Notes under the pieces: generated by a model
What the model was told of the DNA's origin: nothing
The model's input: only the letters and a program-made list of their open reading frames with translations
Database searches by the model: none
Translations under genes and position numbers: made by a program
In this document: positions 1 through 64,000 of the stretch, in pieces
How the letters are laid out: every line of letters starts with the position of its first letter
How positions within the stretch are numbered: the first letter of the stretch is position 1
Assembly: GCA_023249675.1 (NCBI GenBank)
Contig: JAHFCE010000008.1
Span: forward strand, 39,246-103,245
Source: Elusimicrobiota bacterium
GTDB lineage: Bacteria > Elusimicrobiota > Elusimicrobia > UBA1565 > UBA9628
Length of the DNA: 64,000 nucleotides
Reading direction: 5' to 3'

Positions 1-160
1 CGCCTTATCTCAGCCCTGCGCGCCGCGCCGGAGGCGGCCGCGATCAGCTTCGGCAGCCCCTTCGTTTTGTCCGGCCTACCGGCGAAAACAGCCGGGCTTT
101 GTGTCTATTCGCGCGCCGAAGCGGCGCAGACCGCCGCCGCCGCTCATTTACTGGGAGAAA

Positions 161-1681
161 ATGATGAATGAAGCGATCAGCTCGTGGTTTCCGGGCGAGA
201 CGACTTTAACCGCGGCGGACTTCAGCGTCCTTGCGGGCACGCTCGTTTTGATGTTTCTTGTCGGCTGGTGGGGCGGACGCGGCGCCAAGAACACGAACGA
301 CTTTTTCCTCGGCGGGCGGCGCATTCCGTGGTGGGCCGCGATGCTGTCCTTCATCGCCACCGAGATCAGCGCGATGACCATCATCGGCGTGCCGGCGACG
401 ACCTTCCGCGAGAATTGGGGCTACCTGCAGTTCTTCATCGGCTCGGCGGGCGCGCGTATCTTGATCGCGTTTCTGTTCATCCCGGCCTTCTACAAGTACA
501 ACAGCACGACGATTTACGAGTACCTGCGCCAGCGCTTCGGCCCGCGCAGCCAATACACGGCCACCGGCTTTTTCTTCGTCACGCGCCTGCTCGCCTCGGG
601 GGTGCGCCTGATGGCCGCGAGCGTGGCGGTCAGCGTCTTGCTCGGCTGGCATATCGTGCCGACCATCCTCCTGTTCACGATCGTCAGCGTCGCCTACATT
701 TCCTACGGCGGCATCGAATCGGTCGTCTGGACGAACGTGCTTCAGGCGCTGACCTTTCTCGGGGTCGGCGTGCTGACCATCATTTTCCTGCTCCATCGCG
801 TCGAGGGCGGCCTTCCGGCGGCCTTGCAGCTGGCGCGCGATGCCGGCAAGCTCCAAATGTTCAACTGGGGGCCGAACGTGATGGAGCCTGGCTTCCTCGT
901 GAAGTTCTTCAGCAACCCGAACATCGTCTGGATCGCGATTCTCAACGGCTTCGTCGGCTCGACGGCCGCGTTCGGCACGGACCATGAGATGACGCAGAAG
1001 CTTCTGACCGTGGAGACGCGCCGCGAGAGCCAGAAGACGATCCTGCTCTCGATCGCGGGCTCCCTGCTGACCCTGCTCATCTTTGTCGCCGTGGGGACGC
1101 TGCTATTCGTCTTCTACAAGCAGAACCCGGGGCTCGCCCTGCCGGCCAAGCTCGACACGATCTACCCGCACTTCGCGGCGACGGCGATGCCGCGCTTCCT
1201 GCGCGGCGCGGTGCTGACGGCGATCGTGATGGCCTCGATCGACTCGCCGCTCGCGTCGCTCACCGCGGTGTTCGTCAACGACCTCTACAAGCCGCTCATA
1301 CGCAAGGAGGCCGCGCAGAAGCACTACATGAAAGTCTCGCGCGTCTGCGTGGCGCTGTTCGCGGTCGCGCTCGCGGGCATCGCGTACTTCTTCAGCTTCT
1401 TTGACAAGATGCTGTGGCTCGCCTTCAAGATCGGCGGCGTGACCTACGGCTCGCTGCTCGGGGTGTTCCTGCTCGGCCTGCTGACCAAGCGCAAGGGCGA
1501 CAAGGCCGCGGCGGTCGCGATGGGCGTCATGGCCGCCGTCAACGCGTCGCTGCTCCTGCTGTCGGAGTCCGGCGTCCTGCCGCTTGGTTGGAGCTGGCTT
1601 GTGATCATCGGCACGGCCGGGACATTCGGTCTGGGCTGGGCGCTCGCGCCGGCGCTCGACGGCGAAGGCCGGACGGCTTGA
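161..1681 (+). CDS. Sodium:solute symporter family (SSF) transporter
   Basis: About 13 predicted TM helices with SSF-like N-terminal pattern (GGRRIPWW, ATEISAMT). Start chosen at MMNEAIS, because the longer ORF start at 101 adds an Arg/Pro-rich leader. Confidence 0.72.
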   Translation: MMNEAISSWFPGETTLTAADFSVLAGTLVLMFLVGWWGGRGAKNTNDFFLGGRRIPWWAAMLSFIATEISAMTIIGVPATTFRENWGYLQFFIGSAGARILIAFLFIPAFYKYNSTTIYEYLRQRFGPRSQYTATGFFFVTRLLASGVRLMAASVAVSVLLGWHIVPTILLFTIVSVAYISYGGIESVVWTNVLQALTFLGVGVLTIIFLLHRVEGGLPAALQLARDAGKLQMFNWGPNVMEPGFLVKFFSNPNIVWIAILNGFVGSTAAFGTDHEMTQKLLTVETRRESQKTILLSIAGSLLTLLIFVAVGTLLFVFYKQNPGLALPAKLDTIYPHFAATAMPRFLRGAVLTAIVMASIDSPLASLTAVFVNDLYKPLIRKEAAQKHYMKVSRVCVALFAVALAGIAYFFSFFDKMLWLAFKIGGVTYGSLLGVFLLGLLTKRKGDKAAAVAMGVMAAVNASLLLLSESGVLPLGWSWLVIIGTAGTFGLGWALAPALDGEGRTA

Positions 1682-1698
1682 CTGTTTCCGGAAACAGT
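1682..1698. repeat. Perfect palindrome ACTGTTTCCGGAAACAGT (CTGT-N8-ACAG), copy 1, immediately after the symporter stop
   Basis: Read directly from the sequence. An identical 21-mer ACTGTTTCCGGAAACAGTTGG recurs at 14844-14864. Confidence 0.6.
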
Positions 1699-1699
1699 T

Positions 1700-1725
1700 G
1701 GTCTAGTACAGCCGGTCTAGTACAG
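1700..1725. repeat. Tandem direct repeat GGTCTAGTACAG x2 (2-bp spacer) overlapping the NamZ stop codon
   Basis: Read directly from the sequence: ttGGTCTAGTACAGccGGTCTAGTACAGg. Confidence 0.55.
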
Positions 1726-2955
1726 GAGAATCGCTCGTCGCGCGGACTCGAAGTCTCGCGGCCCTTGATTGAACAGGGCGCTGAAGGCCTTCTCGTCGGC
1801 GCCCGTTTCCCATAGAAGGCGGAACTCGTCGACTCCGACCATGCGCTTGACCTCGTCCCAGCGCCATTCGAATTCCTTCGGGTGGAGATCACGCAAGGCG
1901 AGTGCGAGGTGTCGGAACACGGTGAGCGGGCGCATCGCGTCGCGGTCGGTGACCGTGATCCTCACGCCGCGGCAGAGTTGTCCCTCGAAGACGCTCTTGG
2001 TCGGCGTCTGGTCCTCAACCGAGAACTTGACGCCCGCGACCGTGCCCTGCAGGCGCGCGACGATCTCCTCGGCCCGCAGCCAGGGCGCCCCGATCCAGCG
2101 AAAGGGCGCGGGCGTGCCGCGTCCGACCGCGAGGTTTGAGGCCTCGAAGAGGCCGATGCCCGGATAGAGCTCGGCGGCTTCGATATTCGGCATGTTCGGC
2201 GAGGGGGGAACCCAGGGCAGGCCGGTCTGGTCGTGCCAAAGGCCGCGTCTCCAGCCGCGCAGCTTGACGACGTTCAGGCGCGGATGGCCGACGGAGCGGT
2301 TGTGCCACAGCGTCATCTCGCCCGCGGTGAGGCCGTGGCGGACGGGGACTTGGAAGTAGGCGGTCGGCGTGACCAACCGCAGGTTGGAGTCGGCCAGAAT
2401 CGGGCCCTCGATGATGTCGCCGCGGATGGGGTTCGGGCGGTCGAGGACGACGAAGTCCACGCCCGCGGCCTTCGCCTCTTCGAGAGCCATCGCCATCGTG
2501 GCGAGATAGGTGTAGAAGCGCGCGCCGATGTCCTGAATGTCGAAGACAAGAACGTCTAGACCTTGAAGCTGTTCGGGCTTGGGACGCATGCCCCGGATGC
2601 CGCCTCCGTACAGGCTGTAGAGCGGGATCTCCCGTCCTGCGACGCGAGTCCGGCTCGACGCGATGTTCTCGGACTCGGCCGACGCCGCAAATCCGTGTTC
2701 GGGCGTAAAGATGGCGGCCAACGTCACGTCTGGGGCCGCGGCGAGGAGATCGACGATCGAGCGGCTGCGGCGGTCGACGGCGGTGCTGTTGGCGATCACG
2801 CCGACGCGCTTGCCGCGCAGGGGGCGGAAGCCGTCCTCGACCAGGATGTCGAGCCCGGACATCGTGCCGGAGAGGGAAGGACGTCGGGCCGAAGGTCCAG
2901 AACAGGCGCAGAGACCGGCGGCGAACGTCAGCAAGGCGAGACGGGCGGCCTTCAC
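1717..2955 (-). CDS. DUF1343 family exo-beta-N-acetylmuramidase (NamZ/YbbC-like), exported lipoprotein
   Basis: Signal peptide with lipobox (LCAC), then DUF1343 motifs (GVDFVVLDRPNP, GVIANSTAVD). Confidence 0.7.
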   Translation of the reverse strand: MKAARLALLTFAAGLCACSGPSARRPSLSGTMSGLDILVEDGFRPLRGKRVGVIANSTAVDRRSRSIVDLLAAAPDVTLAAIFTPEHGFAASAESENIASSRTRVAGREIPLYSLYGGGIRGMRPKPEQLQGLDVLVFDIQDIGARFYTYLATMAMALEEAKAAGVDFVVLDRPNPIRGDIIEGPILADSNLRLVTPTAYFQVPVRHGLTAGEMTLWHNRSVGHPRLNVVKLRGWRRGLWHDQTGLPWVPPSPNMPNIEAAELYPGIGLFEASNLAVGRGTPAPFRWIGAPWLRAEEIVARLQGTVAGVKFSVEDQTPTKSVFEGQLCRGVRITVTDRDAMRPLTVFRHLALALRDLHPKEFEWRWDEVKRMVGVDEFRLLWETGADEKAFSALFNQGPRDFESARRAILLY

Positions 2956-3356
2956 AGAGCCTTATCGAGGCGCACCGTCACGCCGCGATCGCCGGGATGC
3001 GCCGGCTCCGGGCTGCGGCCCTCGAGGTCGCCCCGTTTCGGGGCGCCGAGAGCGCCATGCGCGTTGAGGCGGGCGACGATCGTGAGGAGCTCGTTGCGGC
3101 GGATGCCCGGGACGAGCAGGTCTTGGGGGGACATCTTGAACGCGGCCGGAAACTCGGGATTGACGATGCGGTGCACGGCGATGGGAACGCCGCCGGCGTT
3201 CTGCGCGATCACGAACAGGACCGAGTTCGTCTTCGGCGCCCGGGCTTCGAGGAAAGGGGACATCTCGACGACGCCCGAGAGGCGAAATTCTCCCGTCAGC
3301 CACTCGCAGGCGCCGCAGAGAGACGCGGCGAGCGCGAGGAGGGCCGCTCTCTTCAA
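2952..3356 (-). CDS. Small lipoprotein, unknown function
   Basis: Signal peptide plus lipobox (LCGAC). Overlaps neighbours by 4 nt in an operon-like arrangement. Confidence 0.45.
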   Translation of the reverse strand: MKRAALLALAASLCGACEWLTGEFRLSGVVEMSPFLEARAPKTNSVLFVIAQNAGGVPIAVHRIVNPEFPAAFKMSPQDLLVPGIRRNELLTIVARLNAHGALGAPKRGDLEGRSPEPAHPGDRGVTVRLDKAL

Positions 3357-4144
3357 ATCGCCGAGGTCTGGGCGGCGGCTGAGTTCGCCTTCACGGCCAT
3401 CCAGAGGTAGACCGAGGTGATGAGGATCGTGATCAGGCCCGACATCGGGATCGCGAATGGGAGGAAGGACAGAATGATCCGTGCGAGAAGCGCCGTCGTC
3501 TGCGCGTGAATCGCGACCTGATAGAGGGCGCCGAACGTGAGCGCGCCGCCGGCGACCGAGTTCAGGAGCATGGCGAGCAGCGCGTAGAGCAGGCCCGCGA
3601 AGGCCGTCCAGGCCGCGGCCAGCACGAACACGGCGAGGAGCGCGAGGGGATACACGACTTTCTTCAGCGCGCCGGCGGCATCGCGGAAGAACTTGGCGTC
3701 GACGACCATCGGGCGCTCGAGCGCGGCCTTCGACAGGTCGTAAACCTCGATCTTGCCTTGCTGCTGCTCAAGGTAGAGGGCGTTGTTGGTCAGATAGGCG
3801 AGGACCTTCGCGTCCCGCATCGTCTGCAAAGTCACGGGCTCGGTGCGGGCCGTGTCGATCATGACGGCAACCTCGGGAGCTTTGGGGTGCGCCAGGCGCT
3901 TCGCGGCGGGTTCGGAGCTCGTGACCTTGCCCGCGGAGAAGGTCAACGTCGGCACTTCCGCGCCGAGCCAGGCGAACGTTGTATCGACGACCGGTCCGAG
4001 GCGCAGCTGCATCGCGACCCCGCCGCCGATCGTGAACAGGAAGCTGATGAAGAAGAGGTAGAGAACGGTGCGGCTCGTCTTTTCTCCAGCGAAGCGGCGA
4101 TAGGCTTGCGTCGAGGCGATCGAGCCGAGCAGGTCTTGGATCAT
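3353..4144 (-). CDS. Hypothetical polytopic membrane protein
   Basis: N-terminal and C-terminal TM helices flanking a soluble loop. Same operon as the NadD-like gene and NamZ. Confidence 0.45.
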   Translation of the reverse strand: MIQDLLGSIASTQAYRRFAGEKTSRTVLYLFFISFLFTIGGGVAMQLRLGPVVDTTFAWLGAEVPTLTFSAGKVTSSEPAAKRLAHPKAPEVAVMIDTARTEPVTLQTMRDAKVLAYLTNNALYLEQQQGKIEVYDLSKAALERPMVVDAKFFRDAAGALKKVVYPLALLAVFVLAAAWTAFAGLLYALLAMLLNSVAGGALTFGALYQVAIHAQTTALLARIILSFLPFAIPMSGLITILITSVYLWMAVKANSAAAQTSAI

Positions 4145-4173
4145 GTCGACAGTCTAGCAAGGCCGAAGAAGGC

Positions 4174-5337
4174 CTACAAGGGAGCCGGCGGCAGGCCGTA
4201 GAGGCCTTTGCGCCGGGCGTGCTCGAAGGCCGCGTGCGGCATCAAGGTCCATCGGCCGTTGCGCACCTGGGTCGAGGAGGCTTCAAAGCCCACGTTGGCC
4301 AGGAAGCGGACTTCGAGGTCGGTGGGCACGGCCTCGGCGGGACTTTCGCGGCGTATGAAGGCCACCTTCAACTCGTGGAGCGCCGGGTTGGCCTCCCTAT
4401 GCCGGCGGTCGTTGCGCCCCAATTTGGGCAAGGTGTCCGGGTTGCCCCTCTTGTCGACCAGGCGGTAGTGGTCGTCCCCGACCATGTACCAGGCCTCGAG
4501 GTCCTGCCGGGGGTTGAGGGCGAGGAGGCGGAAGATGTTGGTCTCGCCGTCAAGCGTGGTGCCCACGGCGATGGGGGAGTATTCGAAGAAAGGTGCGAAG
4601 AGTTCCAAGACGGCCTGACCCATGGGGTGGCGATGTTCGACGGGGGTCATGGCGGGCTTGCGCGGGTCGTCGCCGGCCAGGACGAAGACCACTTTGTCCA
4701 CGCCCAACTCTCCCACCGCGCGCAGGGCGATGAGCAGGTGGCCCCACTGGAACGGGTCGGCGGCCACAGGGTAAACGCCGATGCGCATGCGTCGCGAAGA
4801 AGAGGGAAGCTCGGGGTCGGAGGCGGAGAGACGGATCTTTGAGGATGGATCGATGTCGCCCTGATCGAGACGGTCTTGGATCTTGGCCAGGGCCCCGTCG
4901 GCCTCGCGGGCCACGGTCTCCAGCAGTTCGGGTTCGGGCTCGGCGTAGTCGCGGGCGGCGGCGAGGAGTTGGGAACGCACGCGCGCGCGGACTTGTGCCG
5001 TCGGCGAGCCTTCGGGCAAGGCGTACTGGGCGTCCAGCTTCCGGAAAAGCGAGGTCAACCGTTCCGGGAGGTCGAGCCTCTCGTGGGCGGCGGCTGGGAT
5101 GGAGGGCGTGGGCGTGAGGGCGGCCGGCGTTGCGGGGGGGAGGGACGCGGCGAGGCCGAGGGCTGGAGACGGGGTCGTGACCGCTGCGGCGGAGGCGACG
5201 GCAGAGCCGGGCAGGACCGGGAGCGCGGGAAGGCCGGCTCGGATCTGAGCGCCGGCCGGGAGGGGTACAGCCAGGATGAGGACGAGGAGGAGCTTGAAGG
5301 GCCTCATGAGGAGAGTAAACCAGGAAACTCCGGTCAT
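4174..5337 (-). CDS. Exported divergent NadD-like (cytidylyltransferase-fold) nucleotidyltransferase
   Basis: The C-terminal roughly 190 aa follow the NadD layout (RIGVYPVAADPFQWGHLLIA...EHR...). The first His of HxGH is replaced (QWGH) and the GG(T/S)F motif is missing. The N-terminus is a signal peptide plus an Ala/Pro-rich linker of about 150 aa. Confidence 0.5.
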   Translation of the reverse strand: MTGVSWFTLLMRPFKLLLVLILAVPLPAGAQIRAGLPALPVLPGSAVASAAAVTTPSPALGLAASLPPATPAALTPTPSIPAAAHERLDLPERLTSLFRKLDAQYALPEGSPTAQVRARVRSQLLAAARDYAEPEPELLETVAREADGALAKIQDRLDQGDIDPSSKIRLSASDPELPSSSRRMRIGVYPVAADPFQWGHLLIALRAVGELGVDKVVFVLAGDDPRKPAMTPVEHRHPMGQAVLELFAPFFEYSPIAVGTTLDGETNIFRLLALNPRQDLEAWYMVGDDHYRLVDKRGNPDTLPKLGRNDRRHREANPALHELKVAFIRRESPAEAVPTDLEVRFLANVGFEASSTQVRNGRWTLMPHAAFEHARRKGLYGLPPAPL

Positions 5338-5381
5338 TCCCAGTGTCCTTGGCCCCGATGGTGCGTAGGTCTAAAGACCCG

Positions 5382-6680
5382 TCAGAAATTCCGGTAGATG
5401 TCCATGCGTCCCTCGACTCGGGGGACGTAAACCTGGGTTTCCGATGGGGTGAACTGGCGGATGAGGCCTAAGACCTCGGCGTTGCTGAGGGCGTCGACGT
5501 CGTAGCGCGAGGTGACGCTCTTGCGGACGTTGCCGGGGCCGCAATTATAGGCGGCGATGCTGAGGCTGCGGCGGTTGTCGGGGTTCTTGACCTTGCCGTA
5601 ATGCCGGGTCATGAGCATGTGCAGGTAGGTTGAACCCAGCATGATGTTGTTGTCCGGGTCGAAGAGATAGTCCGGGGTCACGAGAGCGTCCTTCTTGTAG
5701 AGATATTTGTAGGCCTCGTTGCCCGCGGTCCTGGGGACCAGCTGCATCAGTCCCAAAGCGCCCGCGGGCGACTTCGCCTTTGGGTTGAACTCGGATTCGG
5801 TGTGGATGACGGCGTAGATCAGGGCCGGGTCCAGGCCGTACTTCTTGGCGTAAAGGCCGATCTGGTCGGCGTAGCGGGCGGCGCGGATCTTCAGGTGGTC
5901 GGGGACCAGGTCGATCTTGACCGTGACCTTCAGGCGGGGCTTGCCGTCCTTGGCCACGACGGGCTTTTCCTCCACCACCATGGTCGGGGCGAGCTGTTCC
6001 TTGACGAAGCGGTCTGAGTTTTTCTCGGTGACGACAGCGCCGTCCTTGGCCTTGACCTGGTCCTTGAGCACCTCGGTCTTATGCTCCTCCTTGGTCGAGA
6101 GCATCTTCTTGGTCTGCGCGCGGATCTTCTCCTCGGCGAGGGCGCGGAGCTTCTCCTGTTCCTTCTTGTTGAGGTCGCCGGCGCTGGCGACGCCCTTCCT
6201 GGAGGGGGCCACCTCCTCCAAGGGAATCAGGACCTCGACTTCGATCCTGCCCTTTTCGAAGTCGACGGCGCTCTTGGAGTCGCCGCGCTCGTTGTAGTCC
6301 ACCCACTCCTTCTTGGTGGAATCTTGGTATTCGGCCCACTGCTCCTCGACGCGCTTCTTCATCCACGCGCTTTGCTCGGCCATCTTCCGCGCCAGTTCCT
6401 TGTACTGCGCCTCCATTTGAGCGGAGAGGCGGGACCAGTCTTCCTGCTGCTGTGCGTTGACGTCGTCGACATCGGCGCGCATCTGCTGCCGCGACTTGGC
6501 AAGGTCCTCCTGCATCTGCCGGGCGGGGTCGACGGCCGTTTTTGTCCTCTCCTGTTCGCGGTCTAGCTCATCGAAGGTGGAGCCCTCGGCGGCCTGCGCG
6601 CGCGGCGCGAGGGACATCAAGAGGATGAATGCACAGGCGGCGGTCGGCACAGCGCGGGCGGACATGGTTGATTCCTTCAC
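5382..6680 (-). CDS. Membrane-bound lytic murein transglycosylase (MltC/SLT domain) with N-terminal coiled-coil region
   Basis: Signal peptide. C-terminal SLT motifs (AVIHTESEFNP, GLMQL, AYNCGPG). Confidence 0.72.
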   Translation of the reverse strand: MKESTMSARAVPTAACAFILLMSLAPRAQAAEGSTFDELDREQERTKTAVDPARQMQEDLAKSRQQMRADVDDVNAQQQEDWSRLSAQMEAQYKELARKMAEQSAWMKKRVEEQWAEYQDSTKKEWVDYNERGDSKSAVDFEKGRIEVEVLIPLEEVAPSRKGVASAGDLNKKEQEKLRALAEEKIRAQTKKMLSTKEEHKTEVLKDQVKAKDGAVVTEKNSDRFVKEQLAPTMVVEEKPVVAKDGKPRLKVTVKIDLVPDHLKIRAARYADQIGLYAKKYGLDPALIYAVIHTESEFNPKAKSPAGALGLMQLVPRTAGNEAYKYLYKKDALVTPDYLFDPDNNIMLGSTYLHMLMTRHYGKVKNPDNRRSLSIAAYNCGPGNVRKSVTSRYDVDALSNAEVLGLIRQFTPSETQVYVPRVEGRMDIYRNF

Positions 6681-6721
6681 GGGACAATGTACATGAAAAC
6701 TGCCGGGAATAACAGCCGGGG

Positions 6722-6730
6722 TGGTATAAT
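6722..6730 (+). promoter_or_regulatory. Extended -10 element TGgTATAAT ending 6 nt before the GTG start of the cyclase gene (leaderless transcript suspected)
   Basis: TGGTATAAT at 6722-6730, GTG start at 6737. Not tested. Confidence 0.3.
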
Positions 6731-6736
6731 AAGGGC

Positions 6737-9700
6737 GTGCGGTGTTTGAAGTGTCAATCCGTTAGTCCCGATCAGAACAAATTCTGCGGTTCCTGCGGCA
6801 GTCCCCTGGCTCTCGCCGCGCCGGTCCCTTCCTCGACTGTCCCGGCCTCGGCCCATTCCGAAGAGCGCAAAGTCGTCACCATCCTCTTTGCCGATGTGAA
6901 GGGATTCACCAGCCTCTCGGAACGTTTAGATCCCGAAGAGGTCCGGGATATGATGCAGGAGATTTTTGCGCGTCTGACGGAGGTGATCGGCCGCTACGGC
7001 GGCGTGGTCGACAAATACATCGGGGATTGCATCATGGCCCTTTTCGGGGCTCCGAAAGCGCATGAGAACGATCCGGAGCGAAGCGTTTTGGCGGCCCTGG
7101 GAATGCAGCAGGCACTGCAGAAATTCCGGCGGGAAAAGAATCTGGAGATCGGCATGCGCGTGGGCGTCAACACCGGCATGGTGCTGGCGGGCTATGTGGG
7201 CAATCGTTCCGTGGACTACACCGTCATGGGCGATGAGGTCAATATCGCTTCCCGGCTTGAACAGGCCGCCCCGGTCGATGGAATTTTGATCAGCTCGAAG
7301 ACTTTTTCTCATGTGTCCGATCTATTCGATTGCGAAGCCCTGCCGGCGATCGCGGTCAAAGGCAAGGCGGAGCCCGTGGCCGCCTACCGCGTTTTGAGGG
7401 ACAAGAGGAAGCGCAGCTCTCATGACAAGGTTCGTTCCCGCAGCATCTCGACTCCCATGGTCGGCCGGGACGCCGAGTTAAAACTTATGCTGGAGAGCGC
7501 CCAATCCTGCCGGCAGGCCGGGCAAAGCCGCTTGATTTTTGTCAAGGCTTCCCCCGGCGGCGGCAAGAGCCGTCTGCTCTATGAGTTCCATCGTTGCGAG
7601 AAGGCGCTGGCCGCCCCTCCTCATTTCTTTGTGGGACGGGCTTCGCCCTACACCGTGAACACCTCCTACTATCTTTTCGGTGAAATTCTGAGGGGTCAAT
7701 GCGGCATCGCCGATGAGGACAAGGCGGCGGTCGTGCGCTACAAGCTGCTGGCGGGAGTGGGTTCGGTGATGTCGACGGCCGGCGATGAGGAAATCGAGGA
7801 AACCACCCATCTGATGGCCTCGCTGCTCAATATCGATTTTCCAGGGAGCCCCTACTTGGCGCCTTTGCGCGAGGATCCTATCCAGCTCAGACAGCGCGCC
7901 CACGGGGCCTTTCTGCGGTTTTTCAGATCTTCGAGTTCAGAGCCGACCCTCCTGTATCTCGAGGACTTGCATTGGGCGGACCATCCTTCCCTCGATTTGA
8001 TCGCGGAAATTTATCAGGACAATCGCGAAAGGCCCTTGCTGATCGTGGCTCTTGCGCGGCCTGAGTTTTTCGAGCGCTTCCCTTCCTTCTTGGGGTCTTT
8101 CGCGGGGGTTGAGAAAATCGAGTTGGCGCCGCTGGGTGAGGAGGCCGTGCGCGCTCTCATCCGGGAGCTGCTCAAGCCTATGGGTCTTATTCCGGAAAAC
8201 CTCTATCGTCTTGTCATCCGGAAATCGGAGGGCAATCCCTATTACGTGGAGGAATTGATCAAGAGATTCATCGAGGCCGGAGTGATCGAGAAGGGGGATG
8301 CCGGCTCTCCCGGGCGGGTTTTCCAAGAGAAGCTGCAGCAGATAAAAATTCCAGACACGATCCAAGGCCTTCTCCAGACGCGGCTCGATGATCTCAAAGA
8401 GGAGGAAAAAGGGGTCTTGCAGCGGGCCGCCATCGTGGGGGGAACTTTCTGGCAGCGCGCCGTCGACATTTTGTTGGAGGACCTTGAGGTGTCCAGCACC
8501 GGACCGGTGCTGAGCGATTTAAGCCGGAAAGAGTTTATTTTGCCGTCTAAACACTCCGCGCTCTTCGGCGATGAATTTATGTTCAAGCACGCCCTGCTTC
8601 GGGATGTCACCTATGAGACGATCCTCAAGAAGAAGCGCACCATCTATCATGCCTTGGTGGCCGAGTGGTTGGAAAAAAATTCCGGGGACCGCAAAGAAGA
8701 GCATTTGCCCCTGATTGCCATACACTATGAGTTGGGCCATAAGCCTGAGCAAGCCCGCGAGTACTATTTCTTGGCGGGCGAGCAGGCCCGCAAGACCTTC
8801 GCCAATCACGAGGCCCTGTCTTATTTCGACAAGGTGATTCAGCTGCAGGAGAAGCCCCGCTTTTCTCATTACCGGGTGCGGGGGGCCACTTCAGACGTGT
8901 TGGGGGATTATGAAAGCGCTTTGAAGGACTACCAGGCCATGCTGGGCGTGTGCCGCAATCGCTTGGATGAGGGCGTGGCGTTCAAGCACTTGGCCGAGAC
9001 TCATATACGCCTGGGGCATTATGAGCTGGGGCGGGATTTCGTGGAAAAAGCTCTTCAGGTCGGTCAAGAGCTCAAGGACTGGAAGATGTGCGCCGACAGC
9101 CTCAATCTCAAGGGGCGGATCGATCATCATACGGGCGAGTCGGACCGGGCCCTTGAATGCTACGCCCAATCCATCGCGATCCATCGTCAGAACGGCAGCA
9201 TCTTGGGCGAATCGCGTGCTTTAGGCAACCAGGGGGTGGTTTATGTCCACAGGGGCGAATACGATAAGGCGATTGCAGCCTATCGGGCGGCCCTTGACCT
9301 TGACCGCGCTCAAAACAACAAGCAGCGCATGACCATGATGATGTCGAATCTCGGCGAGTGCTACCAGTTTTTAGGCGCCATGGAGCAGGCCATTGGACAT
9401 CACCAGGAGGCGCTGGCGCTGGCCCGCGGCATCGGCTATAAAATCATGGAGATCGAGACCCTGCGCAACCTCGGCATCGAGCATGTCCATCAAGGGAGAA
9501 TGGAGCAGGGTTTCTCGCTTTTGCGGGAGTCTCTGCGGATGGTGGATGAGGTCCAGGATATGGAGCTGCTTCCCCAGGTACTCTATAGTCTTGGGGAGGG
9601 GCTGTTCCTCGGAGGGCAGAAAGCAGAGGCGTTGACATTGGCTCAAAGGCTGCTGGACATCGCGGAGAAAAACAGCGTTAAGGATTACATCGCCAAGGGC

Positions 9701-9997
9701 CTGCTCCTGAAAAGCTATTGCCTTTCTTTGACCCAGGGACAGGAAGACCTTCGGCGAGGCTTGCAAATCGCCCAGGAGCTTCGGGCCACGAATCTTCTGT
9801 GGGAATTTTATTACGCCCTTTCTTTGGCCAGCGTCGACCTTGTGGAGGCGTTGGGGCATATTCGGGCGGCTAAGGAAAACGTGGATCTGGGGGCCGATTC
9901 CATCGCCGATGCGGATTTAAAAAAGAGTTTTTTGACCTCTCCGCGGGTGGCGGCCATCCTCTCGCGTTTTGATCGGCTGACCCGGGCCACGGCCTAG
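6737..9997 (+). CDS. Zinc-ribbon + class III adenylate/guanylate cyclase + STAND-type AAA ATPase + TPR repeat protein
   Basis: N-terminal CxxC...CxxC ribbon. Cyclase homology domain (VTILFADVKGFTSLSE, GDCIMALFGAP). P-loop (ASPGGGKSRLL). C-terminal TPR-like repeats. Confidence 0.8.
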   Translation: MRCLKCQSVSPDQNKFCGSCGSPLALAAPVPSSTVPASAHSEERKVVTILFADVKGFTSLSERLDPEEVRDMMQEIFARLTEVIGRYGGVVDKYIGDCIMALFGAPKAHENDPERSVLAALGMQQALQKFRREKNLEIGMRVGVNTGMVLAGYVGNRSVDYTVMGDEVNIASRLEQAAPVDGILISSKTFSHVSDLFDCEALPAIAVKGKAEPVAAYRVLRDKRKRSSHDKVRSRSISTPMVGRDAELKLMLESAQSCRQAGQSRLIFVKASPGGGKSRLLYEFHRCEKALAAPPHFFVGRASPYTVNTSYYLFGEILRGQCGIADEDKAAVVRYKLLAGVGSVMSTAGDEEIEETTHLMASLLNIDFPGSPYLAPLREDPIQLRQRAHGAFLRFFRSSSSEPTLLYLEDLHWADHPSLDLIAEIYQDNRERPLLIVALARPEFFERFPSFLGSFAGVEKIELAPLGEEAVRALIRELLKPMGLIPENLYRLVIRKSEGNPYYVEELIKRFIEAGVIEKGDAGSPGRVFQEKLQQIKIPDTIQGLLQTRLDDLKEEEKGVLQRAAIVGGTFWQRAVDILLEDLEVSSTGPVLSDLSRKEFILPSKHSALFGDEFMFKHALLRDVTYETILKKKRTIYHALVAEWLEKNSGDRKEEHLPLIAIHYELGHKPEQAREYYFLAGEQARKTFANHEALSYFDKVIQLQEKPRFSHYRVRGATSDVLGDYESALKDYQAMLGVCRNRLDEGVAFKHLAETHIRLGHYELGRDFVEKALQVGQELKDWKMCADSLNLKGRIDHHTGESDRALECYAQSIAIHRQNGSILGESRALGNQGVVYVHRGEYDKAIAAYRAALDLDRAQNNKQRMTMMMSNLGECYQFLGAMEQAIGHHQEALALARGIGYKIMEIETLRNLGIEHVHQGRMEQGFSLLRESLRMVDEVQDMELLPQVLYSLGEGLFLGGQKAEALTLAQRLLDIAEKNSVKDYIAKGLLLKSYCLSLTQGQEDLRRGLQIAQELRATNLLWEFYYALSLASVDLVEALGHIRAAKENVDLGADSIADADLKKSFLTSPRVAAILSRFDRLTRATA

Positions 9998-10001
9998 CCG
10001 C

Positions 10002-10769
10002 TCAGCGCGCGTCGCGGCGGGAGGCGACGTAGACGCAGGCCGCGAGCATCGCGGCCGCGAAAGCGGCGAGGAGCATGAGGCAGGCGCTCATCGAGGCCGC
10101 GCCTTCCGGAACGACGGAGGGCAGCAGGGCGCGTTGGAGCCCGGTGACCGCGTAGGAGACCGGATTGGCCGCGATCGCGGCTCGCAGGAAGCGCGGCGCG
10201 GAGGCGGCGGGAAACAGCGCGCCCGACAGCATCCACATCGGAATGAGAAAAAGATTCATGACGGCGTGAAAGCCCTGCGACGAGTCGAGCACCCACGCGA
10301 TGCAGAAGCCAAGCCCCGTCAGGCCGATCGAGGCGAGCGTCAAGACGGCGGCGGCCAAGGCGTAGCCGTGAAGTCCGGGATGCAGGCCCGCGGCTCCGGC
10401 GAGCAGCAAAAAGGCGAGGCCCTGGGCCAGGCCGACCGTCGAGGAGCCCATCACCTTGCCGAGCACGATGGACAGGCGCGAGACGGGAGCCACGAGCACC
10501 GACTGCAGGAAGCCCTCGCGGCGGTCCTCGATGATCGAGATTGTTGCGAAGATCGAGGTGAACAGCACGATGAGGACCAAGGTCCCCGCGTAGAAGAACT
10601 GGAGGAAGCTCAGGCCCTCGGGCGCGCCGGGCACGCGCACGGCCGTGCCGAGGCCGGCGCCGATCAGGAGCCAGAACACGATCGGCGGCACGAGGCCGCC
10701 GATCACGCGCGGCTTATCGCGGAAAAAGCGCACGATGTCGCGCTCCCACAGCGTCAGCAGCGCGCTCAT
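10002..10769 (-). CDS. ABC-2 type transporter permease
   Basis: Six TM helices of the ABC-2 family. 4-nt overlap with the upstream ATPase gene. Confidence 0.65.
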   Translation of the reverse strand: MSALLTLWERDIVRFFRDKPRVIGGLVPPIVFWLLIGAGLGTAVRVPGAPEGLSFLQFFYAGTLVLIVLFTSIFATISIIEDRREGFLQSVLVAPVSRLSIVLGKVMGSSTVGLAQGLAFLLLAGAAGLHPGLHGYALAAAVLTLASIGLTGLGFCIAWVLDSSQGFHAVMNLFLIPMWMLSGALFPAASAPRFLRAAIAANPVSYAVTGLQRALLPSVVPEGAASMSACLMLLAAFAAAMLAACVYVASRRDAR

Positions 10770-11713
10770 GGAACGGCCTCGGCGTCGGAGAAACGCCGGC
10801 CGGCGTGATGCAAGAAGGCGTCTTCGAGGCTCGGGCGCGAGAGGCTCACGGTGCGCAGGCGCCCGGGGAAGGCCTCGACGAGCTGAGGGATGAAGGCATG
10901 GCCGGCGGCGCGCTCAAGGCGCAGCTGGTCGCCGAACGCCCGCGGGGTGACGCCGAAACGCTGCGTGATCTCGTCGCGCAGTCCCGAGGCGTCGTCTGTT
11001 TCGATGGTGATCACGTCGCCGCCGATCTCGGCCTTCAGCGCGGAGGGCGTTCCCATGGCCACGATCTTTCCCTGATCGAGGATGGCGACGCGGTCGCAGC
11101 GGTCGCCTTCGTCCATCAGGTGGGTGGTCGTCATGATCGTCGCGCCCTCGGCCTTGAGTGTCCGCAGGTGCTCCCACAGGTCCTGGCGCGCGGCGGGGTC
11201 AAGGCCCGTCGAGGGCTCATCGAGAAGTATGACGGACGGCTTGTGAAGCAGACTTTTGGCCAATTCGACTCGGCGGCGCAGGCCGCCGGACAAGGTTCCG
11301 CACAGGTCGCTCGCGCGGGCGGCGAGCCGGTAGCGGGACAACATCTCGTCGATACGCTTCGTTAAGCTTGTTCCAGAAAGGCCGTACAGCCGCCCGCCAT
11401 GGATGAGGTTCTCGCGCACGGTCAGTTTATTGTCGAGGCTCGGGCTCTGGAAGACGACGCCAAGAAGCGGTCGTACCGACGCGGGATCGGCGACGAGGTC
11501 GCGACCCAGGATCGCCGCCGATCCGCCGGTGGGCGCAAACGCAGTGGCGAGGATCCGGAACAAGGTGCTCTTGCCTCCGCCGTTGGGGCCGAGCAGGCCG
11601 AACAGTTCGCCTTCGGCGACGGAAAAAGAAACGCCGTTGAGCGCTCGGCGAGCGGCCGTCTTTCGTGCGGCGGGGTACTCGTGAATGACGCCCTTGACGA
11701 CGACCGCGTTCAT
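10766..11713 (-). CDS. ABC transporter ATP-binding protein
   Basis: Walker A (GPNGGGKST), ABC signature (LSGGLRRR) and Walker B (ILLDEPSTGLD). Start set at MNAVVVKG, because the longer ORF overlaps the neighbouring gene. Confidence 0.8.
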   Translation of the reverse strand: MNAVVVKGVIHEYPAARKTAARRALNGVSFSVAEGELFGLLGPNGGGKSTLFRILATAFAPTGGSAAILGRDLVADPASVRPLLGVVFQSPSLDNKLTVRENLIHGGRLYGLSGTSLTKRIDEMLSRYRLAARASDLCGTLSGGLRRRVELAKSLLHKPSVILLDEPSTGLDPAARQDLWEHLRTLKAEGATIMTTTHLMDEGDRCDRVAILDQGKIVAMGTPSALKAEIGGDVITIETDDASGLRDEITQRFGVTPRAFGDQLRLERAAGHAFIPQLVEAFPGRLRTVSLSRPSLEDAFLHHAGRRFSDAEAVP

Positions 11714-12285
11714 TTTTTCAGTCCGGTCCACGGCGTCTCGGCGTGTCCGGTCTCTTTGTTGACGAAACGGGCGGCGACAAAAAGCCAAGTCGATAAACGA
11801 TTCATGTAGACGATCACGCCTTCCGGGACCGCCTCGACCGAGGCGAGCGCGACGACCGCGCGTTCAGCGCGGCGGCTCACGGCGCGCGCCAGATGCAGGG
11901 CCGCGCCCGCGCGCCCGCCGCCGGGAAGGATGAAGGTCTTCAGCGGGGCTAGATTTTTGTCCCAGGCGTCGATCTCGGTCTCGAGGCGCTTCGGGGCGTC
12001 GGCGGGAAGGCCTGAATCGAAGGGGGGCGGGAGCTTGGCGAGTCTATCGGCGGGCGTGGCGAGCAAGGCGCCGATGACGAAGCACTCGGCCTGGATGCGC
12101 GCCAGGCCTCGATCCACCGAGACGAGAGCGGGGTCCTCGCGGAAAGCCGAGCGCGCCGAGCCGAGCGCGCTGTTGAGCTCGTCGATGTCTCCATACGCCG
12201 CCACGCGCGGATGGCTCTTGGGCACGCGGCCGCCGCCGAACAGGCCGGTCTCGCCTTTGTCGCCCGTGCGCGTGTAGATCGCCAC
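11710..12285 (-). CDS. PduO-type ATP:cob(I)alamin adenosyltransferase
   Basis: N-terminal motif IYTRTGDKGETGL. GTG start at 12285 overlaps the upstream stop (ATGA-like). Confidence 0.7.
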   Translation of the reverse strand: MAIYTRTGDKGETGLFGGGRVPKSHPRVAAYGDIDELNSALGSARSAFREDPALVSVDRGLARIQAECFVIGALLATPADRLAKLPPPFDSGLPADAPKRLETEIDAWDKNLAPLKTFILPGGGRAGAALHLARAVSRRAERAVVALASVEAVPEGVIVYMNRLSTWLFVAARFVNKETGHAETPWTGLKK

Positions 12286-12286
12286 T

Positions 12287-13006
12287 CTAGAACTGGGCGC
12301 CAAGTCCGAGGTCGAAGCCCGGGACGCCGTGGCGTACAGTGTAGGCGCCGCGCAGGCTGACCAGGGGCAGGGGATGGACGTCCACACCGGCCGAGAAGCG
12401 CGAGCCGCGCGCGGCGGCCTTCGTGCCGGCCACGCCCGCCGTCGTCGCCGCGCCGACCTTGACCTCGGTGACGTCGTAGCCGGCGATGAAGAACGGCTTG
12501 ACGATCGGCAGGTTCCAGGTCGCGGCCGCGTTGAGGCTGCCGTGCGACGCGCTGAAATACTTATGGTTGACCTTGTCGCCGAAGGCCGAGATCGAGACGT
12601 TCGGCAGGAAGGAGTCCACGAGGCTGGTGCGGTACAGTCCGTAGCGCAGCCCGCCGCCGTAGATTGAGGCGCCCTGAGCGCTGAGGCCGTGCACGATGAC
12701 GTCGATCTTGAAGGGCAGCCCCACGCCGGCTTCGATCAAGGGCAGGCCGAAGGCCTTGACGCCCGCGTCGCGCAGGACGCGGTCGTTCTTGTCCGGCCGG
12801 AGCTGGACCGCGGCGACAGAACCCACCCAGAACCCGGGCAAACCGAGCGTGCGGCCGGTGTGGGCCGAGGCTCCGCCCAGAACGCCGCCGAGGTCGAGGG
12901 CGAAGGGCTTGATGTACTCGTTGCGCACGGCGGTCGAGAAGTCGGCGAACGGATCGGCGTGCGCGGATGACGCGAGCAGGGCGAGAACGGCGAGGATGAT
13001 TTTCAT
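12287..13006 (-). CDS. Outer-membrane beta-barrel protein (signal peptide, alternating amphipathic strands, C-terminal Phe)
   Basis: Signal peptide (ASSAHA), Gly/aromatic-rich strands, terminal ...GLGAQF. Confidence 0.5.
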   Translation of the reverse strand: MKIILAVLALLASSAHADPFADFSTAVRNEYIKPFALDLGGVLGGASAHTGRTLGLPGFWVGSVAAVQLRPDKNDRVLRDAGVKAFGLPLIEAGVGLPFKIDVIVHGLSAQGASIYGGGLRYGLYRTSLVDSFLPNVSISAFGDKVNHKYFSASHGSLNAAATWNLPIVKPFFIAGYDVTEVKVGAATTAGVAGTKAAARGSRFSAGVDVHPLPLVSLRGAYTVRHGVPGFDLGLGAQF

Positions 13007-13010
13007 GAGG

Positions 13011-13700
13011 CTATTTTGCCAAATTCGGGCGCTTCTTGACGAGGTCCTGGCGTCCCGCCCAGTTGTAGATGAAGCACCAATGCATGGCCGCGCCGACGAT
13101 CACAAGGAAGTGGAACAACTCGTGCGCGCCGAGAACGCCCGTGAAGATCACGGGCCCCTCGAGATAGTCGATGAGAGCGCCGCAGATGTAGGCGATGCCG
13201 CCGAGAAATAGGAGCGTGGTCTCCTTCCAGCCGTAGCGCGCCGTGATGTGGGCAAACGAGATCACGCCGAGCGAGGCGACGCCGATGTAGGCGAGGACGA
13301 TCGACCAGTAGGGCAGCCGGTTGAAATAGACGTCGATGAGCACGAGGCAGGTGAGCGCCGCGCCCCAGAACAGCGCGGTCAGGCCCCAGCGCCAGCGTCC
13401 CGTGAACAGCAGGATGTGCACGGGCGTGGCCGAGCCGGCGATGACGATCCAGATGCCGGCGTAGTCGAGCCGCCGGAAGAAGATGCGCCAGGGCCCGGGA
13501 GGCAGGCCATGATACACGCCGCTCATCGAGAAGAGGAACAGCAGCGAGGCGCTGAAGATCAGCAGCGACGAGCTGCGCAGCGCGTCGCCGCGGCCCTTCT
13601 TGTGCAGAAAGTAGGTTCCGCACAGAGCGCCGCAAGCGGCCGTGAGGTGGCTGAGGCTCGAGACCGGGTCATTGAGGCCGAAATAGTGTACGAGCCTCAT
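13011..13700 (-). CDS. Hemolysin III / PAQR family channel protein
   Basis: Seven TM helices with conserved His motifs (YHGLP, HELFH), typical of the HlyIII family. Confidence 0.7.
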   Translation of the reverse strand: MRLVHYFGLNDPVSSLSHLTAACGALCGTYFLHKKGRGDALRSSSLLIFSASLLFLFSMSGVYHGLPPGPWRIFFRRLDYAGIWIVIAGSATPVHILLFTGRWRWGLTALFWGAALTCLVLIDVYFNRLPYWSIVLAYIGVASLGVISFAHITARYGWKETTLLFLGGIAYICGALIDYLEGPVIFTGVLGAHELFHFLVIVGAAMHWCFIYNWAGRQDLVKKRPNLAK

Positions 13701-14803
13701 GGCGGCCTCTGGAGCGCGCTCTTCTCGATGTCATGGCGCTTTTCGAGGCGCGTGCGCAGGGCGCCGCGCAGGATCGTCGCGCCGAACAGCCTTGACGCCC
13801 CGACGAGGAGTTTGATGCAGCCCTCCACGTCCGACAGACGCACCTTCTCGGGCGCCACCGCGTCAGCGCCCCAGCCGTTGTGATAATTGACAAGGGGAAC
13901 GGCCACGCCGCCGGACTCGTAGCCGAAGGTGAGATAGGCGGTCGCTTCGCAGGTGCCGCCCGTTAGGCGCAGGCGCTGGACGGCGGTTCCGCGCTTGCGC
14001 AGGGCTTCGGCCGCGCTGTCGAGCAAAGCGGTCAGATTTGGATCGAAGGCCGTCGCCTTGTCGCCGAGGCGGATCGTGGGACCCCGGCCCGGTCGGGAGC
14101 CCGGTAGCTCGCGCGAGGACTCGATCGACAGGTACGAGTCGCGCGCCGACAGGACGCCGGAGCGGATCATGTCGAGCGCGCCGATGAAGCCGACCTCCTC
14201 GGCGCGGTTGAGCAGGACGGTGAGGTTTACCTTCGCGCGCTTCGTTGACAGCCGTCGCATCGTCTCGAGGCTGATCGCGCAGCCGAGCAGGTCGTCCACC
14301 GAGCGCGACAGAAGCCAGCCGTTCTTGAGTTCGCAGGCGGGCAAGGCCAGCACCGCGAAGTCGGGCGTTGTGCCGATTTTCGGCGGCTCGGTCCATGCAA
14401 TGGTCCACAAGCCGCCGTCCTTCTTCGGCCGCGGGCCGAGCACGCCGCGCGCGAGCGGGCGGTTGTTTTTCGGCACGCGGGGAAAGGCCTCGACGCAAGC
14501 GCCCGCCAACAAGTGAGGGGGCAGGCCGCCGCGCAAGCGGGCTGTGGCGCCCGTGTGTGTCACCTTGATCAGCTCGAAGGCGGGATGGTCGAGATGGGCC
14601 GCCAGGCACAGCGCCGGGCCCTTGCCCGCGCCGCGGTATGAGACGATGAGGCCGCCGCGCGCGCGGCGGACCTTCACGCGCGCGCCGAGGTTCGCGCGAA
14701 TCCACTCGAGGGCTTTTCGCGACACGGCGGCCTCGCGGAAGGGGGCGGTGGGCACGGAGGTCAGGCGCTGAAAGAGGGAGAGCGCGCCGGGTTTGTCCTT
14801 CAC
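13697..14803 (-). CDS. M42/M28-like metallopeptidase (family assignment tentative)
   Basis: AAHLDHP motif, about 360 aa. Weak family-level recognition only. Confidence 0.4.
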   Translation of the reverse strand: MKDKPGALSLFQRLTSVPTAPFREAAVSRKALEWIRANLGARVKVRRARGGLIVSYRGAGKGPALCLAAHLDHPAFELIKVTHTGATARLRGGLPPHLLAGACVEAFPRVPKNNRPLARGVLGPRPKKDGGLWTIAWTEPPKIGTTPDFAVLALPACELKNGWLLSRSVDDLLGCAISLETMRRLSTKRAKVNLTVLLNRAEEVGFIGALDMIRSGVLSARDSYLSIESSRELPGSRPGRGPTIRLGDKATAFDPNLTALLDSAAEALRKRGTAVQRLRLTGGTCEATAYLTFGYESGGVAVPLVNYHNGWGADAVAPEKVRLSDVEGCIKLLVGASRLFGATILRGALRTRLEKRHDIEKSALQRPP

Positions 14804-14840
14804 CCGTCTATTTTACAGATTACCGGGGCCGGTGTGTCTT

Positions 14841-16691
14841 TCAACTGTTTCCGGAAACAGTTGGGCGGAGGTGCTTGGCCAAAAAGATTTCGGCCTTCGC
14901 GTAGAAGTCGAGGCGGTTGGCGGGCTTGGCGAAGCCGTGGCCTTCATCGGGATAGAGCAGGTACTCGACGGGCTTGCCTCTCGCGCGCAAGGCCGCGACG
15001 ATCTGTTCCGACTCCGCTTGCTTGACGCGCGGGTCGTGGGCGCCTTGGGCGATCAAGAGCGGAATGCCGATCTTGTCGACATGAAACAAAGGGGAGCGGG
15101 ACTTGAGGAACTCTTCTTCGGTGTCGACGGATCCGACGCGGAGGTCGAAGACGCGCTTCAGCGGCTCCCAGTACGGCGGGATGGACTTGATCAAGGTGAT
15201 CAGGTTCGAGGGTCCGACCACGTCGATCGCGCAGCGATACACGCCGGTCGTGAAGGCCGCGCCGGCGAGCGCGGCGTATCCTCCATAAGAGCCGCCGTAG
15301 ATCGCCACGCGTTCGGGATCGGCGATGCCCCGCGCGACCGCCCAGCGCACGCCGTCGGTGAGGTCGTCCTGCATCTTAGCGCCCCACTCGCGGTCGCCCG
15401 CGTGCAGGTGGCGCTTGCCAAAGCCGGCGGAGCCGCGGTAGTTGATCTGCAGGCAGGCGAAGCCGAGGCTTGACAGCCACTGCGCTTCGGGATGGAAGCC
15501 CCAATGGTCGCGCACCCAAGGGCCGCCATGGACGAGCAGCACGAGTGGAAGGCCCTGCACTTGCCCGCCCGCCGGCGTCGTCAGGTAGGCGCGCACCGTC
15601 AGGCCGTCGCGCGCCGCGTATTTTACGGAGACCATCGGCGCGAGCGTGTAGGCAGCGAGTTGGGGACGCGTGACGAAGAGGGGAGAGGCGACGCGCGCGA
15701 CGCGGTCCCAGCGCAGGAAGGCGGGGGAACTATCGGGTTTGTTGACGAGGATGTACCAGACGGTGTCCGCGTCGTTGCGGCTGACGATCGTGACCTCGCC
15801 GTTGAGGGCGGCCAGCGCCGTAAAATCGGCTTGAAGCCTCGCATCGAGGACGCGCCAGTCGAGCCGGTCGAGCTCGAAGGCCGCGGCCTCGACCGTATGG
15901 TTGCGCGGATGGATCAGGACGGCGCCGAGGTCGGATCCTGGATGTTCGGCGAGGATTCGACCCGGTCCGCCTGCGAGCGGCATCTCGAACAGCGCGGTCG
16001 TGTCGCGGTTGACGCTCGACTCGATGTAGAGGTGGAGGCCGTCCGGCGAAAAGCCGTGGGCGCCGAGCTGGTCATCGGGCCCGCAGGAGAGGAAGTCACG
16101 CCAGCCGTCGCCGTTCCGGACGCGCAGGAGCGTGCCGCCGTCGATGGTCATCGCCTTGTGCAGGCCGATCTTGAAATCGCGGTCTGCCAGCCAGCCGATC
16201 GCGTCGCCGGGGTTCGTCGCCTCAAGCGCGCGCTCGCCGGTTGTCAGGTTGAGGCGCCACGCGTCATGCAGCTTCGGGTCGCGGTCGTTGAGCGCCACCA
16301 GGATCTCGTCCGGGAAGCGGGGTTCGGTCGCGACGATTTGGGCTTGCACGCCGGGATAGGGCGTTAGGTCGCGGGTGGCGCCGGTCTTGAGGTCGGCCTG
16401 GTAGAGGTGCCAGTTCTCATCGCCGTTGAGGTCCTGCAGATAGAGGATCGAGCGCTCGTCCTCGGCCCATAGAAAGACGCGGATGCCCCGTCCGCGATCT
16501 TTTGTGAGAGGCTTCGCAGGCCCGCCCTCGGGACCGACCCAGATGTTGAGCACCCCCTCGTCGGGGGCGAGGTAGGCCCAGAGCTTCCCGTTCGGGGAGA
16601 TCTTCGGAGAGGCTTTTTCCGGATTGCCGAACAGCAGTTCGCGGGGGATCCTCCCGCTCCTGCGTGCGCCGAGGTCCGGTTGTCTCAACAT
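14841..16691 (-). CDS. S9 family prolyl oligopeptidase / acylaminoacyl-peptidase with N-terminal beta-propeller
   Basis: C-terminal alpha/beta hydrolase with GGSYGG nucleophile elbow. N-terminal TolB-like propeller repeats. Confidence 0.75.
   Translation of the reverse strand: MLRQPDLGARRSGRIPRELLFGNPEKASPKISPNGKLWAYLAPDEGVLNIWVGPEGGPAKPLTKDRGRGIRVFLWAEDERSILYLQDLNGDENWHLYQADLKTGATRDLTPYPGVQAQIVATEPRFPDEILVALNDRDPKLHDAWRLNLTTGERALEATNPGDAIGWLADRDFKIGLHKAMTIDGGTLLRVRNGDGWRDFLSCGPDDQLGAHGFSPDGLHLYIESSVNRDTTALFEMPLAGGPGRILAEHPGSDLGAVLIHPRNHTVEAAAFELDRLDWRVLDARLQADFTALAALNGEVTIVSRNDADTVWYILVNKPDSSPAFLRWDRVARVASPLFVTRPQLAAYTLAPMVSVKYAARDGLTVRAYLTTPAGGQVQGLPLVLLVHGGPWVRDHWGFHPEAQWLSSLGFACLQINYRGSAGFGKRHLHAGDREWGAKMQDDLTDGVRWAVARGIADPERVAIYGGSYGGYAALAGAAFTTGVYRCAIDVVGPSNLITLIKSIPPYWEPLKRVFDLRVGSVDTEEEFLKSRSPLFHVDKIGIPLLIAQGAHDPRVKQAESEQIVAALRARGKPVEYLLYPDEGHGFAKPANRLDFYAKAEIFLAKHLRPTVSGNS
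14844..14861. repeat. Perfect palindrome ACTGTTTCCGGAAACAGT (CTGT-N8-ACAG), copy 2, about 40 bp upstream of the M42-like peptidase start
   Basis: Identical to 1682-1698, including the flanking TTGG. Confidence 0.6.
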
Positions 16692-16737
16692 CGTCGGAAT
16701 TGGTAGAATGAACCGTTGCCGTCTTCGGGGTTCTGGT

Positions 16738-16814
16738 GGCGCGTTCGTCTAGCGGCCTAGGACGCTTCCCTCTCAAGGAAGAGATCACGGGTTCAAATCC
16801 CGTACGCGCCACCA
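16738..16814 (+). tRNA. tRNA-Glu(CTC)
   Basis: 77-nt cloverleaf. Acceptor GGCGCGT/ACGCGCC, anticodon loop CTCTCAA, T-loop GGGTTCAAATCCC, CCA encoded. Confidence 0.85.
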
Positions 16815-16828
16815 GACCCCCGAGAAGA

Positions 16829-16852
16829 AGGCCCCCGCTCGCGCGGGGGCCT
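16829..16852. terminator. GC-rich hairpin (GCCCCCGC-tcgc-GCGGGGGC) between convergent tRNA-Glu and SWIB gene
   Basis: 8-bp perfect GC stem with 4-nt loop. Likely bidirectional terminator. Confidence 0.5.
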
Positions 16853-16887
16853 TCCGACTGTCGGAGCGTTCCGAAGAGCCGAATGCG

Positions 16888-17145
16888 TTAGCTGAGGTGC
16901 TTGCTGACGAGCTTCGTCATCTCGAACATGTTGACAACGGCCTTGCCCGCGAACACGGCCTTCAGCGTCGCGTCAGCGTTGATGTTGCGGCGGTTCTTCT
17001 TGTCCTGCAGGTCGTTCTTCTTGATGTAGGCCCAGAGCTTCCTCGCGACCTCGGTGCGGGGCAACGGCTTGCTGCCGACGATCTCCGCGAGCTTGTCGCT
17101 TGGGGTCAGGGGTTTCATGAACGCCGCGTTCGCCTTCTTCGCCAT
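16888..17145 (-). CDS. SWIB/MDM2 domain protein
   Basis: 85 aa with SWIB pattern (KLAEIVGSKPLPRTEVARKLWAYIKKNDLQD). Confidence 0.7.
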   Translation of the reverse strand: MAKKANAAFMKPLTPSDKLAEIVGSKPLPRTEVARKLWAYIKKNDLQDKKNRRNINADATLKAVFAGKAVVNMFEMTKLVSKHLS

Positions 17146-17227
17146 GGTGATTTATCTCCTGGAAGCCGGCGCCTCGAAGGGCTTTCCCGGCGTTATGGCC
17201 ACATTCAACATGATTTCCCCTTGGAGG

Positions 17228-17701
17228 TCAAGGATTCCTCGTCGTGGCTTCGACGAGGCGGATCGCGTCGCGGCCTGACTCGCGGACCTCATCGGGGACG
17301 TGGGGGAGCCCCAGTTCGTCATGAGTGTGCCAGCGGATGTCGTCGCTTTCGTCCGGACGGTGGGTGTGGGCGCCGGCCTTGGCGCGCAGGTAGTAGATGA
17401 AGTCAATGTGGTGGTTGTGACCGGGGATTTCCTCGATCTGCACGCGCTGGGGCTCGTGCAGGGACTCGACGCGGCCGTTGTGTATGATCGGCGCGCGCGG
17501 GGGCGTCATGAACTCGGCCTCGAGGCCGGTCTCCTCTAATACCTCGCGCAGAACGCCCTCGTCCGTCGTTTCACCGTCCTCAATGTGTCCGCCCGGAGGC
17601 AGCCACATTCCAAGCTTTTTGTGCTTGAGGAGGAGGGTCTTGCCGTCGCGGACCAGATAGCCGGTGGCGACGAAGCAGTAGCGCCGCGGCGGTGCGCTCA
17701 C
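17228..17701 (-). CDS. NUDIX hydrolase
   Basis: Nudix box GGHIEDGETTDEGVLREVLEETGL. Confidence 0.8.
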   Translation of the reverse strand: MSAPPRRYCFVATGYLVRDGKTLLLKHKKLGMWLPPGGHIEDGETTDEGVLREVLEETGLEAEFMTPPRAPIIHNGRVESLHEPQRVQIEEIPGHNHHIDFIYYLRAKAGAHTHRPDESDDIRWHTHDELGLPHVPDEVRESGRDAIRLVEATTRNP

Positions 17702-18498
17702 GCGGGCAACTCCCGCGCCCAGGCGGCGAGAGCGGCGGCGAGTTCCGCGGGTTTGTCGAGCGGTATGTGGTGATGGGCGTCCATGATCTCAATGCCGCGG
17801 CCGCGCGGCAGGGCCGCGACGACTCGGGTCATGGCCTCGCGGGGCAGGATCGAGCTGTGCTCGCCGCGCACGATCAAGGCGTCCGCGGAGATTTTCGCAA
17901 GCTGCGGCCACACCGGGCCGTACGGAAAAGCAAACGAGCGCCAGTCGAACTTCCAGGACCAGCCGCGGGGGCCTTGCCGCACGCCGTGGCGCCCGAGCGC
18001 TCGGAGAGCGGCCGCGTCGAGCAAGGTGCCGGGAGGCTGGAGGCGGAACTTGGCGAGCATCGCTTCTTCATTCTCGTAAATCGGCTGGGGGCGCGAGCGG
18101 GTTTTTTCGTACTTGCGCTCGCGCGACGCGTAGACATCCGGCAGAAAGTCGATCGCGCAGACTCCGCGCAGGTGAGCGCTGCGCCGCTCGGCGTAGTCGA
18201 GGGCGATGCGCGCGCCCATCGAGTGCCCCACGAGAATGAAGCGCTCCCAGCCGAGGGCCTTGCGCGCGCTCTCGATATCGTCCACCCACGCCGAGCCGGT
18301 ATAGGCTTCGTTCTCGAGCCAGTCGCTGTCGCCGTGGCCGCGGAAATCGAGCGCGACCGCGTGGAACACGCCCTTCCAGAGGGGAGCGACCGCATCCCAC
18401 CAATGCGTGTGCGCGGCCATGCCGTGCGTCAGGAGGACCGGGACTCCGGGGCCGCCCCAGTCGCGCAGGTGGACCGCGCCGGCCTTGCGGCTCGTCAC
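17698..18498 (-). CDS. Alpha/beta hydrolase fold protein
   Basis: GHSMG nucleophile elbow. Conserved HG oxyanion region. Confidence 0.7.
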   Translation of the reverse strand: MTSRKAGAVHLRDWGGPGVPVLLTHGMAAHTHWWDAVAPLWKGVFHAVALDFRGHGDSDWLENEAYTGSAWVDDIESARKALGWERFILVGHSMGARIALDYAERRSAHLRGVCAIDFLPDVYASRERKYEKTRSRPQPIYENEEAMLAKFRLQPPGTLLDAAALRALGRHGVRQGPRGWSWKFDWRSFAFPYGPVWPQLAKISADALIVRGEHSSILPREAMTRVVAALPRGRGIEIMDAHHHIPLDKPAELAAALAAWARELPA

Positions 18499-21400
18499 GG
18501 CGCCTTGTCGGCGGGGACGATCGCGGCCTGATAGATCTCGTCGTAGGTCCGCACGGCCGTGAGCTTGACGGCGTCGCGCACCTCCTTCGGGATACCCTCG
18601 AGGTCCTTGAGGTTGGCGAAGGGGAAGATCACTTCCGTGTAGCCCATGCGGTGCGCGGCCATGACCTTTTGCTTGAGGCCGCCGATCGGCAGGACGTCGC
18701 CGCGCTTGGTGATCTCTCCGGTCATCGCCAGGCCGGCAACGACCGAGCGTCCGGTGAGATCGCTGAGGATCGCCGTGACCATCAGGCTGCCCGCCGAGGG
18801 CCCGTCAATCTTGCCCGCCGGCGTGATGTTGATGTCCATGTCGATCTTCGTGAAGTCGATCTTTTCGAGGCCGAACTTGGCCGCGTTCTTCCTCACGTAG
18901 GCGTACGCGTTCTTGGCCGAGTCCTCGATGTCTTGGCCGAACTGCTTGCGCAGGGTCAACTTGCCGGTGCCGGGCTCGCTCCAGGCCTCGACGTTCAGCG
19001 TGGAGCCGCCGTAGTCGTTGACCGCGAGTCCCGTCGCCACGCCGACGCCGTTCTGCGCCATCTGGCGCGGGCTGAACTCCTCGCCGCCGAGGTAATGCGC
19101 GATGTCTTTTTCGTCGACGACGCCGGGGACGTTCTCGCCGCGCGTCTCGATCCAGGCGGAGATTTTGCGCAGGACGGACGCGACTTTCTCGCGCAGCCCG
19201 CGCACGCCGGCCTCCATCGTGTAGCCCTCGATGAGGCGGCGCAGGGCCCCTTTCGTCAGCGTCGCCTCAGCAGCTTTGAGACCCGCCTCCTCGAGCTCCT
19301 GAGGCACGAGGTGGCGTTCGGCGATCGCGATCTTTTCGAGCGTCGTGTAGCCCTCGAACTCGATGAGTTCCACACGGTCGCGCAGGGGCCCGGGAATGTT
19401 GCTCAGCTCGTTGGCGGTGACGATGAACAGCACCTCGGAGAGGTCATAAGGAACGTCCAGGTAGCGGTCGCGGAAGGTGTTATTCTGCTTCGGGTCCAGG
19501 ATTTCGAGCAAGGCCGCGGTCGGGTCGCCGGCGTTGCTGTTGCGGCCCATTTTGTCGACCTCGTCCATCAGCATGACGGGATTGACCGTGCCGGCGGCCC
19601 TCATCTGGCGCATGATCTCGCCGGGCATCGAGCCGACGTAGGTCCGGCCGTGTCCGCGCAGCACCGTCTCGTCGTGGACGCCCCCGAGCGAGAGGCGCAC
19701 GAACTTTCGGCCGAGGGCTTGGGCGATCGCGGCGGCAATCGAGGTCTTGCCCACGCCGGGGGGGCCCGTGAAGGCGATGATCGCACCCTTCTTGGACCCC
19801 GTCCTCTTGCGCACCGCCAGGAACTCGAGCACGCGCTCCTTGACCTTCTCCAGGCCTGCGTGATCCCGGTCGAGCGTCCCGCGCGCCGCCGCGATGTCGG
19901 TCACGTCCTCCGTGCGCCGGCTCCAGGGGACGTCTATCAGCCACTCAATGTAGGTCCGAACCTTCTGCGTCTCGGAGTCCCTCGGGGCCATCTGCGCCAT
20001 CTTCTCGTACTCGCGCGTGGTGATCTCTTGGATCGCCTCGGGCATGCCGATCGCCTTCATCTTCGCCTGGAGGGCCTCGATCGAGTCGAGGCTTCCGCCC
20101 CGGCCGTCTTTGGGGTCCGCGGCTCGATGCTCCGCCGGCTTTTTCAGCACGCGAACCCACGTCGAACGGTTGCCGCGTTTGCTGAACTTTAGATTTTCGA
20201 TGAACGCCCGCGTCAGCTCCGCGCCGCGCGCGAGCTCGGCGTCCTTCTTGTCGCCGACCGCTTTCCGGAGCACTTCGAGCGTCGCGACCGCGTCGAGGCC
20301 CGCGGCGAGGTCGGCGCCGATGTTCTGGCGCCGTTCCGCGGCATAGTGGACGTTGGACAGCAAGGACAGGCAGAGTCGGACGACGTCGAGCGGGTCTTTG
20401 GAGAGGGAGCTGCCCAGGGTTTTCTCGTACAGACGCAGCGAGCTCGTGATCGCCTCGAGCTTCGCATTGCCGAGCGCGATCGAGACCTGTTCAAGCGCCT
20501 TGGACTTCGGGCTCAGGCCCTTGTGTGCGGAGTACTTCTTGAAGACCGCGTCGAGGCGCGCGACCGCGCGCAGGTGGCTGGCGGCGTCGGGCGCGTTGGC
20601 GAGCTTGATCGCGTCGATCGCCTCGTTGTGCAGCTCCCAGATGTTGTCGGAGCTGTTCCCGGCCTGCTCGATCAGATCGAAGTAGACGACCTTGCCGTTG
20701 GCGAGAACGAGAAGCTCGCCGCGCGCGGCCAGAGCGAAGATCGCCGCGTTCATCTGCGGCATGTCGAGGCCCAGGGCCTTGCCCGCGCGAGTGAGCGTCT
20801 CGGGCGCGACGGTCTCGCCGGCGGAGGTATGCGCGCGGATCTGTGCGGCGAAGGCCGCGGTCTGCTGGCCCGAGGGCGTCCACGATTCCTCGGGCGCGGG
20901 CGTTTTGGACGTCGGCCCTTCATATAGGAAATCGCGGGCGTCGAATTGTTCAAGCAGAAGGAGTGCCGCGATATAGCCGTCGGCGACCTCGTCCTCGGCG
21001 GGGCGGCCGTCCTTTTTCAGCGGATCGAGCGAGTCGACCAAGGCGACGAGCTTGCGGTGCACGCGCGCGGGCATCGGCGGGACGTAGCCGGCCTGATAGG
21101 TCGCCGTCTTGAGCCACGCGAGGGCTTCCGCCAGGTCGGCGACGCGCTCTGTCAGCTTCGGCGTCAGGGTTTTGAGGCTTTCGAGGTCCTTCTTATGCGC
21201 GCCGAGGAACCCCGAGAAGAACTCGAGCATCGCATTGGCGCGCAGGACCTTGGCTTCCTCGAGCTGGGGAAGCGTCTGGCCCGGTTGGCCGGCCTTCTCG
21301 TAAGCGGCGACGGCCCGGTCCGCTTGGGCGACGGCGCGGGCGTGGTCGGCGGGATTGGCGCTGTTCAACAGCGCGACGGCGTTGCTGGCGAGGACGTCGG

Positions 21401-22103
21401 CGGCGTGTTCGGGGGCGGGCGCATGGGCGGGGGCGTCTACGCGCGCGCGGAAACTGAAGTAAACCGTGTCTTTGTTGTCTCGCATCGCGAGATGGCCCTC
21501 TTGGAGTAGCTCGGTGAACAAGGTTCCGGTTTTCTCCGGGTCGAGGCCGAGCCTCGCGCCGATCTCGCCGACCTTCGCGTAGGTCGCGATCGTGCCCGGC
21601 GCCGTTTCGTTGCGGATGCCGGCGAGGAGCCCGGCCTTGGCGTCCGGCGGCGCGTTCCCGCCGGGGGGCGCGGTCTTCTCGGAGCGAGGCAGGGCCTTGG
21701 GGCCGGAGCTCTCGGAACCGGCGACGTCGAAAGCCGCGGCGCGGCGTTCGGACGCGCCTTCAAACGCGCGGCCGGCCTGCGCCTTCGATTCGCTACCGCT
21801 TGACGTCGGCGTGAGCGTTACGGTTTGGCGCGCCGCGCCCGCGAGCGCCGCGCGCGGATCGGGGGTTGCGGCCTGCGCCGCTGTAGGCGCCGTGAGCAGA
21901 GATGGGGTCAGCCCCGCCGCGGACGCAGTGAGCGGCGGCGTGTTCGTCGCGGGGGCCTCAAGTCGCGGGAGCGCGAGCGACATGGTGAGTCCCGCTTCGC
22001 CCGCGACGGGCACACGCGCGACGCCCGTTGCGAAGGCAGGCCCGGGCGCCGCCATGGAAAGGGCGAGGGCGGCCGCCAGGCATCGGCGGGTGAACCGTCT
22101 CAT
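18495..22103 (-). CDS. lon: LonA-type ATP-dependent protease with atypical N-terminus (signal-like segment, A/P-rich linker, two winged-helix-like module repeats in place of the LON N-domain)
   Basis: AAA+ (GPPGVGKTS) and protease Ser (DGPSAGS). LonA linker motif (YIEWLIDVPW). N-terminus is MRRFTRRCLAAALALSMAAPGPAFA followed by low complexity. Confidence 0.85.
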   Translation of the reverse strand: MRRFTRRCLAAALALSMAAPGPAFATGVARVPVAGEAGLTMSLALPRLEAPATNTPPLTASAAGLTPSLLTAPTAAQAATPDPRAALAGAARQTVTLTPTSSGSESKAQAGRAFEGASERRAAAFDVAGSESSGPKALPRSEKTAPPGGNAPPDAKAGLLAGIRNETAPGTIATYAKVGEIGARLGLDPEKTGTLFTELLQEGHLAMRDNKDTVYFSFRARVDAPAHAPAPEHAADVLASNAVALLNSANPADHARAVAQADRAVAAYEKAGQPGQTLPQLEEAKVLRANAMLEFFSGFLGAHKKDLESLKTLTPKLTERVADLAEALAWLKTATYQAGYVPPMPARVHRKLVALVDSLDPLKKDGRPAEDEVADGYIAALLLLEQFDARDFLYEGPTSKTPAPEESWTPSGQQTAAFAAQIRAHTSAGETVAPETLTRAGKALGLDMPQMNAAIFALAARGELLVLANGKVVYFDLIEQAGNSSDNIWELHNEAIDAIKLANAPDAASHLRAVARLDAVFKKYSAHKGLSPKSKALEQVSIALGNAKLEAITSSLRLYEKTLGSSLSKDPLDVVRLCLSLLSNVHYAAERRQNIGADLAAGLDAVATLEVLRKAVGDKKDAELARGAELTRAFIENLKFSKRGNRSTWVRVLKKPAEHRAADPKDGRGGSLDSIEALQAKMKAIGMPEAIQEITTREYEKMAQMAPRDSETQKVRTYIEWLIDVPWSRRTEDVTDIAAARGTLDRDHAGLEKVKERVLEFLAVRKRTGSKKGAIIAFTGPPGVGKTSIAAAIAQALGRKFVRLSLGGVHDETVLRGHGRTYVGSMPGEIMRQMRAAGTVNPVMLMDEVDKMGRNSNAGDPTAALLEILDPKQNNTFRDRYLDVPYDLSEVLFIVTANELSNIPGPLRDRVELIEFEGYTTLEKIAIAERHLVPQELEEAGLKAAEATLTKGALRRLIEGYTMEAGVRGLREKVASVLRKISAWIETRGENVPGVVDEKDIAHYLGGEEFSPRQMAQNGVGVATGLAVNDYGGSTLNVEAWSEPGTGKLTLRKQFGQDIEDSAKNAYAYVRKNAAKFGLEKIDFTKIDMDINITPAGKIDGPSAGSLMVTAILSDLTGRSVVAGLAMTGEITKRGDVLPIGGLKQKVMAAHRMGYTEVIFPFANLKDLEGIPKEVRDAVKLTAVRTYDEIYQAAIVPADKAP

Positions 22104-25100
22104 TTCTTCCTCTCTGCCGTGAACGCGCCCTTGGCGGCGTTCCAGTCCACAGTGATCGCATCGCCCTGAGCGATGCGGTCCTCGAGCTCGGCCGCGACGA
22201 TTGCGTCGGGCAGCTTGTGGTCGACAATCTGCTTGAGCGGGCGGGCGCCATATTTCTGGGCTTCGGTGCGCTTGAGAATCTCGGCGCGGGCGCCGGGCGT
22301 GAGCGTCATTCTCATGCTGCGCTTCTCCCGGAGTTGGTTTTCGAACTTCTTTAGGAGGAGATCAAGAATCTTTTCCATCTGGGGCCTGCCGAGGTCTTTG
22401 AACACCACGACCCCGTCGTCCTCGCCGACGCGGCCGATGAGTTCCGGCCGCAGCGCGGCCCGAAGCGCGGCAAGGTACTGCGCGTGCCGCGCGGCCGCGG
22501 CTTCCTCGGGCTGCTCGCTCCCGGAGCGAAAGCCCATGTGGGGGCGCCCGGGCGAGTCGACGCCCTCGTCGTCTCCGGCGAGCGCGCCGCCGATGTTCGA
22601 GGTCATCATGACGATCGTGTGGGAGAAGTCCACTGTGCGGCCACGGCCATCGGTGAGCCGCCCGTCCTCAAGGATTTGCAGGAGGATGTTCAACACCTCG
22701 GGGTGAGCCTTCTCGATTTCGTCGAACAGGATGACGGAGTACGGGTTGCGGCGGATTTTTTCGGTGAGCTGGCCGGCCTCCTCGTAGCCGACATAGCCGG
22801 GGGGCGCTCCGACCATGCGGGAAACCGCCTCCTTGCCTACGTACTCGCTCATGTCCAGGCGAACCATCTTATTCTCCGAGCCGAACACGATCCTCGCCGT
22901 TTGGCGCGCGAGCTCGGTTTTGCCCACCCCTGTCGGGCCGAGGAAGATGAATGCGGCGGTCGGCTGTTTGGGATCGCGCAGGCCCATGCGGCCGCGCTGC
23001 ACGCCCTTGGCCACCTTTGAGACCGCCTCATCCTGGCCGATCACGGCCGCGCCGAGCTTTTCGGGCAGGTTCTTGAGCCGGTCCTTTTCCGCGGCGCTGA
23101 TCTCGCCGGCGGGAATACCGGTGCGCCGGGAGATTTCCTGGGCGATGTCTTCCGGAAGGACCTCGCGCCGCGCCTTCGCGGCGCCTGACTGTGCGGCCAA
23201 GGAGGCCCTCATCTTGACTGCGACGCTCGCGTCGTCGAGCAGGTCGAGGGCCGAGTCGGGAAGGTTGCGGTCCGTGATGTAGCGCAAGGCCAGCGCCACG
23301 ACGGCCTTCACCGTTTCCGCGCCGATCACGACTCCTTGCTTTTTTTCGTAGATCGACTTGACGCCCGCGACGATGTGTTCAGCCTCCTCCTGAGTTGGAG
23401 GCAGGAGCTGGATGGGGTTGAAGCGGCGGGCAAGCGCGCCGTCCTTCTCGATCGTGCGGTACTCATCCAACGTCGTCGCTCCGATCAGCGAGATCGAGCC
23501 ATCGGCGAGGGCGGCCTTCAACATGTTGGCGGCGTCCTGCGTGCCTTCCTTGATGGCCCCGGCTCCGACGAGCGTGTGGATCTCGTCGATGAAGAGACGG
23601 ACCTTTCCCTGCGAGTCGCGGGCCTCTTGTATGATTTTGACCATGCGTTTTTCGAAGTCGCCGCGAAAAGTCGTGCCGGCGACGACCGCGGCGAGGTCGA
23701 GGTGGATGATGTTGACGCCCTCAAGTTCGGGGATCTTTCCGTCGACGATCATCTGCGCCAAGCCGTTGACCATCTCGCTCTTGCCCACGCCCGGCGCGCC
23801 GATGATGAGGGGATTGGTTTTCTTGAGGCGCAGCAGGGTCTTCACGATCTGGAGCATCTCGGACTCGCGGCCGATCAGCGGGGGCAGTTTGCCCTCGACG
23901 GCGAGGCGCGTCACGTTGGCGCCGTAGGCGTTGAGCGCCGTGTAACTCTTGTCGTCCTTCGCGATAAGCGGGAACAGCCCGCGGCGGATATTGGCGACCG
24001 GGATCAGGTCGATGTCGTTGCCGGGAAGCGGCGCGCCCTTGTGGAATGCCTGGAACAGGGCCCAGCCGGCGGACATGGCCTTCTGCTGGTCGGGGTCCCA
24101 GTGCTGGAACGGCGGGAGCTTCACGGCGAATTTGGCGAGTCGAGCCTGTTTGTCGGCATCGAGCGGCGTTGGATCGGCCTGATTAGCGGCATAGAATTGG
24201 CCCTCGAGCGCCTTCAAGACGTCATCGATGAACGCGTGCGCGTTCTGGTTGACCGGGTCCGCGGGCTTCACGGGGAGCTTCTTGCCGTACGCGGAGAGCA
24301 CGTCGCGCGAGAGTTCGAGGGCCGCGTTCTTATAGAGGATGGCCACTTCGGCGCGGGCCGCGTCGGCGCCGGCGGCCGCGAGGAGGCGCAGGGCTTCGCC
24401 GAAAGAGGCGAGGGCGAGCACGTGAGAATCCGGGCTGCGGCCGTTGAGCAGGTCGATGCCCTCGATTGTCTTTTCGTTGGCCCCATCGAGCAAGGTGTCG
24501 TTGGCCCGGGCTCCGTCGTCGCGCTGGACCGCTTGGCTGTAAATGTAGACGCGGCCGGAGAAAAGACGGACGAGCTGGCCTTCCTTGGCGAGCTCGTCGA
24601 CCGCCCGGTTGCCCTGGGCGGCCGGCACGCCGGCGCCGATCGCGAGCTGGTTGATGCGCATGCGGTCGAGGGCCTCTCCGGGCTTCACATTTTGGGCCAG
24701 CGCGTCGCGCATCGCTTGGACCTGGTCGGCGGTCGGCTTGGCCGGTGTGGGGTCGCTTGCGGCGGCGGCGGAGCGCAGCGGGGTCAGAGCGGAGAGCACG
24801 TCGAACCTTTCCCCGCCTTCGAAGGCGGCGGCGGCGGCGGACTTGGACGCGCTGGGACTCAGCGCCGGAGTGAGGTTCTGGGCCGAGAGCGCGGCGCCAT
24901 CGAGAACGGCCTTGGCGGCGGCCGGCTGGCCCTGGGCGGGGATCGCGGCTGCAACGAGACCGGCCGGCATCGGAGCGGAAAGGGGCGTCTCCGCGGGGCT
25001 TGCGGGTGAAAGCGTCGCGGGAAGTTTCGGCGTCATGGAGAGGCCGCCGAGCGTGGCGCCGATGGCGCCGACTGTTCCGGAGGCGGGGACCGCGGCCCCC

Positions 25101-25225
25101 CGGGCTTTGCCCACCTGGGCGAAGGCCTCGTGATTTCCTGGAAGCGCGACGAGGAAGGCGGCCAGAAGAGAGCGGGACAGGAGGGTCGAGGGGCGGCCGT
25201 TCATCTTTTTCATGAGTGTCTCCAA
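22100..25225 (-). CDS. ClpA/ClpB-family double-AAA+ unfoldase with atypical N-terminus homologous to that of the adjacent Lon
   Basis: D1 (GAPGVGKSEMV) and D2 (GPTGVGKTELAR) AAA modules with a short inter-domain linker (ClpA/C-like). N-terminal signal-like segment MKKMNGRPSTLLSRSLLAAFLVALPGNHEAFA. 4-nt overlap with lon. Confidence 0.85.
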   Translation of the reverse strand: METLMKKMNGRPSTLLSRSLLAAFLVALPGNHEAFAQVGKARGAAVPASGTVGAIGATLGGLSMTPKLPATLSPASPAETPLSAPMPAGLVAAAIPAQGQPAAAKAVLDGAALSAQNLTPALSPSASKSAAAAAFEGGERFDVLSALTPLRSAAAASDPTPAKPTADQVQAMRDALAQNVKPGEALDRMRINQLAIGAGVPAAQGNRAVDELAKEGQLVRLFSGRVYIYSQAVQRDDGARANDTLLDGANEKTIEGIDLLNGRSPDSHVLALASFGEALRLLAAAGADAARAEVAILYKNAALELSRDVLSAYGKKLPVKPADPVNQNAHAFIDDVLKALEGQFYAANQADPTPLDADKQARLAKFAVKLPPFQHWDPDQQKAMSAGWALFQAFHKGAPLPGNDIDLIPVANIRRGLFPLIAKDDKSYTALNAYGANVTRLAVEGKLPPLIGRESEMLQIVKTLLRLKKTNPLIIGAPGVGKSEMVNGLAQMIVDGKIPELEGVNIIHLDLAAVVAGTTFRGDFEKRMVKIIQEARDSQGKVRLFIDEIHTLVGAGAIKEGTQDAANMLKAALADGSISLIGATTLDEYRTIEKDGALARRFNPIQLLPPTQEEAEHIVAGVKSIYEKKQGVVIGAETVKAVVALALRYITDRNLPDSALDLLDDASVAVKMRASLAAQSGAAKARREVLPEDIAQEISRRTGIPAGEISAAEKDRLKNLPEKLGAAVIGQDEAVSKVAKGVQRGRMGLRDPKQPTAAFIFLGPTGVGKTELARQTARIVFGSENKMVRLDMSEYVGKEAVSRMVGAPPGYVGYEEAGQLTEKIRRNPYSVILFDEIEKAHPEVLNILLQILEDGRLTDGRGRTVDFSHTIVMMTSNIGGALAGDDEGVDSPGRPHMGFRSGSEQPEEAAAARHAQYLAALRAALRPELIGRVGEDDGVVVFKDLGRPQMEKILDLLLKKFENQLREKRSMRMTLTPGARAEILKRTEAQKYGARPLKQIVDHKLPDAIVAAELEDRIAQGDAITVDWNAAKGAFTAERKK

Positions 25226-25318
25226 CCGGTATTGTAACGGCGTGGCGCGCAGTCCGCGGGGGCCGATTGGGCCCAGGGGGAAGGGGAAAGGCCCTACTAA
25301 AGGTAGGAGGCGGAAGGC

Positions 25319-26236
25319 CTAGTCCTTTTGGGTCTTGGGGCCTGGAGCCCGGTCGTTCCAGTCGACGTTCTTGAAGCGGCGGTGCGCCCACAGGGCTTGG
25401 CCGGGCACGGCGCGCATCCAGCCCTCGACATGATCGGCCAGGCGCTGATTATCGGCCTTGTCGTCATCAGTGAGCGTGATCTCGGGCTCGATGATGATCC
25501 GCACGCGGCCGTCGGCCTCGCGTTTCGGGAGCACGGGCAGGATCGTCGCTCCCGTGCGGCGCGCGAGCGGCGCGATCGCGGCCAAGGTGTGCACCTGGAC
25601 TCCGAACAGGCGCATCGGTTCGCCCATCGGCGGGGGCATGTACTGGTCCATGACGAACACGACCCCGCCGCCGTCGCGAAGGGCTTTCATCACGGTCGCA
25701 ATCGTGCGCGGCTGGTAGGCGGCCTTCACGCCGAGCGAGAGGCGGGTCCTCTCCATCCAGTCGTGAAGCCACGCGGGCTTGAGCCGGCGCGTGACGATGG
25801 TGACGGGAACGCCCCTGATCGCGGCGATCGCGGCGGCGAACTCCCAGTTCGCGATGTGCGTGCCGAGAAACAGCACGCCCTTGCCGCGCGCCCGCGCCCG
25901 CTCCCAGTGCTCGTCGCCCTCGACGGTGACGTTGCGCCGGACGTAGGAGCGGAAGTGGCCCGGCAGAGGCGCGAACATGTGCGCGAGCTCGAGCACCATC
26001 CGGCCGTAGTGCTCGTAATTCTCGCGCAGCAGGAGCCGGCGCTCTTCCGCCGTCCGCTCCGGGAAGCAATGCGCGAGGTTGTCGCGCGCGACGCGGACGT
26101 GCCTCGTCTCGAAGATGAGCGCCAAGCGGCCCAGGAAGCCCCCCAAGGACATTTCCCAGGAGCGCGGCAGGGCGGCGACGAATAGTCCCATGCCGTGCAG
26201 CGGGACGCGCAGCAGCAGCGCGAGGATCGGATTCAC
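25319..26236 (-). CDS. lpxL: Lipid A biosynthesis secondary acyltransferase (LpxL/HtrB family)
   Basis: N-terminal TM anchor and LpxL family pattern (about 305 aa, HX4D-like region). Confidence 0.68.
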   Translation of the reverse strand: MNPILALLLRVPLHGMGLFVAALPRSWEMSLGGFLGRLALIFETRHVRVARDNLAHCFPERTAEERRLLLRENYEHYGRMVLELAHMFAPLPGHFRSYVRRNVTVEGDEHWERARARGKGVLFLGTHIANWEFAAAIAAIRGVPVTIVTRRLKPAWLHDWMERTRLSLGVKAAYQPRTIATVMKALRDGGGVVFVMDQYMPPPMGEPMRLFGVQVHTLAAIAPLARRTGATILPVLPKREADGRVRIIIEPEITLTDDDKADNQRLADHVEGWMRAVPGQALWAHRRFKNVDWNDRAPGPKTQKD

Positions 26237-26242
26237 GCGGTC

Positions 26243-27103
26243 TTAGTCGCGGCCGCCGCGGGGCAAGGTCGGGAGCAGGGCGCGCGCGATGCTCGGCACG
26301 AACTCGGGGCGCAGGAGGCGTGGATCGTAGGGCGCCAGGCGCTTCTCGTTCTCGCGCAGGCACAGCTCGACGAACTCGCGCGGCGAGATGTCGCCGAACT
26401 GGGCGTGCGCGTTCATCGTGAAGTTGTCCTGCCCGCTGTCGGCCGCGCCCTTGATGCGCATCGCGGTTTTCAGCCGGCTCAGCGCCTGCAGCCACATGGC
26501 CAGGCCGCGCCGGAACACGTAGCGCGGGCGGCCGGCGTAGGGCAGCCGGGCCTGGTTGTAGGCGACCCAGTTCACGTGGAAGATGATGTGGCGGCCTTCT
26601 TCCTGCATGATCGGCTCGAACAGCTCCACGAGCGGTGGAGGGAAGAAGCCGGAGTCGCGCGCGAGCGCGAACAGGCCGAAGGCGAAGAACGAGTCGAAGC
26701 ATTCCCCGTAGCCGATGCGCATGAACGCCCAGCTCGGATCGGCGGGCGCCGCGGGGGAGAACGCCGGGACCGGGATGCCGTACTTCTCGGTCAGGAGCTT
26801 GAGAATTTCGGCATGGCGCTGCTCCTCGTAGCCCTGCAAAGTGATCGCTTTCGACAGGATGGGATCTTTCTCGGCGGCGCCCATCGTCAGCACGGCGAGC
26901 GCTGTCTCCGCTTCGGTGCGCACCGCCTCTTCCCAGATCGGCAGAGCCTGCAGGCGCTTGACCACGTCGCCGCTCAGCGCGGGCCATTGGAGCTCGGCCG
27001 GCACATAGGGATCGTGGCTTTCCGTGAAAAAGGAGCACAAAAGCTCCTTGTGCGCGGGCGAGCCGATCGCGAGAGGGGGGCGAGCTGGGACGGTGGTCTT
27101 CAT
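26243..27103 (-). CDS. Ferritin-like diiron-carboxylate protein (acyl-ACP desaturase/AurF-like), 7 bp upstream of lpxL
   Basis: Two ExxH motifs (YEEQRHAEIL, MQEEGRHIIF) about 90 aa apart. Start set at MKTTVPARP. Confidence 0.5.
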   Translation of the reverse strand: MKTTVPARPPLAIGSPAHKELLCSFFTESHDPYVPAELQWPALSGDVVKRLQALPIWEEAVRTEAETALAVLTMGAAEKDPILSKAITLQGYEEQRHAEILKLLTEKYGIPVPAFSPAAPADPSWAFMRIGYGECFDSFFAFGLFALARDSGFFPPPLVELFEPIMQEEGRHIIFHVNWVAYNQARLPYAGRPRYVFRRGLAMWLQALSRLKTAMRIKGAADSGQDNFTMNAHAQFGDISPREFVELCLRENEKRLAPYDPRLLRPEFVPSIARALLPTLPRGGRD

Positions 27104-27198
27104 AACGTTCCCGACGTAAATTCTACAAAATTGACAATTTGGGGGCACGCTGAAAATTAACATTGACGTCCGCCCCGGGCGGAGGCTATGCTTGCCGG

Positions 27199-27546
27199 AT
27201 GAGACATCTTCGACCTTTCGGACTCCTGCTGGCCGCCGCGACTTTGGCCTCGTGCGGCATCCTTTACACGGACATCAAGGTCCCGCGCGGCTACCGCACG
27301 GCGACGCCCGCGGAGGTGAAGTCGGCGCCGGAGGATCCGACGGTCACCGGGCAGGCCTGCAACCGCTCGGCGATTTTCCTCTTCGCCTGGGGCGACGGCT
27401 CCTATGCCGCGGCGGTCTCGGACGCGCTCGGCAAGCGCGACGGCATCCTCTACGACGTGCGCGCGGACGTCAAGGTGAACGCCTACGTGCTCGGCCTGTA
27501 CACGAAGGTGTGCACGGTGCTCAGCGGCAAGGTCGCCAAGCCGTGA
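27199..27546 (+). CDS. TRL-like family lipoprotein, paralog 1
   Basis: Signal plus lipobox (LASCG). Conserved C-terminal half shared with the downstream paralog (YDVRADVKVNAYVLGLYTKVCT). Confidence 0.55.
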   Translation: MRHLRPFGLLLAAATLASCGILYTDIKVPRGYRTATPAEVKSAPEDPTVTGQACNRSAIFLFAWGDGSYAAAVSDALGKRDGILYDVRADVKVNAYVLGLYTKVCTVLSGKVAKP

Positions 27547-27998
27547 GATTTCGGGTTCTTGCTCTTGCCGGGCTTCTTCTTGCCGCTTTCGTGTCCGCCG
27601 CCCGAGCGAGGGGCGAGAACGACGAAGACACGGCGGTGCCCGGCCTGATTCCGGCGGGAAGCTTGATGCTTTTCTACCAGACGCAGGGCCCGCTGTCGTT
27701 TGTCGCGATGACGCCGAAGGACCGTCCCCAGGGCGCGCGCGAGCTCGGCACGGTTAAGGGCGTCTCCTGCCAGCACGGCCTGTCCATTCCGCTGTCGGCC
27801 GACGTGCGCGGAACCAGCGTTACCGGCGCGTACGGCAACGGGAGCTTCGTGAAGGCGATCGCGCAGATCAAGAAGATGAAGCCCGAGGTGAGCGGGATCT
27901 ACGACGTGCGCGTCGATCTGCGCGTGTTCAGCCTCCTCGGCATTTACCGGAAGCTCTGCACCGAGGTGACCGCGCGCGCCTTCGGCGCCGCGGCGTAG
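27543..27998 (+). CDS. TRL-like family protein, paralog 2 (GTG start overlapping upstream stop)
   Basis: Signal peptide. Paralogous C-terminus (YDVRVDLRVFSLLGIYRKLCT). Confidence 0.5.
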   Translation: MRFRVLALAGLLLAAFVSAARARGENDEDTAVPGLIPAGSLMLFYQTQGPLSFVAMTPKDRPQGARELGTVKGVSCQHGLSIPLSADVRGTSVTGAYGNGSFVKAIAQIKKMKPEVSGIYDVRVDLRVFSLLGIYRKLCTEVTARAFGAAA

Positions 27999-28331
27999 AG
28001 CTTGCTTGGCCGCCAGGTCTGACTGCGCGCCGGGAACCTCGTCGAGGCTCGCGACCTTGACGACGCGGCCGAACGTGGCCTGGATCGCGTCGGTGATCTC
28101 CTGGTAGACTGGGCCCGAATCGATGTTGCCCATGCCGCCGATCCGGCTTCGCAGGTATCCCATCGCCTTCTCGGTATTTTGCGACGGCATGATTGCCACG
28201 GAAAGATTCCTGTAGCGCGAACTGCCCGGGGCCTGGATACCCGCGAAAGGATCCGTGCGGGGCGGCGGAGTGTTGCAGCCCGTGAACGCCGCGAGTCCAG
28301 CGCAAAACGGCAGCAGCAGAATCCTTGTCAT
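27999..28331 (-). CDS. Putative lipoprotein (N-terminal about 110 codons look coding; 3' end unresolved)
   Basis: MTRILLLPFCAGLAAFTGC lipobox. The frame stays open to 27483, antisense to the TRL paralog, where it becomes Arg-rich junk. Confidence 0.3.
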
Positions 28332-28417
28332 CGTGTCTCCGTGAAAGCGACCGCGTCAAATTATACCAAGCGATCCAAGGACGCAAGTCCGCGAATGCGG
28401 CTTCCTGTTCGCTCTCC

Positions 28418-28436
28418 GTCTAACGCCGGGTTGGGC
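28418..28436. repeat. Short GTCTAAC..GTTGGGC palindromic core pair just past the last cassette ORF (possible degenerate terminal attC)
   Basis: RYYYAAC and GTTRRRY cores only 5 bp apart. Too short for a complete attC. Confidence 0.3.
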
Positions 28437-28446
28437 TTCAGCCTGC

Positions 28447-28857
28447 TTACCAGGCCAGCAAATCCTTCAAGTACCACGGCTCAAGTGCCGCAATGACCAA
28501 TATCCGAGCTGTCGCCATCAGAACGATCGCCTTCCACAAGGCCAGCGTCTTCCTGTTTCCGATCAGCGCGCCGCTCACGCCGATTTCGAGAGGCAAGAGG
28601 AGAAAGCCCAAATATGGAAGTTGAGATAAAAACAGGACGATCGGCATGCTCGCGCGTAATGCGGCCCAATGGGCCTTCGGAAGATCGATATAAAACAGGA
28701 AAGCCCATGCGAGGCCAAAAAAGAATATCGGCGAGCAGAAGATCGCATAGACGCCGGTGCTCTGATTGAAAAAAAATCCGAGGCCAAGCACCGCGACGGC
28801 AGTCGATCCGGCGATGAGTCTCTTGCGTCTGGTCGATTCACTCATATGTGAGCCCAA
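28447..28857 (-). CDS. Cassette ORF: small polytopic membrane protein, unknown function
   Basis: Four TM helices. Low-GC. Confidence 0.4.
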   Translation of the reverse strand: MGSHMSESTRRKRLIAGSTAVAVLGLGFFFNQSTGVYAIFCSPIFFFGLAWAFLFYIDLPKAHWAALRASMPIVLFLSQLPYLGFLLLPLEIGVSGALIGNRKTLALWKAIVLMATARILVIAALEPWYLKDLLAW

Positions 28858-28861
28858 CGAG

Positions 28862-28916
28862 AGGGTGAGCGGCGGCTATGAAGGTACTCCTTTTACGCTG
28901 TTAAGTCGTTCTTGAC
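28862..28916. repeat. attC-like site (short, about 55 bp): GCCCAAC...GTTAAGT
   Basis: Left half aligns with the other attC copies (GAGGGTGAGCGGCGGCTATGAAG). Overlaps the stop of the DUF2975-like ORF. Confidence 0.5.
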
Positions 28917-29370
28917 CGGCATTCTGCAAAATCCGTTCAAACATCACCGCCGCTGTGGCGCTAAGAGCAGAACCGAAGGTAATGAGGGCGCCCATAAAAA
29001 CACCGCCTGCACGATCATCACTGTTGCTCAACATAATGAAAAGTTCTCCTACCGCAACAGAACCGATAATGGCTAACGCACAAAGTTTTATAGTCCGCAG
29101 AGCCGCCTCTGTTGCTTGCGAGAACGCCTTGTTTTGTCCGATGTATCCCAACACCTTGAATGCCTGATAGAGTGCCACATAAAATGGAATGGACGCTAAA
29201 TACGCATACGCCAAAAAGGGGTCTTTGAAATAGATCTCAAAGAGCGTGGCGTGCGCGTTTCTACCTTCGATGCGGGGCTCCCAAAGCATGAGAGCAAGAG
29301 CCCCAATGCTGGTGAGCATAATGACTGCCTGAAGGAATTTCGTTGGAATGACGAGTGACCGCTTTTTCAT
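28876..29370 (-). CDS. Cassette ORF: DUF2975-like membrane protein
   Basis: Four TM helices with YoaS/DUF2975-like pattern. Low-GC. Confidence 0.4.
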   Translation of the reverse strand: MKKRSLVIPTKFLQAVIMLTSIGALALMLWEPRIEGRNAHATLFEIYFKDPFLAYAYLASIPFYVALYQAFKVLGYIGQNKAFSQATEAALRTIKLCALAIIGSVAVGELFIMLSNSDDRAGGVFMGALITFGSALSATAAVMFERILQNAGQERLNSVKGVPS

Positions 29371-29379
29371 CTTATGGCC

Positions 29380-29456
29380 GCCGAACGCCGAGGATGGGCG
29401 GCGGCTATTAAGATATTCCGCACTGAGTCTTCGTCCGCTCTATCCATTAGTTAGGC
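29380..29456. repeat. attC-like site (77 bp): GCCGAAC...GTTAGGC
   Basis: About 80% identical to the 30092-30171 copy, including the internal inverted repeat GCGGCGGCT/..GAG..CGC. Confidence 0.6.
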
Positions 29457-30065
29457 AGCCTCCGACGTATTCTGTGTTGCGCTTACATCAAGATCTCGCA
29501 GCAGGCCATCATGAAGGTCGTAAATCCAGCCGTGCACGGTCAGAGGACGCCCCTTGGCCCATGCCGAGGTGAGAATTGGAAGACGGCTGAGCTCTCGAAC
29601 CTGGCTAATCACGTTGAGTTCGCAGAGGCGTCGCCAACGCGCGTCCGCGTCGGTTCTACCGTCAATATCGGCCGCTTGGGAACGGCGTATCTCGCGTATT
29701 GGTGCAATCCAGCGCTCAAGCGGCTTCGGAACGGGTGCCCCAAGTGCTGCTTGAACGCCGCCACAGCCATAGTGGCCGCATACGATGACATCTGTGGTGC
29801 CAAGAAATTCGATCGCATACTGAAGAACGGCGATGCAGTTTAAGTCATCCGCGCGAACGATATTGGCCACGTTGCGGTGAACGAACAACTCGCCGGGTTC
29901 GAGGCCGACGATTTCGTTGGCCGGCACACGACTGTCCGCGCAACCGATCCAAAGGTAGCGGGGTGTCTGAATTGCGCACAGGCGTGTAAAATACTGCGGA
30001 TTCTGACTAACGCGCTTGGTTGCCCAGGCGCGATTGTTGGCGAAAAGTTCCGGCAAGTAACGCAT
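29451..30065 (-). CDS. Cassette ORF: beta-class carbonic anhydrase
   Basis: CADSRV and HYGCGG zinc-ligand motifs. Confidence 0.8.
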   Translation of the reverse strand: MRYLPELFANNRAWATKRVSQNPQYFTRLCAIQTPRYLWIGCADSRVPANEIVGLEPGELFVHRNVANIVRADDLNCIAVLQYAIEFLGTTDVIVCGHYGCGGVQAALGAPVPKPLERWIAPIREIRRSQAADIDGRTDADARWRRLCELNVISQVRELSRLPILTSAWAKGRPLTVHGWIYDLHDGLLRDLDVSATQNTSEAA

Positions 30066-30091
30066 TTGTTTCCCTTGAACCTAAATGGCTG

Positions 30092-30171
30092 GCCTAACGC
30101 AGGGGCTGACCAGCGGCGGCTATCAAGATATTCCGCACTGAGCCGCCGGCCGTTCTATCCATTGGTTAGGG
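30092..30171. repeat. attC-like site (80 bp): GCCTAAC...GTTAGGG
   Basis: Terminal inverted cores plus an internal inverted repeat (CAGCGGCGGCT...GAGCCGCCGGC). Lies between the brnA stop and the carbonic anhydrase start. Confidence 0.65.
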
Positions 30172-30402
30172 CAATGGGTGACGAGTTGCATAGGCATCAA
30201 TCAGTTTGCGGATCATCTTCTGATAGGGCGTGTGATATTTCTGCGCGGCCTTCTTGAAGAAGGCAACGCTCGACTTGCTGAGCGCCATGGTTATCTTCAC
30301 GCTCTCCTCCTTGAAGGCCAGTTCTTCAGGAGGGGGCAGGGAATCCCTGACCACGCTCAACGCGCCAAGAGGTTCATCCGTGTATTTGATTTTCTTTTTC
30401 AT
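30166..30402 (-). CDS. Cassette ORF: BrnA-like ribbon-helix-helix antitoxin
   Basis: MKKKIKYTDEPLG... with C-terminal RHH pattern (VKITMALSKSSVAFFKKAAQKYHTPYQKMIRKLIDAY). Its start lies inside the 3' end of the BrnT-like frame. Confidence 0.6.
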   Translation of the reverse strand: MKKKIKYTDEPLGALSVVRDSLPPPEELAFKEESVKITMALSKSSVAFFKKAAQKYHTPYQKMIRKLIDAYATRHPLP

Positions 30403-30646
30403 AAAGAGCCTTCCCTTTTCGCCAGTAGCCCGCTCCAAAGAGGCGAATCTTTTTCTCTCTGTACGTGAATCGAACGGTGAGGATTCCGTCGCCGACGCGG
30501 CCGAAGCAATACAACCGTTTTTCCTTCTGACTGTGCTCCAGATCTTCCGCGATAACTCTTTTGCTATCAGCGAATGCATGTTGAGCCGTTTCAAATGAAC
30601 CATGCGCCTCTTTAAGTATATATTGTATATGTATAAATAGCCATAC
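30374..30646 (-). pseudogene. BrnT-like (DUF497) toxin reading frame lacking a canonical start; out of frame with the SD-preceded ATG at 30603
   Basis: Frame -3 encodes ...HGSFETAQHAFADSKRVIAEDLEHSQKEKRLYCFGRVGDGILTVRFTYREKKIRLFGAGYWRKGKALYEKE*. The only ATG, preceded by AAGAGG, is in another frame (MVHLKRLN...). The 145-aa six-frame ORF is a chimera of both. Confidence 0.5.
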
Positions 30647-30699
30647 TTATTTATGGTCTAAAATAACATCATTTCGTCCCTGACGATTTGGCTGAATTG

Positions 30700-30777
30700 C
30701 CCTAACGCAGAGGATGACGAGCGGCGGCTATCAAGATCTCCATGCAAGCCGCCGTCTCGTCAATCCAATGGTTCGGT
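30700..30777. repeat. attC-like site (78 bp): CCCTAAC...GTTCGGT (degenerate cores)
   Basis: Aligns over about 80 bp with the 30092-30171 copy (AGCGGCGGCTATCAAGAT shared). Confidence 0.55.
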
Positions 30778-30800
30778 GTCCACTGCAATTTCATTTTAAC

Positions 30801-30873
30801 GCCGTTCATGCCGTTGCCTTCAAAGCCGTTTCGCCGTTCAGCCGTTTACGCCGTTTTGTCCGTCCTTCCGTTA
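30801..30873. repeat. Array of six GCCGTT direct repeats (8-15 bp spacing) plus one TCCGTT, between the caspase stop and the attC-like site
   Basis: GCCGTT at 30801, 30810, 30825, 30833, 30841 and 30850. TCCGTT at 30868. Confidence 0.5.
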
Positions 30874-30930
30874 CCCTGCATTAGAAATCTTTCTGCGGAC
30901 ACAAAATTAAAAATGTTTGAGATCATGGAA

Positions 30931-32346
30931 CTACTTCAGGCGTACTATCTCTTCCGCAGAGCCGGAACCCAGCATCGCCGGCGTCTGCTCGCGGTTCTGT
31001 CGGCGCGCGTCGTCCTGGACCTTGCTCGCGAGATAGTCGAAGAGTTTTTTCGCCCTGACGACTCCGTCGGCGTCGGCCGCGGCGCCGCCCAGGCCCTTCA
31101 GGAAGTGGTAGGTGAACGTCCCGTGACCCTGGTCGTCGCGGACGGTCGTGATCTGATCGGCTCCCGTGGCGGCGAAGACGGTCATTCGGTCCGCGACCGG
31201 CTGGACGCTCTCCGTCTTCGTGACCAGAGGGCGCGCGCCTTTGGCGAGGACGGAGCGTCCTCCGGCGCCCGAGAAGCAGGCGTCCAGGGCGACGATGACT
31301 TGCTTGACCTTCAAGCCGCCGAGCTTCTCGTAGAGGCGCTTGACGGGGTAGGCCGTGTTTTCAAGGAAACTGGGGTCGCCGTCCCAGGGCACGAGGTAGG
31401 ACGCGCCGGAGGAGGGATCGGGGGCTCCATGGCCGGAGAAGTAGAAGAAAACCCGACTGTTGGGCGTGACGTTCTTGGGAAGCCATACCTCGAGGAACTT
31501 CTGCAGGGCGGTGAAGCCCGCTTTCTCGCCCAGCAGGGAAACGACGTTGCGGCTGGGGTAGCCCATCGCCAGCAGGTGGTTCTTGACGGCTTGCGCGTCG
31601 CGCTCCGCGAACGCGGCTTCGGGCAGGTCCGAGTATTTCGAGATGCCCATGACAATGGCGAAGTCGTCCGGGCGCTGCGCGAGCTTGAGCGCGGAAGCGT
31701 CGACGTCCGAGTGGATCTCGGGCGCCGGTTTCGCGGGAGCCGCCTGGCCGGCCGCCACCGCCTCCGTCACCAAGCTCTGCATCTCGGCCTTGGAGATTCC
31801 CGACCCAGAGGGCTTCGCGAGCTCTTTGCGTTTGAGGCTCTCCGCGCGTTGCGCCATCACTTTTTGGTGCAGGGTGCTGCCCGGATAAAAGTTCGCCCGC
31901 AACATCTGGCCCATCCCTTTCCAGGGGTTGCTGAAGGGGGAGGAGTAGATTTCCTCGTAGTAAAGCTCCTCCTTCGTGTAGGCGGAGAGGGCCTGGATTC
32001 CGTAATGCATGCGCAGCGTGTTTTGCGGCGGCGGCTCTCGGAACGGGCCGAATTTCCCGAACATGGTGTTGACGATCACGTCAGCGTTGCGGGGTTCGTT
32101 TGGGTTGGCGATCAGGAATATGTGCCAGGAGGGATTGGCCATCTGCATCCGGGTGATGATGATGTCGGTGTAGACAGACGCGGCGGAGGTGACGCCGAAG
32201 CTCAACTCCTGGTTGGAATTTCCCGTCTCAACGGTGACCGTGGTTCCGCCGCCCTTGACGCGCTCCGCGCCGCCGCAGCCAGTGAGAAATCCTCCGCAAC
32301 CAAGAGCGACAATTAAAACCGCTGCTCGATGTACCAAAGGTGCCAT
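30931..32346 (-). CDS. First cassette ORF: lipoprotein with C-terminal caspase-like (peptidase C14) domain
   Basis: Lipobox LTGC. Catalytic His in FFYFSGHG and Cys in VIVALDACFSGAG. GGAGGA RBS 9 nt upstream. High GC, unlike the other cassettes. Confidence 0.75.
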   Translation of the reverse strand: MAPLVHRAAVLIVALGCGGFLTGCGGAERVKGGGTTVTVETGNSNQELSFGVTSAASVYTDIIITRMQMANPSWHIFLIANPNEPRNADVIVNTMFGKFGPFREPPPQNTLRMHYGIQALSAYTKEELYYEEIYSSPFSNPWKGMGQMLRANFYPGSTLHQKVMAQRAESLKRKELAKPSGSGISKAEMQSLVTEAVAAGQAAPAKPAPEIHSDVDASALKLAQRPDDFAIVMGISKYSDLPEAAFAERDAQAVKNHLLAMGYPSRNVVSLLGEKAGFTALQKFLEVWLPKNVTPNSRVFFYFSGHGAPDPSSGASYLVPWDGDPSFLENTAYPVKRLYEKLGGLKVKQVIVALDACFSGAGGRSVLAKGARPLVTKTESVQPVADRMTVFAATGADQITTVRDDQGHGTFTYHFLKGLGGAAADADGVVRAKKLFDYLASKVQDDARRQNREQTPAMLGSGSAEEIVRLK

Positions 32347-32542
32347 TGACAGTTCCTCCCGTTCCTAATAATTTCAGTGCTGAGCCAGGTACGCCGAACT
32401 TATCAGTATGCGGTTCCGCATAGTGCGACTTCCAATGTTAATCATACTTCGAATTGTGGAGAGAAAATCAGGGCTTTGCCAATGGGGGCGAATATTAATA
32501 TTGCGAAAGGCCGCGATGGGCGACGGTATAGCATCGGTGAGG
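32347..32542. other. AT-rich intergenic region between the intI stop and the first cassette: candidate attI plus cassette promoter
   Basis: GC drops sharply. Contains a GTTAATC core-like sequence (32436-32442). No attC copy here. Confidence 0.35.
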
Positions 32543-33745
32543 TCATTTGGAACCGAGCCCAAGTCGGTCCGCGGGGCTCTGCACGCCGCGTCCTCCGCGA
32601 TTCAGGACATGGGTGTAAATCATCGTGGTGCTGACATCGCTGTGCCCCAGCAGCTCTTGGATCGTGCGAATGTCGTAGCCGTCCTCCAGGAGATGGGTGG
32701 CGAAGGAATGCCTCAAGGTGTGGCATCCGGCCGCCTTGGTGATGCCGGCGTCGATGCGCGCTTGGTGAAAGGCCTTTTGAAGCACCGATTCGTGGAGGTG
32801 ATGCCTTCTCCTTTGGCCGGTCTCGCGATCCACATAGTGGCTCGCGGCGGGAAACACCCATTGCCACCCCCACTCTTTGTCGGCGTTCGGATACTTTCGC
32901 GCCAATGCATTTGGCAGCTCTACCCGGCCCAGGCCCGCCGTGAGATCGTCCTCATGCTGTCGTTTGACCGCGGACAGGTGGCGCTGAAGGTCTTCGCGAA
33001 GCCCCGAGGGCAAGGTCGTGTAGCGGTCTTTGCCGCCTTTGCCCGAACGCACGACCAGTTGATTGAGGCCCCAGTCGAGGTCCTTGACTCTGAGCTGGCA
33101 GCACTCGAGCAGGCGCAGTCCCGAGCCGTAGAGGAGCATCGCCATGAGGCGAGGCACGCCGCGCATGCGGTCGAGCACATGGCGCACCTCATCTTTGCTC
33201 AGGACGACCGGCAAGCGCTCCGGTCGCTTGGCGCGCACGACGCCCGAGATCAAGCCCAGCTTGCGGCCCAGGCCGTGCTCGAAGGCGAACAGGAGCGCGT
33301 TGAGCGCCTGATTTTGAGTGGAGGCGCTGACATGTCCGGCCTCGGCCAGGTCGGACAGGAAGCGGCCGACGGCGGCCTCGTCGAGCTCCGCGATCGGGTG
33401 CTCGGTGTGCTCAAGGAGCCGCCGAGTCCATGCAACATAGGCGGTTTCGGTGCGCGGGCTGAAGTGTCGGGCCCTGATCGCCGTCCGAACCTTGTCGAGG
33501 AGAGCATCGCATGCGCGCGAAGGGCGGAGGGAGGACGTTGGGGAGCCGGCGAGCTCGACGCGATCATCGGCGAACAAGGCGGTGAGGCGGGCGAGCGCGT
33601 CCTCTTCGCGAGGAACGGACCAGCATTTTTCCGCGTCGTGCCAGCGGCGTCCGGGCACCGTCTTGATCCTGGCGACGCGTTCGGGGGCGTACGAAAAGAA
33701 AACGAGGAGGCGGCCGTTCTCGGGGCGGACGACGATCGAAGCCAT
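32543..33745 (-). CDS. intI: Integron integrase IntI (tyrosine recombinase) with an extra N-terminal domain of about 75 aa
   Basis: IntI-specific insertion ALARKYPNADKEWGWQWVFPA. Catalytic region HTLRHSFATHLL...LLGHSDVSTTMIYTHV. The N-terminal MASIVVRPENGRLLVFFSYAPERVARIKTVPGRRWHDAEKCWSVP is not part of canonical IntI. Confidence 0.85.
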   Translation of the reverse strand: MASIVVRPENGRLLVFFSYAPERVARIKTVPGRRWHDAEKCWSVPREEDALARLTALFADDRVELAGSPTSSLRPSRACDALLDKVRTAIRARHFSPRTETAYVAWTRRLLEHTEHPIAELDEAAVGRFLSDLAEAGHVSASTQNQALNALLFAFEHGLGRKLGLISGVVRAKRPERLPVVLSKDEVRHVLDRMRGVPRLMAMLLYGSGLRLLECCQLRVKDLDWGLNQLVVRSGKGGKDRYTTLPSGLREDLQRHLSAVKRQHEDDLTAGLGRVELPNALARKYPNADKEWGWQWVFPAASHYVDRETGQRRRHHLHESVLQKAFHQARIDAGITKAAGCHTLRHSFATHLLEDGYDIRTIQELLGHSDVSTTMIYTHVLNRGGRGVQSPADRLGLGSK

Positions 33746-33796
33746 TACTACTAGACGATCGAGCCGCCCGAAAAGTTCCCTGAATCGGCCGGGGTT

Positions 33797-36046
33797 TTAG
33801 TCCTTGCGCAGCATGCGCGTGAGCCAGCCGACGAGGCCGCCGCGGTGCAGGGCGCAGTCGCGGCTGGGTTCGGTGCCGGCCAGGAACAGCTCGCCGTGCC
33901 TTCCGGGGCAGCCGGAGCGCGCGATCATGCCCGACTCGGGGCACACGAGGACCTCGACGACGGTTTCGGGGCGCGTGAACGGTTCGCCCGGGCGGTCGGC
34001 GGCGGCTTCCTTCATGAACGCGGCCCAGAGCGGCAAGGCGTCTTTTGCCCCGGTAAGCTTGAGGGCGCGGTTGCGGTCGTCACCGACCCAGACGCCGGCG
34101 AGAAGCGCGGACGTGTAGCCGACGAACCAGGCGTCGCGCCCGGCGTTGGTCGTGCCGGTCTTGCCCGCCGTCGGGAAGGTCACGCCGAGATTCTTGAGAT
34201 TGCGCGCGGTGCCCGACTTCGTCACGCTTTCAAGCAACGAGTTCATCAAGAACGCGGTCGCGGGGTCAAGCGAGATCGAGACCTCAGGTGCGACCACCTC
34301 GAGGGCGACGCCGTCGGAATCCACGACCGAGGTCACCAGGCGCGGCGCGGGGCGGATGCCGCCGTGAGCGAAAGGTTCGTAGGCGCTCACGAGCTCAAGG
34401 AGGCCGACCTCGGAGGCGCCGAGCGCTAAGCCCAGGTCGTCGCGCAGGGGGCTCGTGAGGCCGCAGTTCCGGGCCGTTTCCTGGATGCGCTTGAGGCCGA
34501 CGCGCTCCGTCAAGTCGAGCGTCGCCGCGTTGAGCGAACGGGTCAGGGCCTGACGCAAGGTCGTGGTGCCGAAGTAGACGCCCTCGTAATTGGAGGGCGA
34601 CCAGCCTTTGCCGCTTCCGGGCCAGGTCTTCGGCTTGTCGCGCAGGATCGTTGCGGGCGTGAGGCCCATTTGGAGCGCGGCGGCGTACACGAACGGCTTG
34701 AACGCGGAGCCGGGCTGGCGCAGGGCTTGTGTCGCGCGGTTGAACTGGCTTTCGCTGAAGCTGCGTCCGCCCGTGAGTGCCAGCACCGAGCCGTCGCGCG
34801 GGTCGATGACCGCGAGTGCCGCCTGATGCTTCGACGCCCCGAGCGTTTTGCGCGCGAGGTGCTGTAGGAGCGGGTCCATCGCGGTGTGGATCGAGAGGCC
34901 GTAGCGGTACAGTTCGTTGCCGCCGTAGCGCGGCAGGAGTTGGCGCACGACCTCGGCGGCGTAGTAGGCGGAGTCGCGCCGGTCTTCGGGGGCGGCGCCG
35001 CGCGCCGGCTCAAGCGCTGTGCCGAGCGCCGCGTCAAGCTCGGACGGGGAGATCATGCCCTCCTCGCGCATGCGGCGCAGGATGTGGTCGCGCCGCGCCC
35101 TCGCCGCCGCGGGGTCGCGGAAGGGGTTGTAGACGCCGGGGCCGCGGATGACGCCCGCGATCAGAGCCGACTCGGGCAAGGTGAGATCGGAGACTTCTTT
35201 CGAAAAATAGTGGCGCGCGGCCGAACGCACGCCCATGATGCTTGCGGGACCGTCCTGGCCGAGATAGATGTGGTTGAGGTAGAGCGTGAGGATGCGCTTC
35301 TTGTCGAGGCGGAGCTCGAGGTACACCGCCAAAGCGGCCTCGGCCAGCTTGCGCCCGAGCGTGCGGTGCGGAGACAGGAAGAGATTCTTCGAGAGCTGCT
35401 GGGTGATCGTGCTGGCTCCCTGCAGCTCGCGGCGGCGCAGGTTGGAGGACGCCGCGCGCGCCATCGCGCGCGGATCGAGGCCGTGATGACTCCAGTAGCG
35501 CTTGTCTTCGGCGGCGACGACCGCGTCCTTGAGCGAGGGGGGAATCTGCTCCCAGGAGGCGGGCTCGCGCCGTTCGGCCCGCTCGCCTGCGAGTTCGGCG
35601 ACGAGCTCGGGCTCGAGGCGGATTTCGGGGACCGCCCCGCCGAGGTCGTCGAGGATGTTCCAGGATCCCGCGTCGGAGCGGCGCAGGAAGAAGAGGCCTT
35701 CGCCTTGCTCGGAGCCGGGGATGCGGTGGCCGTGCAGAGAGACGGCGAGTTCAGGCGGCGTCCAGCGGTACTCGCCCTTGGCCGGCGCCTGCGACGTGCG
35801 GCGGTAGCCGAGGCGGTCGAGGCGCTCGATGAGGCGCTGCGCCTCGCCCCGCGCGCCGTCCCTGACCGGAAACGGCGCCGCCCAAATGCGCGTCGAGAAG
35901 CTCACGCCCAGGCCGCCGAGCACGAGAGTGGAGAGCTTGCGCTCGGCTTGGAGCGCGAGCCACAGCGACGCGAGGGCCGTCCCGGCGAGGAGAGCCGCCG
36001 CCGCCCAGAGCCAGGCGGAACCGGAGCGCCGTCGCCGTCGAGTCAT
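33797..36046 (-). CDS. mrcA: Bifunctional class A penicillin-binding protein (PBP1 transglycosylase/transpeptidase)
   Basis: GT51 motifs (EDKRYWSHHG, ITQQLSKNLFL). Transpeptidase motifs SAFKPFVY, SLN, KTGTT. Confidence 0.85.
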   Translation of the reverse strand: MTRRRRRSGSAWLWAAAALLAGTALASLWLALQAERKLSTLVLGGLGVSFSTRIWAAPFPVRDGARGEAQRLIERLDRLGYRRTSQAPAKGEYRWTPPELAVSLHGHRIPGSEQGEGLFFLRRSDAGSWNILDDLGGAVPEIRLEPELVAELAGERAERREPASWEQIPPSLKDAVVAAEDKRYWSHHGLDPRAMARAASSNLRRRELQGASTITQQLSKNLFLSPHRTLGRKLAEAALAVYLELRLDKKRILTLYLNHIYLGQDGPASIMGVRSAARHYFSKEVSDLTLPESALIAGVIRGPGVYNPFRDPAAARARRDHILRRMREEGMISPSELDAALGTALEPARGAAPEDRRDSAYYAAEVVRQLLPRYGGNELYRYGLSIHTAMDPLLQHLARKTLGASKHQAALAVIDPRDGSVLALTGGRSFSESQFNRATQALRQPGSAFKPFVYAAALQMGLTPATILRDKPKTWPGSGKGWSPSNYEGVYFGTTTLRQALTRSLNAATLDLTERVGLKRIQETARNCGLTSPLRDDLGLALGASEVGLLELVSAYEPFAHGGIRPAPRLVTSVVDSDGVALEVVAPEVSISLDPATAFLMNSLLESVTKSGTARNLKNLGVTFPTAGKTGTTNAGRDAWFVGYTSALLAGVWVGDDRNRALKLTGAKDALPLWAAFMKEAAADRPGEPFTRPETVVEVLVCPESGMIARSGCPGRHGELFLAGTEPSRDCALHRGGLVGWLTRMLRKD

Positions 36047-36050
36047 CGGA

Positions 36051-36977
36051 TTAGAAGCGCACGCCGAAACCGACGTGATGGGTCTGACCCAAAGCGCGTT
36101 TGTCGGCCATCGCGTAGTCGAGCGTGAAGCGGCCCTCGCGCATGCCGACGCCGAGAGTCAGGCGTGCGTAATCGGAGTTGAGGCGCCAGCCGGCGCGCAG
36201 GGCGATCGAGGTTTCGGCGCCGAAGTCCATCGCGAGCTCGGAGCCGAGCGCGCCGATGACGGCCTCGTCGATGGTCTTCATCGCCTCCGCCGAGGCGAGA
36301 AAGCGCGTGACGGTGAGATACGACTCGACCTCTTTGGCCTCAGCGCTCTTCCAAGACCAAGATGCGCCGCCGCTCGTCGTGAGGGGTAGGGGATCGCTGT
36401 CCTGTTCGAACTTCACGCCGGGCCCGAGGTTCTGCACGGCCGCGCCGAGGCTCAGTCCGGAGACCGGGGTCCGCCATTGGGCGCCGGCGTCGCCGGCGAA
36501 GCCCGCGGCCCGCGCTTCCTGCGCGAGTTCGAAGCGGTAGTACTTGCCTGTCGCGCCGAGGGCGAGGCCGCCGGGCAGCGCCAGGCCCCAGGCCAGGTGT
36601 CCGACGAAGTCGAGCTGGGCGGTCCGCGTTTCGGTCCTGCCTCCGGTGAAATGCAGGTCCACCTTGCCCGCGTCGTAGTACGACAGGCCCGCGGCCGCCG
36701 TTCCCAGGGGCAGGGGCTGAGCCCAGCCCAGGAAGCCGAAGGAGTCGTCGAGCACGCCGCTCGTGAAGGTCGTGTCCAGCTGGGGACGGCGCGCGGCCGC
36801 GAGTCCCGCGGGATTGGTGCTCAAAGAGGAAAGTCCGCCGGACACGGCCGCGTAGGCGTCGGCCATCGCGGCCGAGCGCGCGGAGAGCGAGCGGCGCAAG
36901 GTGGGCGAGCCGGCCGCTCCCGCCGGCGCGGCGAGGGCGAGCGTCAGGCCGACCGCGAGGAGGGGGCGGTGATTCAT
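36051..36977 (-). CDS. PorV/PorQ-like (UPF0164-like) outer-membrane beta-barrel protein
   Basis: Signal peptide, N-terminal motif ARSAAMADAYAAVSGGLSSLSTNPAGLA, beta-barrel periodicity, C-terminal aromatic. Confidence 0.45.
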   Translation of the reverse strand: MNHRPLLAVGLTLALAAPAGAAGSPTLRRSLSARSAAMADAYAAVSGGLSSLSTNPAGLAAARRPQLDTTFTSGVLDDSFGFLGWAQPLPLGTAAAGLSYYDAGKVDLHFTGGRTETRTAQLDFVGHLAWGLALPGGLALGATGKYYRFELAQEARAAGFAGDAGAQWRTPVSGLSLGAAVQNLGPGVKFEQDSDPLPLTTSGGASWSWKSAEAKEVESYLTVTRFLASAEAMKTIDEAVIGALGSELAMDFGAETSIALRAGWRLNSDYARLTLGVGMREGRFTLDYAMADKRALGQTHHVGFGVRF

Positions 36978-38458
36978 CGGATCACGATGATCTTGCTCTT
37001 GACCGAGATCTTCGGCCCGCTCACGGCGACGAAGTAGAGTCCGCTCGGGACCACGGCGCCGGATGCGTTCCTGCCGTTCCAGTTAAAGCCGAAAGAACCC
37101 TCGGCGTGCTCGTCGTCGAACAAGGTTCGGATTGGGTGGCCTGCGGAGTCGTACACGCGCACCGAGACGCGGCCCGCGGTGAAGGTGGTCAGGTCGATGA
37201 TCGTGGATCCGCCGCTGCGCGGGCGCAGGAGATTGTCGGTCAGCGCCACCTCGCCCGGCGCGAAGTCAAGAGTCAACGCCGAGACCAAGGTGGTCGACGC
37301 GCCGTCGGCGTTGGTCACGGTCAGGTCCCAGCTTCCGAGCGCCTGGCCCTGCGTGGCGAAGGTCGCGGTGATGTTTTGGTCGTCGGTCCGGTTGACGTTT
37401 GTGCCGACGATCGTGACGCCGCTGTTCGAGATCGACGCCGTGGGTGCGGCCGAGAAGATCTCGCCGGCGATGGCCAGCGGGATCGCGCTTGCGCTGCGGT
37501 ACACCGTGGGCGGGGTCATGGAGATGGGAGCGGGCGCTCCGGTCAGCGCCGAGCGGATGTCGCCGGTCGAGTTGGACGCCTCGTAGTAGGAATAATACAG
37601 CCGCCAGCGAAAGGAGTCGGTGGATCGGACGGGGACGGGAAAGGACAGCGCGCCCGTGACGGCGGGAGTCGAGATCCGCGCACCGGTCTCCAGCGTGAAG
37701 GAGGAGCCCAGGGCGTCGCTCGACAAAGCGCTCATGATCACGGTGGCGCTTGACCCGGCGCTTGGCGGTTGGGAATAGAAAAGACGGATCTTGCCGTCGG
37801 TCAGTTTGGCGGCGCCGGATTCGTAGGCGGTCGTGGACAGGACGACCGAGGAGGCGCCCCAGGTGGCGCCCTGGTCGGTCGAGCGAGCGCTGAAGATCTG
37901 CCGGTCCGGGAGATCATTTCCCCCGTTGGAGTCGCGCGTGTAATACATCCGCCAGTCCCCGGAGTTGAGGACGACGAGGCGCGGCACGCCGACATAGGTG
38001 GCCGTCGCCCCGTCGACGGCGATGGCCGCTTGGTTCGCCCAGGCCAGTCCGTCGGCCGAAGTGGCGCTGTGGATGCGGAAAGCGCCGGTCGTCGAGACGA
38101 TCGAATACAGCATCCGGAAGCCGCCGCCGACGAGCGGTTGAAGCGCGCAGCCCGTGATCGAGCTGGCTGACACCGAGGGCACCGTGTTTGTGGCCACGCG
38201 CACGCCCGTTTCCTTGGTCCAGGTGATGCCATCGGCCGACGTCGCCGAGAGGATCGCCGTGCCGGAGCTCGCGTGCGGCGCGCCGCTCGAGATCGCGGGG
38301 AGATAGTACATGCGTTGGGGGTAGGCCACGCCGACGGTGACTTCCGCGAACGCCTGGGCGGTCGCCGAGGACAGGACGATCGCGCCCTCCTTGCTGAACG
38401 TCGGGATCGCGCGCGCCGGAACGGCGAGGGTCCACAGCAAGGCGAAAACCCCAGCCAT
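36974..38458 (-). CDS. Secreted BNR/sialidase-like repeat protein with T9SS C-terminal sorting domain (CTD)
   Basis: Signal peptide starting MAGVFALLWTLAVPARA. BNR-like motifs (DQGATWG, GDWRMYYTRDS). C-terminus VSVRVYDSAGHPIRTL...NWNGRNASGAVVPSGLYFVAVSG...KIIVIR matches the Por secretion tail. Confidence 0.55.
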   Translation of the reverse strand: MAGVFALLWTLAVPARAIPTFSKEGAIVLSSATAQAFAEVTVGVAYPQRMYYLPAISSGAPHASSGTAILSATSADGITWTKETGVRVATNTVPSVSASSITGCALQPLVGGGFRMLYSIVSTTGAFRIHSATSADGLAWANQAAIAVDGATATYVGVPRLVVLNSGDWRMYYTRDSNGGNDLPDRQIFSARSTDQGATWGASSVVLSTTAYESGAAKLTDGKIRLFYSQPPSAGSSATVIMSALSSDALGSSFTLETGARISTPAVTGALSFPVPVRSTDSFRWRLYYSYYEASNSTGDIRSALTGAPAPISMTPPTVYRSASAIPLAIAGEIFSAAPTASISNSGVTIVGTNVNRTDDQNITATFATQGQALGSWDLTVTNADGASTTLVSALTLDFAPGEVALTDNLLRPRSGGSTIIDLTTFTAGRVSVRVYDSAGHPIRTLFDDEHAEGSFGFNWNGRNASGAVVPSGLYFVAVSGPKISVKSKIIVIR

Positions 38459-38731
38459 GCGGCGCAGGCCGCGCACGGCCTTCTTCAAGAGGGCGATCTT
38501 CTCGTCGCGTTTGAGCGATTTGATGCGGGCTTCCTCAATAAGGGCGGCGGAGCGGGTCATCCCTTTCTTATGGTAGACAAGGCCGACTGGCCGCCGGCTG
38601 CGCGTGTACGCCGCCCCTTTTCCTGAGTTGTGGGCGACAATGCGCGCGTCCACGTTCTTGGCGATGCCGGCGTACAGGCTCTCATCGGCGCAACGCACGA
38701 GATACACGGACCATTCTTTCGGCGGCTTCAC
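38459..38731 (-). other. GIY-YIG (UPF0213-like) coding segment fused in frame upstream of the signal peptide of the T9SS cargo
   Basis: WSVYLVRCADESLYAGIAKNVDARIVAHNSGKGAAYTRS... No stop codon before the downstream signal peptide. A fusion artefact or a lost stop is suspected. Confidence 0.4.
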
Positions 38732-38787
38732 GGGCTCAATCGTAGCAGTCCTGTGGGCCCCCGTCCAGAAAAGCCTATAATTGCGGC

Positions 38788-39060
38788 ATGGATATCCGCG
38801 TTTTCGCGACGACTTTCGTGACTTTGTTCCTCGCCGAGATGGGTGACAAAACCCAACTCGCCGCGGTCAACCTCTCTGCCTCGACGAAGCAGCCGCTGTC
38901 GGTGTTTCTCGGCGGCACTGCGGCGCTGGCCGCCGTCACCGGCCTCGGGGTGCTCTTTGGCGAGGGGCTCATGCGCGTGATCCCCGAGGTTTACATCCGT
39001 CGCGGAGCAGCCGCGCTTTTCGTCGGGATCGGCGTCTTTATGTGGTTCAAGCGCGACTAA
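38788..39060 (+). CDS. UPF0016 (GDT1/TMEM165) family half-size membrane protein
   Basis: E-x-G-D-K-T motif (LAEMGDKTQL). Three TM helices, 90 aa. Confidence 0.65.
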   Translation: MDIRVFATTFVTLFLAEMGDKTQLAAVNLSASTKQPLSVFLGGTAALAAVTGLGVLFGEGLMRVIPEVYIRRGAAALFVGIGVFMWFKRD

Positions 39061-39264
39061 CGGCCGGGCGGTTCGAGTCGTTGCCACCCGGTCCCCAGGC
39101 CCAGACGGCGGCCAAGACTCCCAGGGCCCAGATGCCTACGACTCCGAGGACCATGAGGGGTACGAGACGCAAAATGCTTTCCCGTACATTTTCAGTGTTG
39201 TTGACGAAAATATACCGCACGACATTGAGCTGCTCGGCGGTTCTACTTGGGTCCTATGGCGGTC

Positions 39265-40224
39265 TCAGGGCCTTGACTCGGAGGCCGCGCCGATCGACTG
39301 CATCAGCGACGCGAACGTCGGTCCCAGTTCGGCCACGCGGTCGCGGTGCTGGATGCCCGGCAGCTTATCGGCGACCGAGCTGATTTTGGTCACGTCCTCG
39401 CCCCGGCAGGCGTCGGCCGCGCAGACGTTGGAGACGCGGCACGCGCCGCGGTACACATAGTCATTCTCACCGCGGACGAGGATGCCCTCGATGAGGCCGG
39501 ACCGGGCGTTGAACACCGCCGAGCCGGAGTTTCCGCCGTACGTGTCAAGGTTGGTGACGAAGTATCCCTCCTGCGACGCGTCGCGCACCTCGGCGCCGCC
39601 GGCGATTTTCGTCGGCAGGCCCGCGGGATGGCCGATCACGAGGATCGGGGTCTTGCTCTCGATGACGCCTGTCAAATTGAGCTTGAGCGGCGCGTGCCCG
39701 GCCACCGGATGGTCGAGCTGGATCAGCGCCCAGTCGGCGCCGTTATCGACCTGTTCGCGGCCGAGAAGCTTCTTGCAGCCGTACACCTCCTTTGTCGGGG
39801 CCGTGAGCGGCATCTTGTCCTTCTCTTTCACTGAGAAGCCGAACACGAACTTCGTGTCCGCGCAGGAGGAGTCGGAGGTGACGCAGTGGCCGGCCGTCAT
39901 GATGATGTCGGGCGCGACCAAGGAGCCGGAGCAGAAGGCGGCGGTGACCTGGTCGTAGAAGGGCTCGTCCTTGCAGAGTCCGTTGCCGGGGCCGTAGGGT
40001 TCGGTGGCGAGCTTGGCGATGTCGCCCTCGGCCTTGACCGCTGAGGCCTCCATCAGCGCGACGGTTGAATCCGCGAGCGCGCGGAGTTTCGCGTTCTCGG
40101 TCTGGTATAGATCGATGCGGCCGTCCGAGCCGTAAATCACCTGCCCGTCGACTTGCGCTACGGCCGGAACGGCCAGGCTCAGGGCGGCCGCGAGCGCTGC
40201 TGCCGACATGGTGGTTGTCTTCAT
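39265..40224 (-). CDS. Secreted trypsin-like (S1) serine protease
   Basis: Signal peptide. His motif TAGHC and Ser motif GNSGSAVF. Start at MKTTTMSAA. Confidence 0.7.
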   Translation of the reverse strand: MKTTTMSAAALAAALSLAVPAVAQVDGQVIYGSDGRIDLYQTENAKLRALADSTVALMEASAVKAEGDIAKLATEPYGPGNGLCKDEPFYDQVTAAFCSGSLVAPDIIMTAGHCVTSDSSCADTKFVFGFSVKEKDKMPLTAPTKEVYGCKKLLGREQVDNGADWALIQLDHPVAGHAPLKLNLTGVIESKTPILVIGHPAGLPTKIAGGAEVRDASQEGYFVTNLDTYGGNSGSAVFNARSGLIEGILVRGENDYVYRGACRVSNVCAADACRGEDVTKISSVADKLPGIQHRDRVAELGPTFASLMQSIGAASESRP

Positions 40225-40309
40225 TGGTCTCTCCTTTCCCTCAAGCCTCGATAATCCGATTTCAGCAAAGGGCGGCGGCGGAGTCAAGGAAAAAGGACTT
40301 AAGACCTAT

Positions 40310-43300
40310 TTATTGAATAGGCCCATTGAGCGCTGGGCGCAGGGTCGCTTCGTCGCCGACGACGATCGTGACCATCTTCGCGGGGTCGAGGTATCGTTGC
40401 GCGGCCCGGCGGATATCCTCGGGCGTGAGCGCGTTGAGGCGCTCAAGATACGACGCCATTTCGAGCTCGGCGGACTGCCTGTTGCGCTCGTAGCCGGCGA
40501 GCGCTGCGGCTTGGGAGTCGATCGAGGAGAGCTTGAGGAGGAAGAGGCCCGCGAGGTAGCGTTTGACCGCGCCGAGAGTCTGCTCGGTCACGAGGCCCTC
40601 GCGCAGGGCCGCGATTTCCTTTTTCATCTCGGCCAGCGCGGGTGCTGCGACTTCGTTGCGGACCTCGGCCGATGCGGTCCACAGCAGGCCTTTCTCCATA
40701 ATCTGCGGGTGCGAGTACGCGCCGTAGGTGTAGCCTTTTTCGACGCGGAGGTTGAGGAACAGACGCGAGGTGGCCGAGCCGCCGAGAATCTGGTTCATAA
40801 CGAAGAAGGCCAGGTAGTCGGGGTCGGTCGGCGCAAGCTCGATTGCCTGCGAGATCGTGAGGTTCGCCTGCCGAGAGTCGGGGCGATCCACGAGCAGTTG
40901 GCGCGCTTGCCCATGTTGGGCAAGCGCGGGAATCTCGGTTTTGGAGGCGTCCCCGGTCCAGCCGGCGAAGGCGGCCTCCAATTCCGCGCGAAGCGCAACG
41001 GGATCGGCGTCGCCGGCGAGCACGAGAGTGGCGCCACGGGCGGCGAGGGCTCGGCGCGCGAACGCGAGCGTCTGTTCGCGCGTGATGGCTTGAATCTGCT
41101 CGTCGCTGAGCGCGGGCTTGCCGTATGGATGCGCGCCGAACAACTCGGCCTTGATGCGCTCAGAGGCCATGAAGTCGGGCTTGAAGCGCTGGGTCTTCAT
41201 CTCCTCGAGCTTGTTCTCTCTCCAGAGGGCGACCTCGTCCTCGGGAAAGGTCGGCCGGGAAAGCACGAGTGCGAGTTCTTTAAAGAAGGACGCGGCGTTG
41301 CGCGACAGGCCCGCGGCCTCGATGGCGAGGCTCTCGAGTCCGCGACCGATCTTGAGCTTCCAGCCGAGGCCGGAGAACGCGGCGGATAGCGCGCGCGCGT
41401 CGCGTCCTTCGGCGCCTTGAAGCAGGAGTTCCGAGACGGCGGCGGACAGGCCGTCCTCGCCGGGACCTTCCGAGGTTCTTCCAGAGGGGATCGAGAGGCG
41501 TGCCTCAAGCAGCGGCAGGCGCGCGTCGCGCACGAACACGACCTTCAGGCCGTTGGCAAGCGTGAAGCGTTCGAGGCGCGGGATCTGGGCCGGGCGCTGG
41601 GCGTCGATCTCGGGGCGCGGGTCGCCCTCGGGCCGCGGCTTCGGATCGGGGATTGGGGGTGTGGCGATATCAGGAGCTAACGCCAGTCCGGGCGTCGGCC
41701 GGGCCTCGAGGACGGCGCGAGGCTTGCTCATGATCCACTCGTTGACCGCGCGCTGCACGTCCGTCACCGTAATGGACATGAGCGCTTCAAAGTCGCGCGC
41801 AAGGTTCGCTGGGTCGCCGACGAGGGCCGCGTAGGAGCTGAGCGTCTTGGCGCGGTCGATGAGCTGCTCGAGGTCCTTGGTCCAGGAGAGCTCGATGCGG
41901 GCCTTGGCCGCGGCGAGGCGCTCGGGCGTCGTGTCGCCCCACACGAACTGGGACATGACGACGTCCACGAGCTCGAGCGCGGCGCCCGCGGCGACACCGG
42001 GCTTGAGCGGCATCATGAGCCCGAACAGATCGGGCCCGCCGGGGTTGAACGGCCCGCTCCACCATGGGAAATTGCTGTCCACGCCGAGCGCGAGCTTGGA
42101 CTGCTTGACCAGGGTCTGATACAGCGGGCTGTCCTCGCCGGCTCCCAGAATCTCACCGAGCACGGTCAGTGCCCAGTAGTCCTTGGTGCCGCGCTCGGGC
42201 GCGCGCCAGGCGGCCATGAGCAGGGGGACCTGTGCGAATTTGTCCTCGACCACGCGGCGGGTCTCGCCGGCCATGGGCGGCTCGGAGAGATCGGGCGCCG
42301 GTGCGATCACGTGAGGCTGCAGCGGCCCGAAGAAGCGCTCGGCGAGCTGCCGGGCCTCGGCCTCGTCCACGTCGCCGGCCAAAGCGAGCACCGCGTTGTT
42401 TGGCGCGTAGTGCGCCTGGTAGAACGCGCGCACGTCTTCGAGCCGGGCGTTGCGGATGTCCTCCATCTCGCCGATCGTCGTGTGCCGGTTCTCCCATTTG
42501 GAGAAGGCGGCCTCGGCCATGCCCGCGTCGCGCGCTTTGGCGTAGGGTGCATTCGTGTGGCGCAGGCGCATCTCCTCGAGCACGACCTGCTGTTCGAGCG
42601 CGAGCGCCCTCTCGTCCACGTTCAAGGTGCTCATGCGTTCGGCCTCGGCCCAGAGCACTGTTTTCAGCGCGCTTTTCGGAACGACCGAGTGGTAGGTCGT
42701 GTTGGTGCGCATGGTGTACGCGTTGCGCACGCCGCCGTTGGACTCGATGAGCTGGGAAATCTCGCGCGGTTTGAGGCTTTTCGTGCCCTGCGCCATCAGG
42801 TGCTCGAAGAGATGGGCGAAGCCGGAGAGACCTTGGGTCTCATGCTGAGACCCGACCTTATAAGTGACGGAGACGGCGACGACGGGACTCGTCTTGTCCG
42901 TGTGCACGACGACGGTGAGGCCATTGGCGAGATGGAAGGTCCTCACCGGCAAGGAGAGGCGGGGCGCGGCGGCCGATGGTTCCGGCGCGAGCACGGGGGG
43001 CGCGTCATCCCTCGCCGGCTTCTTTGCGGCTTGACCATCGAACGTCTCGCTCGGGCGCTCCGGCTGGCTGGGTGCCGCGGCTGCGGACAGCAGCACGGGG
43101 AGCGCTCGCGCGGCGGCCGGTGCGGGGACGGGGGAAGGATTGACGAGAGCGGGAGAAAGAGACAACAACGATGGAACGGCGACGGAGGGGGCGCTCCAGG
43201 GGAGACCGGAATTCTGAGCGGGGAGACCGACGGCAGGGATCAACGACGTTTGACCGGCACGCGCGGCCACGACCTGCGCCCGAGCCAACGGCTGGAGAGC

Positions 43301-43336
43301 CAAAATCAGAACGAGGCAGGCGCTGAGGATCTTCAT
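40310..43336 (-). CDS. Secreted tandem M16 (pitrilysin/insulinase-like) zinc peptidase
   Basis: Inverted zinc motif HLFEHLMAQGT in the first unit, degenerate second M16 unit. Start reset to MKILSACLV, because the longer ORF runs through tRNA-Cys. Confidence 0.75.
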   Translation of the reverse strand: MKILSACLVLILALQPLARAQVVAARAGQTSLIPAVGLPAQNSGLPWSAPSVAVPSLLSLSPALVNPSPVPAPAAARALPVLLSAAAAPSQPERPSETFDGQAAKKPARDDAPPVLAPEPSAAAPRLSLPVRTFHLANGLTVVVHTDKTSPVVAVSVTYKVGSQHETQGLSGFAHLFEHLMAQGTKSLKPREISQLIESNGGVRNAYTMRTNTTYHSVVPKSALKTVLWAEAERMSTLNVDERALALEQQVVLEEMRLRHTNAPYAKARDAGMAEAAFSKWENRHTTIGEMEDIRNARLEDVRAFYQAHYAPNNAVLALAGDVDEAEARQLAERFFGPLQPHVIAPAPDLSEPPMAGETRRVVEDKFAQVPLLMAAWRAPERGTKDYWALTVLGEILGAGEDSPLYQTLVKQSKLALGVDSNFPWWSGPFNPGGPDLFGLMMPLKPGVAAGAALELVDVVMSQFVWGDTTPERLAAAKARIELSWTKDLEQLIDRAKTLSSYAALVGDPANLARDFEALMSITVTDVQRAVNEWIMSKPRAVLEARPTPGLALAPDIATPPIPDPKPRPEGDPRPEIDAQRPAQIPRLERFTLANGLKVVFVRDARLPLLEARLSIPSGRTSEGPGEDGLSAAVSELLLQGAEGRDARALSAAFSGLGWKLKIGRGLESLAIEAAGLSRNAASFFKELALVLSRPTFPEDEVALWRENKLEEMKTQRFKPDFMASERIKAELFGAHPYGKPALSDEQIQAITREQTLAFARRALAARGATLVLAGDADPVALRAELEAAFAGWTGDASKTEIPALAQHGQARQLLVDRPDSRQANLTISQAIELAPTDPDYLAFFVMNQILGGSATSRLFLNLRVEKGYTYGAYSHPQIMEKGLLWTASAEVRNEVAAPALAEMKKEIAALREGLVTEQTLGAVKRYLAGLFLLKLSSIDSQAAALAGYERNRQSAELEMASYLERLNALTPEDIRRAAQRYLDPAKMVTIVVGDEATLRPALNGPIQ

Positions 43337-43427
43337 GTCGGAAGATTTTAGCCTGGTCCCCGGGTGCTTCGTGTGGGACCGATGGCCCAGAGAGCGCGCG
43401 GAAATGGGCCTATGCCAAAGACAAAAG

Positions 43428-43504
43428 TGGAGGTGCGAGCGGGATTCGAACCCGCGAATAATGGTTTTGCAGACCATCCCCTTGGACCGCTTGGGTATCG
43501 CACC
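43428..43504 (-). tRNA. tRNA-Cys(GCA)
   Basis: 77 nt. Acceptor GGTGCGA/TCGCACC, anticodon loop CTGCAAA, T-loop GGGTTCGAATCCC, CCA encoded. Confidence 0.85.
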
Positions 43505-43585
43505 GAAATGAGCCTTCCCAACGGGAATTCTACTAATTTTTTGGCTGCCCATCCCGGATCGCGCCATGATCCCGCCGCCGCGCCG

Positions 43586-44257
43586 CTAGAACAGCGACAG
43601 GAAACGGTCTTCGTACTCCTTGAAAAAGTCGTATTCGCGCAGCTTCCGTCCCAGCGCTTCGATCGCGGAGCGGTCGCGCCGAGCGGAGTCGAACAGCGCC
43701 TCCACCTCGCGCCGCCGCCGGCCGCCCTCGCCGCGGTCGGGGGAGAACATGTCGCGCCGCTCCAGGTCCCGCACGTGGCCGGGAAAGGAGCGGGCCGCTT
43801 CATCGAGCGTGAATTTCATCAGGGCCAGCGACCACGCGCCGTCGGGACAGCGGATCACGGCCCGGTCGGTCACGTCGCGCGTGTCGAAGTCGGCCAGCAT
43901 CCGGTCGGCGACGAGGCGCGGGTCGTCGTGGACGACGCGCGCGGCGAGGCCCTGGTTGCGGAAGTTGTACTCGAGCCCGCGCAATAGATCGCGGTAAGAT
44001 GTCGAGATCCAGCGCGCGAACTCGGCGGACTCGTCTTCGAAGCCTTCAAACCGCTCTTTGAACGCGCTCGGTGTCAGGATCTGCGGACGCTGAGCGACGA
44101 CCGTTCCCTCGCGCACGCGCGTCCGGTCGGGCAGCTCGTCGACCGCCGAGATGAGGTGATAGTCGATGTGCGTTGAGCCGAAAGTGGCCAGACGGCGTTT
44201 CGGCTCGCGCAGAATCTGGGTGCGGGAGAGAAGATTCCAGATCGGGTCCGAGGCCAT
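43586..44257 (-). CDS. Hypothetical protein
   Basis: Protein-like composition, no recognisable motif. Confidence 0.4.
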   Translation of the reverse strand: MASDPIWNLLSRTQILREPKRRLATFGSTHIDYHLISAVDELPDRTRVREGTVVAQRPQILTPSAFKERFEGFEDESAEFARWISTSYRDLLRGLEYNFRNQGLAARVVHDDPRLVADRMLADFDTRDVTDRAVIRCPDGAWSLALMKFTLDEAARSFPGHVRDLERRDMFSPDRGEGGRRRREVEALFDSARRDRSAIEALGRKLREYDFFKEYEDRFLSLF

Positions 44258-44347
44258 CCGTCTATTCTATCAGTCCGGGCCCGTCTTTACAGGCCATAAT
44301 CCCCTAAGCCTCGACATGGGGGGAGCGTAAAAAGTAGAATCGTCGAG

Positions 44348-45106
44348 GTGAGCCATCCACAACAGCCCGTCGGGCCTTCGCCTGCCGCCCCTGAGACGCC
44401 CACTCTCGATCTGCGCGAGAAGGGCGGACCCAAGGACGGCCAGCCTCAATTTTCCGACAAACGACTCTTCATGCAGTTGACCGCGTTTACCGGCTGCCGC
44501 GATGCCCGGCCCTTGATCGATGGGCTCATCGGCTGCGGCGTGGACTGCGTCCTTTATGAGGAAGTGAATGATCCGACCGGCGTCGCCGTGCTCGCGATGA
44601 CCGAGAACCCGGAACTGCTCGTCACGAAGCTGCGCCGCGACCTCGCGTCCGGCCCGTTCAAGGATCTCACGCCGAAAAATGAGTTCGCGATGCTCGGCCG
44701 CACCTACGCGCTCGGCTACGAGCCGAAGCTGGAGGACTGGCTCCTGCACCGTCCGCGCCGCATGGCGTTGGATCCTGGAACACCCTGGGCGCTCTGGTAT
44801 CCCTTGCGTCGCACGGGGTCCTTTTATCGCCTGCCGCGCCCCGAGCAGCAGCAGATCCTGCGCGAGCACGGGGTGATCGGCCGCCAGTTCGGCGACGCCG
44901 GCGCAGCCCAAGACGTGCGCCTCGCCTGTCACGGCCTCGACAAGAACGACAATGACTTCGTCATCGGCCTGATCGGCAAGGAGCTTCACCCGCTCTCCGC
45001 GCTTGTCGAGGCGATGCGCCCCACGGTGCAGACCTCGCAGTATCTTGAGAGCCTGGGACCATTCTTCGTCGGCCGCGCGCTGTGGCGCACGCCGCAGAAA
45101 GCTTAA
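44348..45106 (+). CDS. Chlorite dismutase/HemQ-like family protein (tentative)
   Basis: Cld-like pattern around WYPLRRTGSFYRLPRPEQQQILREHGVIGRQF, about 250 aa. Confidence 0.4.
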   Translation: MSHPQQPVGPSPAAPETPTLDLREKGGPKDGQPQFSDKRLFMQLTAFTGCRDARPLIDGLIGCGVDCVLYEEVNDPTGVAVLAMTENPELLVTKLRRDLASGPFKDLTPKNEFAMLGRTYALGYEPKLEDWLLHRPRRMALDPGTPWALWYPLRRTGSFYRLPRPEQQQILREHGVIGRQFGDAGAAQDVRLACHGLDKNDNDFVIGLIGKELHPLSALVEAMRPTVQTSQYLESLGPFFVGRALWRTPQKA

Positions 45107-45130
45107 AACCCCGTCCGCAAGGAGCCCTCC

Positions 45131-45535
45131 ATGTCCATTCGCAAATTCCGCATCGCGATGTCCGAGCGCTGCTTTCGCTTTAAGCCCGATGCGCTGCCCT
45201 CTCATGCCCCGCACAAGCCCGGCGTGTATGAGTTCGTCACCTTCGACGCGCAGAAAAACCCGCAGGTGCTGTTCGTCGGCGTGGCATTGACGGGCTCCGT
45301 GTACGAGGCGCTCGCCGCGCACATGGACAACAAGGTAGCACCCACCGCGAAGGAGCTTTTTGCCGCGGCGCCCGACATCTACTTCGACTACGTCGCCTCC
45401 GCCGACATCGACGAGGCCGACGAGCTCAAGGACATCGCGGGCGCGTTCGTCGCGAAGCATAAGCCCCGCTTCAACGTCGGCCCGGCTCCGACGTCCGGCA
45501 AGCACGCCTCTGTCGAGGTGGAAGAGGTCGGGTAA
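45131..45535 (+). CDS. Hypothetical protein with weak GIY-YIG-like N-terminal motif (PGVYEF...LFVGVA)
   Basis: Motif resemblance only. Confidence 0.35.
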   Translation: MSIRKFRIAMSERCFRFKPDALPSHAPHKPGVYEFVTFDAQKNPQVLFVGVALTGSVYEALAAHMDNKVAPTAKELFAAAPDIYFDYVASADIDEADELKDIAGAFVAKHKPRFNVGPAPTSGKHASVEVEEVG

Positions 45536-45536
45536 G

Positions 45537-45950
45537 TTGCCGCTTTCTTCTTTCCCGGCGCTGAACGCGGGCCTCAACGCGACCTGCGCTGTTCTACTTC
45601 TGCTGGGCTGGGTCCTGATCAAGACGGGCCGGCGCGAGGCGCATCGCCTCGCCATGGTCGCGGCCTTCCTATGCTCGGCGGCGTTCCTGGCCTGCTATCT
45701 GTGGTATCACTTCCACGTGGGCTCGGTGCGTTTCCAGAAGACGGGCTTGATTCGGACCGTGTATTTCTCAATCCTGCTCACGCACACGATTCTCGCCGTT
45801 GCCGTCCTGCCCGTGATCCTGCGGACTTTATTTCTCGCGGCGAAGGGGCGCTTCGCCGAGCACCGGCGCTGGGCGCGCTGGGCTTTCCCGATCTGGCTGT
45901 ACGTCTCGGTCACGGGCGTGACCGTCTACTGGATGCTCTACCGCCTGTAG
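45537..45950 (+). CDS. DUF420 family membrane protein
   Basis: Four TM helices. TTG start immediately after the upstream stop. Confidence 0.5.
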   Translation: MPLSSFPALNAGLNATCAVLLLLGWVLIKTGRREAHRLAMVAAFLCSAAFLACYLWYHFHVGSVRFQKTGLIRTVYFSILLTHTILAVAVLPVILRTLFLAAKGRFAEHRRWARWAFPIWLYVSVTGVTVYWMLYRL

Positions 45951-45960
45951 GCGGGAGTCG

Positions 45961-46281
45961 TCAGGTCGCGAACGACTTGCCGCAGGAGCAGGTCGAGGTG
46001 GCCTGCGGATTTTTGACCACGAAGCTGGATTTCATGAGGCTCTCTTCGTAGTCCACTTGAGATCCGCCGATGAAGAAGTCGGCCTTCGGGTCCACGACGG
46101 TCTTCGCGCCGAACGCCTCGTGCACGAGATCGTCCTTGGCGATCTCCCCGGCGACGACGAACTCGTAGCTCATGCCCGAGCATCCTCCCGAGCCGACCTT
46201 CACGCGCAGAACCGGCGGCAGGCCTTTTTTGGAAGCCAGGGCCTGGATCTTCTTGGCGGCGCGCTCGGTCAGAGTGATCAT
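45961..46281 (-). CDS. Iron-sulfur cluster insertion protein (IscA/ErpA/HesB family)
   Basis: HesB signature with three Cys (GCSG...C.CG). Confidence 0.75.
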   Translation of the reverse strand: MITLTERAAKKIQALASKKGLPPVLRVKVGSGGCSGMSYEFVVAGEIAKDDLVHEAFGAKTVVDPKADFFIGGSQVDYEESLMKSSFVVKNPQATSTCSCGKSFAT

Positions 46282-46290
46282 GTTTTGAAT

Positions 46291-46614
46291 TTAGAACTGC
46301 TTGGATTTGCCGCAGCCGCAGGAACCTTTCTCGAGCGGGTTCTTGATCTTGAAGCCGGAGCTCGTCTCGTCCTCGGTGTAGTCGATCGTCGCGTTCTCGA
46401 CGAACTTCAGGCTGTCGGCGTCCACGATGACGTCGAAGCCGGACTGGGGGAGGATTTTGTCGGCGGGCGTTTTGTCATCGAAGCCGATCTTGTACTCGTA
46501 ACCGGCGCAGCCGGACGCCGCGACGCGCAGGCGCAACGCCTTGCCCTGTGCGGTGTCTTCGGTTTTGAGGAAATCGGTGATCTTCTTGGCGGCTTGCGGC
46601 GTGATGGTCAACAT
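46291..46614 (-). CDS. Second IscA/HesB-family paralog
   Basis: Same fold (GCAGYEY...SCGCGKS). Confidence 0.75.
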   Translation of the reverse strand: MLTITPQAAKKITDFLKTEDTAQGKALRLRVAASGCAGYEYKIGFDDKTPADKILPQSGFDVIVDADSLKFVENATIDYTEDETSSGFKIKNPLEKGSCGCGKSKQF

Positions 46615-46699
46615 TGGTTTCTCCCAACCTTTTAATCCTGACTGAAAAGGTCGTGTATACAGTATAGGCCGACGAAGGGGACCGCGTCAAGAGCTCGAA

Positions 46700-47194
46700 T
46701 CAGGCCAAGCGGCCGGATTTGAGGAAAGCGGCGAGCCGCGGGCGCTCGAACAGCCTGTGACGCCGGGACAGCCTAACGAGAAGGATCAGCCCGGCGATCT
46801 CGCCCAAGACGTTCCACGGCGTAAAGGAGTCGGCGATCGGTCCGCGGACGAACGGAGGGAAATCTCCGAGCAGCGGCCAGAACAGGATGGCGGGATTGGG
46901 GTCGCGCCACATGCTGTCGAGCAGGAAATGACCGATGTAGCAGGCCCACAGCACGAGCGCGGGCTTCGGCCGCCGCTTCCAGATCAGGAGTGCGGTCAGG
47001 ACGAATAGCGATAAGAATACAGTGTGCCCGAAGCTGCGGGTGTTGTGATTGATGAGAGCTGGGTCCAAGAGCGACAGAGGCTTGTCGAGGAGGTCGGGCC
47101 CCAGCGCGAGCGCGGCCGCCCAGCGCGGATCGACGTCGCGATCGATAGCGCGCGCGGCTGAGATCGTCAAGCCGGCGTGAGCGAAGACGAGCAC
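46700..47194 (-). CDS. Membrane-bound metal-dependent hydrolase (YdjM/DUF457-like)
   Basis: His-rich TM protein (HNTRSFGH, GHFLLD). 4 bp downstream of the giant membrane protein gene. Confidence 0.45.
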   Translation of the reverse strand: MLVFAHAGLTISAARAIDRDVDPRWAAALALGPDLLDKPLSLLDPALINHNTRSFGHTVFLSLFVLTALLIWKRRPKPALVLWACYIGHFLLDSMWRDPNPAILFWPLLGDFPPFVRGPIADSFTPWNVLGEIAGLILLVRLSRRHRLFERPRLAAFLKSGRLA

Positions 47195-47198
47195 TGCG

Positions 47199-50100
47199 TC
47201 AGCGCAGTTGGCCGTTGATCCAGAAGATCAGCGCCAAGGCCGCGATGATCCCGGCGAGCGCGAACGCGCCGAGAACGCCCGTTGCGGCGAGCGCGCCCAC
47301 GAGGAGCCAGCCGGCGAGGCCGAGTGGCGCCCACGAGGTCATCAGCATGACGCCAAGGCCGATCACAGCGCCCGCGATGCCCCACGCGAAGAAGGACGCG
47401 GCGGTTTTCTTTGCCGAGCGCCACGTGCGGTCCCAATGCCGGCTCGCGTCCTGATCGACGATGGGAGACGGGATCGGGCCCCCGCTTTTCGCCGAGCGGT
47501 AGGCGACGACGAGGCTGCGGACGTAGCCGACCCAGCCTGGGATCGTCGCCGCGAAGGCCGCGACGATGGTGGCGGGAAGAATATTGGCCATGCGGATCCA
47601 GCCGTCCGAGATCGCGGCCTCGCCTTCGGGGAATTGGAAGCGGTCCGTGAGCTGGTTTAAGCGCTGCATTTCGGCGCGCAGGGCGCCGTACGTCCAATGG
47701 TCGAGGTAGCGCTGGGCCGGGCCGCCGATGTCCGCGAAACGGAAAGCCAGCGCGACCGAGGAGGTCAGCGCGTACGGAGCGGCCACGAGAACGCCCGCGG
47801 CGACGCCGACCAGGCCGAACGCGACGCCGAGGACGAAGGCGACAAGCTTGAGAAACGCGTTGCCGAGGAAGCCCAAGGCTCCCGAATATTTAAAGTCGTC
47901 GGCGACGACATGCTTGAAGTACGGGCGGCCCAGGATCAGCGCGCCGAAGGCGGCCGAGCCGATTATGCCCGAGACGAGCCCGGCGAGGAAGCCGAACACG
48001 AAGGGCACGATACGGCGCAGGACCTTCATGGCGGTCTCGAAGGCGGTGCGCAGGAAGGGGAGCATCTCGTAGACGACCTGGCGCGCGCCTGCGTAGGCGG
48101 CGGAAGCTCCGACGGACGCGACCGCGAACGCGGCTCCGGCTTGGGCCCAGGCGAGGCCGAGCGTGCCGCCGATGGCGCGGTACACAGGCTCCAGACGCAC
48201 GGCCTTGCCGGCTGCGGTCCAGTAGTCGAGCGAGAGACTGAAGCCGGCCTGCGAATGGTCGACGGCGCTCGGGAGTAGGCGCGTCCACAGCAGGGGCTGG
48301 GACACGGCAAGACCGGCGGAGAGGCCCGCGAGGGCGGCGAGAGGGGAGATCAGGGGCAGGCCGAGGGCGACCGCGGCGTAGACCCCGGCGGCGAGGCCGA
48401 GAGCGCCGAGTGTCGCGGCAAGCCACACGGGCGGCTTTCCGACCGGCGCCTGCTCTGTCTTGGGAGCGGGTGCTGCAGGGGCTTCATAGGAAGAAGCCCG
48501 TTCGGCTTCGGGCTTGGACTTGGCCAGCCTCGCGTCGGCGAGGCTGCGCAGGTAGGCGACTCCTCCGGCGACGACCAAGGCGATCGTCGAGGGGATCGCG
48601 GCGAGGAGGAAGCTGACCGTGCGCACGTACAGGCGCCAGATCGGCAGTTCGGCGCCTTCGGAGCCGAGCTTGATTGTGACCACATCGCGCGCCTGACTCA
48701 GCGCGTTTGGAAGCGAGCGGCGATCCCAGGTCCGGAAATACTTTTCAGACGCCTCGCCCGTGCCGGCCCAGCGCACGCCGAGCGACAGGCCGTGGGTGAG
48801 CGCGACGGGAATGCCCGCGATCACCCCGACGACGAAAGAACCGACAAACACCGCGAGCGCGGGCACGACTAAGGTCAGTGCCATCAGCACTCCCGCGCTG
48901 ACCTGGGCCCCGGACGGCCTGGAGCGCAGGGCGTCCTCACGCTTGAAGATTTCGCCCATCGGGCGGAACAGGTTCGTGGCGACGAAGAAGCCGGATTTGA
49001 GCGCGCCCAAGAGGGTTCCGAAGATAAAACCAGGCACGAACGGCACGATGTTTTTCAGGACCTTGACGGCCCAGTTGAAGAAGCGCTTGAGGAAGGGAAC
49101 GAACTGCGTCACCACGGCCATGAAGCCGGTCCACGCCGCGGCGCCGGGCTTGGCGGCCGCGCCGAGCAGGCCGCCGATCAGGCCGGACAGGGGCGCGGCG
49201 AAAATGGTGAGAATGTAGAGGGACTCCGACTCTCGTAGAGTGGCGTCGCCGCGAAGCATGGCGGCGTAGATCCGCTGATTGGCATCGATCCAGCCTTCGA
49301 ATGACTGTTTGGTGGAGAGGCCGCCTTCCGAGATCACATCGGACAACCAGCCGGACAACACCTGAGGCTGGCTCAGAGCCAAGCCTAAGCCTGCGCCGGC
49401 GAGGCCGCCCAGAACTCCGTACGCCAGGACGCCGGCGCCCGCGCCGATCAGGCCGAGCATAGTGGGCGCGACGAAGCCGGGTCGCGGGGTGACCGCAGGT
49501 TCGGTTCCGGTTTCACCGGTCGAGCGCGAGGGGGTGTCGGCGCGCTTGACGTCCACGCCGTGCAACGCGGCGCTCGTCGCGCGGACGATGGTTCCGATCG
49601 AAACCAAGGGCAGCCAGAGCGCCGTATAAAGGGAGATGGCGGTCCCATTGAGCGCGCGGGTCGTGCGCGCGGCCAAAGACAGGTTGTCTTTCGCGAGCGG
49701 GAAGCCGCGTTCAATAAGGACGCTGAAGGCGCCGTCATTTTTGACGGCGAGTACCCAGCGCTTGAAGAACGTCGCGCCCGCATCATTGACGCCGGACCAG
49801 GCGAAGGCGTTCAAGAGCGCGCCCATCATGACGTGCACGGGGCTGACGAGCAGGCCGATCGCCGTGCCGAGAGCACCCGTGACGACGATCGCCGCGAGCG
49901 CGGCCACCTGTGTTAGGCGGTAGGCGACCCAGCCGGGCAAGGACGCGGGCTTGTACGTGGTTCCAAAGGCGTCGCGGGCGATCGGACCGGCGAGAAGAAC
50001 CGCGCCCACGCTGGCGCCGGCGAATGCGGTCTTGAGCGCGCCGGTGATGAAGCCGACGATGAAGGGGAAACTGTGCTCGATGACGCGGGTGAGGAAGCGG

Positions 50101-51578
50101 ATCACGCGCTCCATCCACGGCAGGAAGCCGACGATGACCTCGCGCGCGCCGCGGAAGGCGGCGAGCAGCGGCGTGCCCACCACGCGGTAGGCCGCGCCGA
50201 GGGCGAAGGCGATCGGGGACATGACGTAGCCGGCGAGGATGAAGGGCCAAGCGATGACGGGGTATCGGAGAATGTTGGCCGAGAGTTCCTTTTTCATGGC
50301 CTCGTCGGTGGAGCTGCCGCGCAGGACGGAGTCGAAGATCAGGCCGAAGCGCGCCCAGAAGCGGTAGGTCATGGCGCCGGCGGAGACCGAGCTGTTCTTG
50401 AGATCGGTGGGAAAGCCTTTCCATGTTTCCACGGAGAACGCGGCGAAGCCGGCGAGCGCGCCGAGCGCGATCCAGCCGGCCGCGAGGGCGAGAGCGGGGA
50501 CGGCGACGACTGGAGCGAGAAGACCGCCCAAAACGGCGACGGCCCAGGCGGATGTGTACCACGCGGCGGCAGCGCCCGCGGCGGCAAGCGCCAAGCCGAC
50601 GGAGACGCGGGCGTGCGGGGTTTTGGGCGCGTTGTTTGACGGAGGCGCGGAGACGGGTCGTGTTTTGCCGGAGAGAGCATCCGCCTTGTCTGCCTTAATC
50701 TTTTGCGAAGCGGAGGGGGCGTTATCGTTTGAGGGGGCTCCCAGAAACAGAAGGCCTTCTTCCTCCCGGGAAGTCTCCATGGGAGTTCTTGCGGTCACGA
50801 GAGAACGAGCGTAGCTTGAAACCAATTCAGGGTACTTCCCTTGAATCGCTCCTCCGACCGCCATCTCGCTTCCTTCAGGGACCTTTAAAAAGAGGCTGAT
50901 CTCATCAAGCCCCATCCTCTCGGCTTGATCGATTAGAGGATCTGGATCTTGCACCATTTGATGGCCGATGACTTTCAAGAATGCAGCGACTTTCTGCTGC
51001 AATCTTCCTTCGCCCTGCAGAGCGGCGCTCTTGACGTGGAGTATGATCTGGCCGGGCCGGTACTCGATTGCGGCGGGCGCGGACGGAACGGGCAGGCCTC
51101 CTTTGTGAGGACGGGACCCGTCGAAGTGCCTGCGCATTTCGTCGAAGCGAGCCTCAAGAGAAACAGATGGTTCTACAACGGGGATGGGGATGGGATTATT
51201 CGGGGTCAGCGCGGCGGGAACGACGGGCCCGGCGGCGTCAACGGCGACGGATTTCACCGCTGCAGGTAAGGCGGAAGTCTTGAACGACAACGGCGCGACG
51301 GCAACGGAGGGGGCAAGCGGTGTCGGCACGGCGTTCGCGCCGGAGAGCGACAGATTTAAACCCAGTGGGGAACCCGGAGCGAGCGCGGCACCCGCCGACG
51401 GCAAGGACATCTCCACGCGGACGGGGGCACCGTTCATAGCGCCGCCGGTCGTTACCGCTGTCGTCCGCATTTGAGCGACGGCTTGGTAAACGCTTAGACC
51501 TGGGGCGGTTTGGATCAAGACAAAGGTCAGAAACGACGCGACAAAACGGCAGAACGAGGAGCGGGGGAAGTTGGCCAT
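47199..51578 (-). CDS. Giant (1459 aa) polytopic membrane protein: exported Ala/Pro-rich N-terminal region plus three internal repeats of about 340 aa; no recognisable family
   Basis: Signal-like N-terminus. Repeat cores FLTRVIEHSFPFIVGFITGALK (aa about 496), FLKRFFNWAVKVLKNIVPFVPGFIFGTLLGALK (aa about 829), FLRTAFETAMKVLRRIVPFVFGFLAGLVSGIIG (aa about 1175). Confidence 0.6.
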   Translation of the reverse strand: MANFPRSSFCRFVASFLTFVLIQTAPGLSVYQAVAQMRTTAVTTGGAMNGAPVRVEMSLPSAGAALAPGSPLGLNLSLSGANAVPTPLAPSVAVAPLSFKTSALPAAVKSVAVDAAGPVVPAALTPNNPIPIPVVEPSVSLEARFDEMRRHFDGSRPHKGGLPVPSAPAAIEYRPGQIILHVKSAALQGEGRLQQKVAAFLKVIGHQMVQDPDPLIDQAERMGLDEISLFLKVPEGSEMAVGGAIQGKYPELVSSYARSLVTARTPMETSREEEGLLFLGAPSNDNAPSASQKIKADKADALSGKTRPVSAPPSNNAPKTPHARVSVGLALAAAGAAAAWYTSAWAVAVLGGLLAPVVAVPALALAAGWIALGALAGFAAFSVETWKGFPTDLKNSSVSAGAMTYRFWARFGLIFDSVLRGSSTDEAMKKELSANILRYPVIAWPFILAGYVMSPIAFALGAAYRVVGTPLLAAFRGAREVIVGFLPWMERVIRFLTRVIEHSFPFIVGFITGALKTAFAGASVGAVLLAGPIARDAFGTTYKPASLPGWVAYRLTQVAALAAIVVTGALGTAIGLLVSPVHVMMGALLNAFAWSGVNDAGATFFKRWVLAVKNDGAFSVLIERGFPLAKDNLSLAARTTRALNGTAISLYTALWLPLVSIGTIVRATSAALHGVDVKRADTPSRSTGETGTEPAVTPRPGFVAPTMLGLIGAGAGVLAYGVLGGLAGAGLGLALSQPQVLSGWLSDVISEGGLSTKQSFEGWIDANQRIYAAMLRGDATLRESESLYILTIFAAPLSGLIGGLLGAAAKPGAAAWTGFMAVVTQFVPFLKRFFNWAVKVLKNIVPFVPGFIFGTLLGALKSGFFVATNLFRPMGEIFKREDALRSRPSGAQVSAGVLMALTLVVPALAVFVGSFVVGVIAGIPVALTHGLSLGVRWAGTGEASEKYFRTWDRRSLPNALSQARDVVTIKLGSEGAELPIWRLYVRTVSFLLAAIPSTIALVVAGGVAYLRSLADARLAKSKPEAERASSYEAPAAPAPKTEQAPVGKPPVWLAATLGALGLAAGVYAAVALGLPLISPLAALAGLSAGLAVSQPLLWTRLLPSAVDHSQAGFSLSLDYWTAAGKAVRLEPVYRAIGGTLGLAWAQAGAAFAVASVGASAAYAGARQVVYEMLPFLRTAFETAMKVLRRIVPFVFGFLAGLVSGIIGSAAFGALILGRPYFKHVVADDFKYSGALGFLGNAFLKLVAFVLGVAFGLVGVAAGVLVAAPYALTSSVALAFRFADIGGPAQRYLDHWTYGALRAEMQRLNQLTDRFQFPEGEAAISDGWIRMANILPATIVAAFAATIPGWVGYVRSLVVAYRSAKSGGPIPSPIVDQDASRHWDRTWRSAKKTAASFFAWGIAGAVIGLGVMLMTSWAPLGLAGWLLVGALAATGVLGAFALAGIIAALALIFWINGQLR

Positions 51579-51804
51579 GAATCAATTCTACGCGCGAAGC
51601 CTTGAAATCCGTACGGGTCCCAAGACCCAATATTCTGCGAGGTAATGGGCCTAGATTTTATGGGCCTCGGCCTAGGTCCTCGCCGCTCTGGACTTGGTCG
51701 CGGCAAGATTTATAGGATGATTCCCGACGGAGGAGGACCGGCGGCGGCGATACAAGCTGCTCCGGGATAGCCCGTCATAGCCGCTTAAATCAAATGGAGG
51801 GAAG

Positions 51805-53982
<2,178 letters not shown>

Positions 53983-53990
53983 GAGGTTTT

Positions 53991-55070
53991 ATGCCCAGCA
54001 AAGACGAGGTGTTGAAGGCGTTGTCGACGTGCATCGAGCCGGAGCTTCATAAGGACATCGTGACGCTCGGCATGGTGCAGAACCTCGTTGTGAACGGGGG
54101 GGTGGTGAGCTTCGACTACGTGCTCACCACCCCCGCCTGTCCTCTCAAGGGGATGATGCAGCTTGAGGCCGAAGAGGCGGTCAAGAAGGTCCCGGGCGTC
54201 AAATCGGTGAAGATCAACATGACCGCGTCCGTGAAGAAGGATGCGCGGCTTGAGAACATCCTGCCGCCCGGCATCAAGAACCTCATCGCCGTCGCCGCCG
54301 GCAAGGGCGGCGTGGGCAAGTCCACCGTCGCCTCCAACATCGCGGTCGCACTCGCCCTCGACGGCGCGCGCGTCGGCCTCATGGACGCCGATATCTACGG
54401 CCCCAACCAGCCGCAGATGATGGGCGTCTTCGGCTATAAGCCCACGGCCGGCGCCGACAACAAGATCGAGCCCGCCGCGAACCACGGCGTCAAGATCATG
54501 TCCATGGGTTTTCTCATGGATCCCGACGCTCCCGTGATCTGGCGCGGTCCGATGCTGCACGGCGCGATCACCCAGTTCCTCAAGGACGTGAAGTGGGGGG
54601 AGCTCGACTATCTGATCCTGGATCTTCCTCCGGGCACCGGCGATGTCCAGCTGACGCTATGCCAGACCGTGCCGATTGCGGGTGCGGTCATCGTGACGAC
54701 GCCGCAGTCGATCGCGCTCTCCGACGTGCGCAAGGCCGTGGCGATGTTCAAGAAGCTCAACGTGCCGATTTTGGGTGCCATCGAGAACATGTCCGGCTTC
54801 ATCTGCCCGAAGTGCTCGACCGAGAGCAAGATTTTCGCGGACGGCAGCGCGGCCGCCCTGAAGAAAAACTTCGCCATCGACCTGCTGGGAGGGATTCCGC
54901 TCGATCCGAAGGTCTGCCAGGCGTCGGAAGACGGCAAGCCGATCGTGCTGTCGCACCCGGATTCGGCGCCCGCCAAGGCCCTGCGCGAAGCCGCCCGCAA
55001 GGTTGCCGCCCAGGTCAGCATACGCAACGCGACCAGCCGCCCCATCGAAATTAAGCTCGTGAAAGCCTAG
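53991..55070 (+). CDS. apbC: Mrp/ApbC/NBP35 family Fe-S cluster carrier ATPase with N-terminal DUF59 domain
   Basis: Deviant Walker A AAGKGGVGKST and CxxC (ICPKC). Confidence 0.85.
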   Translation: MPSKDEVLKALSTCIEPELHKDIVTLGMVQNLVVNGGVVSFDYVLTTPACPLKGMMQLEAEEAVKKVPGVKSVKINMTASVKKDARLENILPPGIKNLIAVAAGKGGVGKSTVASNIAVALALDGARVGLMDADIYGPNQPQMMGVFGYKPTAGADNKIEPAANHGVKIMSMGFLMDPDAPVIWRGPMLHGAITQFLKDVKWGELDYLILDLPPGTGDVQLTLCQTVPIAGAVIVTTPQSIALSDVRKAVAMFKKLNVPILGAIENMSGFICPKCSTESKIFADGSAAALKKNFAIDLLGGIPLDPKVCQASEDGKPIVLSHPDSAPAKALREAARKVAAQVSIRNATSRPIEIKLVKA

Positions 55071-55078
55071 GAGACAAC

Positions 55079-55564
55079 ATGACCACCAGCGTATTCGCGC
55101 CGGAAACCACCCCGATCGCCGTCGGAGCCGCCGCCCCCGACTTCAAGCTGCCCGATTCCGAGAAAAAGGAGTGGACGCTGTCCGAGTTCAAGGGCAAGAA
55201 GCCCGTCGCCCTGTTCTTCTACCCGCTCGATTTCTCCCCGACGTGCTCGAAGGAGAACGCCTGCTTTTCCCAAGACCTTTCCCGCTACGAAAAGTACGCG
55301 CAGGTGTTCGCCGTCTCGGTCGACTCCGTCTGGGCGCACAAGGCCTACAAGGCGCAGATGGGCTTGAAGCACACGCTTCTCGCCGACATGCACCGCTCCG
55401 CGATCAAGGCCTACGGCCTGTTCCACCCGGGCGGCAACATCTCCCAGCGCGCGACCGTCCTGATCAACAAGGATGGCACAGTCGCCTGGGTGAAGGTCGA
55501 GGCCGACATCACCAAGGAGCGCGACTACAAGGAGCTTGAAGCGCAGCTCGCCAAGCTCACGTAA
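55079..55564 (+). CDS. Peroxiredoxin (AhpC/TSA/Bcp family)
   Basis: FYPLDFSPTCSKE peroxidatic Cys motif. Confidence 0.8.
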   Translation: MTTSVFAPETTPIAVGAAAPDFKLPDSEKKEWTLSEFKGKKPVALFFYPLDFSPTCSKENACFSQDLSRYEKYAQVFAVSVDSVWAHKAYKAQMGLKHTLLADMHRSAIKAYGLFHPGGNISQRATVLINKDGTVAWVKVEADITKERDYKELEAQLAKLT

Positions 55565-55651
55565 GTTCCAGAGATTCTGGGTCCATTGTCTCTCGTGGCC
55601 TGGGTCCAAAGTCTCTTCTGGCGCGCACCGCCGCCTTGATACACTGGCGCC

Positions 55652-56527
55652 ATGAAAATGACATCATCCGTGCCCTGCTTTGTCGCTGTTTCTGCTTTTC
55701 TTTTCGCGCCGTCGCTGATCTGCGCTCAAAATTTTGATGGGGGAGCACCTGAGCCCGGTGACGCTCCGCCGGCCGTCGAGGTGCCCGTTGCGACCGCCGC
55801 TCCGGCGGCGATGGACGCGGCCACGCGCGAGGCCACGCGGCTTGCCCTGATTCGCGGCCTTTCCTCGGATCAGACCTTGGCCCCCGACGCCGCCGTGCTC
55901 GCGGAGATCAAGGCGGCGCTGGCCGCCGTTCGGGCTCTTGATCCCGAGATGGCCCAATATGCCCTTGACCCGAGAGATAGGCCCGATGACACCGTGATCC
56001 TCGGCTACAAGGACACGCTCAAGCCGACGTTGGCTGCGCTGATCCAGAAGAACGCGGCCAGCAGGGGCCCGGACAATAAGATTCGTCTGGCCGCGCTTGG
56101 CGTCAAGGAGCTGGACGATGTCGCCGCCGCGACAAACGGGGTCTTCGTTCTCTCGGAATCGTTTGGCGGTATAGAGCTGTGGCTGCACTTCGACCAGCTC
56201 GTCGACTTACAGAAAGTTGTCAAGAAGTTCGCGGGCGCCTCGCAGCTGAGATATGCCGAGGCCAACTGTGGGTTCTACATGGGTGGTGGGCGGCTGACGG
56301 GAGGCTTCCCCGTGCTCGTGGACCAGGACGGCGCCAACTGGCGCGTCACGTTTCACAACGGCTGGGGCGACTGCATGGCCGGCTGCATCAACAACGAGTA
56401 CTGGTTCTACTCCGTGGACAACGGCGTCGCGACGCAGGCCGGCCACTACAAGACCTCTCACGGCGTCGAGATGGGCTCCATTCCCTGGACGCCCGCCTCG
56501 CCTTGGTCGTCCGCGGCCGGGAATTAA
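55652..56527 (+). CDS. Secreted hypothetical protein
   Basis: Signal peptide. C-terminal Cys/Trp-rich region. Confidence 0.4.
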   Translation: MKMTSSVPCFVAVSAFLFAPSLICAQNFDGGAPEPGDAPPAVEVPVATAAPAAMDAATREATRLALIRGLSSDQTLAPDAAVLAEIKAALAAVRALDPEMAQYALDPRDRPDDTVILGYKDTLKPTLAALIQKNAASRGPDNKIRLAALGVKELDDVAAATNGVFVLSESFGGIELWLHFDQLVDLQKVVKKFAGASQLRYAEANCGFYMGGGRLTGGFPVLVDQDGANWRVTFHNGWGDCMAGCINNEYWFYSVDNGVATQAGHYKTSHGVEMGSIPWTPASPWSSAAGN

Positions 56528-57717
56528 ACCGGGCGCAGGGCCCGATTGAAGTCTTCCGTGAGGTCGATGATGTCCTCGAGACCGACGGAAACCCGCACGA
56601 GGCTATCGGTTATCCCAAGGGCCGCGCGGTCGGCGGGCGACATGCCGGCGTGGGAGGTCGTGGCCGGCCGCGTGATGAGGGATTCGACGCCGCCGAGACT
56701 CGGCGCGACGACGGGCAACGTCACCCCCTGGATGAATCTGCGCGCAGCCGCAAGGCCGCCCCTGAGCTCGAAGCTGAGCATGCCGCCGAAGCCGTCGAAG
56801 AGAGCTTGGGCGCGCGCGTGGCCTCGTGTCGTCGGCAGGCCCGGATAGTTGACGGATTTGACCGCCCGGTGCCGGGCGAGAAATCGCGCGAGCCTGAGCG
56901 CGCTTTGATTTTGCTGGCGGACGCGCACGCCCAAGGTTTTGAGTCCGCGGTGCAGCAGAAAGCAGGCGTGGGGATCGAGGCTTCCTCCCAAGTGGTCGAG
57001 CTTCCTCTTAATCCTGCCGATGAGGTCCTTGGAGCCGATGACAGCACCCGCGACGATGTCGGAGTGTCCGTTGAGGTACTTCGTCGCGCTGTGAAGAGAT
57101 AGGTCGAAGCCCCATTCGGCGGGCCGGAAGTTGACCGGAGTCGCGAAGGTGTTGTCGATGAGAGACAGCAGGCCGTGCTTCTTGGCGAAGGCCGCGGCGG
57201 CCTTCAATTCTCCGACCTGCATCAGCGGATTTGAGATCGTCTCAACGTAGAGCGCACGGGTGTTGGGCTTGAGTGCTGCCTGCCACTGCGCGGGCTTGTC
57301 GGCGCGGATGAAGCCGCAGGAGATGCCGTAGGCGGGCAGATCCTTCGTGACGAGATCGTGGGTGCCGCCGTAGAGGCAGTCCTGAAGAAGAACGTGGTCG
57401 CCCGCGCCCAGGATAGTCAAGAGAGTCGTCGAGATGGCGGCCATGCCCGAGCCGAAGACGAGGGCGTCCTCGGCGTTCTCGAGAGCGGCGAGCTTGGTGT
57501 GCAAGGCGGCGTGGTTGGGCGTGTTGTTGAGCCGGATGTACTTGAGATCGTGGTAGTCGCCGCCATCGCCCGAGTATTCGTAGGTCGAGGATTGAAAGAC
57601 CGGCAAAGCGACCGCGCCGCCCACCCGGGGAACAGGCTCTCCGGCGTGCACGAGTCGAGTGTCAAGACGAAGTCTCATCTGTTTCATCGCGCTGCCCATC
57701 GTACATTTTTTCATCAC
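56524..57717 (-). CDS. PLP-dependent cystathionine gamma-synthase/beta-lyase family enzyme (Cys/Met metabolism)
   Basis: PLP-lysine motif SATKYLNGHSD. About 390 aa. Confidence 0.75.
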   Translation of the reverse strand: MMKKCTMGSAMKQMRLRLDTRLVHAGEPVPRVGGAVALPVFQSSTYEYSGDGGDYHDLKYIRLNNTPNHAALHTKLAALENAEDALVFGSGMAAISTTLLTILGAGDHVLLQDCLYGGTHDLVTKDLPAYGISCGFIRADKPAQWQAALKPNTRALYVETISNPLMQVGELKAAAAFAKKHGLLSLIDNTFATPVNFRPAEWGFDLSLHSATKYLNGHSDIVAGAVIGSKDLIGRIKRKLDHLGGSLDPHACFLLHRGLKTLGVRVRQQNQSALRLARFLARHRAVKSVNYPGLPTTRGHARAQALFDGFGGMLSFELRGGLAAARRFIQGVTLPVVAPSLGGVESLITRPATTSHAGMSPADRAALGITDSLVRVSVGLEDIIDLTEDFNRALRPV

Positions 57718-57822
57718 TCAGGATAACGATGACAGGATGCCGAGCTTCTTTGCGACTCGAACAAGGGCCTTATCGCGGCTCCAGATTGGCGGGCTGGCAA
57801 ATGGTAGTATGAAGGAACGCTC

Positions 57823-58923
57823 ATGCCGCCCCTGCCCCAAGCCCTGCGTCAGTCGGCCCGGCGTGGTCGCTGGACTCCAGAGAGGATGTCGCGTCTGGCG
57901 GCGGAGCTACCCAAGGTCGAGACGCACCTGCACCTGGACGGTTCGCTCTCGCCGGAGACGGTGCTCCGCCTGGCCCGGTCCACCCCGGACTCGCCCCTGC
58001 GCGGCCTCAGCGTCGAGGAGATCCGCCGACAAGTGGTCGTGGACCAGCCGCGCGCCTCCCTAGCCGCGGTCTTGGAGGCCTTTCATGCGTTCTATCCCCT
58101 GCTGCGCTCAGCTCAAGCGCTTGAGTTGAGCGCCTACGAGCTGATGCGGGACTGCGCGCGCCAGAACATCCTGCACGCCGAGGTGCGCTTCGCGCCGTGG
58201 CTGCAGCGGGCCGAGGGCTTCGCGATGGACGCGGCGCTCGACGCGGTCTTGCGGGGCCTGGAGCGCGGGGGCCGGGACTTTGGGGTCGGCAGCGGCGTCA
58301 TCCTCTGCCTGTTGCGCCCTTTCGCGGCGGTGGACCGCGAGGCGAATGAAGCGATGACCGCACTCGCCGTGGATTACGCGGGACGCGGCGTGGTCGGGCT
58401 CGACGTGGCCGACGCGGGGCCGGGCAACCAGGCGCTTGCCGACTATGGGACCTGGCTGCGGCGCGGGCGCGCGGCGGGGCTCGGTCTCACCGCGCACGCC
58501 GGCGAGTCCCCGCGCGGCGGGGAGATCGAGGACGCGCTCGACATCGGCGTGGACCGCATCGGCCACGGAATCATTCTGCGCGAGCGCCCGGACCTGCTCA
58601 AAGAGCTCGTCCGGCGTGGCGTCGTCGTCGAGGTCAACCCCACCTCGAATCTGCGGACCGGCGCTGTCTCCTCCTACCGGGAGCACCCGGCGCGCGCCTG
58701 GAAGGACGCGGGCCTGAAGATGACGCTCAGCACCGATGATCCCGGAGTGTTCGGCATCGACCTCGCGCACGAGTACGAAGCGCTTTCCCGGGAAGCGGGC
58801 TTCACGGCCGAGGAGCTTCTGGATATGACGTGGGATGGGATTTGGGCGCTGTTTCTGCCCGAGACGCGGCGCGCGGCTTTGGCCGCGCGCTTTGAGCTGG
58901 CCGCCTCCGCCGCTCTTGATTAA
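57823..58923 (+). CDS. add: Adenosine deaminase
   Basis: KVETHLHLDGS zinc-binding motif and LSTDDPGVFG. Confidence 0.8.
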   Translation: MPPLPQALRQSARRGRWTPERMSRLAAELPKVETHLHLDGSLSPETVLRLARSTPDSPLRGLSVEEIRRQVVVDQPRASLAAVLEAFHAFYPLLRSAQALELSAYELMRDCARQNILHAEVRFAPWLQRAEGFAMDAALDAVLRGLERGGRDFGVGSGVILCLLRPFAAVDREANEAMTALAVDYAGRGVVGLDVADAGPGNQALADYGTWLRRGRAAGLGLTAHAGESPRGGEIEDALDIGVDRIGHGIILRERPDLLKELVRRGVVVEVNPTSNLRTGAVSSYREHPARAWKDAGLKMTLSTDDPGVFGIDLAHEYEALSREAGFTAEELLDMTWDGIWALFLPETRRAALAARFELAASAALD

Positions 58924-58942
58924 TCGCGGCGGGGGGCTATAA

Positions 58943-59494
58943 TTGGGGTTGGACGCCCTGAACCCGATGATCGAAGAAGAAGACGAAGTCCCGCCGTTGG
59001 ATCCCAAGAAGGTCGCTCTCTTTGTGCTTCTGCTCGGGTTGATCGCCTTCGCGGGCTGGCGTTATTGGCGGGCCCGCGTGGCCGTTGCCGCGGTCGCCGA
59101 GGCGTCCAAGGATTACCGCAGGCTCTTTCCCGCGCGCTCCGCCGAGGCGCCGGCTCCGCCGCCGAAACCGATCGTCGTGGCCGGAGCGCCCATCTCGGGC
59201 ATCGGGCTGCTCAAGATCGACGACGACATGCGCGAGCCCAAGCCCGTTCCGGCGGCCGCGCCCCCGGCCGCGCCGCCTGAGACCCCGCCCGTCGCCGTCG
59301 TGAAGACCGAGTCCGCCGCCCCCATCGTGAAGCCCGTCAAGAAGGAGTTCAAGCGGCCGCGCCTGAACTCCGGCGCGTTTTCGGGGCTCAATGGAGGCTC
59401 GGGAGTGGGTTTCTCGGGCCGGACGGTCAGTGGAGGCGGAGGCGCGCCTCCGCCCGCGGATCCCCCTGTGCCCACGGCCGAGGACAAGAAGTAG
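58943..59494 (+). CDS. Membrane-anchored proline-rich hypothetical protein
   Basis: One TM helix, then a PAPPP-rich tail. Confidence 0.35.
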   Translation: MGLDALNPMIEEEDEVPPLDPKKVALFVLLLGLIAFAGWRYWRARVAVAAVAEASKDYRRLFPARSAEAPAPPPKPIVVAGAPISGIGLLKIDDDMREPKPVPAAAPPAAPPETPPVAVVKTESAAPIVKPVKKEFKRPRLNSGAFSGLNGGSGVGFSGRTVSGGGGAPPPADPPVPTAEDKK

Positions 59495-59503
59495 TTTCCC
59501 GTT

Positions 59504-60541
59504 TCAGACGGCGACGGCGTCGAAGCCGACGAGCTTTTGGCGCTCTTCGTCCCACAGGGTCAGGGACACGCAGCGAAAGCTCTTCCAGAAGGTCAGCCGC
59601 GCGGGGTTTTGCAGGATGGGATTCTCGTTCATGCAGCGCTCGAGCTTGTAGTTCGGGATGCGGCTATTGAGGTGGTGGATGTGGTGGAAGCCGATGTTGC
59701 CCGTCAGCCATTGCAGGACGCGGGGGAGCTCGTAATAGGAACTGCCGCGCAGGCTCGCCTCGACGACGTCCCATGTCTCGTCGTTGCGCCAGTAGGTGCC
59801 CTCGAACTGGTGCTGCACGTAGAAGAACCATACGCCGCCGATCGCGGTGCCGATGCCGACAGCGAGCTGGACGAGAAAGAACGGTCCGAGTCCAACGGTC
59901 TCGTGCGCGAGGGCGAGGAGTCCGACCAAGGCCAAGTCGTTGAGGAGGATGCTGCGGCGCTCGGACTTCCAGTTCGCGGGGACGATGCCGGGCCAGCGAT
60001 GGTAAACGACGAAGTGGAACGCGGGACCGATGAAGAAGAGGACGGGGATCGAGCGGTAAGCGCGGTATTTCCAGCGGCCCCAGCGCGTCAGCGCGGCGTA
60101 CTCGCGCACGGTCAAGGTTTCGATGTCGCCGTAGCCGCGGCGGTCGAGGTTTCCGGATGTCGAGTGATGAATCGCGTGGGTCTGCTTCCAGTACGTGTAA
60201 GGGGTCAAGGTCAGCACGCCGATGACGGCACCCACCCAGTCGTTGGCGCGGGGGGACTTGAAGAAGGAGCCGTGACCGCAGTCATGCTGGATGATGAACA
60301 TCCGCATGAGGAGGCCGGACGCCGGGACCACGAGGAGCAAGGTCACCGGCCAGTAGCCGCGATACGCGGTCAGGTACATCAGGGCCATGACGGAAAAGAA
60401 CGGGGTCGCGGTGTTGGCGATCTGCCACAGCGAGCTGGGCAGGTGGGATTCCCTGTACCGCGCCAGGACGGCGTTGAGTGCGGCCAGGTCGAAGGAGGAC
60501 TCGGGGCTCGGGGCCGCGGCGGCTGCGTTCATCGGGCCCAT
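59504..60541 (-). CDS. Membrane fatty-acid desaturase (DesA-like)
   Basis: Three His boxes (HDCGH, HAIHHS, HHIHH). Start set at MGPMNAAA, because the longer ORF adds a non-protein-like leader. Confidence 0.75.
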   Translation of the reverse strand: MGPMNAAAAAPSPESSFDLAALNAVLARYRESHLPSSLWQIANTATPFFSVMALMYLTAYRGYWPVTLLLVVPASGLLMRMFIIQHDCGHGSFFKSPRANDWVGAVIGVLTLTPYTYWKQTHAIHHSTSGNLDRRGYGDIETLTVREYAALTRWGRWKYRAYRSIPVLFFIGPAFHFVVYHRWPGIVPANWKSERRSILLNDLALVGLLALAHETVGLGPFFLVQLAVGIGTAIGGVWFFYVQHQFEGTYWRNDETWDVVEASLRGSSYYELPRVLQWLTGNIGFHHIHHLNSRIPNYKLERCMNENPILQNPARLTFWKSFRCVSLTLWDEERQKLVGFDAVAV

Positions 60542-60577
60542 CGTACAAAAAAATAAGGTCCGGCATTGGTGTAAACT

Positions 60578-61036
60578 ATGGGCATGAGAAACATTCTCTT
60601 GACCGTCCTGCTGGCCGCCGCCGTCGGTGCCGTTCCGGCGGGCGCGGCCGAGAACGAAAAGCTCGGCGTCGGCGTCGTTCTCGGCGTGCCGTTCGGCGTC
60701 ACGGCCAAGTACTGGCTCGACTCTCAATATGCGGTCCAAAGCCATCTCGGCGTTTCCGAGGGCAACCTCACGCTGAACGCCGATGTCTTGAAGAATTTCG
60801 ATCAGATTCTGCCGCGCAAGCGTCCCGGAACCCGCCTGCCGCTGTACGCCGGGCTGGGGCTGAAGTTCAAGACGGAGACCGAGACTTTCGTCGGGATACG
60901 CTTTGTCGGCGGCGTCTCGATGTTCCACTCGAAAAAGCCCATCGAGTTTTTCGCGGAGGTCGCGCCCGTTCTGCGGCTGGCTCCAAACGAAGGCGGCGCC
61001 TTTGACGGCGCCGTAGGCGTGCGCCGTTACTTCTAG
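60578..61036 (+). CDS. Small outer-membrane beta-barrel (OmpW/Omp_b-brl-like) protein
   Basis: Signal peptide. Alternating strands. C-terminal RRYF. Confidence 0.45.
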   Translation: MGMRNILLTVLLAAAVGAVPAGAAENEKLGVGVVLGVPFGVTAKYWLDSQYAVQSHLGVSEGNLTLNADVLKNFDQILPRKRPGTRLPLYAGLGLKFKTETETFVGIRFVGGVSMFHSKKPIEFFAEVAPVLRLAPNEGGAFDGAVGVRRYF

Positions 61037-61260
61037 CGTGCAATGGCGGGGGTCTTGACGAAATTACCCCTCACTGTTATCCTCCGCCGAAGCCGAAGCC
61101 ACAGAGCACTGGAGACACCCTGATGACCCTCACGTTTTTTGTCGCCGTTCCCGCCGTCCTCCTCACCGCGATGTACCTGCGCGAACGCCGCAGGACGTTT
61201 CCTCTGCGCGCGCGCGCGGCGCGTTCGACCCTCGACAACGCTCTTCGCGGCCGCCGCTGA

Positions 61261-62043
61261 TCAGCGCTGGCAGGACGGGCAGTAGGCGCTCGCGCGGCCG
61301 CCGATGCTCTTGCGCGTGCCGATGACGGCCCCGCCGCACGTTCCGCACTCCGTGCGCCCGTAGATCTGCACGCCCATCTGCATGCGGCCCGGGCGGCCGA
61401 GCGGATCGAGGAACGCCTCGTCATCGAGCGTCGCCCCCCCGGCCTTCACGCCGAGGCTCAGGATGTCGCGGCAGGCGGCGGCGAGCTTCTCGACTTCGGC
61501 GCGACGGAGGGATTTGCCGGCGCGGCCCGGACGGACGTTCGCCGCGTGCAGGGCCTCGGTCGCGTAGATGTTGCCCAGGCCCGCGATCAGCTTCTGGTCC
61601 ATGATCAGCGCCTTCACCGGGGCGGTGCGCTTGCGCAGGATATTCCAAAGGTAATCCGCGGTGAACTCGGGGTCCATCGGCTCGGGCCCAAGGTCCGGGA
61701 GAGGGCAGCCGACGCGGCCGAAGCGGCGCGAGTCGTGGAAGCGCACCGCCTCGGTGCCGATCCACATTTGGAAGCGGACGTGCGGGCTCTCGCCGCCGAC
61801 GGTGATGCGCCCGGACATGCCGAGGTGAAAGACGACTTCACCGCGGCCTTCCAATGCGACGATGAGGTATTTCCCGCGGCGCTTGAAGGCGGCGATGACG
61901 CCGCCCGTGAGGGTCTTGATCGCGGCCAGGGGCGGAGGGCGGTAGAACGTGGGCTTGCCCAGGGCAACGGCCGTCACCGTCTGTCCGACGTAGCGCTCCT
62001 GCAGGACCCGGCGGACGGTCTCGACCTCGGGAAGCTCGGGCAC
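61261..62043 (-). CDS. mutM: Formamidopyrimidine-DNA glycosylase
   Basis: N-terminal MPELPEVE and C-terminal zinc finger (CGTCGG...CPSCQ). Confidence 0.85.
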   Translation of the reverse strand: MPELPEVETVRRVLQERYVGQTVTAVALGKPTFYRPPPLAAIKTLTGGVIAAFKRRGKYLIVALEGRGEVVFHLGMSGRITVGGESPHVRFQMWIGTEAVRFHDSRRFGRVGCPLPDLGPEPMDPEFTADYLWNILRKRTAPVKALIMDQKLIAGLGNIYATEALHAANVRPGRAGKSLRRAEVEKLAAACRDILSLGVKAGGATLDDEAFLDPLGRPGRMQMGVQIYGRTECGTCGGAVIGTRKSIGGRASAYCPSCQR

Positions 62044-62050
62044 GGCCTCG

Positions 62051-63466
62051 TCAGTACTGCGCCACCGAGGGATCGATCGACTGCGACCAGGCGTTGATGC
62101 CGCCCGCGACGTTGACCGCGTCGAAGCCCTTCTCGCGCAGAAACTGCACGGCCCTTGCCGAGCGCCCGCCCATCTTGCAGTGCACGATCAGCGGGAGGTT
62201 CTTGTCGAGCTCGCCGAAGCGCTCGGGCAGCTTGCCCAGGGGGATCAAGGTCGAGCCGGGAATTTTAGCGATCTCGTACTCGTGCGGCTCGCGGACGTCG
62301 AGGAGGACGAATTTTTCCTTCCTGTCGAGCTTTGCTTTGAGGTCTTGAACGGAAATGTCTGGAATCGTCATGGGTTTCTCCTTGAGGCCGCAAAAGGCCT
62401 CGTAATCGATGGGTGCCGTGATGGTCGGATTTTCCGAGCACACGGGGCAAGAGATATTTTTCTTCACCTTCAGCGTGCGCCAGCTCTGTTCGAGCGCGTC
62501 GTAGAGCATCAGACGCCCCGAGAGCGGCCGGCCGATGCCGAGGATGAGTTTGAGAGCTTCGAGGGCCTGCAAAGTGCCAATCACGCCGGGCAGCACGCCC
62601 AACACGCCGGCCTCGGCGCACGACGGCACGAGGCCGGGGGGAGGGGGCTCGGGATAGAGGCAGCGGTAGCAGGGACCGTTTTTGAGGGCGAAAACGGAGA
62701 GTTGGCCCTCGAACCGGAAGATGGAGCCGTACACGTTCGGCTTGCCGGTCAAAACACAGGCGTCATTGACGAGATATCGCGTCGCGAAGTTGTCGGTGCC
62801 GTCGACGACGATATCGTAGCGCTGAAACAGCTCCACGGCATTCGCCGAAGTCAGGCGCAGTTCGTGCGTTTCGACGGATATGAAGGGATTCAACGCGAGC
62901 AGTCTTTTCTTGGCGGAGGCCAGCTTTGAGGTCCCGACCGAGGGGGTGTCGTGCAAAATTTGCCGCTGCAGATTCGACTCATCGACCACGTCGAAGTCGA
63001 CGATGCCGATGCGGCCCACTCCGGCCGCCGCGAGATACAGGGCCAAGGGCGAACCGAGCCCGCCTGCGCCCACGCACAGCACCGACGCGTTCTTAAGCTT
63101 CTTCTGGCCTTCGGGGCCGACCTCGGGCATGATCAGGTGCCGATCGTAGCGTGATTTCTCCGCCGTCGTCAGCTCGAGTTCGGCGGTGGTCGAACCGCCG
63201 GCGATGGCGGGGACGATCAGTATCGTATCGCCCTCCTTCACGGCGGTGGCGAGTCCCTGCTTGTCGCGGGCGTCATCGTCGTTCACATAAACATTGACGA
63301 ATGAACGGAGCTTGCCCTCGGGCGACATCAATTGTTGCCGTAGGCGCTCATGTCGGACAAAAAGTCGCTCCAGAGCTTCCCCGACGTTCTTGGCGTCGAC
63401 GGATATTTTTTCTTGCTTGTCGGCGAACGCGCGCAATGCCGTTGGTAATCGGATCTCAATGCTCAT
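62051..63466 (-). CDS. Fusion protein: MoaD/ThiS/CysO-like sulfur carrier (ending ...AIAGG) + MoeB/ThiF E1-like adenylyltransferase + rhodanese
   Basis: N-terminal ubiquitin-like domain ending in Gly-Gly at about aa 92. E1 nucleotide-binding motif (CVGAGGLGS) and CxxC. C-terminal rhodanese Cys (VHCKMGGRS). Confidence 0.8.
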   Translation of the reverse strand: MSIEIRLPTALRAFADKQEKISVDAKNVGEALERLFVRHERLRQQLMSPEGKLRSFVNVYVNDDDARDKQGLATAVKEGDTILIVPAIAGGSTTAELELTTAEKSRYDRHLIMPEVGPEGQKKLKNASVLCVGAGGLGSPLALYLAAAGVGRIGIVDFDVVDESNLQRQILHDTPSVGTSKLASAKKRLLALNPFISVETHELRLTSANAVELFQRYDIVVDGTDNFATRYLVNDACVLTGKPNVYGSIFRFEGQLSVFALKNGPCYRCLYPEPPPPGLVPSCAEAGVLGVLPGVIGTLQALEALKLILGIGRPLSGRLMLYDALEQSWRTLKVKKNISCPVCSENPTITAPIDYEAFCGLKEKPMTIPDISVQDLKAKLDRKEKFVLLDVREPHEYEIAKIPGSTLIPLGKLPERFGELDKNLPLIVHCKMGGRSARAVQFLREKGFDAVNVAGGINAWSQSIDPSVAQY

Positions 63467-63469
63467 GCT

Positions 63470-63916
63470 CTATCCTTCCAGCACTATCTCTTCTTCAATG
63501 AATGACCGCCCGTCTTCCGTTCTCTGCCATGATCGTGAGTCGACGGTCTTCCCGTCACGCACTTGTACAATCAAGTAACTGCAGCAAGGCATCGCCATCG
63601 TCAGGTCGAACGGCGAGGGCCACGCGGGGACCTGGGGATGCGAGTGGAAAAAGCCGACGACGCCGCGGCCGGTCCCCGAAAGCTCGGCCTCTATGCGGGC
63701 CATGACCTTCGGATCGATCAGATACCGGTTCGTCTTCGCCGATGCGTCCCAGCCGTTGGGCAGGGGACGGGCCTCGTCCACCTCGACCGTGCGGCCGGGG
63801 CGGTCGAAGTCGTTCGGGATCGGGCCGATCAGGAGGCCGCAGCCTTCCTCTGGGAAGGCCTTCTCGGCGGTCCGCACCGCGATGTCCTTGACGGCGCGCT
63901 TGAGCTTCAGGCTCAT
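63470..63916 (-). CDS. JAMM/MPN+ metalloprotease (Mec+ family)
   Basis: EEGCGLLIG and HSHPQVPAWPSPFD (HxHx7Sx2D) motifs. Confidence 0.75.
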   Translation of the reverse strand: MSLKLKRAVKDIAVRTAEKAFPEEGCGLLIGPIPNDFDRPGRTVEVDEARPLPNGWDASAKTNRYLIDPKVMARIEAELSGTGRGVVGFFHSHPQVPAWPSPFDLTMAMPCCSYLIVQVRDGKTVDSRSWQRTEDGRSFIEEEIVLEG

Positions 63917-64000
63917 GGTGCCCAGAACCTCTCGCCCAGGTAGCGCTCGCCGGAGTCGCAGAACACGGTGGCGATGACTGCTTCGCGCCCCTGCGCAACA
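63913..64000 (-). CDS. C-terminal fragment of a cysteine synthase (CysM/CysK-like), truncated by the window edge
   Basis: Encodes ...IATVFCDSGERYLGERFWAP*. Stop overlaps the JAMM start (ATGA). Confidence 0.4.
   Translation of the reverse strand, partial: VAQGREAVIATVFCDSGERYLGERFWAP

Follow-up and report, generated by a model that had tools for sequence, protein, structure and literature searches.

Genes and features of the locus

The window analysed here is the whole 64-kb stretch of DNA, part of a 637,593-bp contig on which housekeeping genes lie on either side of the locus. An integron integrase gene is followed on the same strand by five cassettes within 4 kb, and nothing further of the array was found in the window. 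The features, in the order in which the minus strand is read, are as follows.

32543-33745, minus strand: intI, an intact ORF for an integron integrase of 400 aa (TIGR02249, 427.1 bits, cutoff 265; PF00589, PF13495)
33551-33745, minus strand: predicted HARP-like domain at the IntI N-terminus (about residues 1-65), recognized through profile, fold and bridge-protein links
32393-32499, minus strand: putative attI platform block, ending in GTTCGGC (32399-32393), with a proposed crossover at G32399 / T32398
32453-32482, minus strand: candidate cassette promoter Pc, TTGGCA-18 nt-CACAAT, within the attI block, from a consensus scan
30706-32398, minus strand: cassette 1, a caspase-family (peptidase C14) lipoprotein gene (30931-32346; PF00656, NF047832), a repeat block and attC1
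30798-30889, minus strand: AACGGC-repeat block, GATTTCTAATGCAGGG and then seven AACGG(C) repeats, directly 5' of attC1
30700-30777, plus strand (= bottom strand): attC1, intact, with R' CCCTAAC at the 5' end and R'' GTTCGGT at the 3' end
30098-30705, minus strand: cassette 2, a brnT remnant and a brnA-like antitoxin gene (PF04365, PF14384)
30092-30171, plus strand: attC2, foldable, with mid-stem mismatches and a bulged G and T
29386-30097, minus strand: cassette 3, a beta-carbonic anhydrase gene (29451-30065; PF00484, 168 bits; NF007756, 234 bits; GC3 0.60)
29380-29456, plus strand: attC3, degenerate, with a 3-nt deletion in the 5' arm
28858-29385, minus strand: cassette 4, a DUF2975 membrane protein gene (28876-29370; PF11188, 76 bits; GC3 0.51)
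28852-28905, plus strand: attC4 half-site, reduced to the R'-L' arm and a portion of the loop
28424-28857, minus strand: cassette 5, a gene for a 132-aa membrane protein (28447-28845; GC3 0.66)
28418-28436, minus strand: putative collapsed attC remnant (GCCCAAC-CCGGC-GTTAGAC), with which the array ends distally

A family of four related repeats

A preliminary description of this DNA had reported four homologous copies of an imperfect palindrome. All four exist, and the truncated copy (28852-28916) begins at 28852, not 28862. They are absent from the rest of the 64-kb window, in which the 18-nt core AGCGGCGGCTATCAAGAT, with up to two mismatches allowed, matches these four sites only; the next-best matches have 4-5 mismatches and lie in GC-rich coding DNA. 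By alignment, identity among the copies is 70-90%, with certain pairs at 88-90% and a mean column identity, flanks included, of 71%.

On its bottom strand, an attC site is an imperfect palindrome that runs from an R' box (5'-RYYYAAC) to an R'' box (5'-GTTRRRY), and bulged (extrahelical) bases on the 3' arm mark this strand (PMC5027507). The three full copies are imperfect hairpins of 77-80 nt with RYYYAAC/GTTRRRY ends, an unpaired spacer and two conserved bulged bases, and their terminal boxes read GCCTAAC...GTTAGGG, GCCGAAC...GTTAGGC and CCCTAAC...GTTCGGT. The internal inverted repeat and terminal cores that had been ascribed to every copy are thus present in these three. The attC4 half-site retains a single core, GCCCAAC (28852-28858), and has no internal inverted repeat because only one arm and part of the loop are left, the 3' end of the DUF2975 ORF standing in place of the R''-L'' arm.

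Seventeen homologous sequences, taken from the window and from nine contigs of metagenomes, were aligned; those outside the window lie in arrays or beside intI. The AAC triplet is invariant across the alignment, and 13 of the 26 stem pairs show compensatory changes on both sides. Paired cells amount to 89.4%, compared with 23-45% when the 3' partners were slid, a control that is biased toward the hairpin model since that model was derived from one aligned sequence. None of 500 shuffles reached any of the structure and covariation measures. RNAalifold independently returned this stem, 18 bp long, and placed the bulges at alignment columns 67 and 74, where all 17 sequences have them; columns 16-17 and 79-80 are unpaired, and the loop is about 23 nt long. 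A covariance model, proposed as a check in the preliminary description, was run over the window with filters off and recovered the three full copies as the only significant matches (86, 84.1 and 68.3 bits; E >= 0.04 for all others). As the model was built from plus-strand copies, the strand asymmetry of its scores is no evidence on polarity. Less specific searches performed poorly. Generic RYYYAAC...GTTRRRY pairs combined with folding were uninformative as a window-wide detector, as coding DNA of this 65% GC genome out-folds the true sites (attC2 ranked 33rd), and a pattern scan of the metagenome returned 120 loci, of which about nine are true homologues and the others chance matches to a GC-rich 16-mer. 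Searches of Rfam at gathering and permissive thresholds gave no match within the integron.

The integrase and the polarity of the array

The intI gene is full-length and free of frameshifts. Residues 84-395 of its product align to VchIntIA (PDB 2A3V; E = 2.8e-78), and the alignment spans the IntI-specific insertion and the motifs with the catalytic R/K/H-R-H/Y residues. The stop codon of intI is 1766 nt from attC1, and successive attC sites are 529-715 nt apart. An integron is called complete if at least one attC site, under a 4-kb clustering rule, lies within 4 kb of intI (PMC4889954). Both an IntI with the additional domain and an attC site no more than 4 kb from intI are found here.

It is the 3' arm of the plus strand that carries the bulged bases, so the plus strand would be the recombinogenic bottom strand and the cassettes would be read on the minus strand. 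This polarity agrees with the strand of the ORFs: intI and all of the cassette ORFs are on the minus strand, and the array is 3' of intI. The integrase gene is therefore transcribed toward the array, a reverse layout that also occurs in 16 related loci. The plus strand shows an excess of G over its whole length (+0.03 to +0.09), whereas the minus strand carries 84% of the coding DNA; as these two replication-strand indicators conflict, no claim is made as to leading or lagging template. A PBP1A gene upstream of intI was considered as conserved synteny and rejected, as it is kept in none of the related IntI loci.

The same attC family lies beside an IntI of the same clade, in the same layout, on two independent contigs, L113 (68% IntI identity) and L022 (74%), the latter with a frameshifted intI. 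In a third locus, L122 (Elusimicrobiota; IntI 66% identical), three attC sites are found 3' of intI and on the same strand. Wherever contigs are long enough, the attC family is accompanied by an IntI of one clade. The locus is present in one other assembly only (L001), in identical form, and this comparison therefore documents neither gain nor loss of a cassette.

That the system is chromosomal rather than mobile, as had been suggested from the similarity of the repeats, is supported by the length of the contig, the housekeeping neighbors, the mutual similarity of the attC sites and the lack of a match to the attC family in the plasmids searched. Sedentary chromosomal integrons share the chromosomal location and the similar sites; they often hold large arrays of tens to hundreds of cassettes, a trait that is not seen in this array of five.

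The cassettes

Across 28400-30900, GC content drops from about 0.67 to about 0.50, and the GC3 of cassettes 2-5 is 0.48-0.67 compared with 0.73-0.91 in flanking genes. Cassettes 2-4 have the form expected of gene cassettes, namely a single, mostly promoterless, co-oriented ORF followed by an attC site; cassette 1 is atypical. In cassette 2, the brnT remnant (30374-30616) has no start codon and, by frame analysis, is missing about 20 codons; it matches PF04365 BrnT with 47.4 bits over profile positions 16-75 of 77. The brnA-like antitoxin gene (30166-30402) matches PF14384 BrnA with 18.4 bits, under the cutoff. Toxin-antitoxin cassettes usually carry their own promoter, and a promoter/operator-like palindrome is located at 30616-30635; L113, L122 and L022 have intact brnTA with the same palindrome. 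The membrane protein of cassette 5 matched no family.

The preliminary description had each repeat at or overlapping a stop codon. This is the case for three copies: attC2 overlaps the brnA stop codon (30166-30168), attC3 that of the carbonic anhydrase gene (29451-29453) and attC4 that of the DUF2975 gene (28876-28878). attC1 overlaps none; the nearest true stop codon, that of the caspase gene at 30931, is 154 nt away, with the repeat block between.

AACGGC-repeat blocks travel together with this attC family. The block in the window is 90-93% identical to its equivalent in L022, another is present in L058, and in L113 the block occurs as ORF-less cassettes of about 190-210 nt.

It is possible that the caspase gene is no normal mobile cassette at all, and that it is a host gene that was either captured by an ORF-less cassette of AACGGC repeats plus attC or rearranged between attI and such a cassette. 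The GC3 of the gene is 0.83, which is host-like, and 0.48-0.67 elsewhere in the array; a cassette from a related Elusimicrobiota genome would look host-like too. The caspase family is greatly expanded in Elusimicrobiota, with one paralogue on the same contig, and the nearest relatives (66-67% identity) are found among housekeeping genes with no attC there. At the 3' side, the 190 nt past the gene recur as a unit in an unrelated cassette of L022 (90-93% identity) and stand alone as the ORF-less cassettes of L113. The first 20-30 nt past the proposed crossover are similar to the beginning of the L022 cassette (23 of 2000 shuffles), but this 5' similarity is weak, and neither the junction nor an intermediate form was found. 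An apparent target-site-like duplication flanking the gene was rejected as not significant, since 289 of 2000 shuffles score as high. If the caspase gene did enter an ORF-less cassette, it would bear on the long-open question of where cassettes come from, for which the present evidence is weak.

The putative attI site and promoter

Comparison of four loci (the window and three related ones) points to an attI site, a crossover point and a promoter directly 3' of intI. An nhmmer profile of the four loci matches the window at 32499-32393 (E = 9e-24). Pairwise identity is 56-68% over the 75 nt that lead to the GTT and 22-48% over the 60 nt beyond, and the sequences can be read as an L-like box, 5-6 nt and GTTRRRY. 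The candidate promoter Pc within the block may drive the cassettes: a TGGC-N18/19-YACAAT motif is found at the same position in L113, L122 and L022, and the region gives two promoter-like sites by consensus match where 1.7 are expected. A small hairpin in the attI block, with seeming covariation among the window, L113 and L122, was dropped as it is absent in L022.

Decay of attC sites along the array

With increasing distance from attI, the attC sites are intact, mismatched, deleted or mismatched, reduced to a half-site and collapsed to a remnant. Single-strand folding had been proposed as a check on all four copies, and folding far better than shuffled sequence was obtained for one site only. 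attC1, with a bulged T and A on its 3' arm, folds at -21.5/-23.1 kcal/mol (z = -5.07; 0 of 200 shuffles), scores 86 bits against the covariance model and is 90-93% identical to copies on other contigs. attC2 folds at -16.3 kcal/mol (z = -1.1) and scores 84.1 bits. attC3, in which the apical stem by alignment has AGTCTTCG in place of AGCCGCCG, folds no better than chance (-10.7 kcal/mol, z = -0.04) and scores 68.3 bits. attC4 forms no hairpin (z = +0.6) and was undetected by the covariance model.

The putative remnant at 28436-28418 is 11 nt past the stop codon of the last cassette ORF, where GC content regains the host level, and is the sole RYYYAAC-N2-8-GTTRRRY match in the window (against an average of 0.33 in shuffled sequence, both strands counted). 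Its covariance-model score is low (8.7 bits, E = 5), so its identification rests on position and R-box similarity. Judged by these features, only attC1 and probably attC2 retain the look of competent sites. The other three (attC3, the attC4 half-site and the collapsed fifth) seem to have decayed, so the distal cassettes are probably fixed in place.

A small, partly decayed chromosomal integron

The repeats are very probably the attC sites of a complete, sedentary, reverse-orientation chromosomal integron that is small and partly decayed and belongs to an uncultured, Elusimicrobiota-like bacterium. The initial assignment of attC-like sites at cassette boundaries is borne out by attC anatomy with covariation and by the single co-oriented ORFs of foreign composition in between. 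To that assignment the analysis adds the integrase, the reversed position of its gene, the putative attI, the fifth remnant and the finding that the proximal sites alone still seem functional. In such a system, the single-stranded plus (bottom) strand of an attC site would fold into a hairpin in which the 5' R' box (RYYYAAC) pairs with the 3' R'' box (GTTRRRY). The spacer would stay unpaired, the long L stem would carry two extrahelical bases in its 3' arm, and about 23 nt would form the terminal loop. After binding the folded site and cutting it within the AAC triplet, IntI would release a cassette (attC x attC) or, alternatively, integrate a circular one at attI (G32399 / T32398), just 3' of intI. 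Inserted cassettes would be read on the minus strand, downstream of the promoter-like site in the attI block. The analysis shows the repeat family with its structure, covariation and polarity, the family of the integrase, the attI block and how the cassettes are organized; we infer cleavage, promoter activity and present-day activity.

An inactive locus, in which the repeats are former attC sites and the array is a fossil that no longer exchanges cassettes, appears less likely than not. The integrase gene is full-length, with a strong family score and catalytic motifs that align to 2A3V, in contrast to the frameshifted intI of L022; the attI block is conserved; and attC1 is not only intact but so similar to copies on other contigs that it argues for recent spread or purifying selection. 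What an inactive relic would explain is the decay of attC sites with distance from attI (86, 84, 68 bits, undetected and 8.7; z of -5.1, -1.1, 0 and +0.6), the truncated brnT toxin gene without a start codon, the mere five cassettes, the identical second assembly and the host-like GC3 of the first cassette, which suggests long residence or a non-cassette origin. It is highly improbable that the repeats are REP/MITE-type dispersed repeats or intrinsic terminator hairpins unrelated to site-specific recombination, the former being the outcome that the preliminary description had named as fatal to its reading: their palindromic form and their intergenic position at gene 3' ends would fit, but no scattered copies exist in the 64 kb and an intact integrase is encoded beside the first copy, no T-tract follows the stems and none was called terminator-like, the repeats have conserved RYYYAAC/GTTRRRY ends and asymmetric bulges, the link to one IntI clade is constant where contigs are long enough, and Rfam has no matching family.

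As an integron, the locus is routine and of a known kind, a further small chromosomal case in a phylum that has been little studied. More is gained from the comparisons: an attC family with clear covariation that belongs with a defined IntI subclade, and a putative attI site and promoter candidate for reverse-orientation integrons, in which attI sites are rarely defined.

A putative HARP-like domain at the N-terminus of IntI

The N-terminus of IntI appears to be HARP-like, of a type that binds branched DNA, and the domain is apparently undescribed. A total of 809 cluster representatives match the domain, many of which carry it 2-4 times in tandem, in SNF2 helicases and in long tyrosine recombinases, and the matched segments in these representatives are PF07443 HARP. 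Direct Pfam matches to PF07443 are all sub-threshold (11.9 bits, cutoff 25), although HARP was the sole family matched by four IntI N-termini. A bridge protein, P0010, matches IntI (E = 2e-13) and Pfam HARP (40.5 bits), with SMARCAL1 HARP 4O66 as its top PDB match (E = 0.0018). An AF2 model of the IntI domain (pLDDT 79) has a predicted beta-beta-alpha-beta-beta-alpha fold, to which the XPB N-terminal domain and 4O66 come closest in the PDB (Foldseek probability 0.91-1.0, E = 0.014-0.035, TM-score 0.39-0.48). Like HARP of SMARCAL1 and the archaeal XPB N-terminal domain, it can be linked via P0010 to the motif G-R-h-h-x-F-x-Y...hA-x-hK-x-hP-x-R-x-h-D/H...K-x-W; unlike them, it is a predicted domain present as a single copy and fused to a recombinase, not a helicase.

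We tentatively propose that the integrases of this subclade, from the window, Elusimicrobiota, Nitrospiraceae, Fidelibacterota and T. denticola-like sources, may be natural HARP-type/IntI fusions in which the added domain helps to find or hold the ss/ds junction at the base of the attC hairpin, or the replication fork at which hairpins form. The AACGGC blocks, which are like the L-box arm and travel as ORF-less cassettes, might in that case be accessory binding arrays, and the caspase gene in its cassette shell could be a snapshot of a chromosomal gene becoming a cassette. If real and functional, the HARP-like domain would be without precedent on an integron integrase as an accessory module for recognizing DNA structure, and would give a direct handle on how integrases locate folded single-stranded substrates.

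Comparison with known integrons

With class 1 mobile integrons, the locus shares an IntI that is 50% identical to IntI1 over residues 70-395 and the logic of its proposed GTTRRRY crossover, and the putative simple attI site (L-like box, 5-6 nt, GTTRRRY) presumably resembles attI1. It differs from them in lying on no plasmid or transposon and in having no resistance genes, attC sites that are homogeneous rather than heterogeneous, a promoter candidate in the attI block 3' of intI and not inside intI, and an extra N-terminal domain.

The Vibrio cholerae superintegron (VchIntIA, VCR) is likewise chromosomal and sedentary with mutually similar attC repeats, its structure 2A3V aligns end to end with the IntI core, and the bottom-strand hairpins of the two systems agree in their extrahelical bases, unpaired spacer and terminal loop. 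There, however, intI and the array are divergent, whereas here they are co-directional; the bulges here are G/T/A and T/A; and VchIntIA is without the N-terminal HARP-like domain, the alignment to 2A3V beginning at residue 84. The Vibrio superintegron holds well over a hundred cassettes, compared with five here.

Treponema denticola-type integrons differ in phylum, the present locus being Elusimicrobiota-like as judged by its best IntI and caspase relatives. Their arrays are long and dynamic, whereas the one here is tiny and in part decayed, and its attC sites belong to a different sequence family. Among the related loci themselves, the putative attI follows intI directly in the window, whereas L113, L122 and L022 have brnTA between intI and attI. 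Like the locus described here, Treponema denticola-type integrons have a reverse orientation and attC sites that are homogeneous within the array, and the IntI of a contig labelled T. denticola (L169) is 47% identical over residues 15-395, a range that includes the N-terminal extension.

Occurrence and folding of the attC repeats

A repeat search of the whole window returned, as its top family, the four copies that a preliminary description had proposed as attC-like palindromes of a chromosomal integron (attC1 to attC4, numbered outward from attI), with start-to-start spacings of 529, 715, and 608 nt and longer pairwise matches of up to 88–90% identity. The alignment of the four copies has a mean column identity of 71% and an invariant core, GCGGCGGCTAT-AAG. 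The 18-nt core, searched with up to two mismatches, occurs within the 64 kb at these four sites only, and a covariance model (CM) run with filters off scored the full copies at 86, 84, and 68 bits, no other match in the window being better than E = 0.04. Because the core is limited to four sites and the CM matches only the full copies, the repeats are real, non-random, and local. The truncated copy, attC4, is present, but it starts at 28852 rather than 28862 and consists of a single arm that cannot fold, so the internal inverted repeat once ascribed to it falls away; nor does the description of the copies as lying at stop codons hold for the 30700 copy (attC1).

Folded as single-stranded DNA, the 30700 copy reached -21.5 kcal/mol on the plus strand and -23.1 on the minus strand (z = -5.1; 0 of 200 shuffles as good). 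The fold of the 30092 copy (attC2) was weaker (z = -1.1), that of the 29380 copy (attC3) did not rise above chance, and none formed in the truncated copy. A pattern scan of metagenome contigs returned mostly chance matches, with true homologues on nine contigs, several as arrays; 17 attC copies were aligned and a 26-pair hairpin model was tested on them. The model paired 89.4% of cells versus 23–45% with the 3' partners slid, a control in which it is favoured by having been drawn from one aligned sequence. Changes on both sides were seen in 13 of the 26 pairs, 0 of 500 shuffles reached the model on any of five measures, and RNAalifold independently gave the same 18-pair stem, in which one base is left unpaired at each of columns 67 and 74. 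The hairpin shows every attC feature: ends of RYYYAAC (5', AAC invariant) and GTTRRRY (3'), an unpaired two-by-two spacer, a loop of about 23 nt, and, on the 3' arm, two bulged bases at a distance of seven positions.

The attC identity of the repeats is upheld by their terminal cores, bulges, spacer, and loop and by the recurrence of the family beside IntI. Dispersed REP/MITE repeats and terminators were excluded, as the copies are confined to the array in the 64-kb scan, their terminal cores and bulges are conserved, the family recurs beside IntI, and no T-tract follows the stems. The family was found in no plasmid, and there is therefore no sign of a mobile integron.

Integrase gene and polarity of the array

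All larger ORFs between positions 28447 and 33745 lie on the minus strand. The features of the locus are listed below, with the crossover that bounds each cassette set at the R' box.

Features of the integron locus
32543–33745, minus strand: intI, integron integrase (TIGR02249, 427 bits; cutoff 265)
33551–33745, minus strand: HARP-like N-terminal domain of IntI (residues about 1–65)
32399–32393, minus strand: proposed attI crossover site GTTCGGC, same as the R' box of attC3
32398–30706, minus strand: cassette 1, caspase-family gene
30931–32346, minus strand: caspase-family lipoprotein gene of cassette 1 (GC3 0.83, host-like)
30798–30889, minus strand: seven AACGG(C) repeats, immediately 5' of attC1
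30705–30098, minus strand: cassette 2, brnT remnant and brnA-like gene
30097–29386, minus strand: cassette 3, beta-carbonic anhydrase
29385–28858, minus strand: cassette 4, DUF2975 protein
28857–28424, minus strand: cassette 5, small membrane protein
28418–28436, minus strand: collapsed fifth attC remnant (R'' GCCCAAC, 5 nt, R' GTTAGAC)

The intI product matches the Pfam families Phage_integrase and SAM_4, and its residues 84–395 align to VchIntIA (PDB 2A3V; E = 3e-78) across the integron-specific insertion and the motifs with the catalytic residues. The integrase sequence was located on an ENA contig of 637,593 bp, amid housekeeping neighbours, and on a single short Logan contig that is identical. 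The best relatives, of IntI and of the caspase alike, come from Elusimicrobiota metagenome-assembled genomes. The window holds genes for tRNA-Glu(CTC) (16738–16814, plus strand) and tRNA-Cys(GCA) (43428–43504, minus strand); neither adjoins the integron, so its insertion site is not a tRNA gene. A distant tyrosine recombinase on another contig (L089, 783–1577), 32% identical to IntI over residues 90–396 and not an IntI by score, adjoins two attC copies of the window's family (5–90 and 553–638).

In an attC bottom strand, the R' box (5'-RYYYAAC) is at the 5' end and the opposite arm holds the extrahelical bases, near L'' (PMC5027507). Since the bulges in the window are on the 3' arm of the plus strand, the plus strand is the bottom strand and the cassettes, in keeping with their ORFs, read along the minus strand; this argument is independent of the CM, whose strand preference exists by construction. 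The two usual indicators of replication direction disagree: the plus strand is G-rich in each 8-kb block (skew +0.03 to +0.09), yet the minus strand carries 84% of the confidently coding DNA, so they assign the attC bottom strands to neither the leading nor the lagging template. With intI on the minus strand and the array at its 3' side, the integrase gene is transcribed toward the cassettes.

A proposed attI site and the platform

A block of about 105 nt just ahead of the first cassette-type ORF is common to the window and the loci of its closest IntI relatives (L113, L122, and L022), and its last part consists of an L-like box (GCATAC or GTCTAAT), 5–6 nt, and GTT(C/A)G(G/A). Pairwise identity among the four loci is 56–68% up to GTT and 22–48% beyond, a drop that would be the pattern expected of a platform–cassette junction. 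Inside the block, TTGGCA-18 nt-CACAAT (32482–32453), one of two promoter-like sites in 5.8 kb and conserved as TGGC...YACAAT in all four loci, is a candidate cassette promoter. In L113 (2094–2619), L122 (about 2240–2729), and L022 (about 1640–2200), an intact brnT-brnA pair carrying a conserved palindrome, CATACACTGTATGTATA, belongs to the platform and separates intI from attI, whereas in the window attI directly follows intI and a brnTA with the relatives' palindrome sits in cassette 2 (30166–30636). Its toxin gene is without the start codon and about 20 codons; the antitoxin is intact.

Cassettes and their decay

Blocks of five to seven AACGG(C) repeats, spaced by about 9–12 nt, stand immediately 5' of attC sites of the window's family, at 30798–30889 in the window, about 465–560 in L022, about 1357–1400 in the further locus L058, and about 60–180 and 262–392 in L113; there is a resemblance between the repeat and the L'' arm (GAACGGAC) of these sites. 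Block and attC together are 90–93% identical between the window and the unit ending an unrelated L022 cassette, and make up ORF-less cassettes (about 190–210 nt) in L113. Elusimicrobiota have a hugely expanded caspase family, a paralogue lies on the same contig as the window's gene, and the closest orthologues (L202 and L203) lie among housekeeping genes in ordinary chromosomal context with no attC. The caspase gene may be a host gene taken into an AACGGC-repeat cassette, with weak evidence at the junction.

On the minus strand of L022, between the second attC site (891–975) and the one at 381–467, a cassette of the ORF-less type is broken after GAATTTCTAAT by about 290 nt comprising a 48-codon ORF, a palindrome that is imperfect and about 110 nt long, and a second GATTTCTAAT at the end, which looks like an insertion with a 9–10 nt duplication. 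The first L022 cassette holds a second, different brnT-like toxin–antitoxin pair, served by a TTGACG-17-TATAAT promoter of its own; its attC is shorter and belongs to another type.

GC content drops from about 0.67 to about 0.50 over 28400–30900, and GC3 is 0.48–0.67 in cassettes 2–5 versus 0.73–0.91 in the flanking genes. The farther an attC site lies from attI, the poorer its quality: attC1 is intact, the stem of attC2 contains mismatches, attC3 has lost 3 nt and its apical stem is damaged, and attC4 survives as a half-site, fused to the DUF2975 ORF at that ORF's end. The collapsed remnant, 11 nt past the last stop codon, marks the distal end of the array and looks like the product of a deletion of the whole hairpin interior. 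The integrase looks intact. On the simplest reading, the platform would be live, with one or two proximal cassettes still mobile and the distal tail fixed in place; a fully inactive relic is less likely. The preliminary description is correct, and the locus is very probably a reverse-orientation chromosomal integron, complete, small, and in part decayed.

A HARP-like extension of the integrase

IntI has about 80 extra N-terminal residues with no Pfam cover at E <= 0.01. An exhaustive search found 809 cluster representatives related to this N-terminus, many of them SNF2 helicases or long tyrosine recombinases with two to four tandem copies, and the matched segments of those relatives are Pfam HARP (PF07443). 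Direct Pfam matches of the extension are sub-threshold; across four independent IntI N-termini, HARP is the sole family that they bring up. A bridge protein (P0010), 43% identical to IntI (E = 2e-13), is above the HARP threshold and has SMARCAL1 HARP (PDB 4O66) as its best PDB match, on the IntI-matching segment. The predicted model of the extension (pLDDT 79) adopts a beta-beta-alpha-beta-beta-alpha-beta fold, and its best solved matches, with weak E-values of 0.014–0.035, are the archaeal XPB N-terminal domain and 4O66. Sequence and model together suggest a HARP-like N-terminus related to the HARP or substrate-recognition domain of SMARCAL1 and the XPB N-terminal domain.

The extension is limited to an IntI subclade (the window, L113, L122–L124, L126, L149, L155, and the T. 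denticola-like L169) and is absent from all plasmid IntIs among the best 5000 matches. In L149, five tandem copies of a 21-nt unit, GGTGGCTGAGYGGTATCACCC, lie at 8831–8956, about 1 kb upstream of the Fidelibacterota intI. A literature search for a HARP domain tied to tyrosine recombinases or integrons found no paper.

Comparison with known integrons

The reverse layout recurs with the same attC family in L113 (IntI 68% identical) and L022 (74%, frameshifted), and is also present at the Elusimicrobiota locus L122 (66%). IntI relatives from genomes with detectable attC arrays (L122–L201) show it at 16 loci and the classical divergent layout at seven, so the reverse layout is common in this part of the IntI tree; it is also seen in IntIs without the N-terminal extension. 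Contigs of IntI relatives often end just 3' of intI, which would be the natural outcome if assembly halts at repeated attC sites. Transcription of intI toward the cassettes is the atypical arrangement described for Treponema (PMC3607928), whose layout the integron of the window shares. The HARP-like domain on the integrase is the sole element that may surprise a specialist; the kind of system is already known, and the window adds another example.

Follow-up and report, generated by a model that had tools for sequence, protein, structure and literature searches.

A BrnT/BrnA gene cassette in an environmental integron whose toxin gene was very likely inactivated by a 55-bp internal deletion

The minus strand of the 64-kb stretch of DNA analyzed here (the window) carries a 145-codon open reading frame (ORF) that an earlier note, made from the sequence, had described as a chimera of a BrnA-like antitoxin and a frame-disrupted BrnT-like toxin lying on a cassette. 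This raises the question of what happened to the toxin gene and whether the locus can still produce a toxin. We consider it very likely that the locus is a BrnT/BrnA type II toxin-antitoxin (TA) cassette in which a 55-bp internal deletion has killed the toxin but spared the antitoxin gene and the regulatory region upstream.

The chimeric ORF exists as described. It starts with ATG, spans positions 30166..30603 (minus strand), and joins the start of brnT to the brnA frame, so that it encodes MVH, 64 out-of-frame brnT residues, and BrnA. The C-terminal 78 amino acids, which had been called BrnA-like, are equal to the separate gene found directly after brnT in 11 of 11 related loci. In the window, this gene (brnA, 30166..30402, minus strand) is intact, and encodes 78 amino acids with a predicted C-terminal ribbon-helix-helix; a GGAAGG of its own lies 6 nt upstream of the ATG. 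It overlaps brnT by 29 nt counting the stop codon, likewise in all 11 related loci; the toxin-first order proposed earlier is correct, and the accompanying figure of about 28 nt is not. The match of the window BrnA to Pfam PF14384 (19.4 bits, E = 0.0014) lies below the cut-off of 26.1, as does its CopG_antitoxin score (17.2 vs 28). Among close BrnA relatives, 51/53 match PF14384 at E ≤ 0.01, the best at 8.7e-7. An AF2 monomer model of BrnA contains helices at residues 43–55 and 60–74 with pLDDT values of 87–93, and a low-confidence N-terminal half. The best Foldseek matches of this model are CopG and ribbon-helix-helix antitoxins, all weak (E of 0.3 or worse), and no solved structure matched the BrnA sequence at E ≤ 10.

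The second frame is clearly that of a BrnT/DUF497 protein. The remnant matches PF04365 (BrnT_toxin) at E = 3e-12, scoring 47.1 bits where the cut-off is 34.5, over profile positions 16–75 of 77 only. Searching protein sequences with the fragment gave thousands of homologs; the closest are 94 amino acids long and 86–90% identical (best E = 4e-40, at 90% identity), a similarity well outside what chance would give. An NCBIfam search with both proteins, the BrnT fragment and BrnA, gave no matching model. The remnant occupies 30374..30595 (minus strand) and comprises codons 22–94 and the TGA stop, in a different frame from the start codon. By three-frame translation, it reads ...FETAQHAFADSKRVIAEDLEHSQKEKRLYCFGRVGDGILTVRFTYREKKIRLFGAGYWRKGKALYEKENQIHG up to the stop at 30374–30376; the C-terminus is thus ...YEKENQIHG and not ...YEKE as previously given. 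No additional stops or indels are present within it, and no second copy of brnT or brnA was found within the window.

Next, we aligned the locus with intact homologs, as the earlier note had proposed, and this placed the lesion as a 55-bp deletion after ATGGTTCA. In intact relatives, BrnT starts MVHFEWD..., encoded by ATGGTTCATTTTGAATGG, and the protein N-terminus reads MVHFEWDEDKDRENQNKHGVSFETAQHAF.... The DNA alignment between the window and intact loci has a single gap of exactly 55 columns, and the 55-nt difference is consistent against six distinct intact relatives. The window junction reads ATGGTTCA followed directly by TTTGAAACGG, where relatives have ATGGTTCA-TTTTGAATGGGACGA...CACGGCGTATCG-TTTGAAACGG; an undeleted form of this region would read ...CATTTTGAATGGGA.... 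The segment absent from the window corresponds to TTTTGAATGGG...GTATCG of a related locus, L001. What remains of the 5' end is a stub (30596..30603, minus strand) made up of the ATG at 30601–30603 and GTTCA, corresponding to the MVHFEWD start of the relatives. Since this ATG aligns with the start of the intact relatives and the gap follows it, the ATG behind AAGAGG is the true native brnT start. The Shine-Dalgarno-like AAGAGG (30607..30612, minus strand) has AAGAAG at the same place in relatives.

The earlier note had also stated that the BrnT frame lacks a start codon after the upstream TAA and that the only ATG, behind AAGAGG, is in a different frame. Between that TAA and a TTG at 30514, the BrnT frame indeed contains no ATG, GTG, or TTG. 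The AAGAGG and the brnA frame of the ATG are as stated, and "only" is not, as two more ATGs lie nearby, at codon 9 in the same frame as the 30601–30603 ATG and, in the third frame, close to 30644. The disruption of the toxin gene is as claimed, but its cause is an internal deletion of 55 bp; neither a plain frameshift nor the lack of a start codon describes it. A reading of the BrnT frame upstream of the junction, VWLFIHIQYILKEAHGS, as degenerate coding sequence was rejected, as it results from translating the conserved 5' untranslated region in that frame.

The deletion removed 18 codons (5–22) plus 1 nt, directly after native codon 3 or 4. The breakpoint is ambiguous within a TTT microhomology (30593..30595, minus strand). 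The event has two readings: either 54 bp were lost between two in-frame TTTGAA repeats and a single T dropped out in addition (T4 to T3), or all 55 bp went in one step, with 3 nt of TTT microhomology. In the closest intact homolog, P0001, the deleted residues 5–22 are EWDEDKDRENQNKHGVSF. This stretch belongs to the N-terminal FEWD...N..KHG.SF segment of a complete BrnT domain, and it is missing from the window. Across 56 aligned homologs, N14, K17, and H18 never vary, and conservation reaches 90% or more at F4, E5, W6, D7, K10, G19, and F22; these positions all fall within the deleted stretch or at its edge.

To describe the fold, we used P0001 and not the window product. An AF2 model of intact P0001 (pLDDT 86) places β1 at residues 3–5 and α1 at residues 8–18. 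A Foldseek search shows that it resembles the toxin chain of a Salmonella toxin-antitoxin complex (7VD7_A; TM 0.81, E = 7e-8), followed by RelE/HigB-type toxins. A sequence search of solved structures with P0001 recovered 7VD7 only, and not Brucella BrnT (3U97). On this model, codons 5–22 would cover the end of β1, all of α1, and the N..KHG motif. Work on Aave_1720, a BrnT-like RNase, showed that toxicity is abolished by H18A and that K17A lowers both toxicity and RNase activity, and its authors note that the equivalents of K17 and H18 also matter in Brucella BrnT (PMC10714953). Judging from the residues lost, a functional toxin cannot be obtained from the window, either by normal translation or by frameshifting.

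Divergence in the remnant suggests that the lesion is young. The pN/pS of the brnT remnant against intact relatives is 0.13–0.21, compared with 0.10–0.15 for brnA, and every amino acid variant in the remnant is also present in intact family members. Because the remnant has no further lesions and its pN/pS is like that of brnA, the deletion is recent, with nearly all of the divergence predating it.

The region upstream of brnT has been retained. About 60 bp before the brnT start are nearly invariant across the cassette family, and an AT-rich stretch at 30617..30656 (minus strand), conserved in eight distinct related loci, is a putative promoter/operator. Its elements are CCATA-N6-TATGG (30641–30656), TATACAT-N5-ATATATA (30617–30635), and a −10-like TATACT (30615–30620). 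The second of these is a perfect inverted repeat, TATACAT-N5-ATGTATA, in L001 and in another related locus, L036, and is conserved in the intact relatives; in the window, a G has become A and the repeat is no longer perfect. In L042, a further locus with a dead toxin, this site has diverged as well. A scan for sigma-70 consensus promoters and terminators over 30050–30950 found none. TA cassettes of chromosomal integrons bring their own promoters (PMC13108822), and from this literature and the conservation of the region, we infer that it acts as a promoter/operator. The module is presumably expressed.

The antitoxin carries one substitution unique to the window, F21S (TCC, 30340–30342); the residue is Phe in 120/120 of the closest homologs, within the conserved motif VRDFLPPPEEL. 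It sits in the N-terminal half of BrnA, the part modeled at low confidence in the AF2 monomer. The antitoxin could be impaired too. F21S may reflect relaxed selection following loss of the toxin; alternatively, the antitoxin may have weakened earlier, favoring toxin loss.

Two other members of the family appear from their sequences to have suffered independent toxin-killing lesions. In L040 (GCA_043745445.1; L040:4746–5324), a 1-nt deletion in an A-run leaves a 59-amino-acid BrnT, and the C-terminus of BrnA is altered and extended. In L042 (406–804), a 133-bp internal deletion in brnT produces a 132-amino-acid BrnT'-BrnA fusion, P0223. In Photorhabdus, most non-functional TA loci have truncated toxin ORFs, and decay proceeds in two steps, the toxin before the antitoxin (PMC13617665). 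The window locus shows the usual opening step of TA erosion, in a new, defective member of the known BrnTA type.

We propose the following sequence of events. The intact ancestor would have produced a 94-amino-acid BrnT RNase and a 78-amino-acid BrnA from a single transcript in which the two genes overlap by 29 nt, as expected from the 11 related loci. By analogy with the Brucella system, BrnA would have neutralized BrnT and repressed the operon, and the intact module would have punished loss of the cassette. The deletion would then have dropped codons 5–22 and shifted the frame, with loss of the toxin. Since no functional toxin can be made, the module should no longer be addictive. Ribosomes initiating at the old brnT start would now be in the brnA frame and could produce a 145-amino-acid, N-terminally extended BrnA; initiation at brnA's own ATG behind GGAAGG would also be possible. 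The remaining BrnA is most likely a leftover that has yet to decay. It may still act, as a repressor at its own promoter or by neutralizing related BrnT toxins.

The long chimeric frame is open because the deletion, of length 3n+1, joins the brnT start to the brnA frame, and because a CTG-to-CTC change removes a stop. At 30478..30480 (minus strand), the brnA frame reads TCA, where six of seven distinct intact relatives have TGA (nt 179 of brnT, within ATC CTG ACC). Without this change, which is synonymous in brnT (Leu), the chimeric ORF would end after about 44 codons. We asked whether the 145-amino-acid fusion could be a selected product, an extended BrnA that either works as a repressor on its own or, as an anti-addiction antitoxin, counters BrnT modules that come in. 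The need for two changes, the deletion and the loss of a TGA that most relatives keep, speaks for it. So does the 133-bp deletion of L042, also 3n+1 and independent, which likewise joins BrnT' to BrnA, and the strong translation signals of brnT now drive the brnA frame. However, the stop was lost through a third-position change silent for Leu, and the intact relative L038 likewise lacks that TGA. The discovery of L042 was biased, as long BrnA matches reveal only fusions. Furthermore, the stretch of 64 residues read out of frame has neither homologs nor any predicted domain (Pfam is blank), brnA retains its own ribosome-binding site, and NCBI sources contain the 78-amino-acid form of BrnA only; the exact 145-amino-acid protein is found on four contigs in public collections. 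We regard a selected fusion as unlikely, and the open 145-codon frame is most likely incidental. The more specific proposal, that the deletion and the TGA loss were selected jointly and turned a dead module into a stand-alone anti-addiction or regulatory BrnA of 145 amino acids, is decidedly unlikely in our view. If it were true, the 145-amino-acid BrnA would shield the host or the array from incoming BrnT-bearing cassettes, and the fusion in L042 would be a second case of the same route.

We also considered whether the lesion is a sequencing or assembly artefact, with the real brnT intact or carrying an in-frame 54-bp deletion and a miscalled T-run. The frame shifts within a T-run, T3 in the window vs T4 in the nearest relatives, and L040 has a comparable single-base loss in an A-run. 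One inserted T, a single-base correction of the kind that the earlier note had named as a refutation, does give a continuous ATG-started BrnT frame of 76 amino acids. However, the product would still lack 18 conserved codons, residues 5–22 with N14, K17, and H18, even if the single base were wrong, and a 55-bp gap flanked by a repeat of merely 3–6 nt is atypical of assembler error. An exact-protein look-up found the 145-amino-acid ORF in three ENA assemblies (ERZ27297570, ERZ27276474, and ERZ27279563), which probably come from one study and the same population. The ERZ27297570 contig is 637,593 bp long, with gene order as in the window. Two short contigs, L043 and L044, align without gaps to window positions 29579–31227 and 29649–30943; L043 differs from the window at one base, at 29638, and both show ATGGTTCATTTGAAACGG. 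The junction, T3 run included, is identical across the three ENA assemblies, two of which are represented by k141 short-read contigs. A search with the junction pattern ATGGTNCAYTTGAAACNGCNCA matched 12 sequences in genome_contigs and 16 in metagenome_contigs, none related to the cassette by BLAST. Given the identical, gap-free junction in three separate assemblies, one with a single-nucleotide difference elsewhere, sequencing error is unlikely as the cause, and an artefact as a whole is very improbable.

That a toxin is still made, by frameshifting (an option left standing by the earlier note), programmed at CAT-TTG-AAA, or as an N-terminally shortened active BrnT, is scarcely credible: the start codon, Shine-Dalgarno sequence, and C-terminal 73 codons are undamaged, but a frameshift would yield only MVHF-ETAQ..., which cannot rebuild residues 5–22 (N14, K17, H18, β1, and α1) and so lacks the histidine whose replacement abolishes toxicity in a BrnT-like toxin (PMC10714953), the site reads without a canonical slippery heptamer, and the BrnT frame offers no ATG, GTG, or TTG before 30514.

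The module is carried by an integron gene cassette, as had been claimed, with attC-like sites at both ends and an integron integrase nearby. We placed attC sites by pattern search, alignment, and folding, with a GTTRRRY core and R''/L''/L'/R' imperfect inverted repeats as the criterion; a crude regular-expression scan gave no matches, as its pattern was too strict. The cassette is 608 bp long (30098..30705, minus strand): it begins with the TT of the upstream core, GTTAGGG, and finishes on the G of its own core, GTTAGGC. In L001 and L002, the same cassette has GTTAG cores at both of these boundaries. An undeleted version would measure 663 bp. Its own attC (30092..30171, minus strand) ends in GTTAGGC (30092–30098) and is composed of R'' CCTAAC, L'' GGCCGGCGGCT, L' AGCCGCCGC, and R' GTTAGGC, with R'' overlapping the brnA stop codon. 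In the DNA fold, R''/R' and L''/L' pair, with an energy z-score of only −1. The attC of the preceding Peptidase_C14 cassette (30700..30778, minus strand) ends in GTTAGGG (30700–30706) and folds with a z-score of −4.7. The pairings in these folds are CCTAAC with GTTAGG and GGCGGCT with AGCCGCC. A pattern search of the window found four similar attC-type sites on the same strand.

The integrase gene, intI (32543..33745, minus strand), matches TIGR02249 with 427 bits against a cut-off of 265. The brnTA cassette is the second in a five-cassette array behind it, in the order Peptidase_C14, brnT'A, β-carbonic anhydrase, DUF2975, and a 136-amino-acid ORF, and the array ends near 28420. The integrase and its five cassettes (28420–32400) share the minus strand, unlike the divergent layout of classical integrons; the orientation of integrase to cassette in L036 is as in the window. 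A PBP1A gene (33797–36046) directly adjoins intI. Directly after the brnT'A cassette is that for a Pro_CA β-class carbonic anhydrase (29451–30065, minus strand; E = 2e-49). Directly before it is the cassette for a caspase-like Peptidase_C14 protein (30931–32346, minus strand), and the same is true in L002 (L002:299–1444). The caspase domains in the window and in L002 are 54% identical; their N-terminal parts differ, with ankyrin repeats in L002. Peptidase_C14 and brnTA may form a conserved two-cassette neighborhood. Antisense to the Peptidase_C14 gene lies a 524-amino-acid ORF (30742–32316, plus strand) without a family match, most likely a shadow ORF of the G+C-rich coding strand.

Homologous brnTA units are found among unrelated genes in L001, L002, L036, and L038, those in L001 and L002 with the same boundaries, in keeping with a mobile unit. 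In L036, a tyrosine recombinase that has both Pfam domains of the window IntI lies 3.4 kb upstream of the cassette. Three groundwater metagenome contigs, L045, L046, and L047, carry an IntI that falls into the 90%-identity cluster of the window IntI, and they share its PBP1A-intI synteny. We looked for an intact brnTA in these three, as hosts of an IntI at least 90% identical; it was absent, and their cassettes are entirely different. The array therefore appears to turn over quickly between close relatives.

For annotation, these results mean that the 145-amino-acid ORF should be treated as a chimera, the BrnT fragment as a pseudogene, and the 78-amino-acid BrnA as the sole bona fide gene. The locus offers a clean, datable case of toxin-first TA erosion within an environmental integron and fits the current view that small deletions strip TA cassettes of their addictive power.

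Like BrnT/BrnA of Brucella abortus (BAB1_0994/0993; PF04365 and PF14384), the module has the toxin first, overlapping genes, a DUF497/BrnT domain, a small antitoxin with a predicted C-terminal ribbon-helix-helix, and upstream inverted repeats that are candidate autoregulation sites. Unlike the Brucella system, the window toxin is out of frame and lacks codons 5–22, and the antitoxin scores below threshold for Pfam BrnA. The best solved relative is 7VD7 from Salmonella. Aave_1720/Aave_1719 of Acidovorax citrulli is a more distant comparison, Aave_1720 being a distant homolog; its K17-H18 motif, needed for toxicity, is the same motif deleted in the window, and its antitoxin partner, Aave_1719, is reported to have RNase activity (PMC10714953).

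Compared with the TA cassettes of the Vibrio cholerae superintegron (PMC13108822), the locus is alike in that a TA pair lies in one attC-bounded cassette of a chromosomal array, apparently with its own 5' regulatory region and with an expected role as a penalty on cassette loss. It is unlike them in that the array has just five cassettes with intI on the cassette strand and that the toxin appears dead, so that the stabilizing role would be lost. The closest likeness in state is to eroded TA loci and orphan antitoxins, in which the toxin ORF is deleted or truncated and the antitoxin ORF is intact (PMC13617665). We see no essential difference from these, except that the deletion in the window happens to join the toxin start to the antitoxin frame.

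Follow-up and report, generated by a model that had tools for sequence, protein, structure and literature searches.

Organization of the integron locus

The window (the whole stretch of DNA analysed, 64 kb) contains a short integron array in which intI, the attC sites, and all cassette open reading frames (ORFs) occupy the minus strand. Its features, from the integrase gene to the distal end of the array, are listed here with the evidence used to delimit them.

32543..33745, minus strand: intI, integron integrase of 400 aa (TIGR02249, 427 bits; cut-off 265)
32399..32470, minus strand: attI region, aligned with the intI-proximal junctions of the related Elusimicrobiota integrons L004, L005, and L006
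32398..30706, minus strand: cassette 1, 1,693 bp, comprising 5' leader, caspase ORF, spacer, and attC (5' end pairs with its own R'')
32347..32398, minus strand: 5' leader with Shine-Dalgarno sequence, GGGAGGAA (direct reading of the sequence)
30931..32346, minus strand: caspase ORF, 471 aa, stop codon included in the coordinates (ORF list, Pfam, homologues)
32275..32346, minus strand: signal peptide with lipobox LTGC (sequence; lipobox column conserved in homologues)
31816..32211, minus strand: N-terminal alpha/beta module, residues 46-177 (no Pfam family)
31666..31815, minus strand: linker, residues 178-227 (low pLDDT over residues 179-206)
30970..31665, minus strand: Peptidase C14 caspase-fold domain, residues 228-459 (PF00656, invariant residues, fold match)
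30783..30930, minus strand: non-coding spacer of 148 nt, GC 0.45, between the caspase stop codon and attC
30697..30782, minus strand: caspase attC, with R'' CCGAAC, imperfect hairpin, and R' G|TTAGGG (covariance model)
30098..30705, minus strand: cassette 2, brnT, brnA, and attC (profiles, covariance model, boundary complementarity)
29386..30097, minus strand: cassette 3, beta-carbonic anhydrase gene (30065..29451; Pro_CA, 168 bits) and attC (29461..29377; 68 bits)
28447..29385, minus strand: distal, decaying part of the array, with a DUF2975 gene and a 136-aa membrane ORF
28008..28349, minus strand: truncated 5' fragment of a second caspase-family lipoprotein gene (tblastn)

Profile searches also identified Phage_integrase and SAM_4 domains in the integrase, which carries an N-terminal extension of ~80 aa that was matched only in L004-L006, L008, L031, and the Treponema denticola locus L051. 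The array lies downstream of intI, an arrangement that corresponds to the 'inverted' integron type, in which intI is transcribed towards attI and is co-directional with the cassettes (PMC3607928); the orientation of intI as first read is corrected accordingly. L004, L076, L037, and L026 displayed the same arrangement, whereas proteobacterial loci displayed the opposite, canonical one, with attCs upstream of intI and on the other strand. The orientation assigned by the attC covariance model was validated on these canonical proteobacterial integrons.

The attI region, assigned by homology and complementarity, contains a conserved block, ACAATTCGAAG(T)ATGA, followed ~40 nt further by A-A-G|TT, which places the crossover point between 32399 (G) and 32398 (T). 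In L004 the corresponding junction was validated by complementarity, as it pairs with R'' of the first cassette in that array. A promoter scan returned one sigma-70-like site within attI, at chance level. Three attC sites (30782..30697, 30176..30089, and 29461..29377) were recognised at 68-89 bits by a covariance model of the local attCs, giving a short array of three intact and two decaying cassettes. Gene order was identical in an independent Logan assembly. The host genes that flank the integron (PBP1A and others) were not found beside related IntIs.

Boundaries of the caspase cassette

The 5' end of a cassette (TTRRRY) derives from its own R' box and should hence be complementary to its own R'' box. 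In cassette 1, the 5' end (G|TTCGGCG) pairs with R'' of the caspase attC, (CA)CCGAAC (GTTCGG against CCGAAC, 7/8 upon extension), and the R' half that now adjoins this attC (TTAGGGC) fits R'' of the cassette that follows instead. Five other cassettes from the window, L004, and L138 showed the same pairing between their own ends. The caspase attC scored 82 bits with the covariance model against 17.7 bits on the opposite strand, folded as DNA with a z-score of -4.7 to -4.9, and carries extra bases on the R''-L'' arm; compensatory changes were observed in 13 of 28 base pairs when six attCs were compared.

The caspase gene, the only ORF in its cassette, is a genuine, presumably mobile cassette in a small chromosomal 'inverted' integron of an Elusimicrobiota genome. 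Its earlier assignment as the first cassette of the array is borne out by the attI junction, the attC, and the complementarity of the 5' end to R''. Excision by IntI would give a circle of 1,693 bp with the predicted joint ...CCTCTGCG|TTCGGCGTACC... (CTGCG|TTCGGC).

Sequence, domains, and predicted structure of the caspase protein

The caspase ORF begins with ATG, 8-12 nt downstream of a GGAGG Shine-Dalgarno sequence. Its N-terminus, MAPLVHRAAVLIVALGCGGFLTGC, has a charged n-region followed by a hydrophobic core and, at residues 21-24, the lipobox L-T-G-C (pattern [LVI][ASTVI][GAS]C), with Cys24 (32277..32275) as the predicted lipidation site. A lipobox is present at the same alignment column in most full-length homologues, and a lipobox-like motif was found in 74 of the 120 best family matches.

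The sequence-only reading had described a 471-aa lipoprotein with an LTGC motif and a His/Cys dyad of the C14 type, and each of these elements was recovered. PF00656 (Peptidase_C14) matched residues 229-458 over profile positions 3-223 of 233, at 46 bits and E 6.8e-12 (gathering cut-off 21.4). The candidate catalytic residues follow the order His then Cys, with His306 (31431..31429) in FFYFSGHG and Cys357 (31278..31276) in DACFSG; these two residues and Asp355 (31284..31282) are invariant in an alignment of 17 sequences. The predicted fold of the C-terminal half matches MALT1, TbMCA2, GSU0716, and AtMC9 (Foldseek E 1.7e-10 to 1e-8). At the sequence level, phmmer searches of the catalytic half against PDB returned no match, and the best hit of a PDB profile search was TbMCA2 at E 0.2, in which the His motif aligns with YSGHG. 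The linker upstream contains an S-D-x-D motif at residues 213-216 (31710..31699), of which S213 and D216 are invariant and D214 is nearly so.

Modelling of the N-terminal half, as suggested in the sequence-only reading, gave an alpha/beta module with a pLDDT of 78 (AlphaFold) and only weak fold matches: FlgT, GNA1162, PelC, TolB-N, HpaA, and LptE, with Foldseek E-values of 3e-4 to 1e-2 and TM-scores of 0.3-0.45. While weak, these matches are consistent, as all of them are envelope lipoprotein domains of the periplasm or outer membrane. Pfam searches with 13 members returned nothing credible for the module, and a PDB profile search gave chance-level matches only. Among 1.8 billion proteins, only 65 cluster representatives were matched by it; some are shorter proteins, and six of the ten of these that were scanned showed weak TPR matches, all below Pfam cut-offs.

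Distribution of the protein family

The caspase family comprises more than 2,545 matches, and those with a named source are mostly from Elusimicrobiota. Members are 55-70% identical over the catalytic half; the N-terminal module is exchanged (own module, ankyrin, Sel1, PDZ, and others). They are almost always stand-alone chromosomal genes, mostly encoding lipoprotein caspases. No IntI was found in 82 caspase-family loci, and no caspase in 80 IntI loci; a single further case of a caspase cassette was found, in L138, where a family member is flanked by attCs. At least two further copies are present in the host outside the integron: the 637-kb contig that contains the window also carries, in non-integron context, the paralogue P0037 and a gene of Ank-C14 type. 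L120, L104, and L112 contain tandem arrays of two to three family members. The L112 caspases were considered as cassettes and rejected, the only attC lying 5.6 kb away and no flanking attC appearing even with filters off. Clustering of the genes around family members in ~80 loci revealed no recurrent neighbour, the best candidate occurring in four loci at most.

In the literature, our searches brought up no relevant account of a caspase carried as an integron cassette or of integrons in Elusimicrobia. A survey published in 2012 recorded Elusimicrobiota as lacking metacaspases (PMC3501461).

Downstream cassettes and the end of the array

In cassette 2, brnT is a start-less open frame (30646..30374), truncated at its 5' end and lacking the first ~15 residues, and brnA is intact (30402..30166) and followed by the attC at 30176..30089. 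A 145-aa 'BrnTA' ORF noted earlier proved to be a frame artefact that spans the truncated brnT and the intact brnA. Beyond cassette 3 the array decays: the DUF2975 gene (29370..28876) retains half an attC only (about 28890..28861), and the membrane ORF (28857..28447) has no recognisable attC. The truncated caspase fragment at the array end spans ~110 codons that encode a signal peptide, a lipobox, and the start of the N-terminal domain, with no C14 part following. It is of the P0116/P0117/L138 type (tblastn E 3e-11 to P0117, 2e-7 to P0116, and 3e-7 to the L138 protein) and has a GC3 of 0.80.

Spacer between stop codon and attC

The unusual ~150-bp spacer with GCCGTT repeats reported for this cassette is real. 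The hexamer (AACGGC on the gene strand) occurs in six copies within 56 nt (30801-30856), 8-15 nt apart with three of the five gaps at 8-9 nt, plus one CCGTT at 30868. This is non-random, given that the 46 copies on the same strand in 64 kb correspond to ~0.04 expected per 56 nt. The length of the spacer is likewise exceptional for a cassette, at 148 nt against stop-to-attC distances of 0-49 nt in neighbouring cassettes of the window, L004, and L138.

Rfam gave no match to the spacer, either in 28-33 kb at E<=1 or across the whole window at gathering scores. Folded as RNA, it shows less structure than its shuffled versions (z +1.4), and no terminator-like site was detected in it in a scan for terminators and promoters. 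Among 163 loci, GCCGTT occurs as an array only in the window sequence, and blastn against all loci returned no match for the spacer, the 5' leader, the attI region, or any of the other cassettes. Elsewhere in the window, Rfam identified two tRNAs. Fusion with an ORF-less cassette was considered as the origin of the spacer and is unlikely, since the attC now present has an R'' box that pairs with the cassette 5' end.

Base composition and cassette origin

The caspase gene has a GC content of 0.634 and a GC3 of 0.83, compared to GC3 values of 0.86-0.91 in eight host genes and 0.51-0.66 in the four other cassettes. The earlier statement that its GC matches the host thus stands insofar as the value is close; it is not equal, and the N-terminal third of the gene is lower still, with a GC3 of 0.785.

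The first position of an array is usually held by the newest cassette. Codon usage in the caspase gene is host-like even so, its closest relatives are non-cassette chromosomal genes, and the family recurs in arrays (cassette 1, L138, and the truncated copy at the end of the window array). For these reasons we tentatively raise a reading to which we give only a modest chance, namely that the cassette is young and 'home-made': a caspase gene of the host lineage would have been joined to an attC of Elusimicrobiota type, and the AT-rich spacer with its repeats would be a leftover of the joining.

Discussion

Proposed function of the encoded protein

Taken as a whole, the data are best explained by a genuine cassette in an 'inverted' integron that encodes a lipid-anchored, caspase-type envelope protease from a mainly Elusimicrobiota family, a reading to which we assign a probability of roughly 60%. 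The predicted protein combines a signal peptide with a lipobox at Cys24, an alpha/beta module of ~130 residues, a flexible linker, and a caspase-fold domain with an intact dyad. Given the export and lipidation signal, the protein should act outside the cytoplasm, where a lipid-anchored protease would cleave periplasmic or surface proteins of the cell envelope; its N-terminal module may set location, partner, or oligomeric state. The integron would supply only mobility and first-position expression.

In metacaspases, orthocaspases, and MALT1, an Asp lies two positions before the catalytic Cys (D-x-C), and the rule that links it to P1 specificity is established for metacaspases and MALT1. Asp355 occupies this position, from which the predicted P1 residue is Arg or Lys and not Asp; the envelope-anchored protease would most likely have this specificity. 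Activation may involve cleavage within the invariant GGRSVLAKGARP loop that follows the catalytic Cys. Export, lipidation, activity, and specificity are predicted from sequence rules drawn from other phyla, and autoprocessing and envelope substrates are likewise putative. A cysteine protease in the envelope requires a reducing environment, which is plausible for anaerobes and nevertheless counts against the envelope model. This explanation leaves the repeat-bearing 148-nt spacer unaccounted for.

Alternative explanations

That the caspase gene is an ordinary host gene lying between intI and the array, as part of conserved host synteny, is scarcely credible. A GC3 near the host value, closest full-length homologues (P0002 and P0003) in non-integron contexts, and the unusually long gap between stop codon and attC would all suit such a gene. 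The conserved synteny it presupposes is excluded by the attI junction upstream and the full attC downstream, together with the lack of a conserved neighbourhood: the locus has no synteny in common with L002, L003, or the IntI loci. Moreover, the 5' flank G|TTCGG pairs with the gene's own R'' box CCGAAC, other cassettes occupy the equivalent position in L004, and L138 holds a second family member between attCs. We also regard it as very unlikely that the host carries the cassette as a passenger without present function, silent or in decay. Decay is evident at the array end (half attC, missing attC, truncated caspase fragment) and in the truncated brnT; the caspase ORF, by contrast, is intact, retains all family-invariant residues and a strong Shine-Dalgarno sequence, and holds the first array position with an intact attC.

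The sequence-only reading had suggested a role in defence or programmed death. In such a role, an infection- or stress-triggered module, possibly together with BrnTA, would kill or arrest the cell. We consider this unlikely, and the evidence does not support it: the protease should lie outside the cytoplasm, given a lipoprotein signal that much of the family retains; the cassette has no sensor, NTPase, gasdermin, or CRISPR partner, nor a conserved neighbour in ~80 loci; and the family consists almost entirely of chromosomal genes that are not mobile and often stand in tandem. The PADLOC 'caspase' model did match at 49.8 bits, over positions 3-178 of 453 only; no full-length PADLOC match with other system components was obtained, and the other cassette proteins had no match. 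The best NCBIfam match is to a caspase type of conflict systems (NF047832), at 72.7 bits against a cut-off of 140. Phage-defence genes do have a known precedent in integron cassettes (bioRxiv 10.1101/2024.07.02.601719). A brnTA cassette directly follows both caspase cassettes (window and L138), BrnT/A occurring in 4 of 80 IntI loci. The two pairs are, however, not close homologues, and the brnT of the window lacks its start codon and first residues. With n=2 this adjacency is anecdotal, hinting at a link that the envelope-protease explanation does not cover. A somewhat better, though still minor, chance is given to a surface-exposed or released protease acting on foreign proteins, either nutritional (gingipain-like) or as a weapon, with N-terminal modules as target-binding adaptors. 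Strong family expansion with tandem arrays of two to three copies, module exchange (ankyrin, Sel1, PDZ, possibly TPR) in a pattern typical of diversifying recognition, and recruitment to an integron, which fits an accessory, niche-dependent trait, all speak for it. On the other hand, the sequence shows no readable signal for surface exposure or secretion, the proteins related in fold to the N-terminal module (PelC, TolB-N, LptE, and FlgT) face the periplasm, and no transporter or peptide-uptake genes are linked. On balance, what we have is a tidy cassette case whose product resembles a protease exported to the envelope more than a switch for defence or cell suicide.

Comparison with known systems

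The protein shares the caspase/hemoglobinase fold, the His-Cys order, and an Asp at Cys-2 with orthocaspases and metacaspase-like C14 proteins (Microcystis MaOC1; Geobacter GSU0716, PDB 3bij). It differs in having a signal for lipoprotein export and, at its N-terminus, a novel module of envelope type, in lacking a significant sequence match to any solved structure, and in belonging to an expansion found mainly in Elusimicrobiota. The best structural match of its predicted fold is the MALT1 paracaspase (Foldseek E 1.7e-10, TM 0.69 on the target), which has the same D-x-C arrangement. Identity is 16-18%, and the window protein is bacterial, predicted to be exported, and without death or Ig domains, such that functional homology is not implied. 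Cleavage after basic residues with a His-Cys dyad is described for orthocaspases (PMC6426788).

NF047832 ('caspase, EACC1-associated type') and the PADLOC 'caspase' are the best-scoring models for the catalytic domain in NCBIfam and PADLOC, respectively; the window protein reaches about half the curated cut-off of the former, is predicted to be exported, and lacks an EACC1 or NTPase partner. PelC, FlgT-N, TolB-N, and LptE-like domains have a similar beta-alpha-beta sandwich topology and likewise follow a lipoprotein signal. As the N-terminal module matches them only weakly (identity 7-12%) and is unrelated to them at the sequence level, membership in any of these families is not claimed.

The integron itself resembles the 'inverted' integrons of T. 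denticola, whose IntI (L051) has the same N-terminal extension; the attCs are typical of the taxon and resemble one another within the lineage, as in the Treponema type (PMC8352920). It differs in its host phylum, Elusimicrobiota, and in its short array. In the related L004, a brnTA pair lies between intI and attI.

Implications

The cassette is clean, fully delimited, and unrelated to resistance, with a source lineage that can be named: family, attC type, and codon usage all point to Elusimicrobiota, which supports the idea that the cassettes in chromosomal integrons arise within the integron's own lineage. Cassette birth is an unsolved step in integron biology. If the tentative 'home-made' origin is true, the family would be a natural system for tracing it through comparison of cassette and non-cassette orthologues.

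A caspase beside a toxin-antitoxin pair on an integron should not be taken for a defence system before localisation signals and family context have been checked. The family is large and apparently unstudied, consisting mostly of caspase homologues that are predicted to be exported as lipoproteins and whose N-terminal modules are swappable. It bears on the debated role of bacterial caspase homologues, as its predicted envelope location would argue against a universal function in cell death.

Integron platform and attC sites

The caspase gene lies directly downstream of an integron integrase gene (intI) on the same strand, and four copies of a repeat follow successive minus-strand ORFs in the window. 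Three window repeats were aligned with three attCs of L004, the closest related integron (Elusimicrobiota MAG; IntI 66% identical to the window's), which gave a consensus hairpin of 28 pairs with compensatory changes in 13. A covariance model built from this six-attC alignment was run on the 64-kb window and on 80 IntI loci from GTDB genomes, which double as its control; in the window it detected exactly three strong attC sites, all on the minus strand. L138, used below for comparison, is a 4.2-kb metagenome contig.

Features of the integron array (window coordinates, all minus strand)
33745..32543, intI, integron integrase (TIGR02249 427 bits, cut-off 265)
32398..30706, cassette 1, 1,693 bp, first position
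32346..30931, caspase ORF, 471 aa, ATG start
30782..30697, attC of cassette 1 (caspase), 82 bits
30646..30374, brnT, open frame with no ATG/GTG start, first ~15 residues missing relative to BrnT of L004 and L138
30402..30166, brnA, intact, 78 aa
30176..30089, attC of cassette 2 (brnTA), 89 bits
29451-30065, beta-class carbonic anhydrase (cassette 3), complete, Pro_CA 168 bits
29461..29377, attC of cassette 3, 68 bits
28349..28008, caspase-family gene fragment, first ~110 codons, at the distal array end directly past the last cassette

Canonical integrons have their attCs upstream of intI and on the other strand, and the model placed them so in four proteobacterial loci (L045, L053, L064, L077) and in Verrucomicrobiae L024. 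Those of the window, L004, L076, L037, L026 and other loci lie downstream of intI on the same strand. The window integron has an atypical, 'inverted' layout already known from Treponema, where intI is likewise co-directional with downstream attCs (PMC3607928).

The window IntI also carries an N-terminal extension of about 80 aa (33506-33745, minus strand) before its SAM-like domain. Matches to this extension (before query position about 25) occur in only six of the 80 IntI loci: L004, L005, L006, L008, L031 and L051, comprising three Elusimicrobiota, one Nitrospiraceae, one Fidelibacterota and Treponema denticola. L005 (end 6013) and L006 (end 11375) are different contigs of one MAG (UBA9639), each with an intI, suggesting two integrons in one genome.

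Cassette status of the caspase gene

Between intI and the caspase ORF lies a block that can be aligned with sequence near intI in L004, L005 and L006; it reads ACAATTCGAAG(T)ATGA, about 40 nt, and then A-A-G|TT. The L005 and L006 contigs both end in an identical 16 nt after the attI GTT, which looks like an assembly break where variable cassettes begin. Because the first bases of a cassette (TTRRRY) derive from the R' box of its own attC, they must be complementary to the R'' box of that attC. In the caspase cassette the 5' end is G|TTCGGCG and the R'' box is (CA)CCGAAC; the R' half that now adjoins this attC (TTAGGGC) is instead a perfect complement to GCCCTAAC, the R'' box of the following cassette. 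The carbonic anhydrase cassette, three L138 cassettes and the first cassette of L004 obey the same rule, and the L004 case validates the attI junction.

Nothing points to the gene being part of conserved host synteny: the host's genes on either side of the window integron were not found alongside related IntIs, and the post-attI position in L004 is occupied by other cassettes. The attI block, the complementary ends and the lack of host synteny therefore delimit cassette 1 as 32398..30706, and the gene order is identical in an independent Logan assembly. Judged from the sequence, the caspase gene is a real integron cassette, in the first position that the sequence-only reading had assigned to it; that it is no cassette at all is barely credible.

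The long GCCGTT-bearing gap before the attC, already noticed by that reading, measures 148 nt from the stop codon (30930..30783), against 0-49 nt for the remaining cassettes in the window, L004 and L138. Six GCCGTT copies fall inside 56 nt, spaced 8-15 nt (8-9 nt in three of five gaps), whereas the 46 copies on that strand of the whole window give about 0.04 expected by chance. The repeat pattern is real and non-random. The spacer had no Rfam match, no terminator-like site in a scan, less RNA structure than shuffled sequences, and no counterpart in the 163 loci searched. The host-like composition reported earlier is essentially right: GC3 of the caspase gene is 0.83 (catalytic half 0.861, N-terminal part 0.785), compared with 0.86-0.91 in eight host genes, 0.79 in intI and 0.51-0.66 in the other four cassettes.

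Neighboring cassettes

The toxin-antitoxin cassette said to lie beside the caspase does adjoin it and its brnA is intact, but with its start-less brnT, cassette 2 carries an antitoxin with a probably dead toxin. A listed 145-aa ORF in this cassette (30166-30646, minus strand) was rejected as a frame artefact. In L004, a brnT/brnA pair (2195-2890) follows the intI stop codon and precedes the attI junction; no attC comes after it, so it seems to belong to the platform and not to be a cassette. BrnT/A occurs in four of the 80 IntI loci, yet in all three Elusimicrobiota-type arrays seen.

The carbonic anhydrase (cassette GC3 0.60) scores 234 bits against the can-type NCBIfam model (cut-off 251). 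Beyond it the array is decaying (28380-28925): a DUF2975 cassette has only half an attC (about 28861-28890), which the covariance model did not detect, and after a 136-aa membrane ORF (28857..28447) only a tiny remnant, CCCAAC...GTTAGAC, is left.

Protein architecture

The caspase ORF is preceded by a GGAGG Shine-Dalgarno sequence, and its N-terminus, MAPLVHRAAVLIVALGCGGFLTGC, reads as a predicted lipoprotein signal peptide with the expected lipobox LTGC at Cys24. Pfam recovers Peptidase_C14 at residues 229-458 (46 bits, E 6.8e-12; gathering cut-off 21.4), and the proposed C14 assignment therefore stands. The catalytic motifs quoted for it are present, with His306, Asp355 and Cys357 invariant in an alignment with 16 homologues. 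In the AlphaFold model (mean pLDDT 74) the C-terminal half matches MALT1, T. brucei metacaspase 2, Arabidopsis metacaspase 9 and Geobacter GSU0716 (Foldseek E 1.7e-10 to about 1e-8). About 12 residues ahead of the catalytic domain lies an S-D-x-D motif (residues 213-216; 31699-31710), with S213 and D216 invariant and D214 nearly invariant across the family; it resembles a caspase-type DxxD site, though the S1 pocket predicts basic specificity.

The N-terminal module gave no Pfam or PDB sequence match. Modeled separately (pLDDT 78), it has a beta-alpha-beta(4)-alpha(3) layout with weak but one-sided Foldseek matches (E 3e-4 to 1e-2, TM 0.3-0.45) to FlgT, Neisseria lipoprotein GNA1162, PelC, the CadC periplasmic domain, the TolB N-domain, HpaA, DUF330 and LptE. 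All are periplasmic or outer-membrane proteins, so these model-based matches fit the lipobox. Few proteins have the module: 65 cluster representatives match it among 1.8 billion. In P0126, P0132, P0137, P0164, P0168 and P0180 (module-matching proteins of 280-370 aa), weak C-terminal TPR matches replace the caspase domain; such matches, all below Pfam cut-offs, were seen in six of ten shorter proteins scanned. It is thus a candidate reusable module, which may serve in envelope anchoring or partner binding.

Family distribution and a second caspase cassette

A search of 5.8 billion proteins returned more than 2,545 matches, those with a named source being mostly from Elusimicrobiota. The conserved part is the C-terminal 55-65% of the query (linker and C14 domain; 55-70% identity), while the N-terminal part varies among the window's module, ankyrin repeats, Sel1, PDZ and others without assignment. 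Of the 120 best matches, 74 have a lipobox-like motif, including ankyrin versions whose repeats begin right after the Cys. The nearest full-length relatives, P0002 (67% identity) and P0003 (66%), have ordinary chromosomal contexts with no attC or repeat found downstream. Across 82 family loci (562 kb) there was no IntI and no neighbor family recurring in more than four loci. On the host's own 637-kb contig, far from any integrase, lie the paralogue P0037 and, 3 kb away, an Ank-C14 gene. The family is thus largely lineage-confined, native to the host and as a rule immobile. Nine of the 82 loci have two or three copies in tandem; tandem or head-to-head groups of two or three in several metagenome loci (L120, 6001-9393; L104, L112, L094, L132, L144) suggest local duplication and diversification.

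The attC model revealed a second caspase cassette in L138, a 470-aa lipoprotein caspase between two attCs (76 and 82 bits) nearly identical in type to the window's, with its 5' end GTTCGACCG matching the R'' box CGGTCGAAC. Its N-terminal module differs from the window's and its catalytic half is 56% identical. The window fragment at 28349..28008 encodes a signal peptide with an FTGC lipobox and then about 85 residues belonging to the N-module type found in the L138 protein and homologues P0116 and P0117 (E 3e-11); it runs into a convergent gene (27591..27998, plus strand), and no C14 or catalytic part was found after it.

As to the suggested co-variation of caspase and BrnTA, a brnTA cassette comes directly after both complete caspase cassettes; the L138 order (1074-4022) is previous cassette, caspase, brnT/brnA and a secreted protein of 180 aa. 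Identity between the two brnT genes is only about 26%, and the genes in this shared order are not closely orthologous. Given n=2 and an expectation near 0.05 under random order, this adjacency is not counted as evidence of a functional link.

Proposed function and origin

The analysis shows that the cassette in first position is intact, that its product keeps both catalytic residues and that the lipoprotein signal is conserved. Arg/Lys-specific metacaspases, orthocaspases and MALT1 share, as their S1 feature, an Asp two residues ahead of the catalytic Cys. Orthocaspases cut their substrates after basic residues (PMC6426788). We favor, at a probability of roughly 0.6, a protein that would be exported and lipid-anchored and would cut envelope or surface proteins after Arg or Lys, with the N-module positioning the protease and an invariant GGRSVLAKGARP loop after Cys357 (low pLDDT) as candidate autoprocessing site.

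A surface-exposed or released protease directed at foreign proteins is conceivable, if unlikely. The defence or programmed-death role first suggested for the caspase beside a toxin-antitoxin cassette is less probable still: the protein is predicted to be exported, its cassette contains no partner gene, it reaches half the cut-off of the NCBIfam model for conflict-type caspases, the PADLOC match is confined to the generic domain, and the adjoining brnT has lost its start codon and first ~15 residues. That an intact gene of this kind is a silent passenger seems highly improbable beside the envelope protease.

Each component falls into a known category: the protein counts as an orthocaspase-like C14 protease and a bacterial lipoprotein, its gene as an integron cassette, and the platform as an inverted chromosomal integron. 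A literature search found no paper on caspase cassettes or Elusimicrobiota integrons, and a 2012 survey lists Elusimicrobia without metacaspases (PMC3501461). Host-like codon usage in first position, nearest relatives that are non-cassette genes and the unusual non-coding joint before the attC lead us to raise, as a less likely reading, that the cassette is young and was formed from a gene native to the host lineage. The first array position normally holds the newest cassette. If true, this reading would be relevant to the unsolved problem of cassette origin.

Follow-up and report, generated by a model that had tools for sequence, protein, structure and literature searches.

How a 1459-codon reading frame in the window, the 64,000-nucleotide stretch of Elusimicrobiota DNA analysed here, is built, and what its product does, are the questions that this locus raises. 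The first-pass annotation took the frame for a real gene encoding a giant polytopic membrane protein of no recognisable family. No stop codon breaks the frame (Table 1), and it is kept across 43 full-length or near-full-length homologues at 29–72% identity that match it in length and architecture, which bears out the claim of a real coding gene. The product is identical to database protein P0001, save for the later annotated start of P0001, and each genome carries one copy of the gene. We conclude that it is a genuine single-copy chromosomal gene, encoding an orphan inner-membrane protein restricted to its lineage.

With the unit profile, an exhaustive HMM search covering 1.84 billion representative proteins returned 26 proteins, which represent clusters at 50% identity and all belong to the same family. 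At genome level, matches come from 18 MAGs, of which 17 bear the label Elusimicrobia or Elusimicrobiota, and the family is confined to one small lineage of uncultured Elusimicrobia. Its members (P0001–P0067) align over their full length and share a signal peptide, a variable arm, units A-B-C and a hydrophobic tail, all of which the 1459-aa protein has. For this protein, the order signal peptide, Pro/Ala-rich arm, units A, B and C, and hydrophobic tail is described with high confidence.

Table 1. Features of the giant-protein gene and of the gene downstream of it, in window coordinates
Feature	Position	Strand	Residues	Description
Giant membrane protein ORF	47199..51578	(-)		1459 aa + stop codon; ATG start; uninterrupted
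Signal-peptide-like segment, Sec-type	51471..51578	(-)	1-36	R6, R11; hydrophobic 12-25; AVA|Q site; read from the sequence
N-terminal arm	50607..51470	(-)	37-324	Pro/Ala/Ser-rich; poorly conserved
Insert within arm	50709..51086	(-)	about 165-290	Unique to the 1459-aa protein; missing from other members
Repeat unit A	49509..50606	(-)	325-690	Segment BLAST, shuffles, hhalign
Unit A core	49980..50126	(-)	485-533	Arg-rich amphipathic helix, then Gly-zipper hydrophobic helix
Repeat unit B	48459..49481	(-)	700-1040	Segment BLAST, shuffles, hhalign
Unit B core	48963..49103	(-)	826-872	Arg-rich amphipathic helix, then Gly-zipper helix
Repeat unit C	47454..48437	(-)	1048-1375	Segment BLAST, shuffles, hhalign
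Unit C core	47922..48062	(-)	1173-1219	Arg-rich amphipathic helix, then Gly-zipper helix
Unit C hydrophilic loop	47589..47741	(-)	1280-1330	IGGP..FDHWTYGALRAE..RLNQLTDRF..DGWIRM
Non-repeat C-terminal tail	47202..47453	(-)	1376-1459	Charged linker, then two long hydrophobic helices
YdjM-family membrane protein gene	46700..47194	(-)		164 aa; starts 4 bp after the stop codon of the giant ORF

Comparison of the protein with itself shows that its membrane part is a tandem array of three homologous units. Specifically, segment BLAST aligns B with C at 32% identity over 328 aa (106 bits), A with C at 23% over 269 aa (73 bits) and A with B at 25% over 271 aa (65 bits). As controls, 200 composition-preserving shuffles gave means of 20–24 bits and maxima of 30–40 bits, and reversed sequences gave 22–25 bits, so that the real scores are separated from the controls by 14–29 sd. 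In addition, hhalign comparison of unit sub-alignments gave probabilities of 99.9–100% over 279–314 columns, with E-values of 1.5e-36 to 3.3e-40. The repeats surfaced only segment against segment; self-BLAST of the whole protein with composition correction gave no off-diagonal match.

These controls also bear on the alternative that the frame is a spurious long ORF whose "repeats" merely reflect an Ala/Gly/Leu-rich composition, as might be suspected in a window of 63–68% GC with many long spurious ORFs. This reading is refuted by protein-level conservation along the full length of 43 homologues down to 29% identity, by the distance of the unit scores from the shuffled and reversed sequences, and by profile–profile E-values of 1e-36 to 3e-40. 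The confident AlphaFold2 model of unit A also speaks against it, leaving it a practically negligible probability. The three homologous units that had been claimed are thus upheld, with lengths of 328–366 aa, and the plan is extended by the non-repeat C-terminal tail, which had been missed and which gives no significant hhalign match to the units.

The order of the units is fixed and every member has exactly three. Each unit fits the profile of its own position best (567 bits versus 121 and 79 in one example), and mean column conservation is highest in C (0.77), followed by A (0.72) and B (0.67). The triplication is ancient, and A, B and C are no longer equivalent, each being orthologous across the family. 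Apparent four-unit variants (P0048–P0050) proved to be A-B-C proteins in which an insertion splits a unit, namely unit A in all three and, in P0050, unit C as well; a further soluble insert separates B from C in these proteins. A duplication within a single unit could not be detected when one hairpin-loop-helix was compared with the other (hhalign probability 5.8%).

N-terminal to the units lies a signal-like segment with the family consensus RFxAxxLSxxLxxTAPGLxVYxAxAQ, in which R11, A14, P26 and G27 are near-invariant and the AVA|Q site is conserved. From these features we infer that the signal peptide is cleaved and the N-terminal region exported. An exported region of about 330 aa had been proposed; the signal-like segment is real and the region measures about 324 aa, while its export stays a prediction. 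The arm that follows (about 290 aa; P 11.5%, A 14.6%, S 9%) is probably disordered and has no Pfam match at E<=10. It varies in length and sequence across the family and tolerates inserts; the one in the 1459-aa protein resembles none of the soluble inserts in other members, and homologues cover only about 79% of the 1459-aa query.

The remainder of the protein is strongly hydrophobic, with many 19-residue windows of Kyte-Doolittle hydropathy 1.5–2.6 and about 23 hydrophobic helices (about seven in each of the three units, plus the tail), as expected from the polytopic membrane protein first proposed. Each unit combines two tight hydrophobic hairpins and three more hydrophobic helices with a hydrophilic loop and an amphipathic helix, rich in Arg, that runs into a glycine-zipper helix. 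AlphaFold2 predicts an all-helical structure both for the whole membrane part (pLDDT 75.8) and for unit A alone (pLDDT 86.3). The three-unit model reaches a pTM of only 0.40, and no inter-unit assembly is therefore predicted with confidence. The number of hydrophobic helices per unit is odd, yet homologous loops are equally positive under the positive-inside rule.

The core motif that had been placed near residues 496, 829 and 1175 is present in all three units. The protein's three most strongly amphipathic helices (muH 0.67–0.76) lie in these cores, and the stretch GSAAFGALLLGRPYF, in the core of unit C, is the most conserved of the family. Small-residue packing motifs are enriched: GxxxG occurs 22 times versus 13.5±3.2 expected, and small-xxx-small-xxx-small 69 times versus 48±6.7. 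Invariant positions are mainly G, P, W, A, F and R, and Gly, Pro, Trp and Arg at the ends of helices make up most of the conserved residues. K1244 and Q557 are the only conserved charged or polar residues in hydrophobic stretches; the only His residues conserved at >=85%, H1223 and H1294, lie in hydrophilic loops of unit C, and the mature protein has no Cys. Because the invariants are of these kinds, buried conserved charges few and Cys absent, the signature is structural rather than catalytic. In the hydrophilic loop of unit C, E1303, R1306 and R1329 are invariant, making this loop a candidate interaction surface.

Searches of Pfam, NCBIfam and PHROGs returned nothing significant for the whole protein, units, arm or tail, in line with the claimed absence of a recognisable family. 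In Pfam, the whole protein has no match at E<=0.01, the matches that appear when the cut-off is relaxed to E<=10 are at chance level and do not recur, and a scan of all 24 unit sequences gave no recurrent weak match. PDB sequences searched with full-length and unit profiles gave only chance matches, such as PsbX (E 0.07). Fold searches against PDB and BFVD with Foldseek found nothing similar (best E 0.55–0.65, TM<=0.28), and a full-text literature search found no paper describing such a triple-repeat protein. On these comparisons, the protein matches no known family or solved fold.

A bolder reading, which we regard as improbable, is that the unit of about 340 residues is an unseen membrane fold founding a new superfamily of three seven-helix modules, possibly in alternating orientation, that would act as a new channel, transporter or membrane-shaping device of a groundwater Elusimicrobia lineage. 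If the unit is a new fold, it would represent a new helical design of three diverged 340-residue modules in fixed order, and would give an uncultured, little-known lineage a marker trait. Were the spans per unit odd in number, module orientation would alternate, a remarkable arrangement; an even number would leave the modules parallel. The odd number of hydrophobic helices per unit, together with equally positive homologous loops, also makes the protein a possible model for how membrane insertion orients tandem homologous modules. For the present, practical impact remains limited: the family is rare, with 26 clusters among 1.84 billion representatives, and metagenomic dark matter abounds in orphan membrane proteins.

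Repeated multi-helix modules within one chain are typical of transporters, and RND/MmpL proteins, ABC exporters and the mitochondrial carrier family resemble the giant protein in having tandem homologous membrane modules in a single chain. As in internal-repeat transporters, all family members have the same number of modules. The three repeats of the mitochondrial carrier are, however, far smaller, and RND/MmpL proteins combine 2x6 TM helices with large periplasmic domains, whereas the giant protein has three units of about seven hydrophobic helices plus a tail and no large periplasmic domains between helices. A remote relation to MmpL/RND, which had been suggested for checking, found no sequence or fold signal: the separate units match no RND/MmpL profile at E<=10, PDB profiles match by chance only, and no RND or MmpL chain is among the top Foldseek PDB matches. 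Neither is there an ABC or MFS signal; the protein does not belong with ABC, MFS or other known transporter folds, and it contains no nucleotide-binding domain.

The best, non-significant, fold matches are VirB6/TrbL (TrwI) chains, 8rt9_F and 7o3v_G/J, at Foldseek E-values of 2.0–2.3 and TM-scores far below fold level; 8rt9_F matches with a probability of 0.33 and TM-scores of 0.23/0.28, at 20% identity across 271 columns. The BFVD matches include a TrbL-like protein as well, and both groups are Gly-rich helical membrane proteins. We rejected membership, there being no Pfam TrbL match and no type IV secretion genes in any locus.

Phage tail tape-measure proteins are likewise long, helical and Gly/Ala-rich with hydrophobic segments. 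A signal peptide ahead of hydrophobic helices rich in Gly and Ala would also suit a secreted membrane-inserting protein, whether a toxin, an effector or a tape-measure-like protein of phage derivation. JGI gives homologue P0008 the label "phage-related protein", and there are weak matches to the PHROG tape-measure family phrog_58 (E 0.7) and to BFVD tape-measure or tail proteins (E>1). These matches are all at chance level, none of the 2.9 million viral contigs of IMG/VR encodes a relative, and the gene sits in one copy per genome in a chromosomal housekeeping context with no phage or secretion-system genes nearby. Tape-measure membership and a phage origin are rejected on these grounds; since about 23 strongly hydrophobic helices would also be hard to keep soluble, a secreted membrane-inserting protein is very improbable overall.

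The reading we tentatively prefer, at somewhat below an even chance, is a non-catalytic inner-membrane scaffold or organiser with a periplasmic arm; it is the most likely of several poorly separated functional options, and we hold it with low confidence. Given the signal sequence, the arm would be periplasmic and the modules would sit in the cytoplasmic membrane, where module helices may pack through their small-residue motifs and the Arg-rich amphipathic helices may rest on its surface. Binding could then take place at the conserved unit C loop, with the disordered arm acting as a spacer or tether in the periplasm; the arm reads as a spacer because its length and sequence vary and inserts are tolerated. 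Reticulon-type proteins shape membranes with hydrophobic hairpins and amphipathic helices, and Piezo blades are arrays of repeated transmembrane units. The tight hairpins, Arg-rich interfacial amphipathic helices and tandem arrangement of the giant protein resemble both, a likeness that we take as a lead on its mode of working and not as membership.

The main rival, unlikely but of appreciable weight, is a channel or secondary transporter whose three modules would surround or flank a permeation path, either as a single-chain pseudo-trimer or as three parallel conduits, for a hydrophobic or uncharged substrate. It is favoured by the invariable number of units, the about 23 hydrophobic helices and the well-conserved TM-proximal motifs (PxALT, GRPYF, and, in the Gly-zipper helix of units A/B, K516/K860). 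It is weakened by the lack of similarity to transporter families in Pfam, PDB profiles and Foldseek, the near absence of conserved charged or polar residues inside hydrophobic helices, the low pTM of the three-unit model and the absence of a conserved substrate-related neighbour. Of the "membrane machine such as a transporter or scaffold" first proposed, the novel membrane protein stands, and nothing identifies a transporter or a machine.

Beyond the scaffold reading, the gene neighbourhood raises the possibility that the giant protein pairs functionally with the YdjM-type membrane hydrolase encoded downstream, for instance by presenting it with a membrane or envelope substrate or by channelling one to it. 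The downstream ORF matches the Pfam inner-membrane protein family YdjM (PF04307) at E 9.4e-9 (35.4 bits, cut-off 29; profile positions 1–140 of 176), and the tight arrangement of the window recurs in 6 of the 13 closely related loci (L005/L012, L007, L009, L015, L016 and L024). In the other seven (L001/L011, L006, L008, L010, L013, L014 and L017) ydjM is missing and the next gene is convergent, and it is also absent from all loci of the distant clade, so the giant gene is maintained without it. The adjacent YdjM-like gene noted at first is therefore real in the window and facultative across related loci, and a functional pair is decidedly improbable.

No neighbour is common to the window locus and the distant clade, and no energising or partner gene, or conserved ATPase, is conserved around the giant gene. 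The Lon/Clp pair, whose co-occurrence had been proposed as a check, is unlinked: it lies 22 kb from the giant gene, Lon is absent from every related locus, and Clp is represented there only by a 41-aa AAA-type match on one distant contig. The neighbourhood itself is of a housekeeping kind, with GSIII, Mrp, IscA and PBP1. Long spurious ORFs are frequent in this 63–68% GC window, an example being a 461-aa antisense ORF at 44270..45655.

The giant gene is an uninterrupted minus-strand ORF encoding a 1459-aa protein. The window has a GC content of 63–68% and contains many long spurious ORFs, so that ORF length by itself is weak proof of a gene and conservation is the decisive evidence. Among 5.8 billion protein clusters searched, 44 proteins matched the giant protein. 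One of them, P0001 (1412 aa), is identical to it except for a later annotated start, while the remaining homologues are 1093–1589 aa long (a single fragment has 866 aa), show 29–72% alignment identity, and can be aligned across the entire hydrophobic part. The intact frame proposed by the first-pass annotation is thereby backed by conserved homologues, and the chance that it is an artefact is negligible. A separate 461-aa minus-strand ORF is spurious: it lies antisense to the true plus-strand genes, for a chlorite-dismutase-family protein and a DUF420 membrane protein, and yields tblastn matches in two related loci (L001 and L005), there too on the strand antisense to the orthologous gene.

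The hydrophobic part contains three homologous units, A, B and C, in agreement with the first-pass annotation. Segment BLAST aligns B with C at 106 bits (32% identity, 328 aa), A with C at 73 bits (23% identity, 269 aa) and A with B at 65 bits (25% identity, 271 aa), against a mean of 20–24 bits and a maximum of 30–40 bits for 200 same-composition shuffles and 22–25 bits for reversed sequences, so that a compositional artefact is not supported. Profile-profile comparison of the family sub-alignments of the units gives 99.9–100% probability (E 1.5e-36 to 3.3e-40), and the motif noted earlier is found in all three units (residues 485–533, 826–872 and 1173–1219). Judged by these sequence comparisons, the three repeats are real. 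The N-terminal 324 and C-terminal 84 residues show no relation to the units, and no duplication is detectable inside a single unit.

In all members the number of units is three and their order A-B-C, and units score far higher on their own positional profile than on others (e.g. 567 bits versus 121 and 79), indicating that the triplication is older than the family and that the three units are now non-equivalent. Apparent four-unit variants (1568–1590 aa) were rejected, being A-B-C proteins with a unit split by an insertion and an extra soluble insert between B and C. Such a soluble insert, of ~100 residues (e.g. GAIRLIFKGAADIEAALKAGRVSREMAGYRIELIAQD), is present in P0048, P0049, P0050 and P0052, family members from other metagenomes, and P0048–P0050 have an additional hydrophobic hairpin inserted in unit A.

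Features of the giant protein, its surroundings and related loci (window positions unless stated otherwise)
Feature	Position	Strand	Detail
Giant membrane protein ORF	47199..51578	-	1459 aa
Segment dropped by Met48 start	51438..51578	-	contains the signal peptide
Arm insert	50709..51086	-	residues ~165-290
Unit A	residues 325-690		repeat
Unit B	residues 700-1040		repeat
Unit C	residues 1048-1375		repeat
YdjM ORF	46700..47194	-	
Sigma-70-like promoter match	46690..46661		
IscA/HesB-type Fe-S assembly genes, tandem	45961..46281, 46291..46614	-	PF01521
DUF420 membrane protein gene	45360..45950	+	PF04238, E 3e-43
Chlorite-dismutase-family gene	44348..45106	+	PF06778, E 1.9e-14
Spurious antisense ORF	44270..45655	-	461 aa
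ClpB-like double-AAA ATPase gene	22100..25225	-	1041 aa; first Clp AAA domain starts residue 473
Lon-type protease gene	18495..22103	-	1202 aa; Lon domains start residue 777
Adenylate/guanylate cyclase - AAA_16 - TPR signalling protein	6737..9997	+	1086 aa
Distant-clade convergent pair (locus positions)	L002 8844..10635; L004 10856..12627; L020 4058..5796; L023 10130..11952		

The order of elements in a unit was drawn from hydropathy, both of this sequence and family-wide, and from two AlphaFold2 models. Each unit starts with a tight hydrophobic hairpin, a loop with an amphipathic helix (FRFWARFG in unit A) and a hydrophobic helix, continues with a strongly amphipathic Arg-rich helix followed immediately by a glycine-zipper helix (IVPFVxGFxxGxxxG), and ends with a second tight hairpin (40–48 residues, Pro at its centre), a ~50-residue hydrophilic loop, a final hydrophobic helix and a Pro-rich charged linker. 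The Arg-rich helices of the three units have the top three μH values in the protein (0.67–0.76), and the tail (residues 1376–1459) contributes two long hydrophobic helices. Ala makes up 17.8% and Gly 10.9% of the membrane part, GxxxG occurs 22 times in the protein versus 13.5 ± 3.2 expected, and the single Cys is Cys10 in the signal peptide, leaving the mature protein Cys-free. The AlphaFold2 model of residues 320–1459 is all-helical (pLDDT 75.8), and its pTM of only 0.40 means that the arrangement of the units lacks a confident prediction; unit A modelled alone has a pLDDT of 86.3 and a pTM of 0.59.

Residues 1–36 resemble a Sec signal peptide, with Arg6, Arg11, a hydrophobic core (residues 12–25) and an AVA|Q site. 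The segment is kept across the family (consensus RFxAxxLSxxLxxTAPGLxVYxAxAQ), which makes the long start codon more credible than Met48, where the publicly annotated P0001 begins without the conserved signal peptide. Upstream of the ATG at 51578, no motif resembling a Shine-Dalgarno sequence can be seen. The arm (residues 37–324) is rich in Pro, Ala and Ser and poorly conserved, and includes a non-low-complexity insert of ~125 residues that is present in no other family member, has no Pfam match, and is possibly a small alpha/beta domain. The arm is probably periplasmic, and the modules are probably in the cytoplasmic membrane.

If every unit has seven hydrophobic helices, each homologous unit would have to be inverted in the membrane relative to the one before it. 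The homologous amphipathic loop, however, carries a net positive charge in A, B and C (family means for K+R/D+E of 6.8/1.7, 4.9/0.9 and 5.5/2.7, respectively), which argues for one common membrane side. A 23-span model gives K+R of 45.3 versus 41.9, i.e. no bias. Either each unit has one re-entrant element, or the units truly alternate.

The earlier statement that the protein belongs to no recognisable family holds. Pfam, NCBIfam and PHROGs contain nothing significant, whether for the complete protein or for its parts, and weak Pfam matches do not recur across 24 unit sequences. Searching all PDB sequences with profiles produced chance matches only, and Foldseek (both models against PDB, the unit model against BFVD) gave best E values of 0.55–0.65 and TM-scores of at most 0.28; the least bad fold matches, all at chance level, are chains of VirB6/TrwI (probability 0.33), tape-measure proteins, and ABC and MFS transporters. 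No account of such a protein turned up in a full-text search of the literature. Furthermore, a unit profile (A3; 24 sequences) scored against all 1.84 billion representative proteins detects 26 proteins at E ≤ 0.001, all multi-unit family members or fragments thereof, with no stand-alone single-unit proteins or distant relatives.

GTDB (one genome per species, 185,579 species) contains 18 loci of the giant gene, one copy per genome. MAGs labelled Elusimicrobia or Elusimicrobiota account for 17 of them, including one labelled Candidatus Endomicrobium trichonymphae; the MAG of the remaining locus bears only the label 'bacterium'. Groundwater is indicated by several record names. No relative is present in 2.9 million viral contigs, and a secreted membrane-inserting or phage-derived protein is a very improbable reading.

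In the near clade (at least 45% identity), the giant gene is divergent from a gene for type III glutamine synthetase, after which comes one for an Mrp/NUBPL ATPase, and two IscA genes are located further downstream. The YdjM neighbour claimed earlier is present, as the next ORF begins 4 bp past the stop codon and its score for YdjM exceeds the gathering cut-off of Pfam. YdjM lies within a few bases downstream in the window and at L005/L012, L007, L009, L015, L016 and L024, but is missing from L001/L011, L006, L008, L010, L013, L014 and L017, in all of which a convergent gene comes next. The neighbourhood differs in the distant clade (L002–L004, L019–L023), which has no genes in common with the window. 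With YdjM patchy and no neighbour shared by the distant clade, the giant protein has no conserved operon partner; the adjacency stands, but the functional link is weak, and a functional pair with YdjM is improbable. The conserved synteny reflects relatedness, not function. In the window, the tandem IscA/HesB genes come after ydjM on the same strand, the pair being syntenic in most related loci, and the sigma-70-like promoter match lies between ydjM and the first of them.

Mean conservation is highest in unit C (0.77), followed by A (0.72) and B (0.67), and the most conserved stretches are GSAAFGALLLGRPYF (residues 1207–1221), FRFWARFGLIFDSV (residues 404–418) and the unit C loop 1280–1330. Gly, Pro, Trp, Ala, Phe and Arg account for the great majority of conserved positions. 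Charges that are conserved sit in loops or at helix ends, only K1244 and Q557 being inside hydrophobic stretches, and His reaches 85% conservation only at H1223 and H1294, both in unit C hydrophilic loops.

The giant protein is conserved, single-copy, very hydrophobic and all-helical, and its three diverged modules are preceded by a signal sequence and a variable low-complexity arm. The conserved-residue pattern and the spacer-like arm, together with the lack of any partner gene related to energising or to a substrate, tip the balance towards a non-catalytic scaffold or organiser, a reading that we hold tentatively, at somewhat below an even chance. In a scaffold, the helices would be packed through small-residue motifs, the Arg-rich amphipathic helices would rest on the membrane surface, and binding would take place at the conserved loop of unit C. 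The main rival, a channel or transporter with an uncharged or hydrophobic substrate, is rather unlikely; the proposal of a real, novel membrane machine such as a transporter is borne out as to a real gene, a membrane protein and no known family, but not as to a machine or transporter. The probability left by the scaffold and its rivals goes to something else.

The suggested link to Lon and Clp fails: their genes (18495..25225) lie 22 kb from the giant gene, Lon is in no related locus, and Clp is represented by a single 41-aa AAA-type match on a distant contig (L002/L021). The Lon-type protease and ClpB-like ATPase are unrelated to the giant membrane protein. Their genes overlap by 4 bp, and the very long N-terminal regions of both products have no Pfam matches. 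In the distant clade, a convergent gene pair recurs directly downstream of the giant gene, encoding an unannotated ~200-aa protein and a ~380-aa TPR protein; the 3′ end of the ~200-aa gene overlaps that of the giant gene by a few bases.
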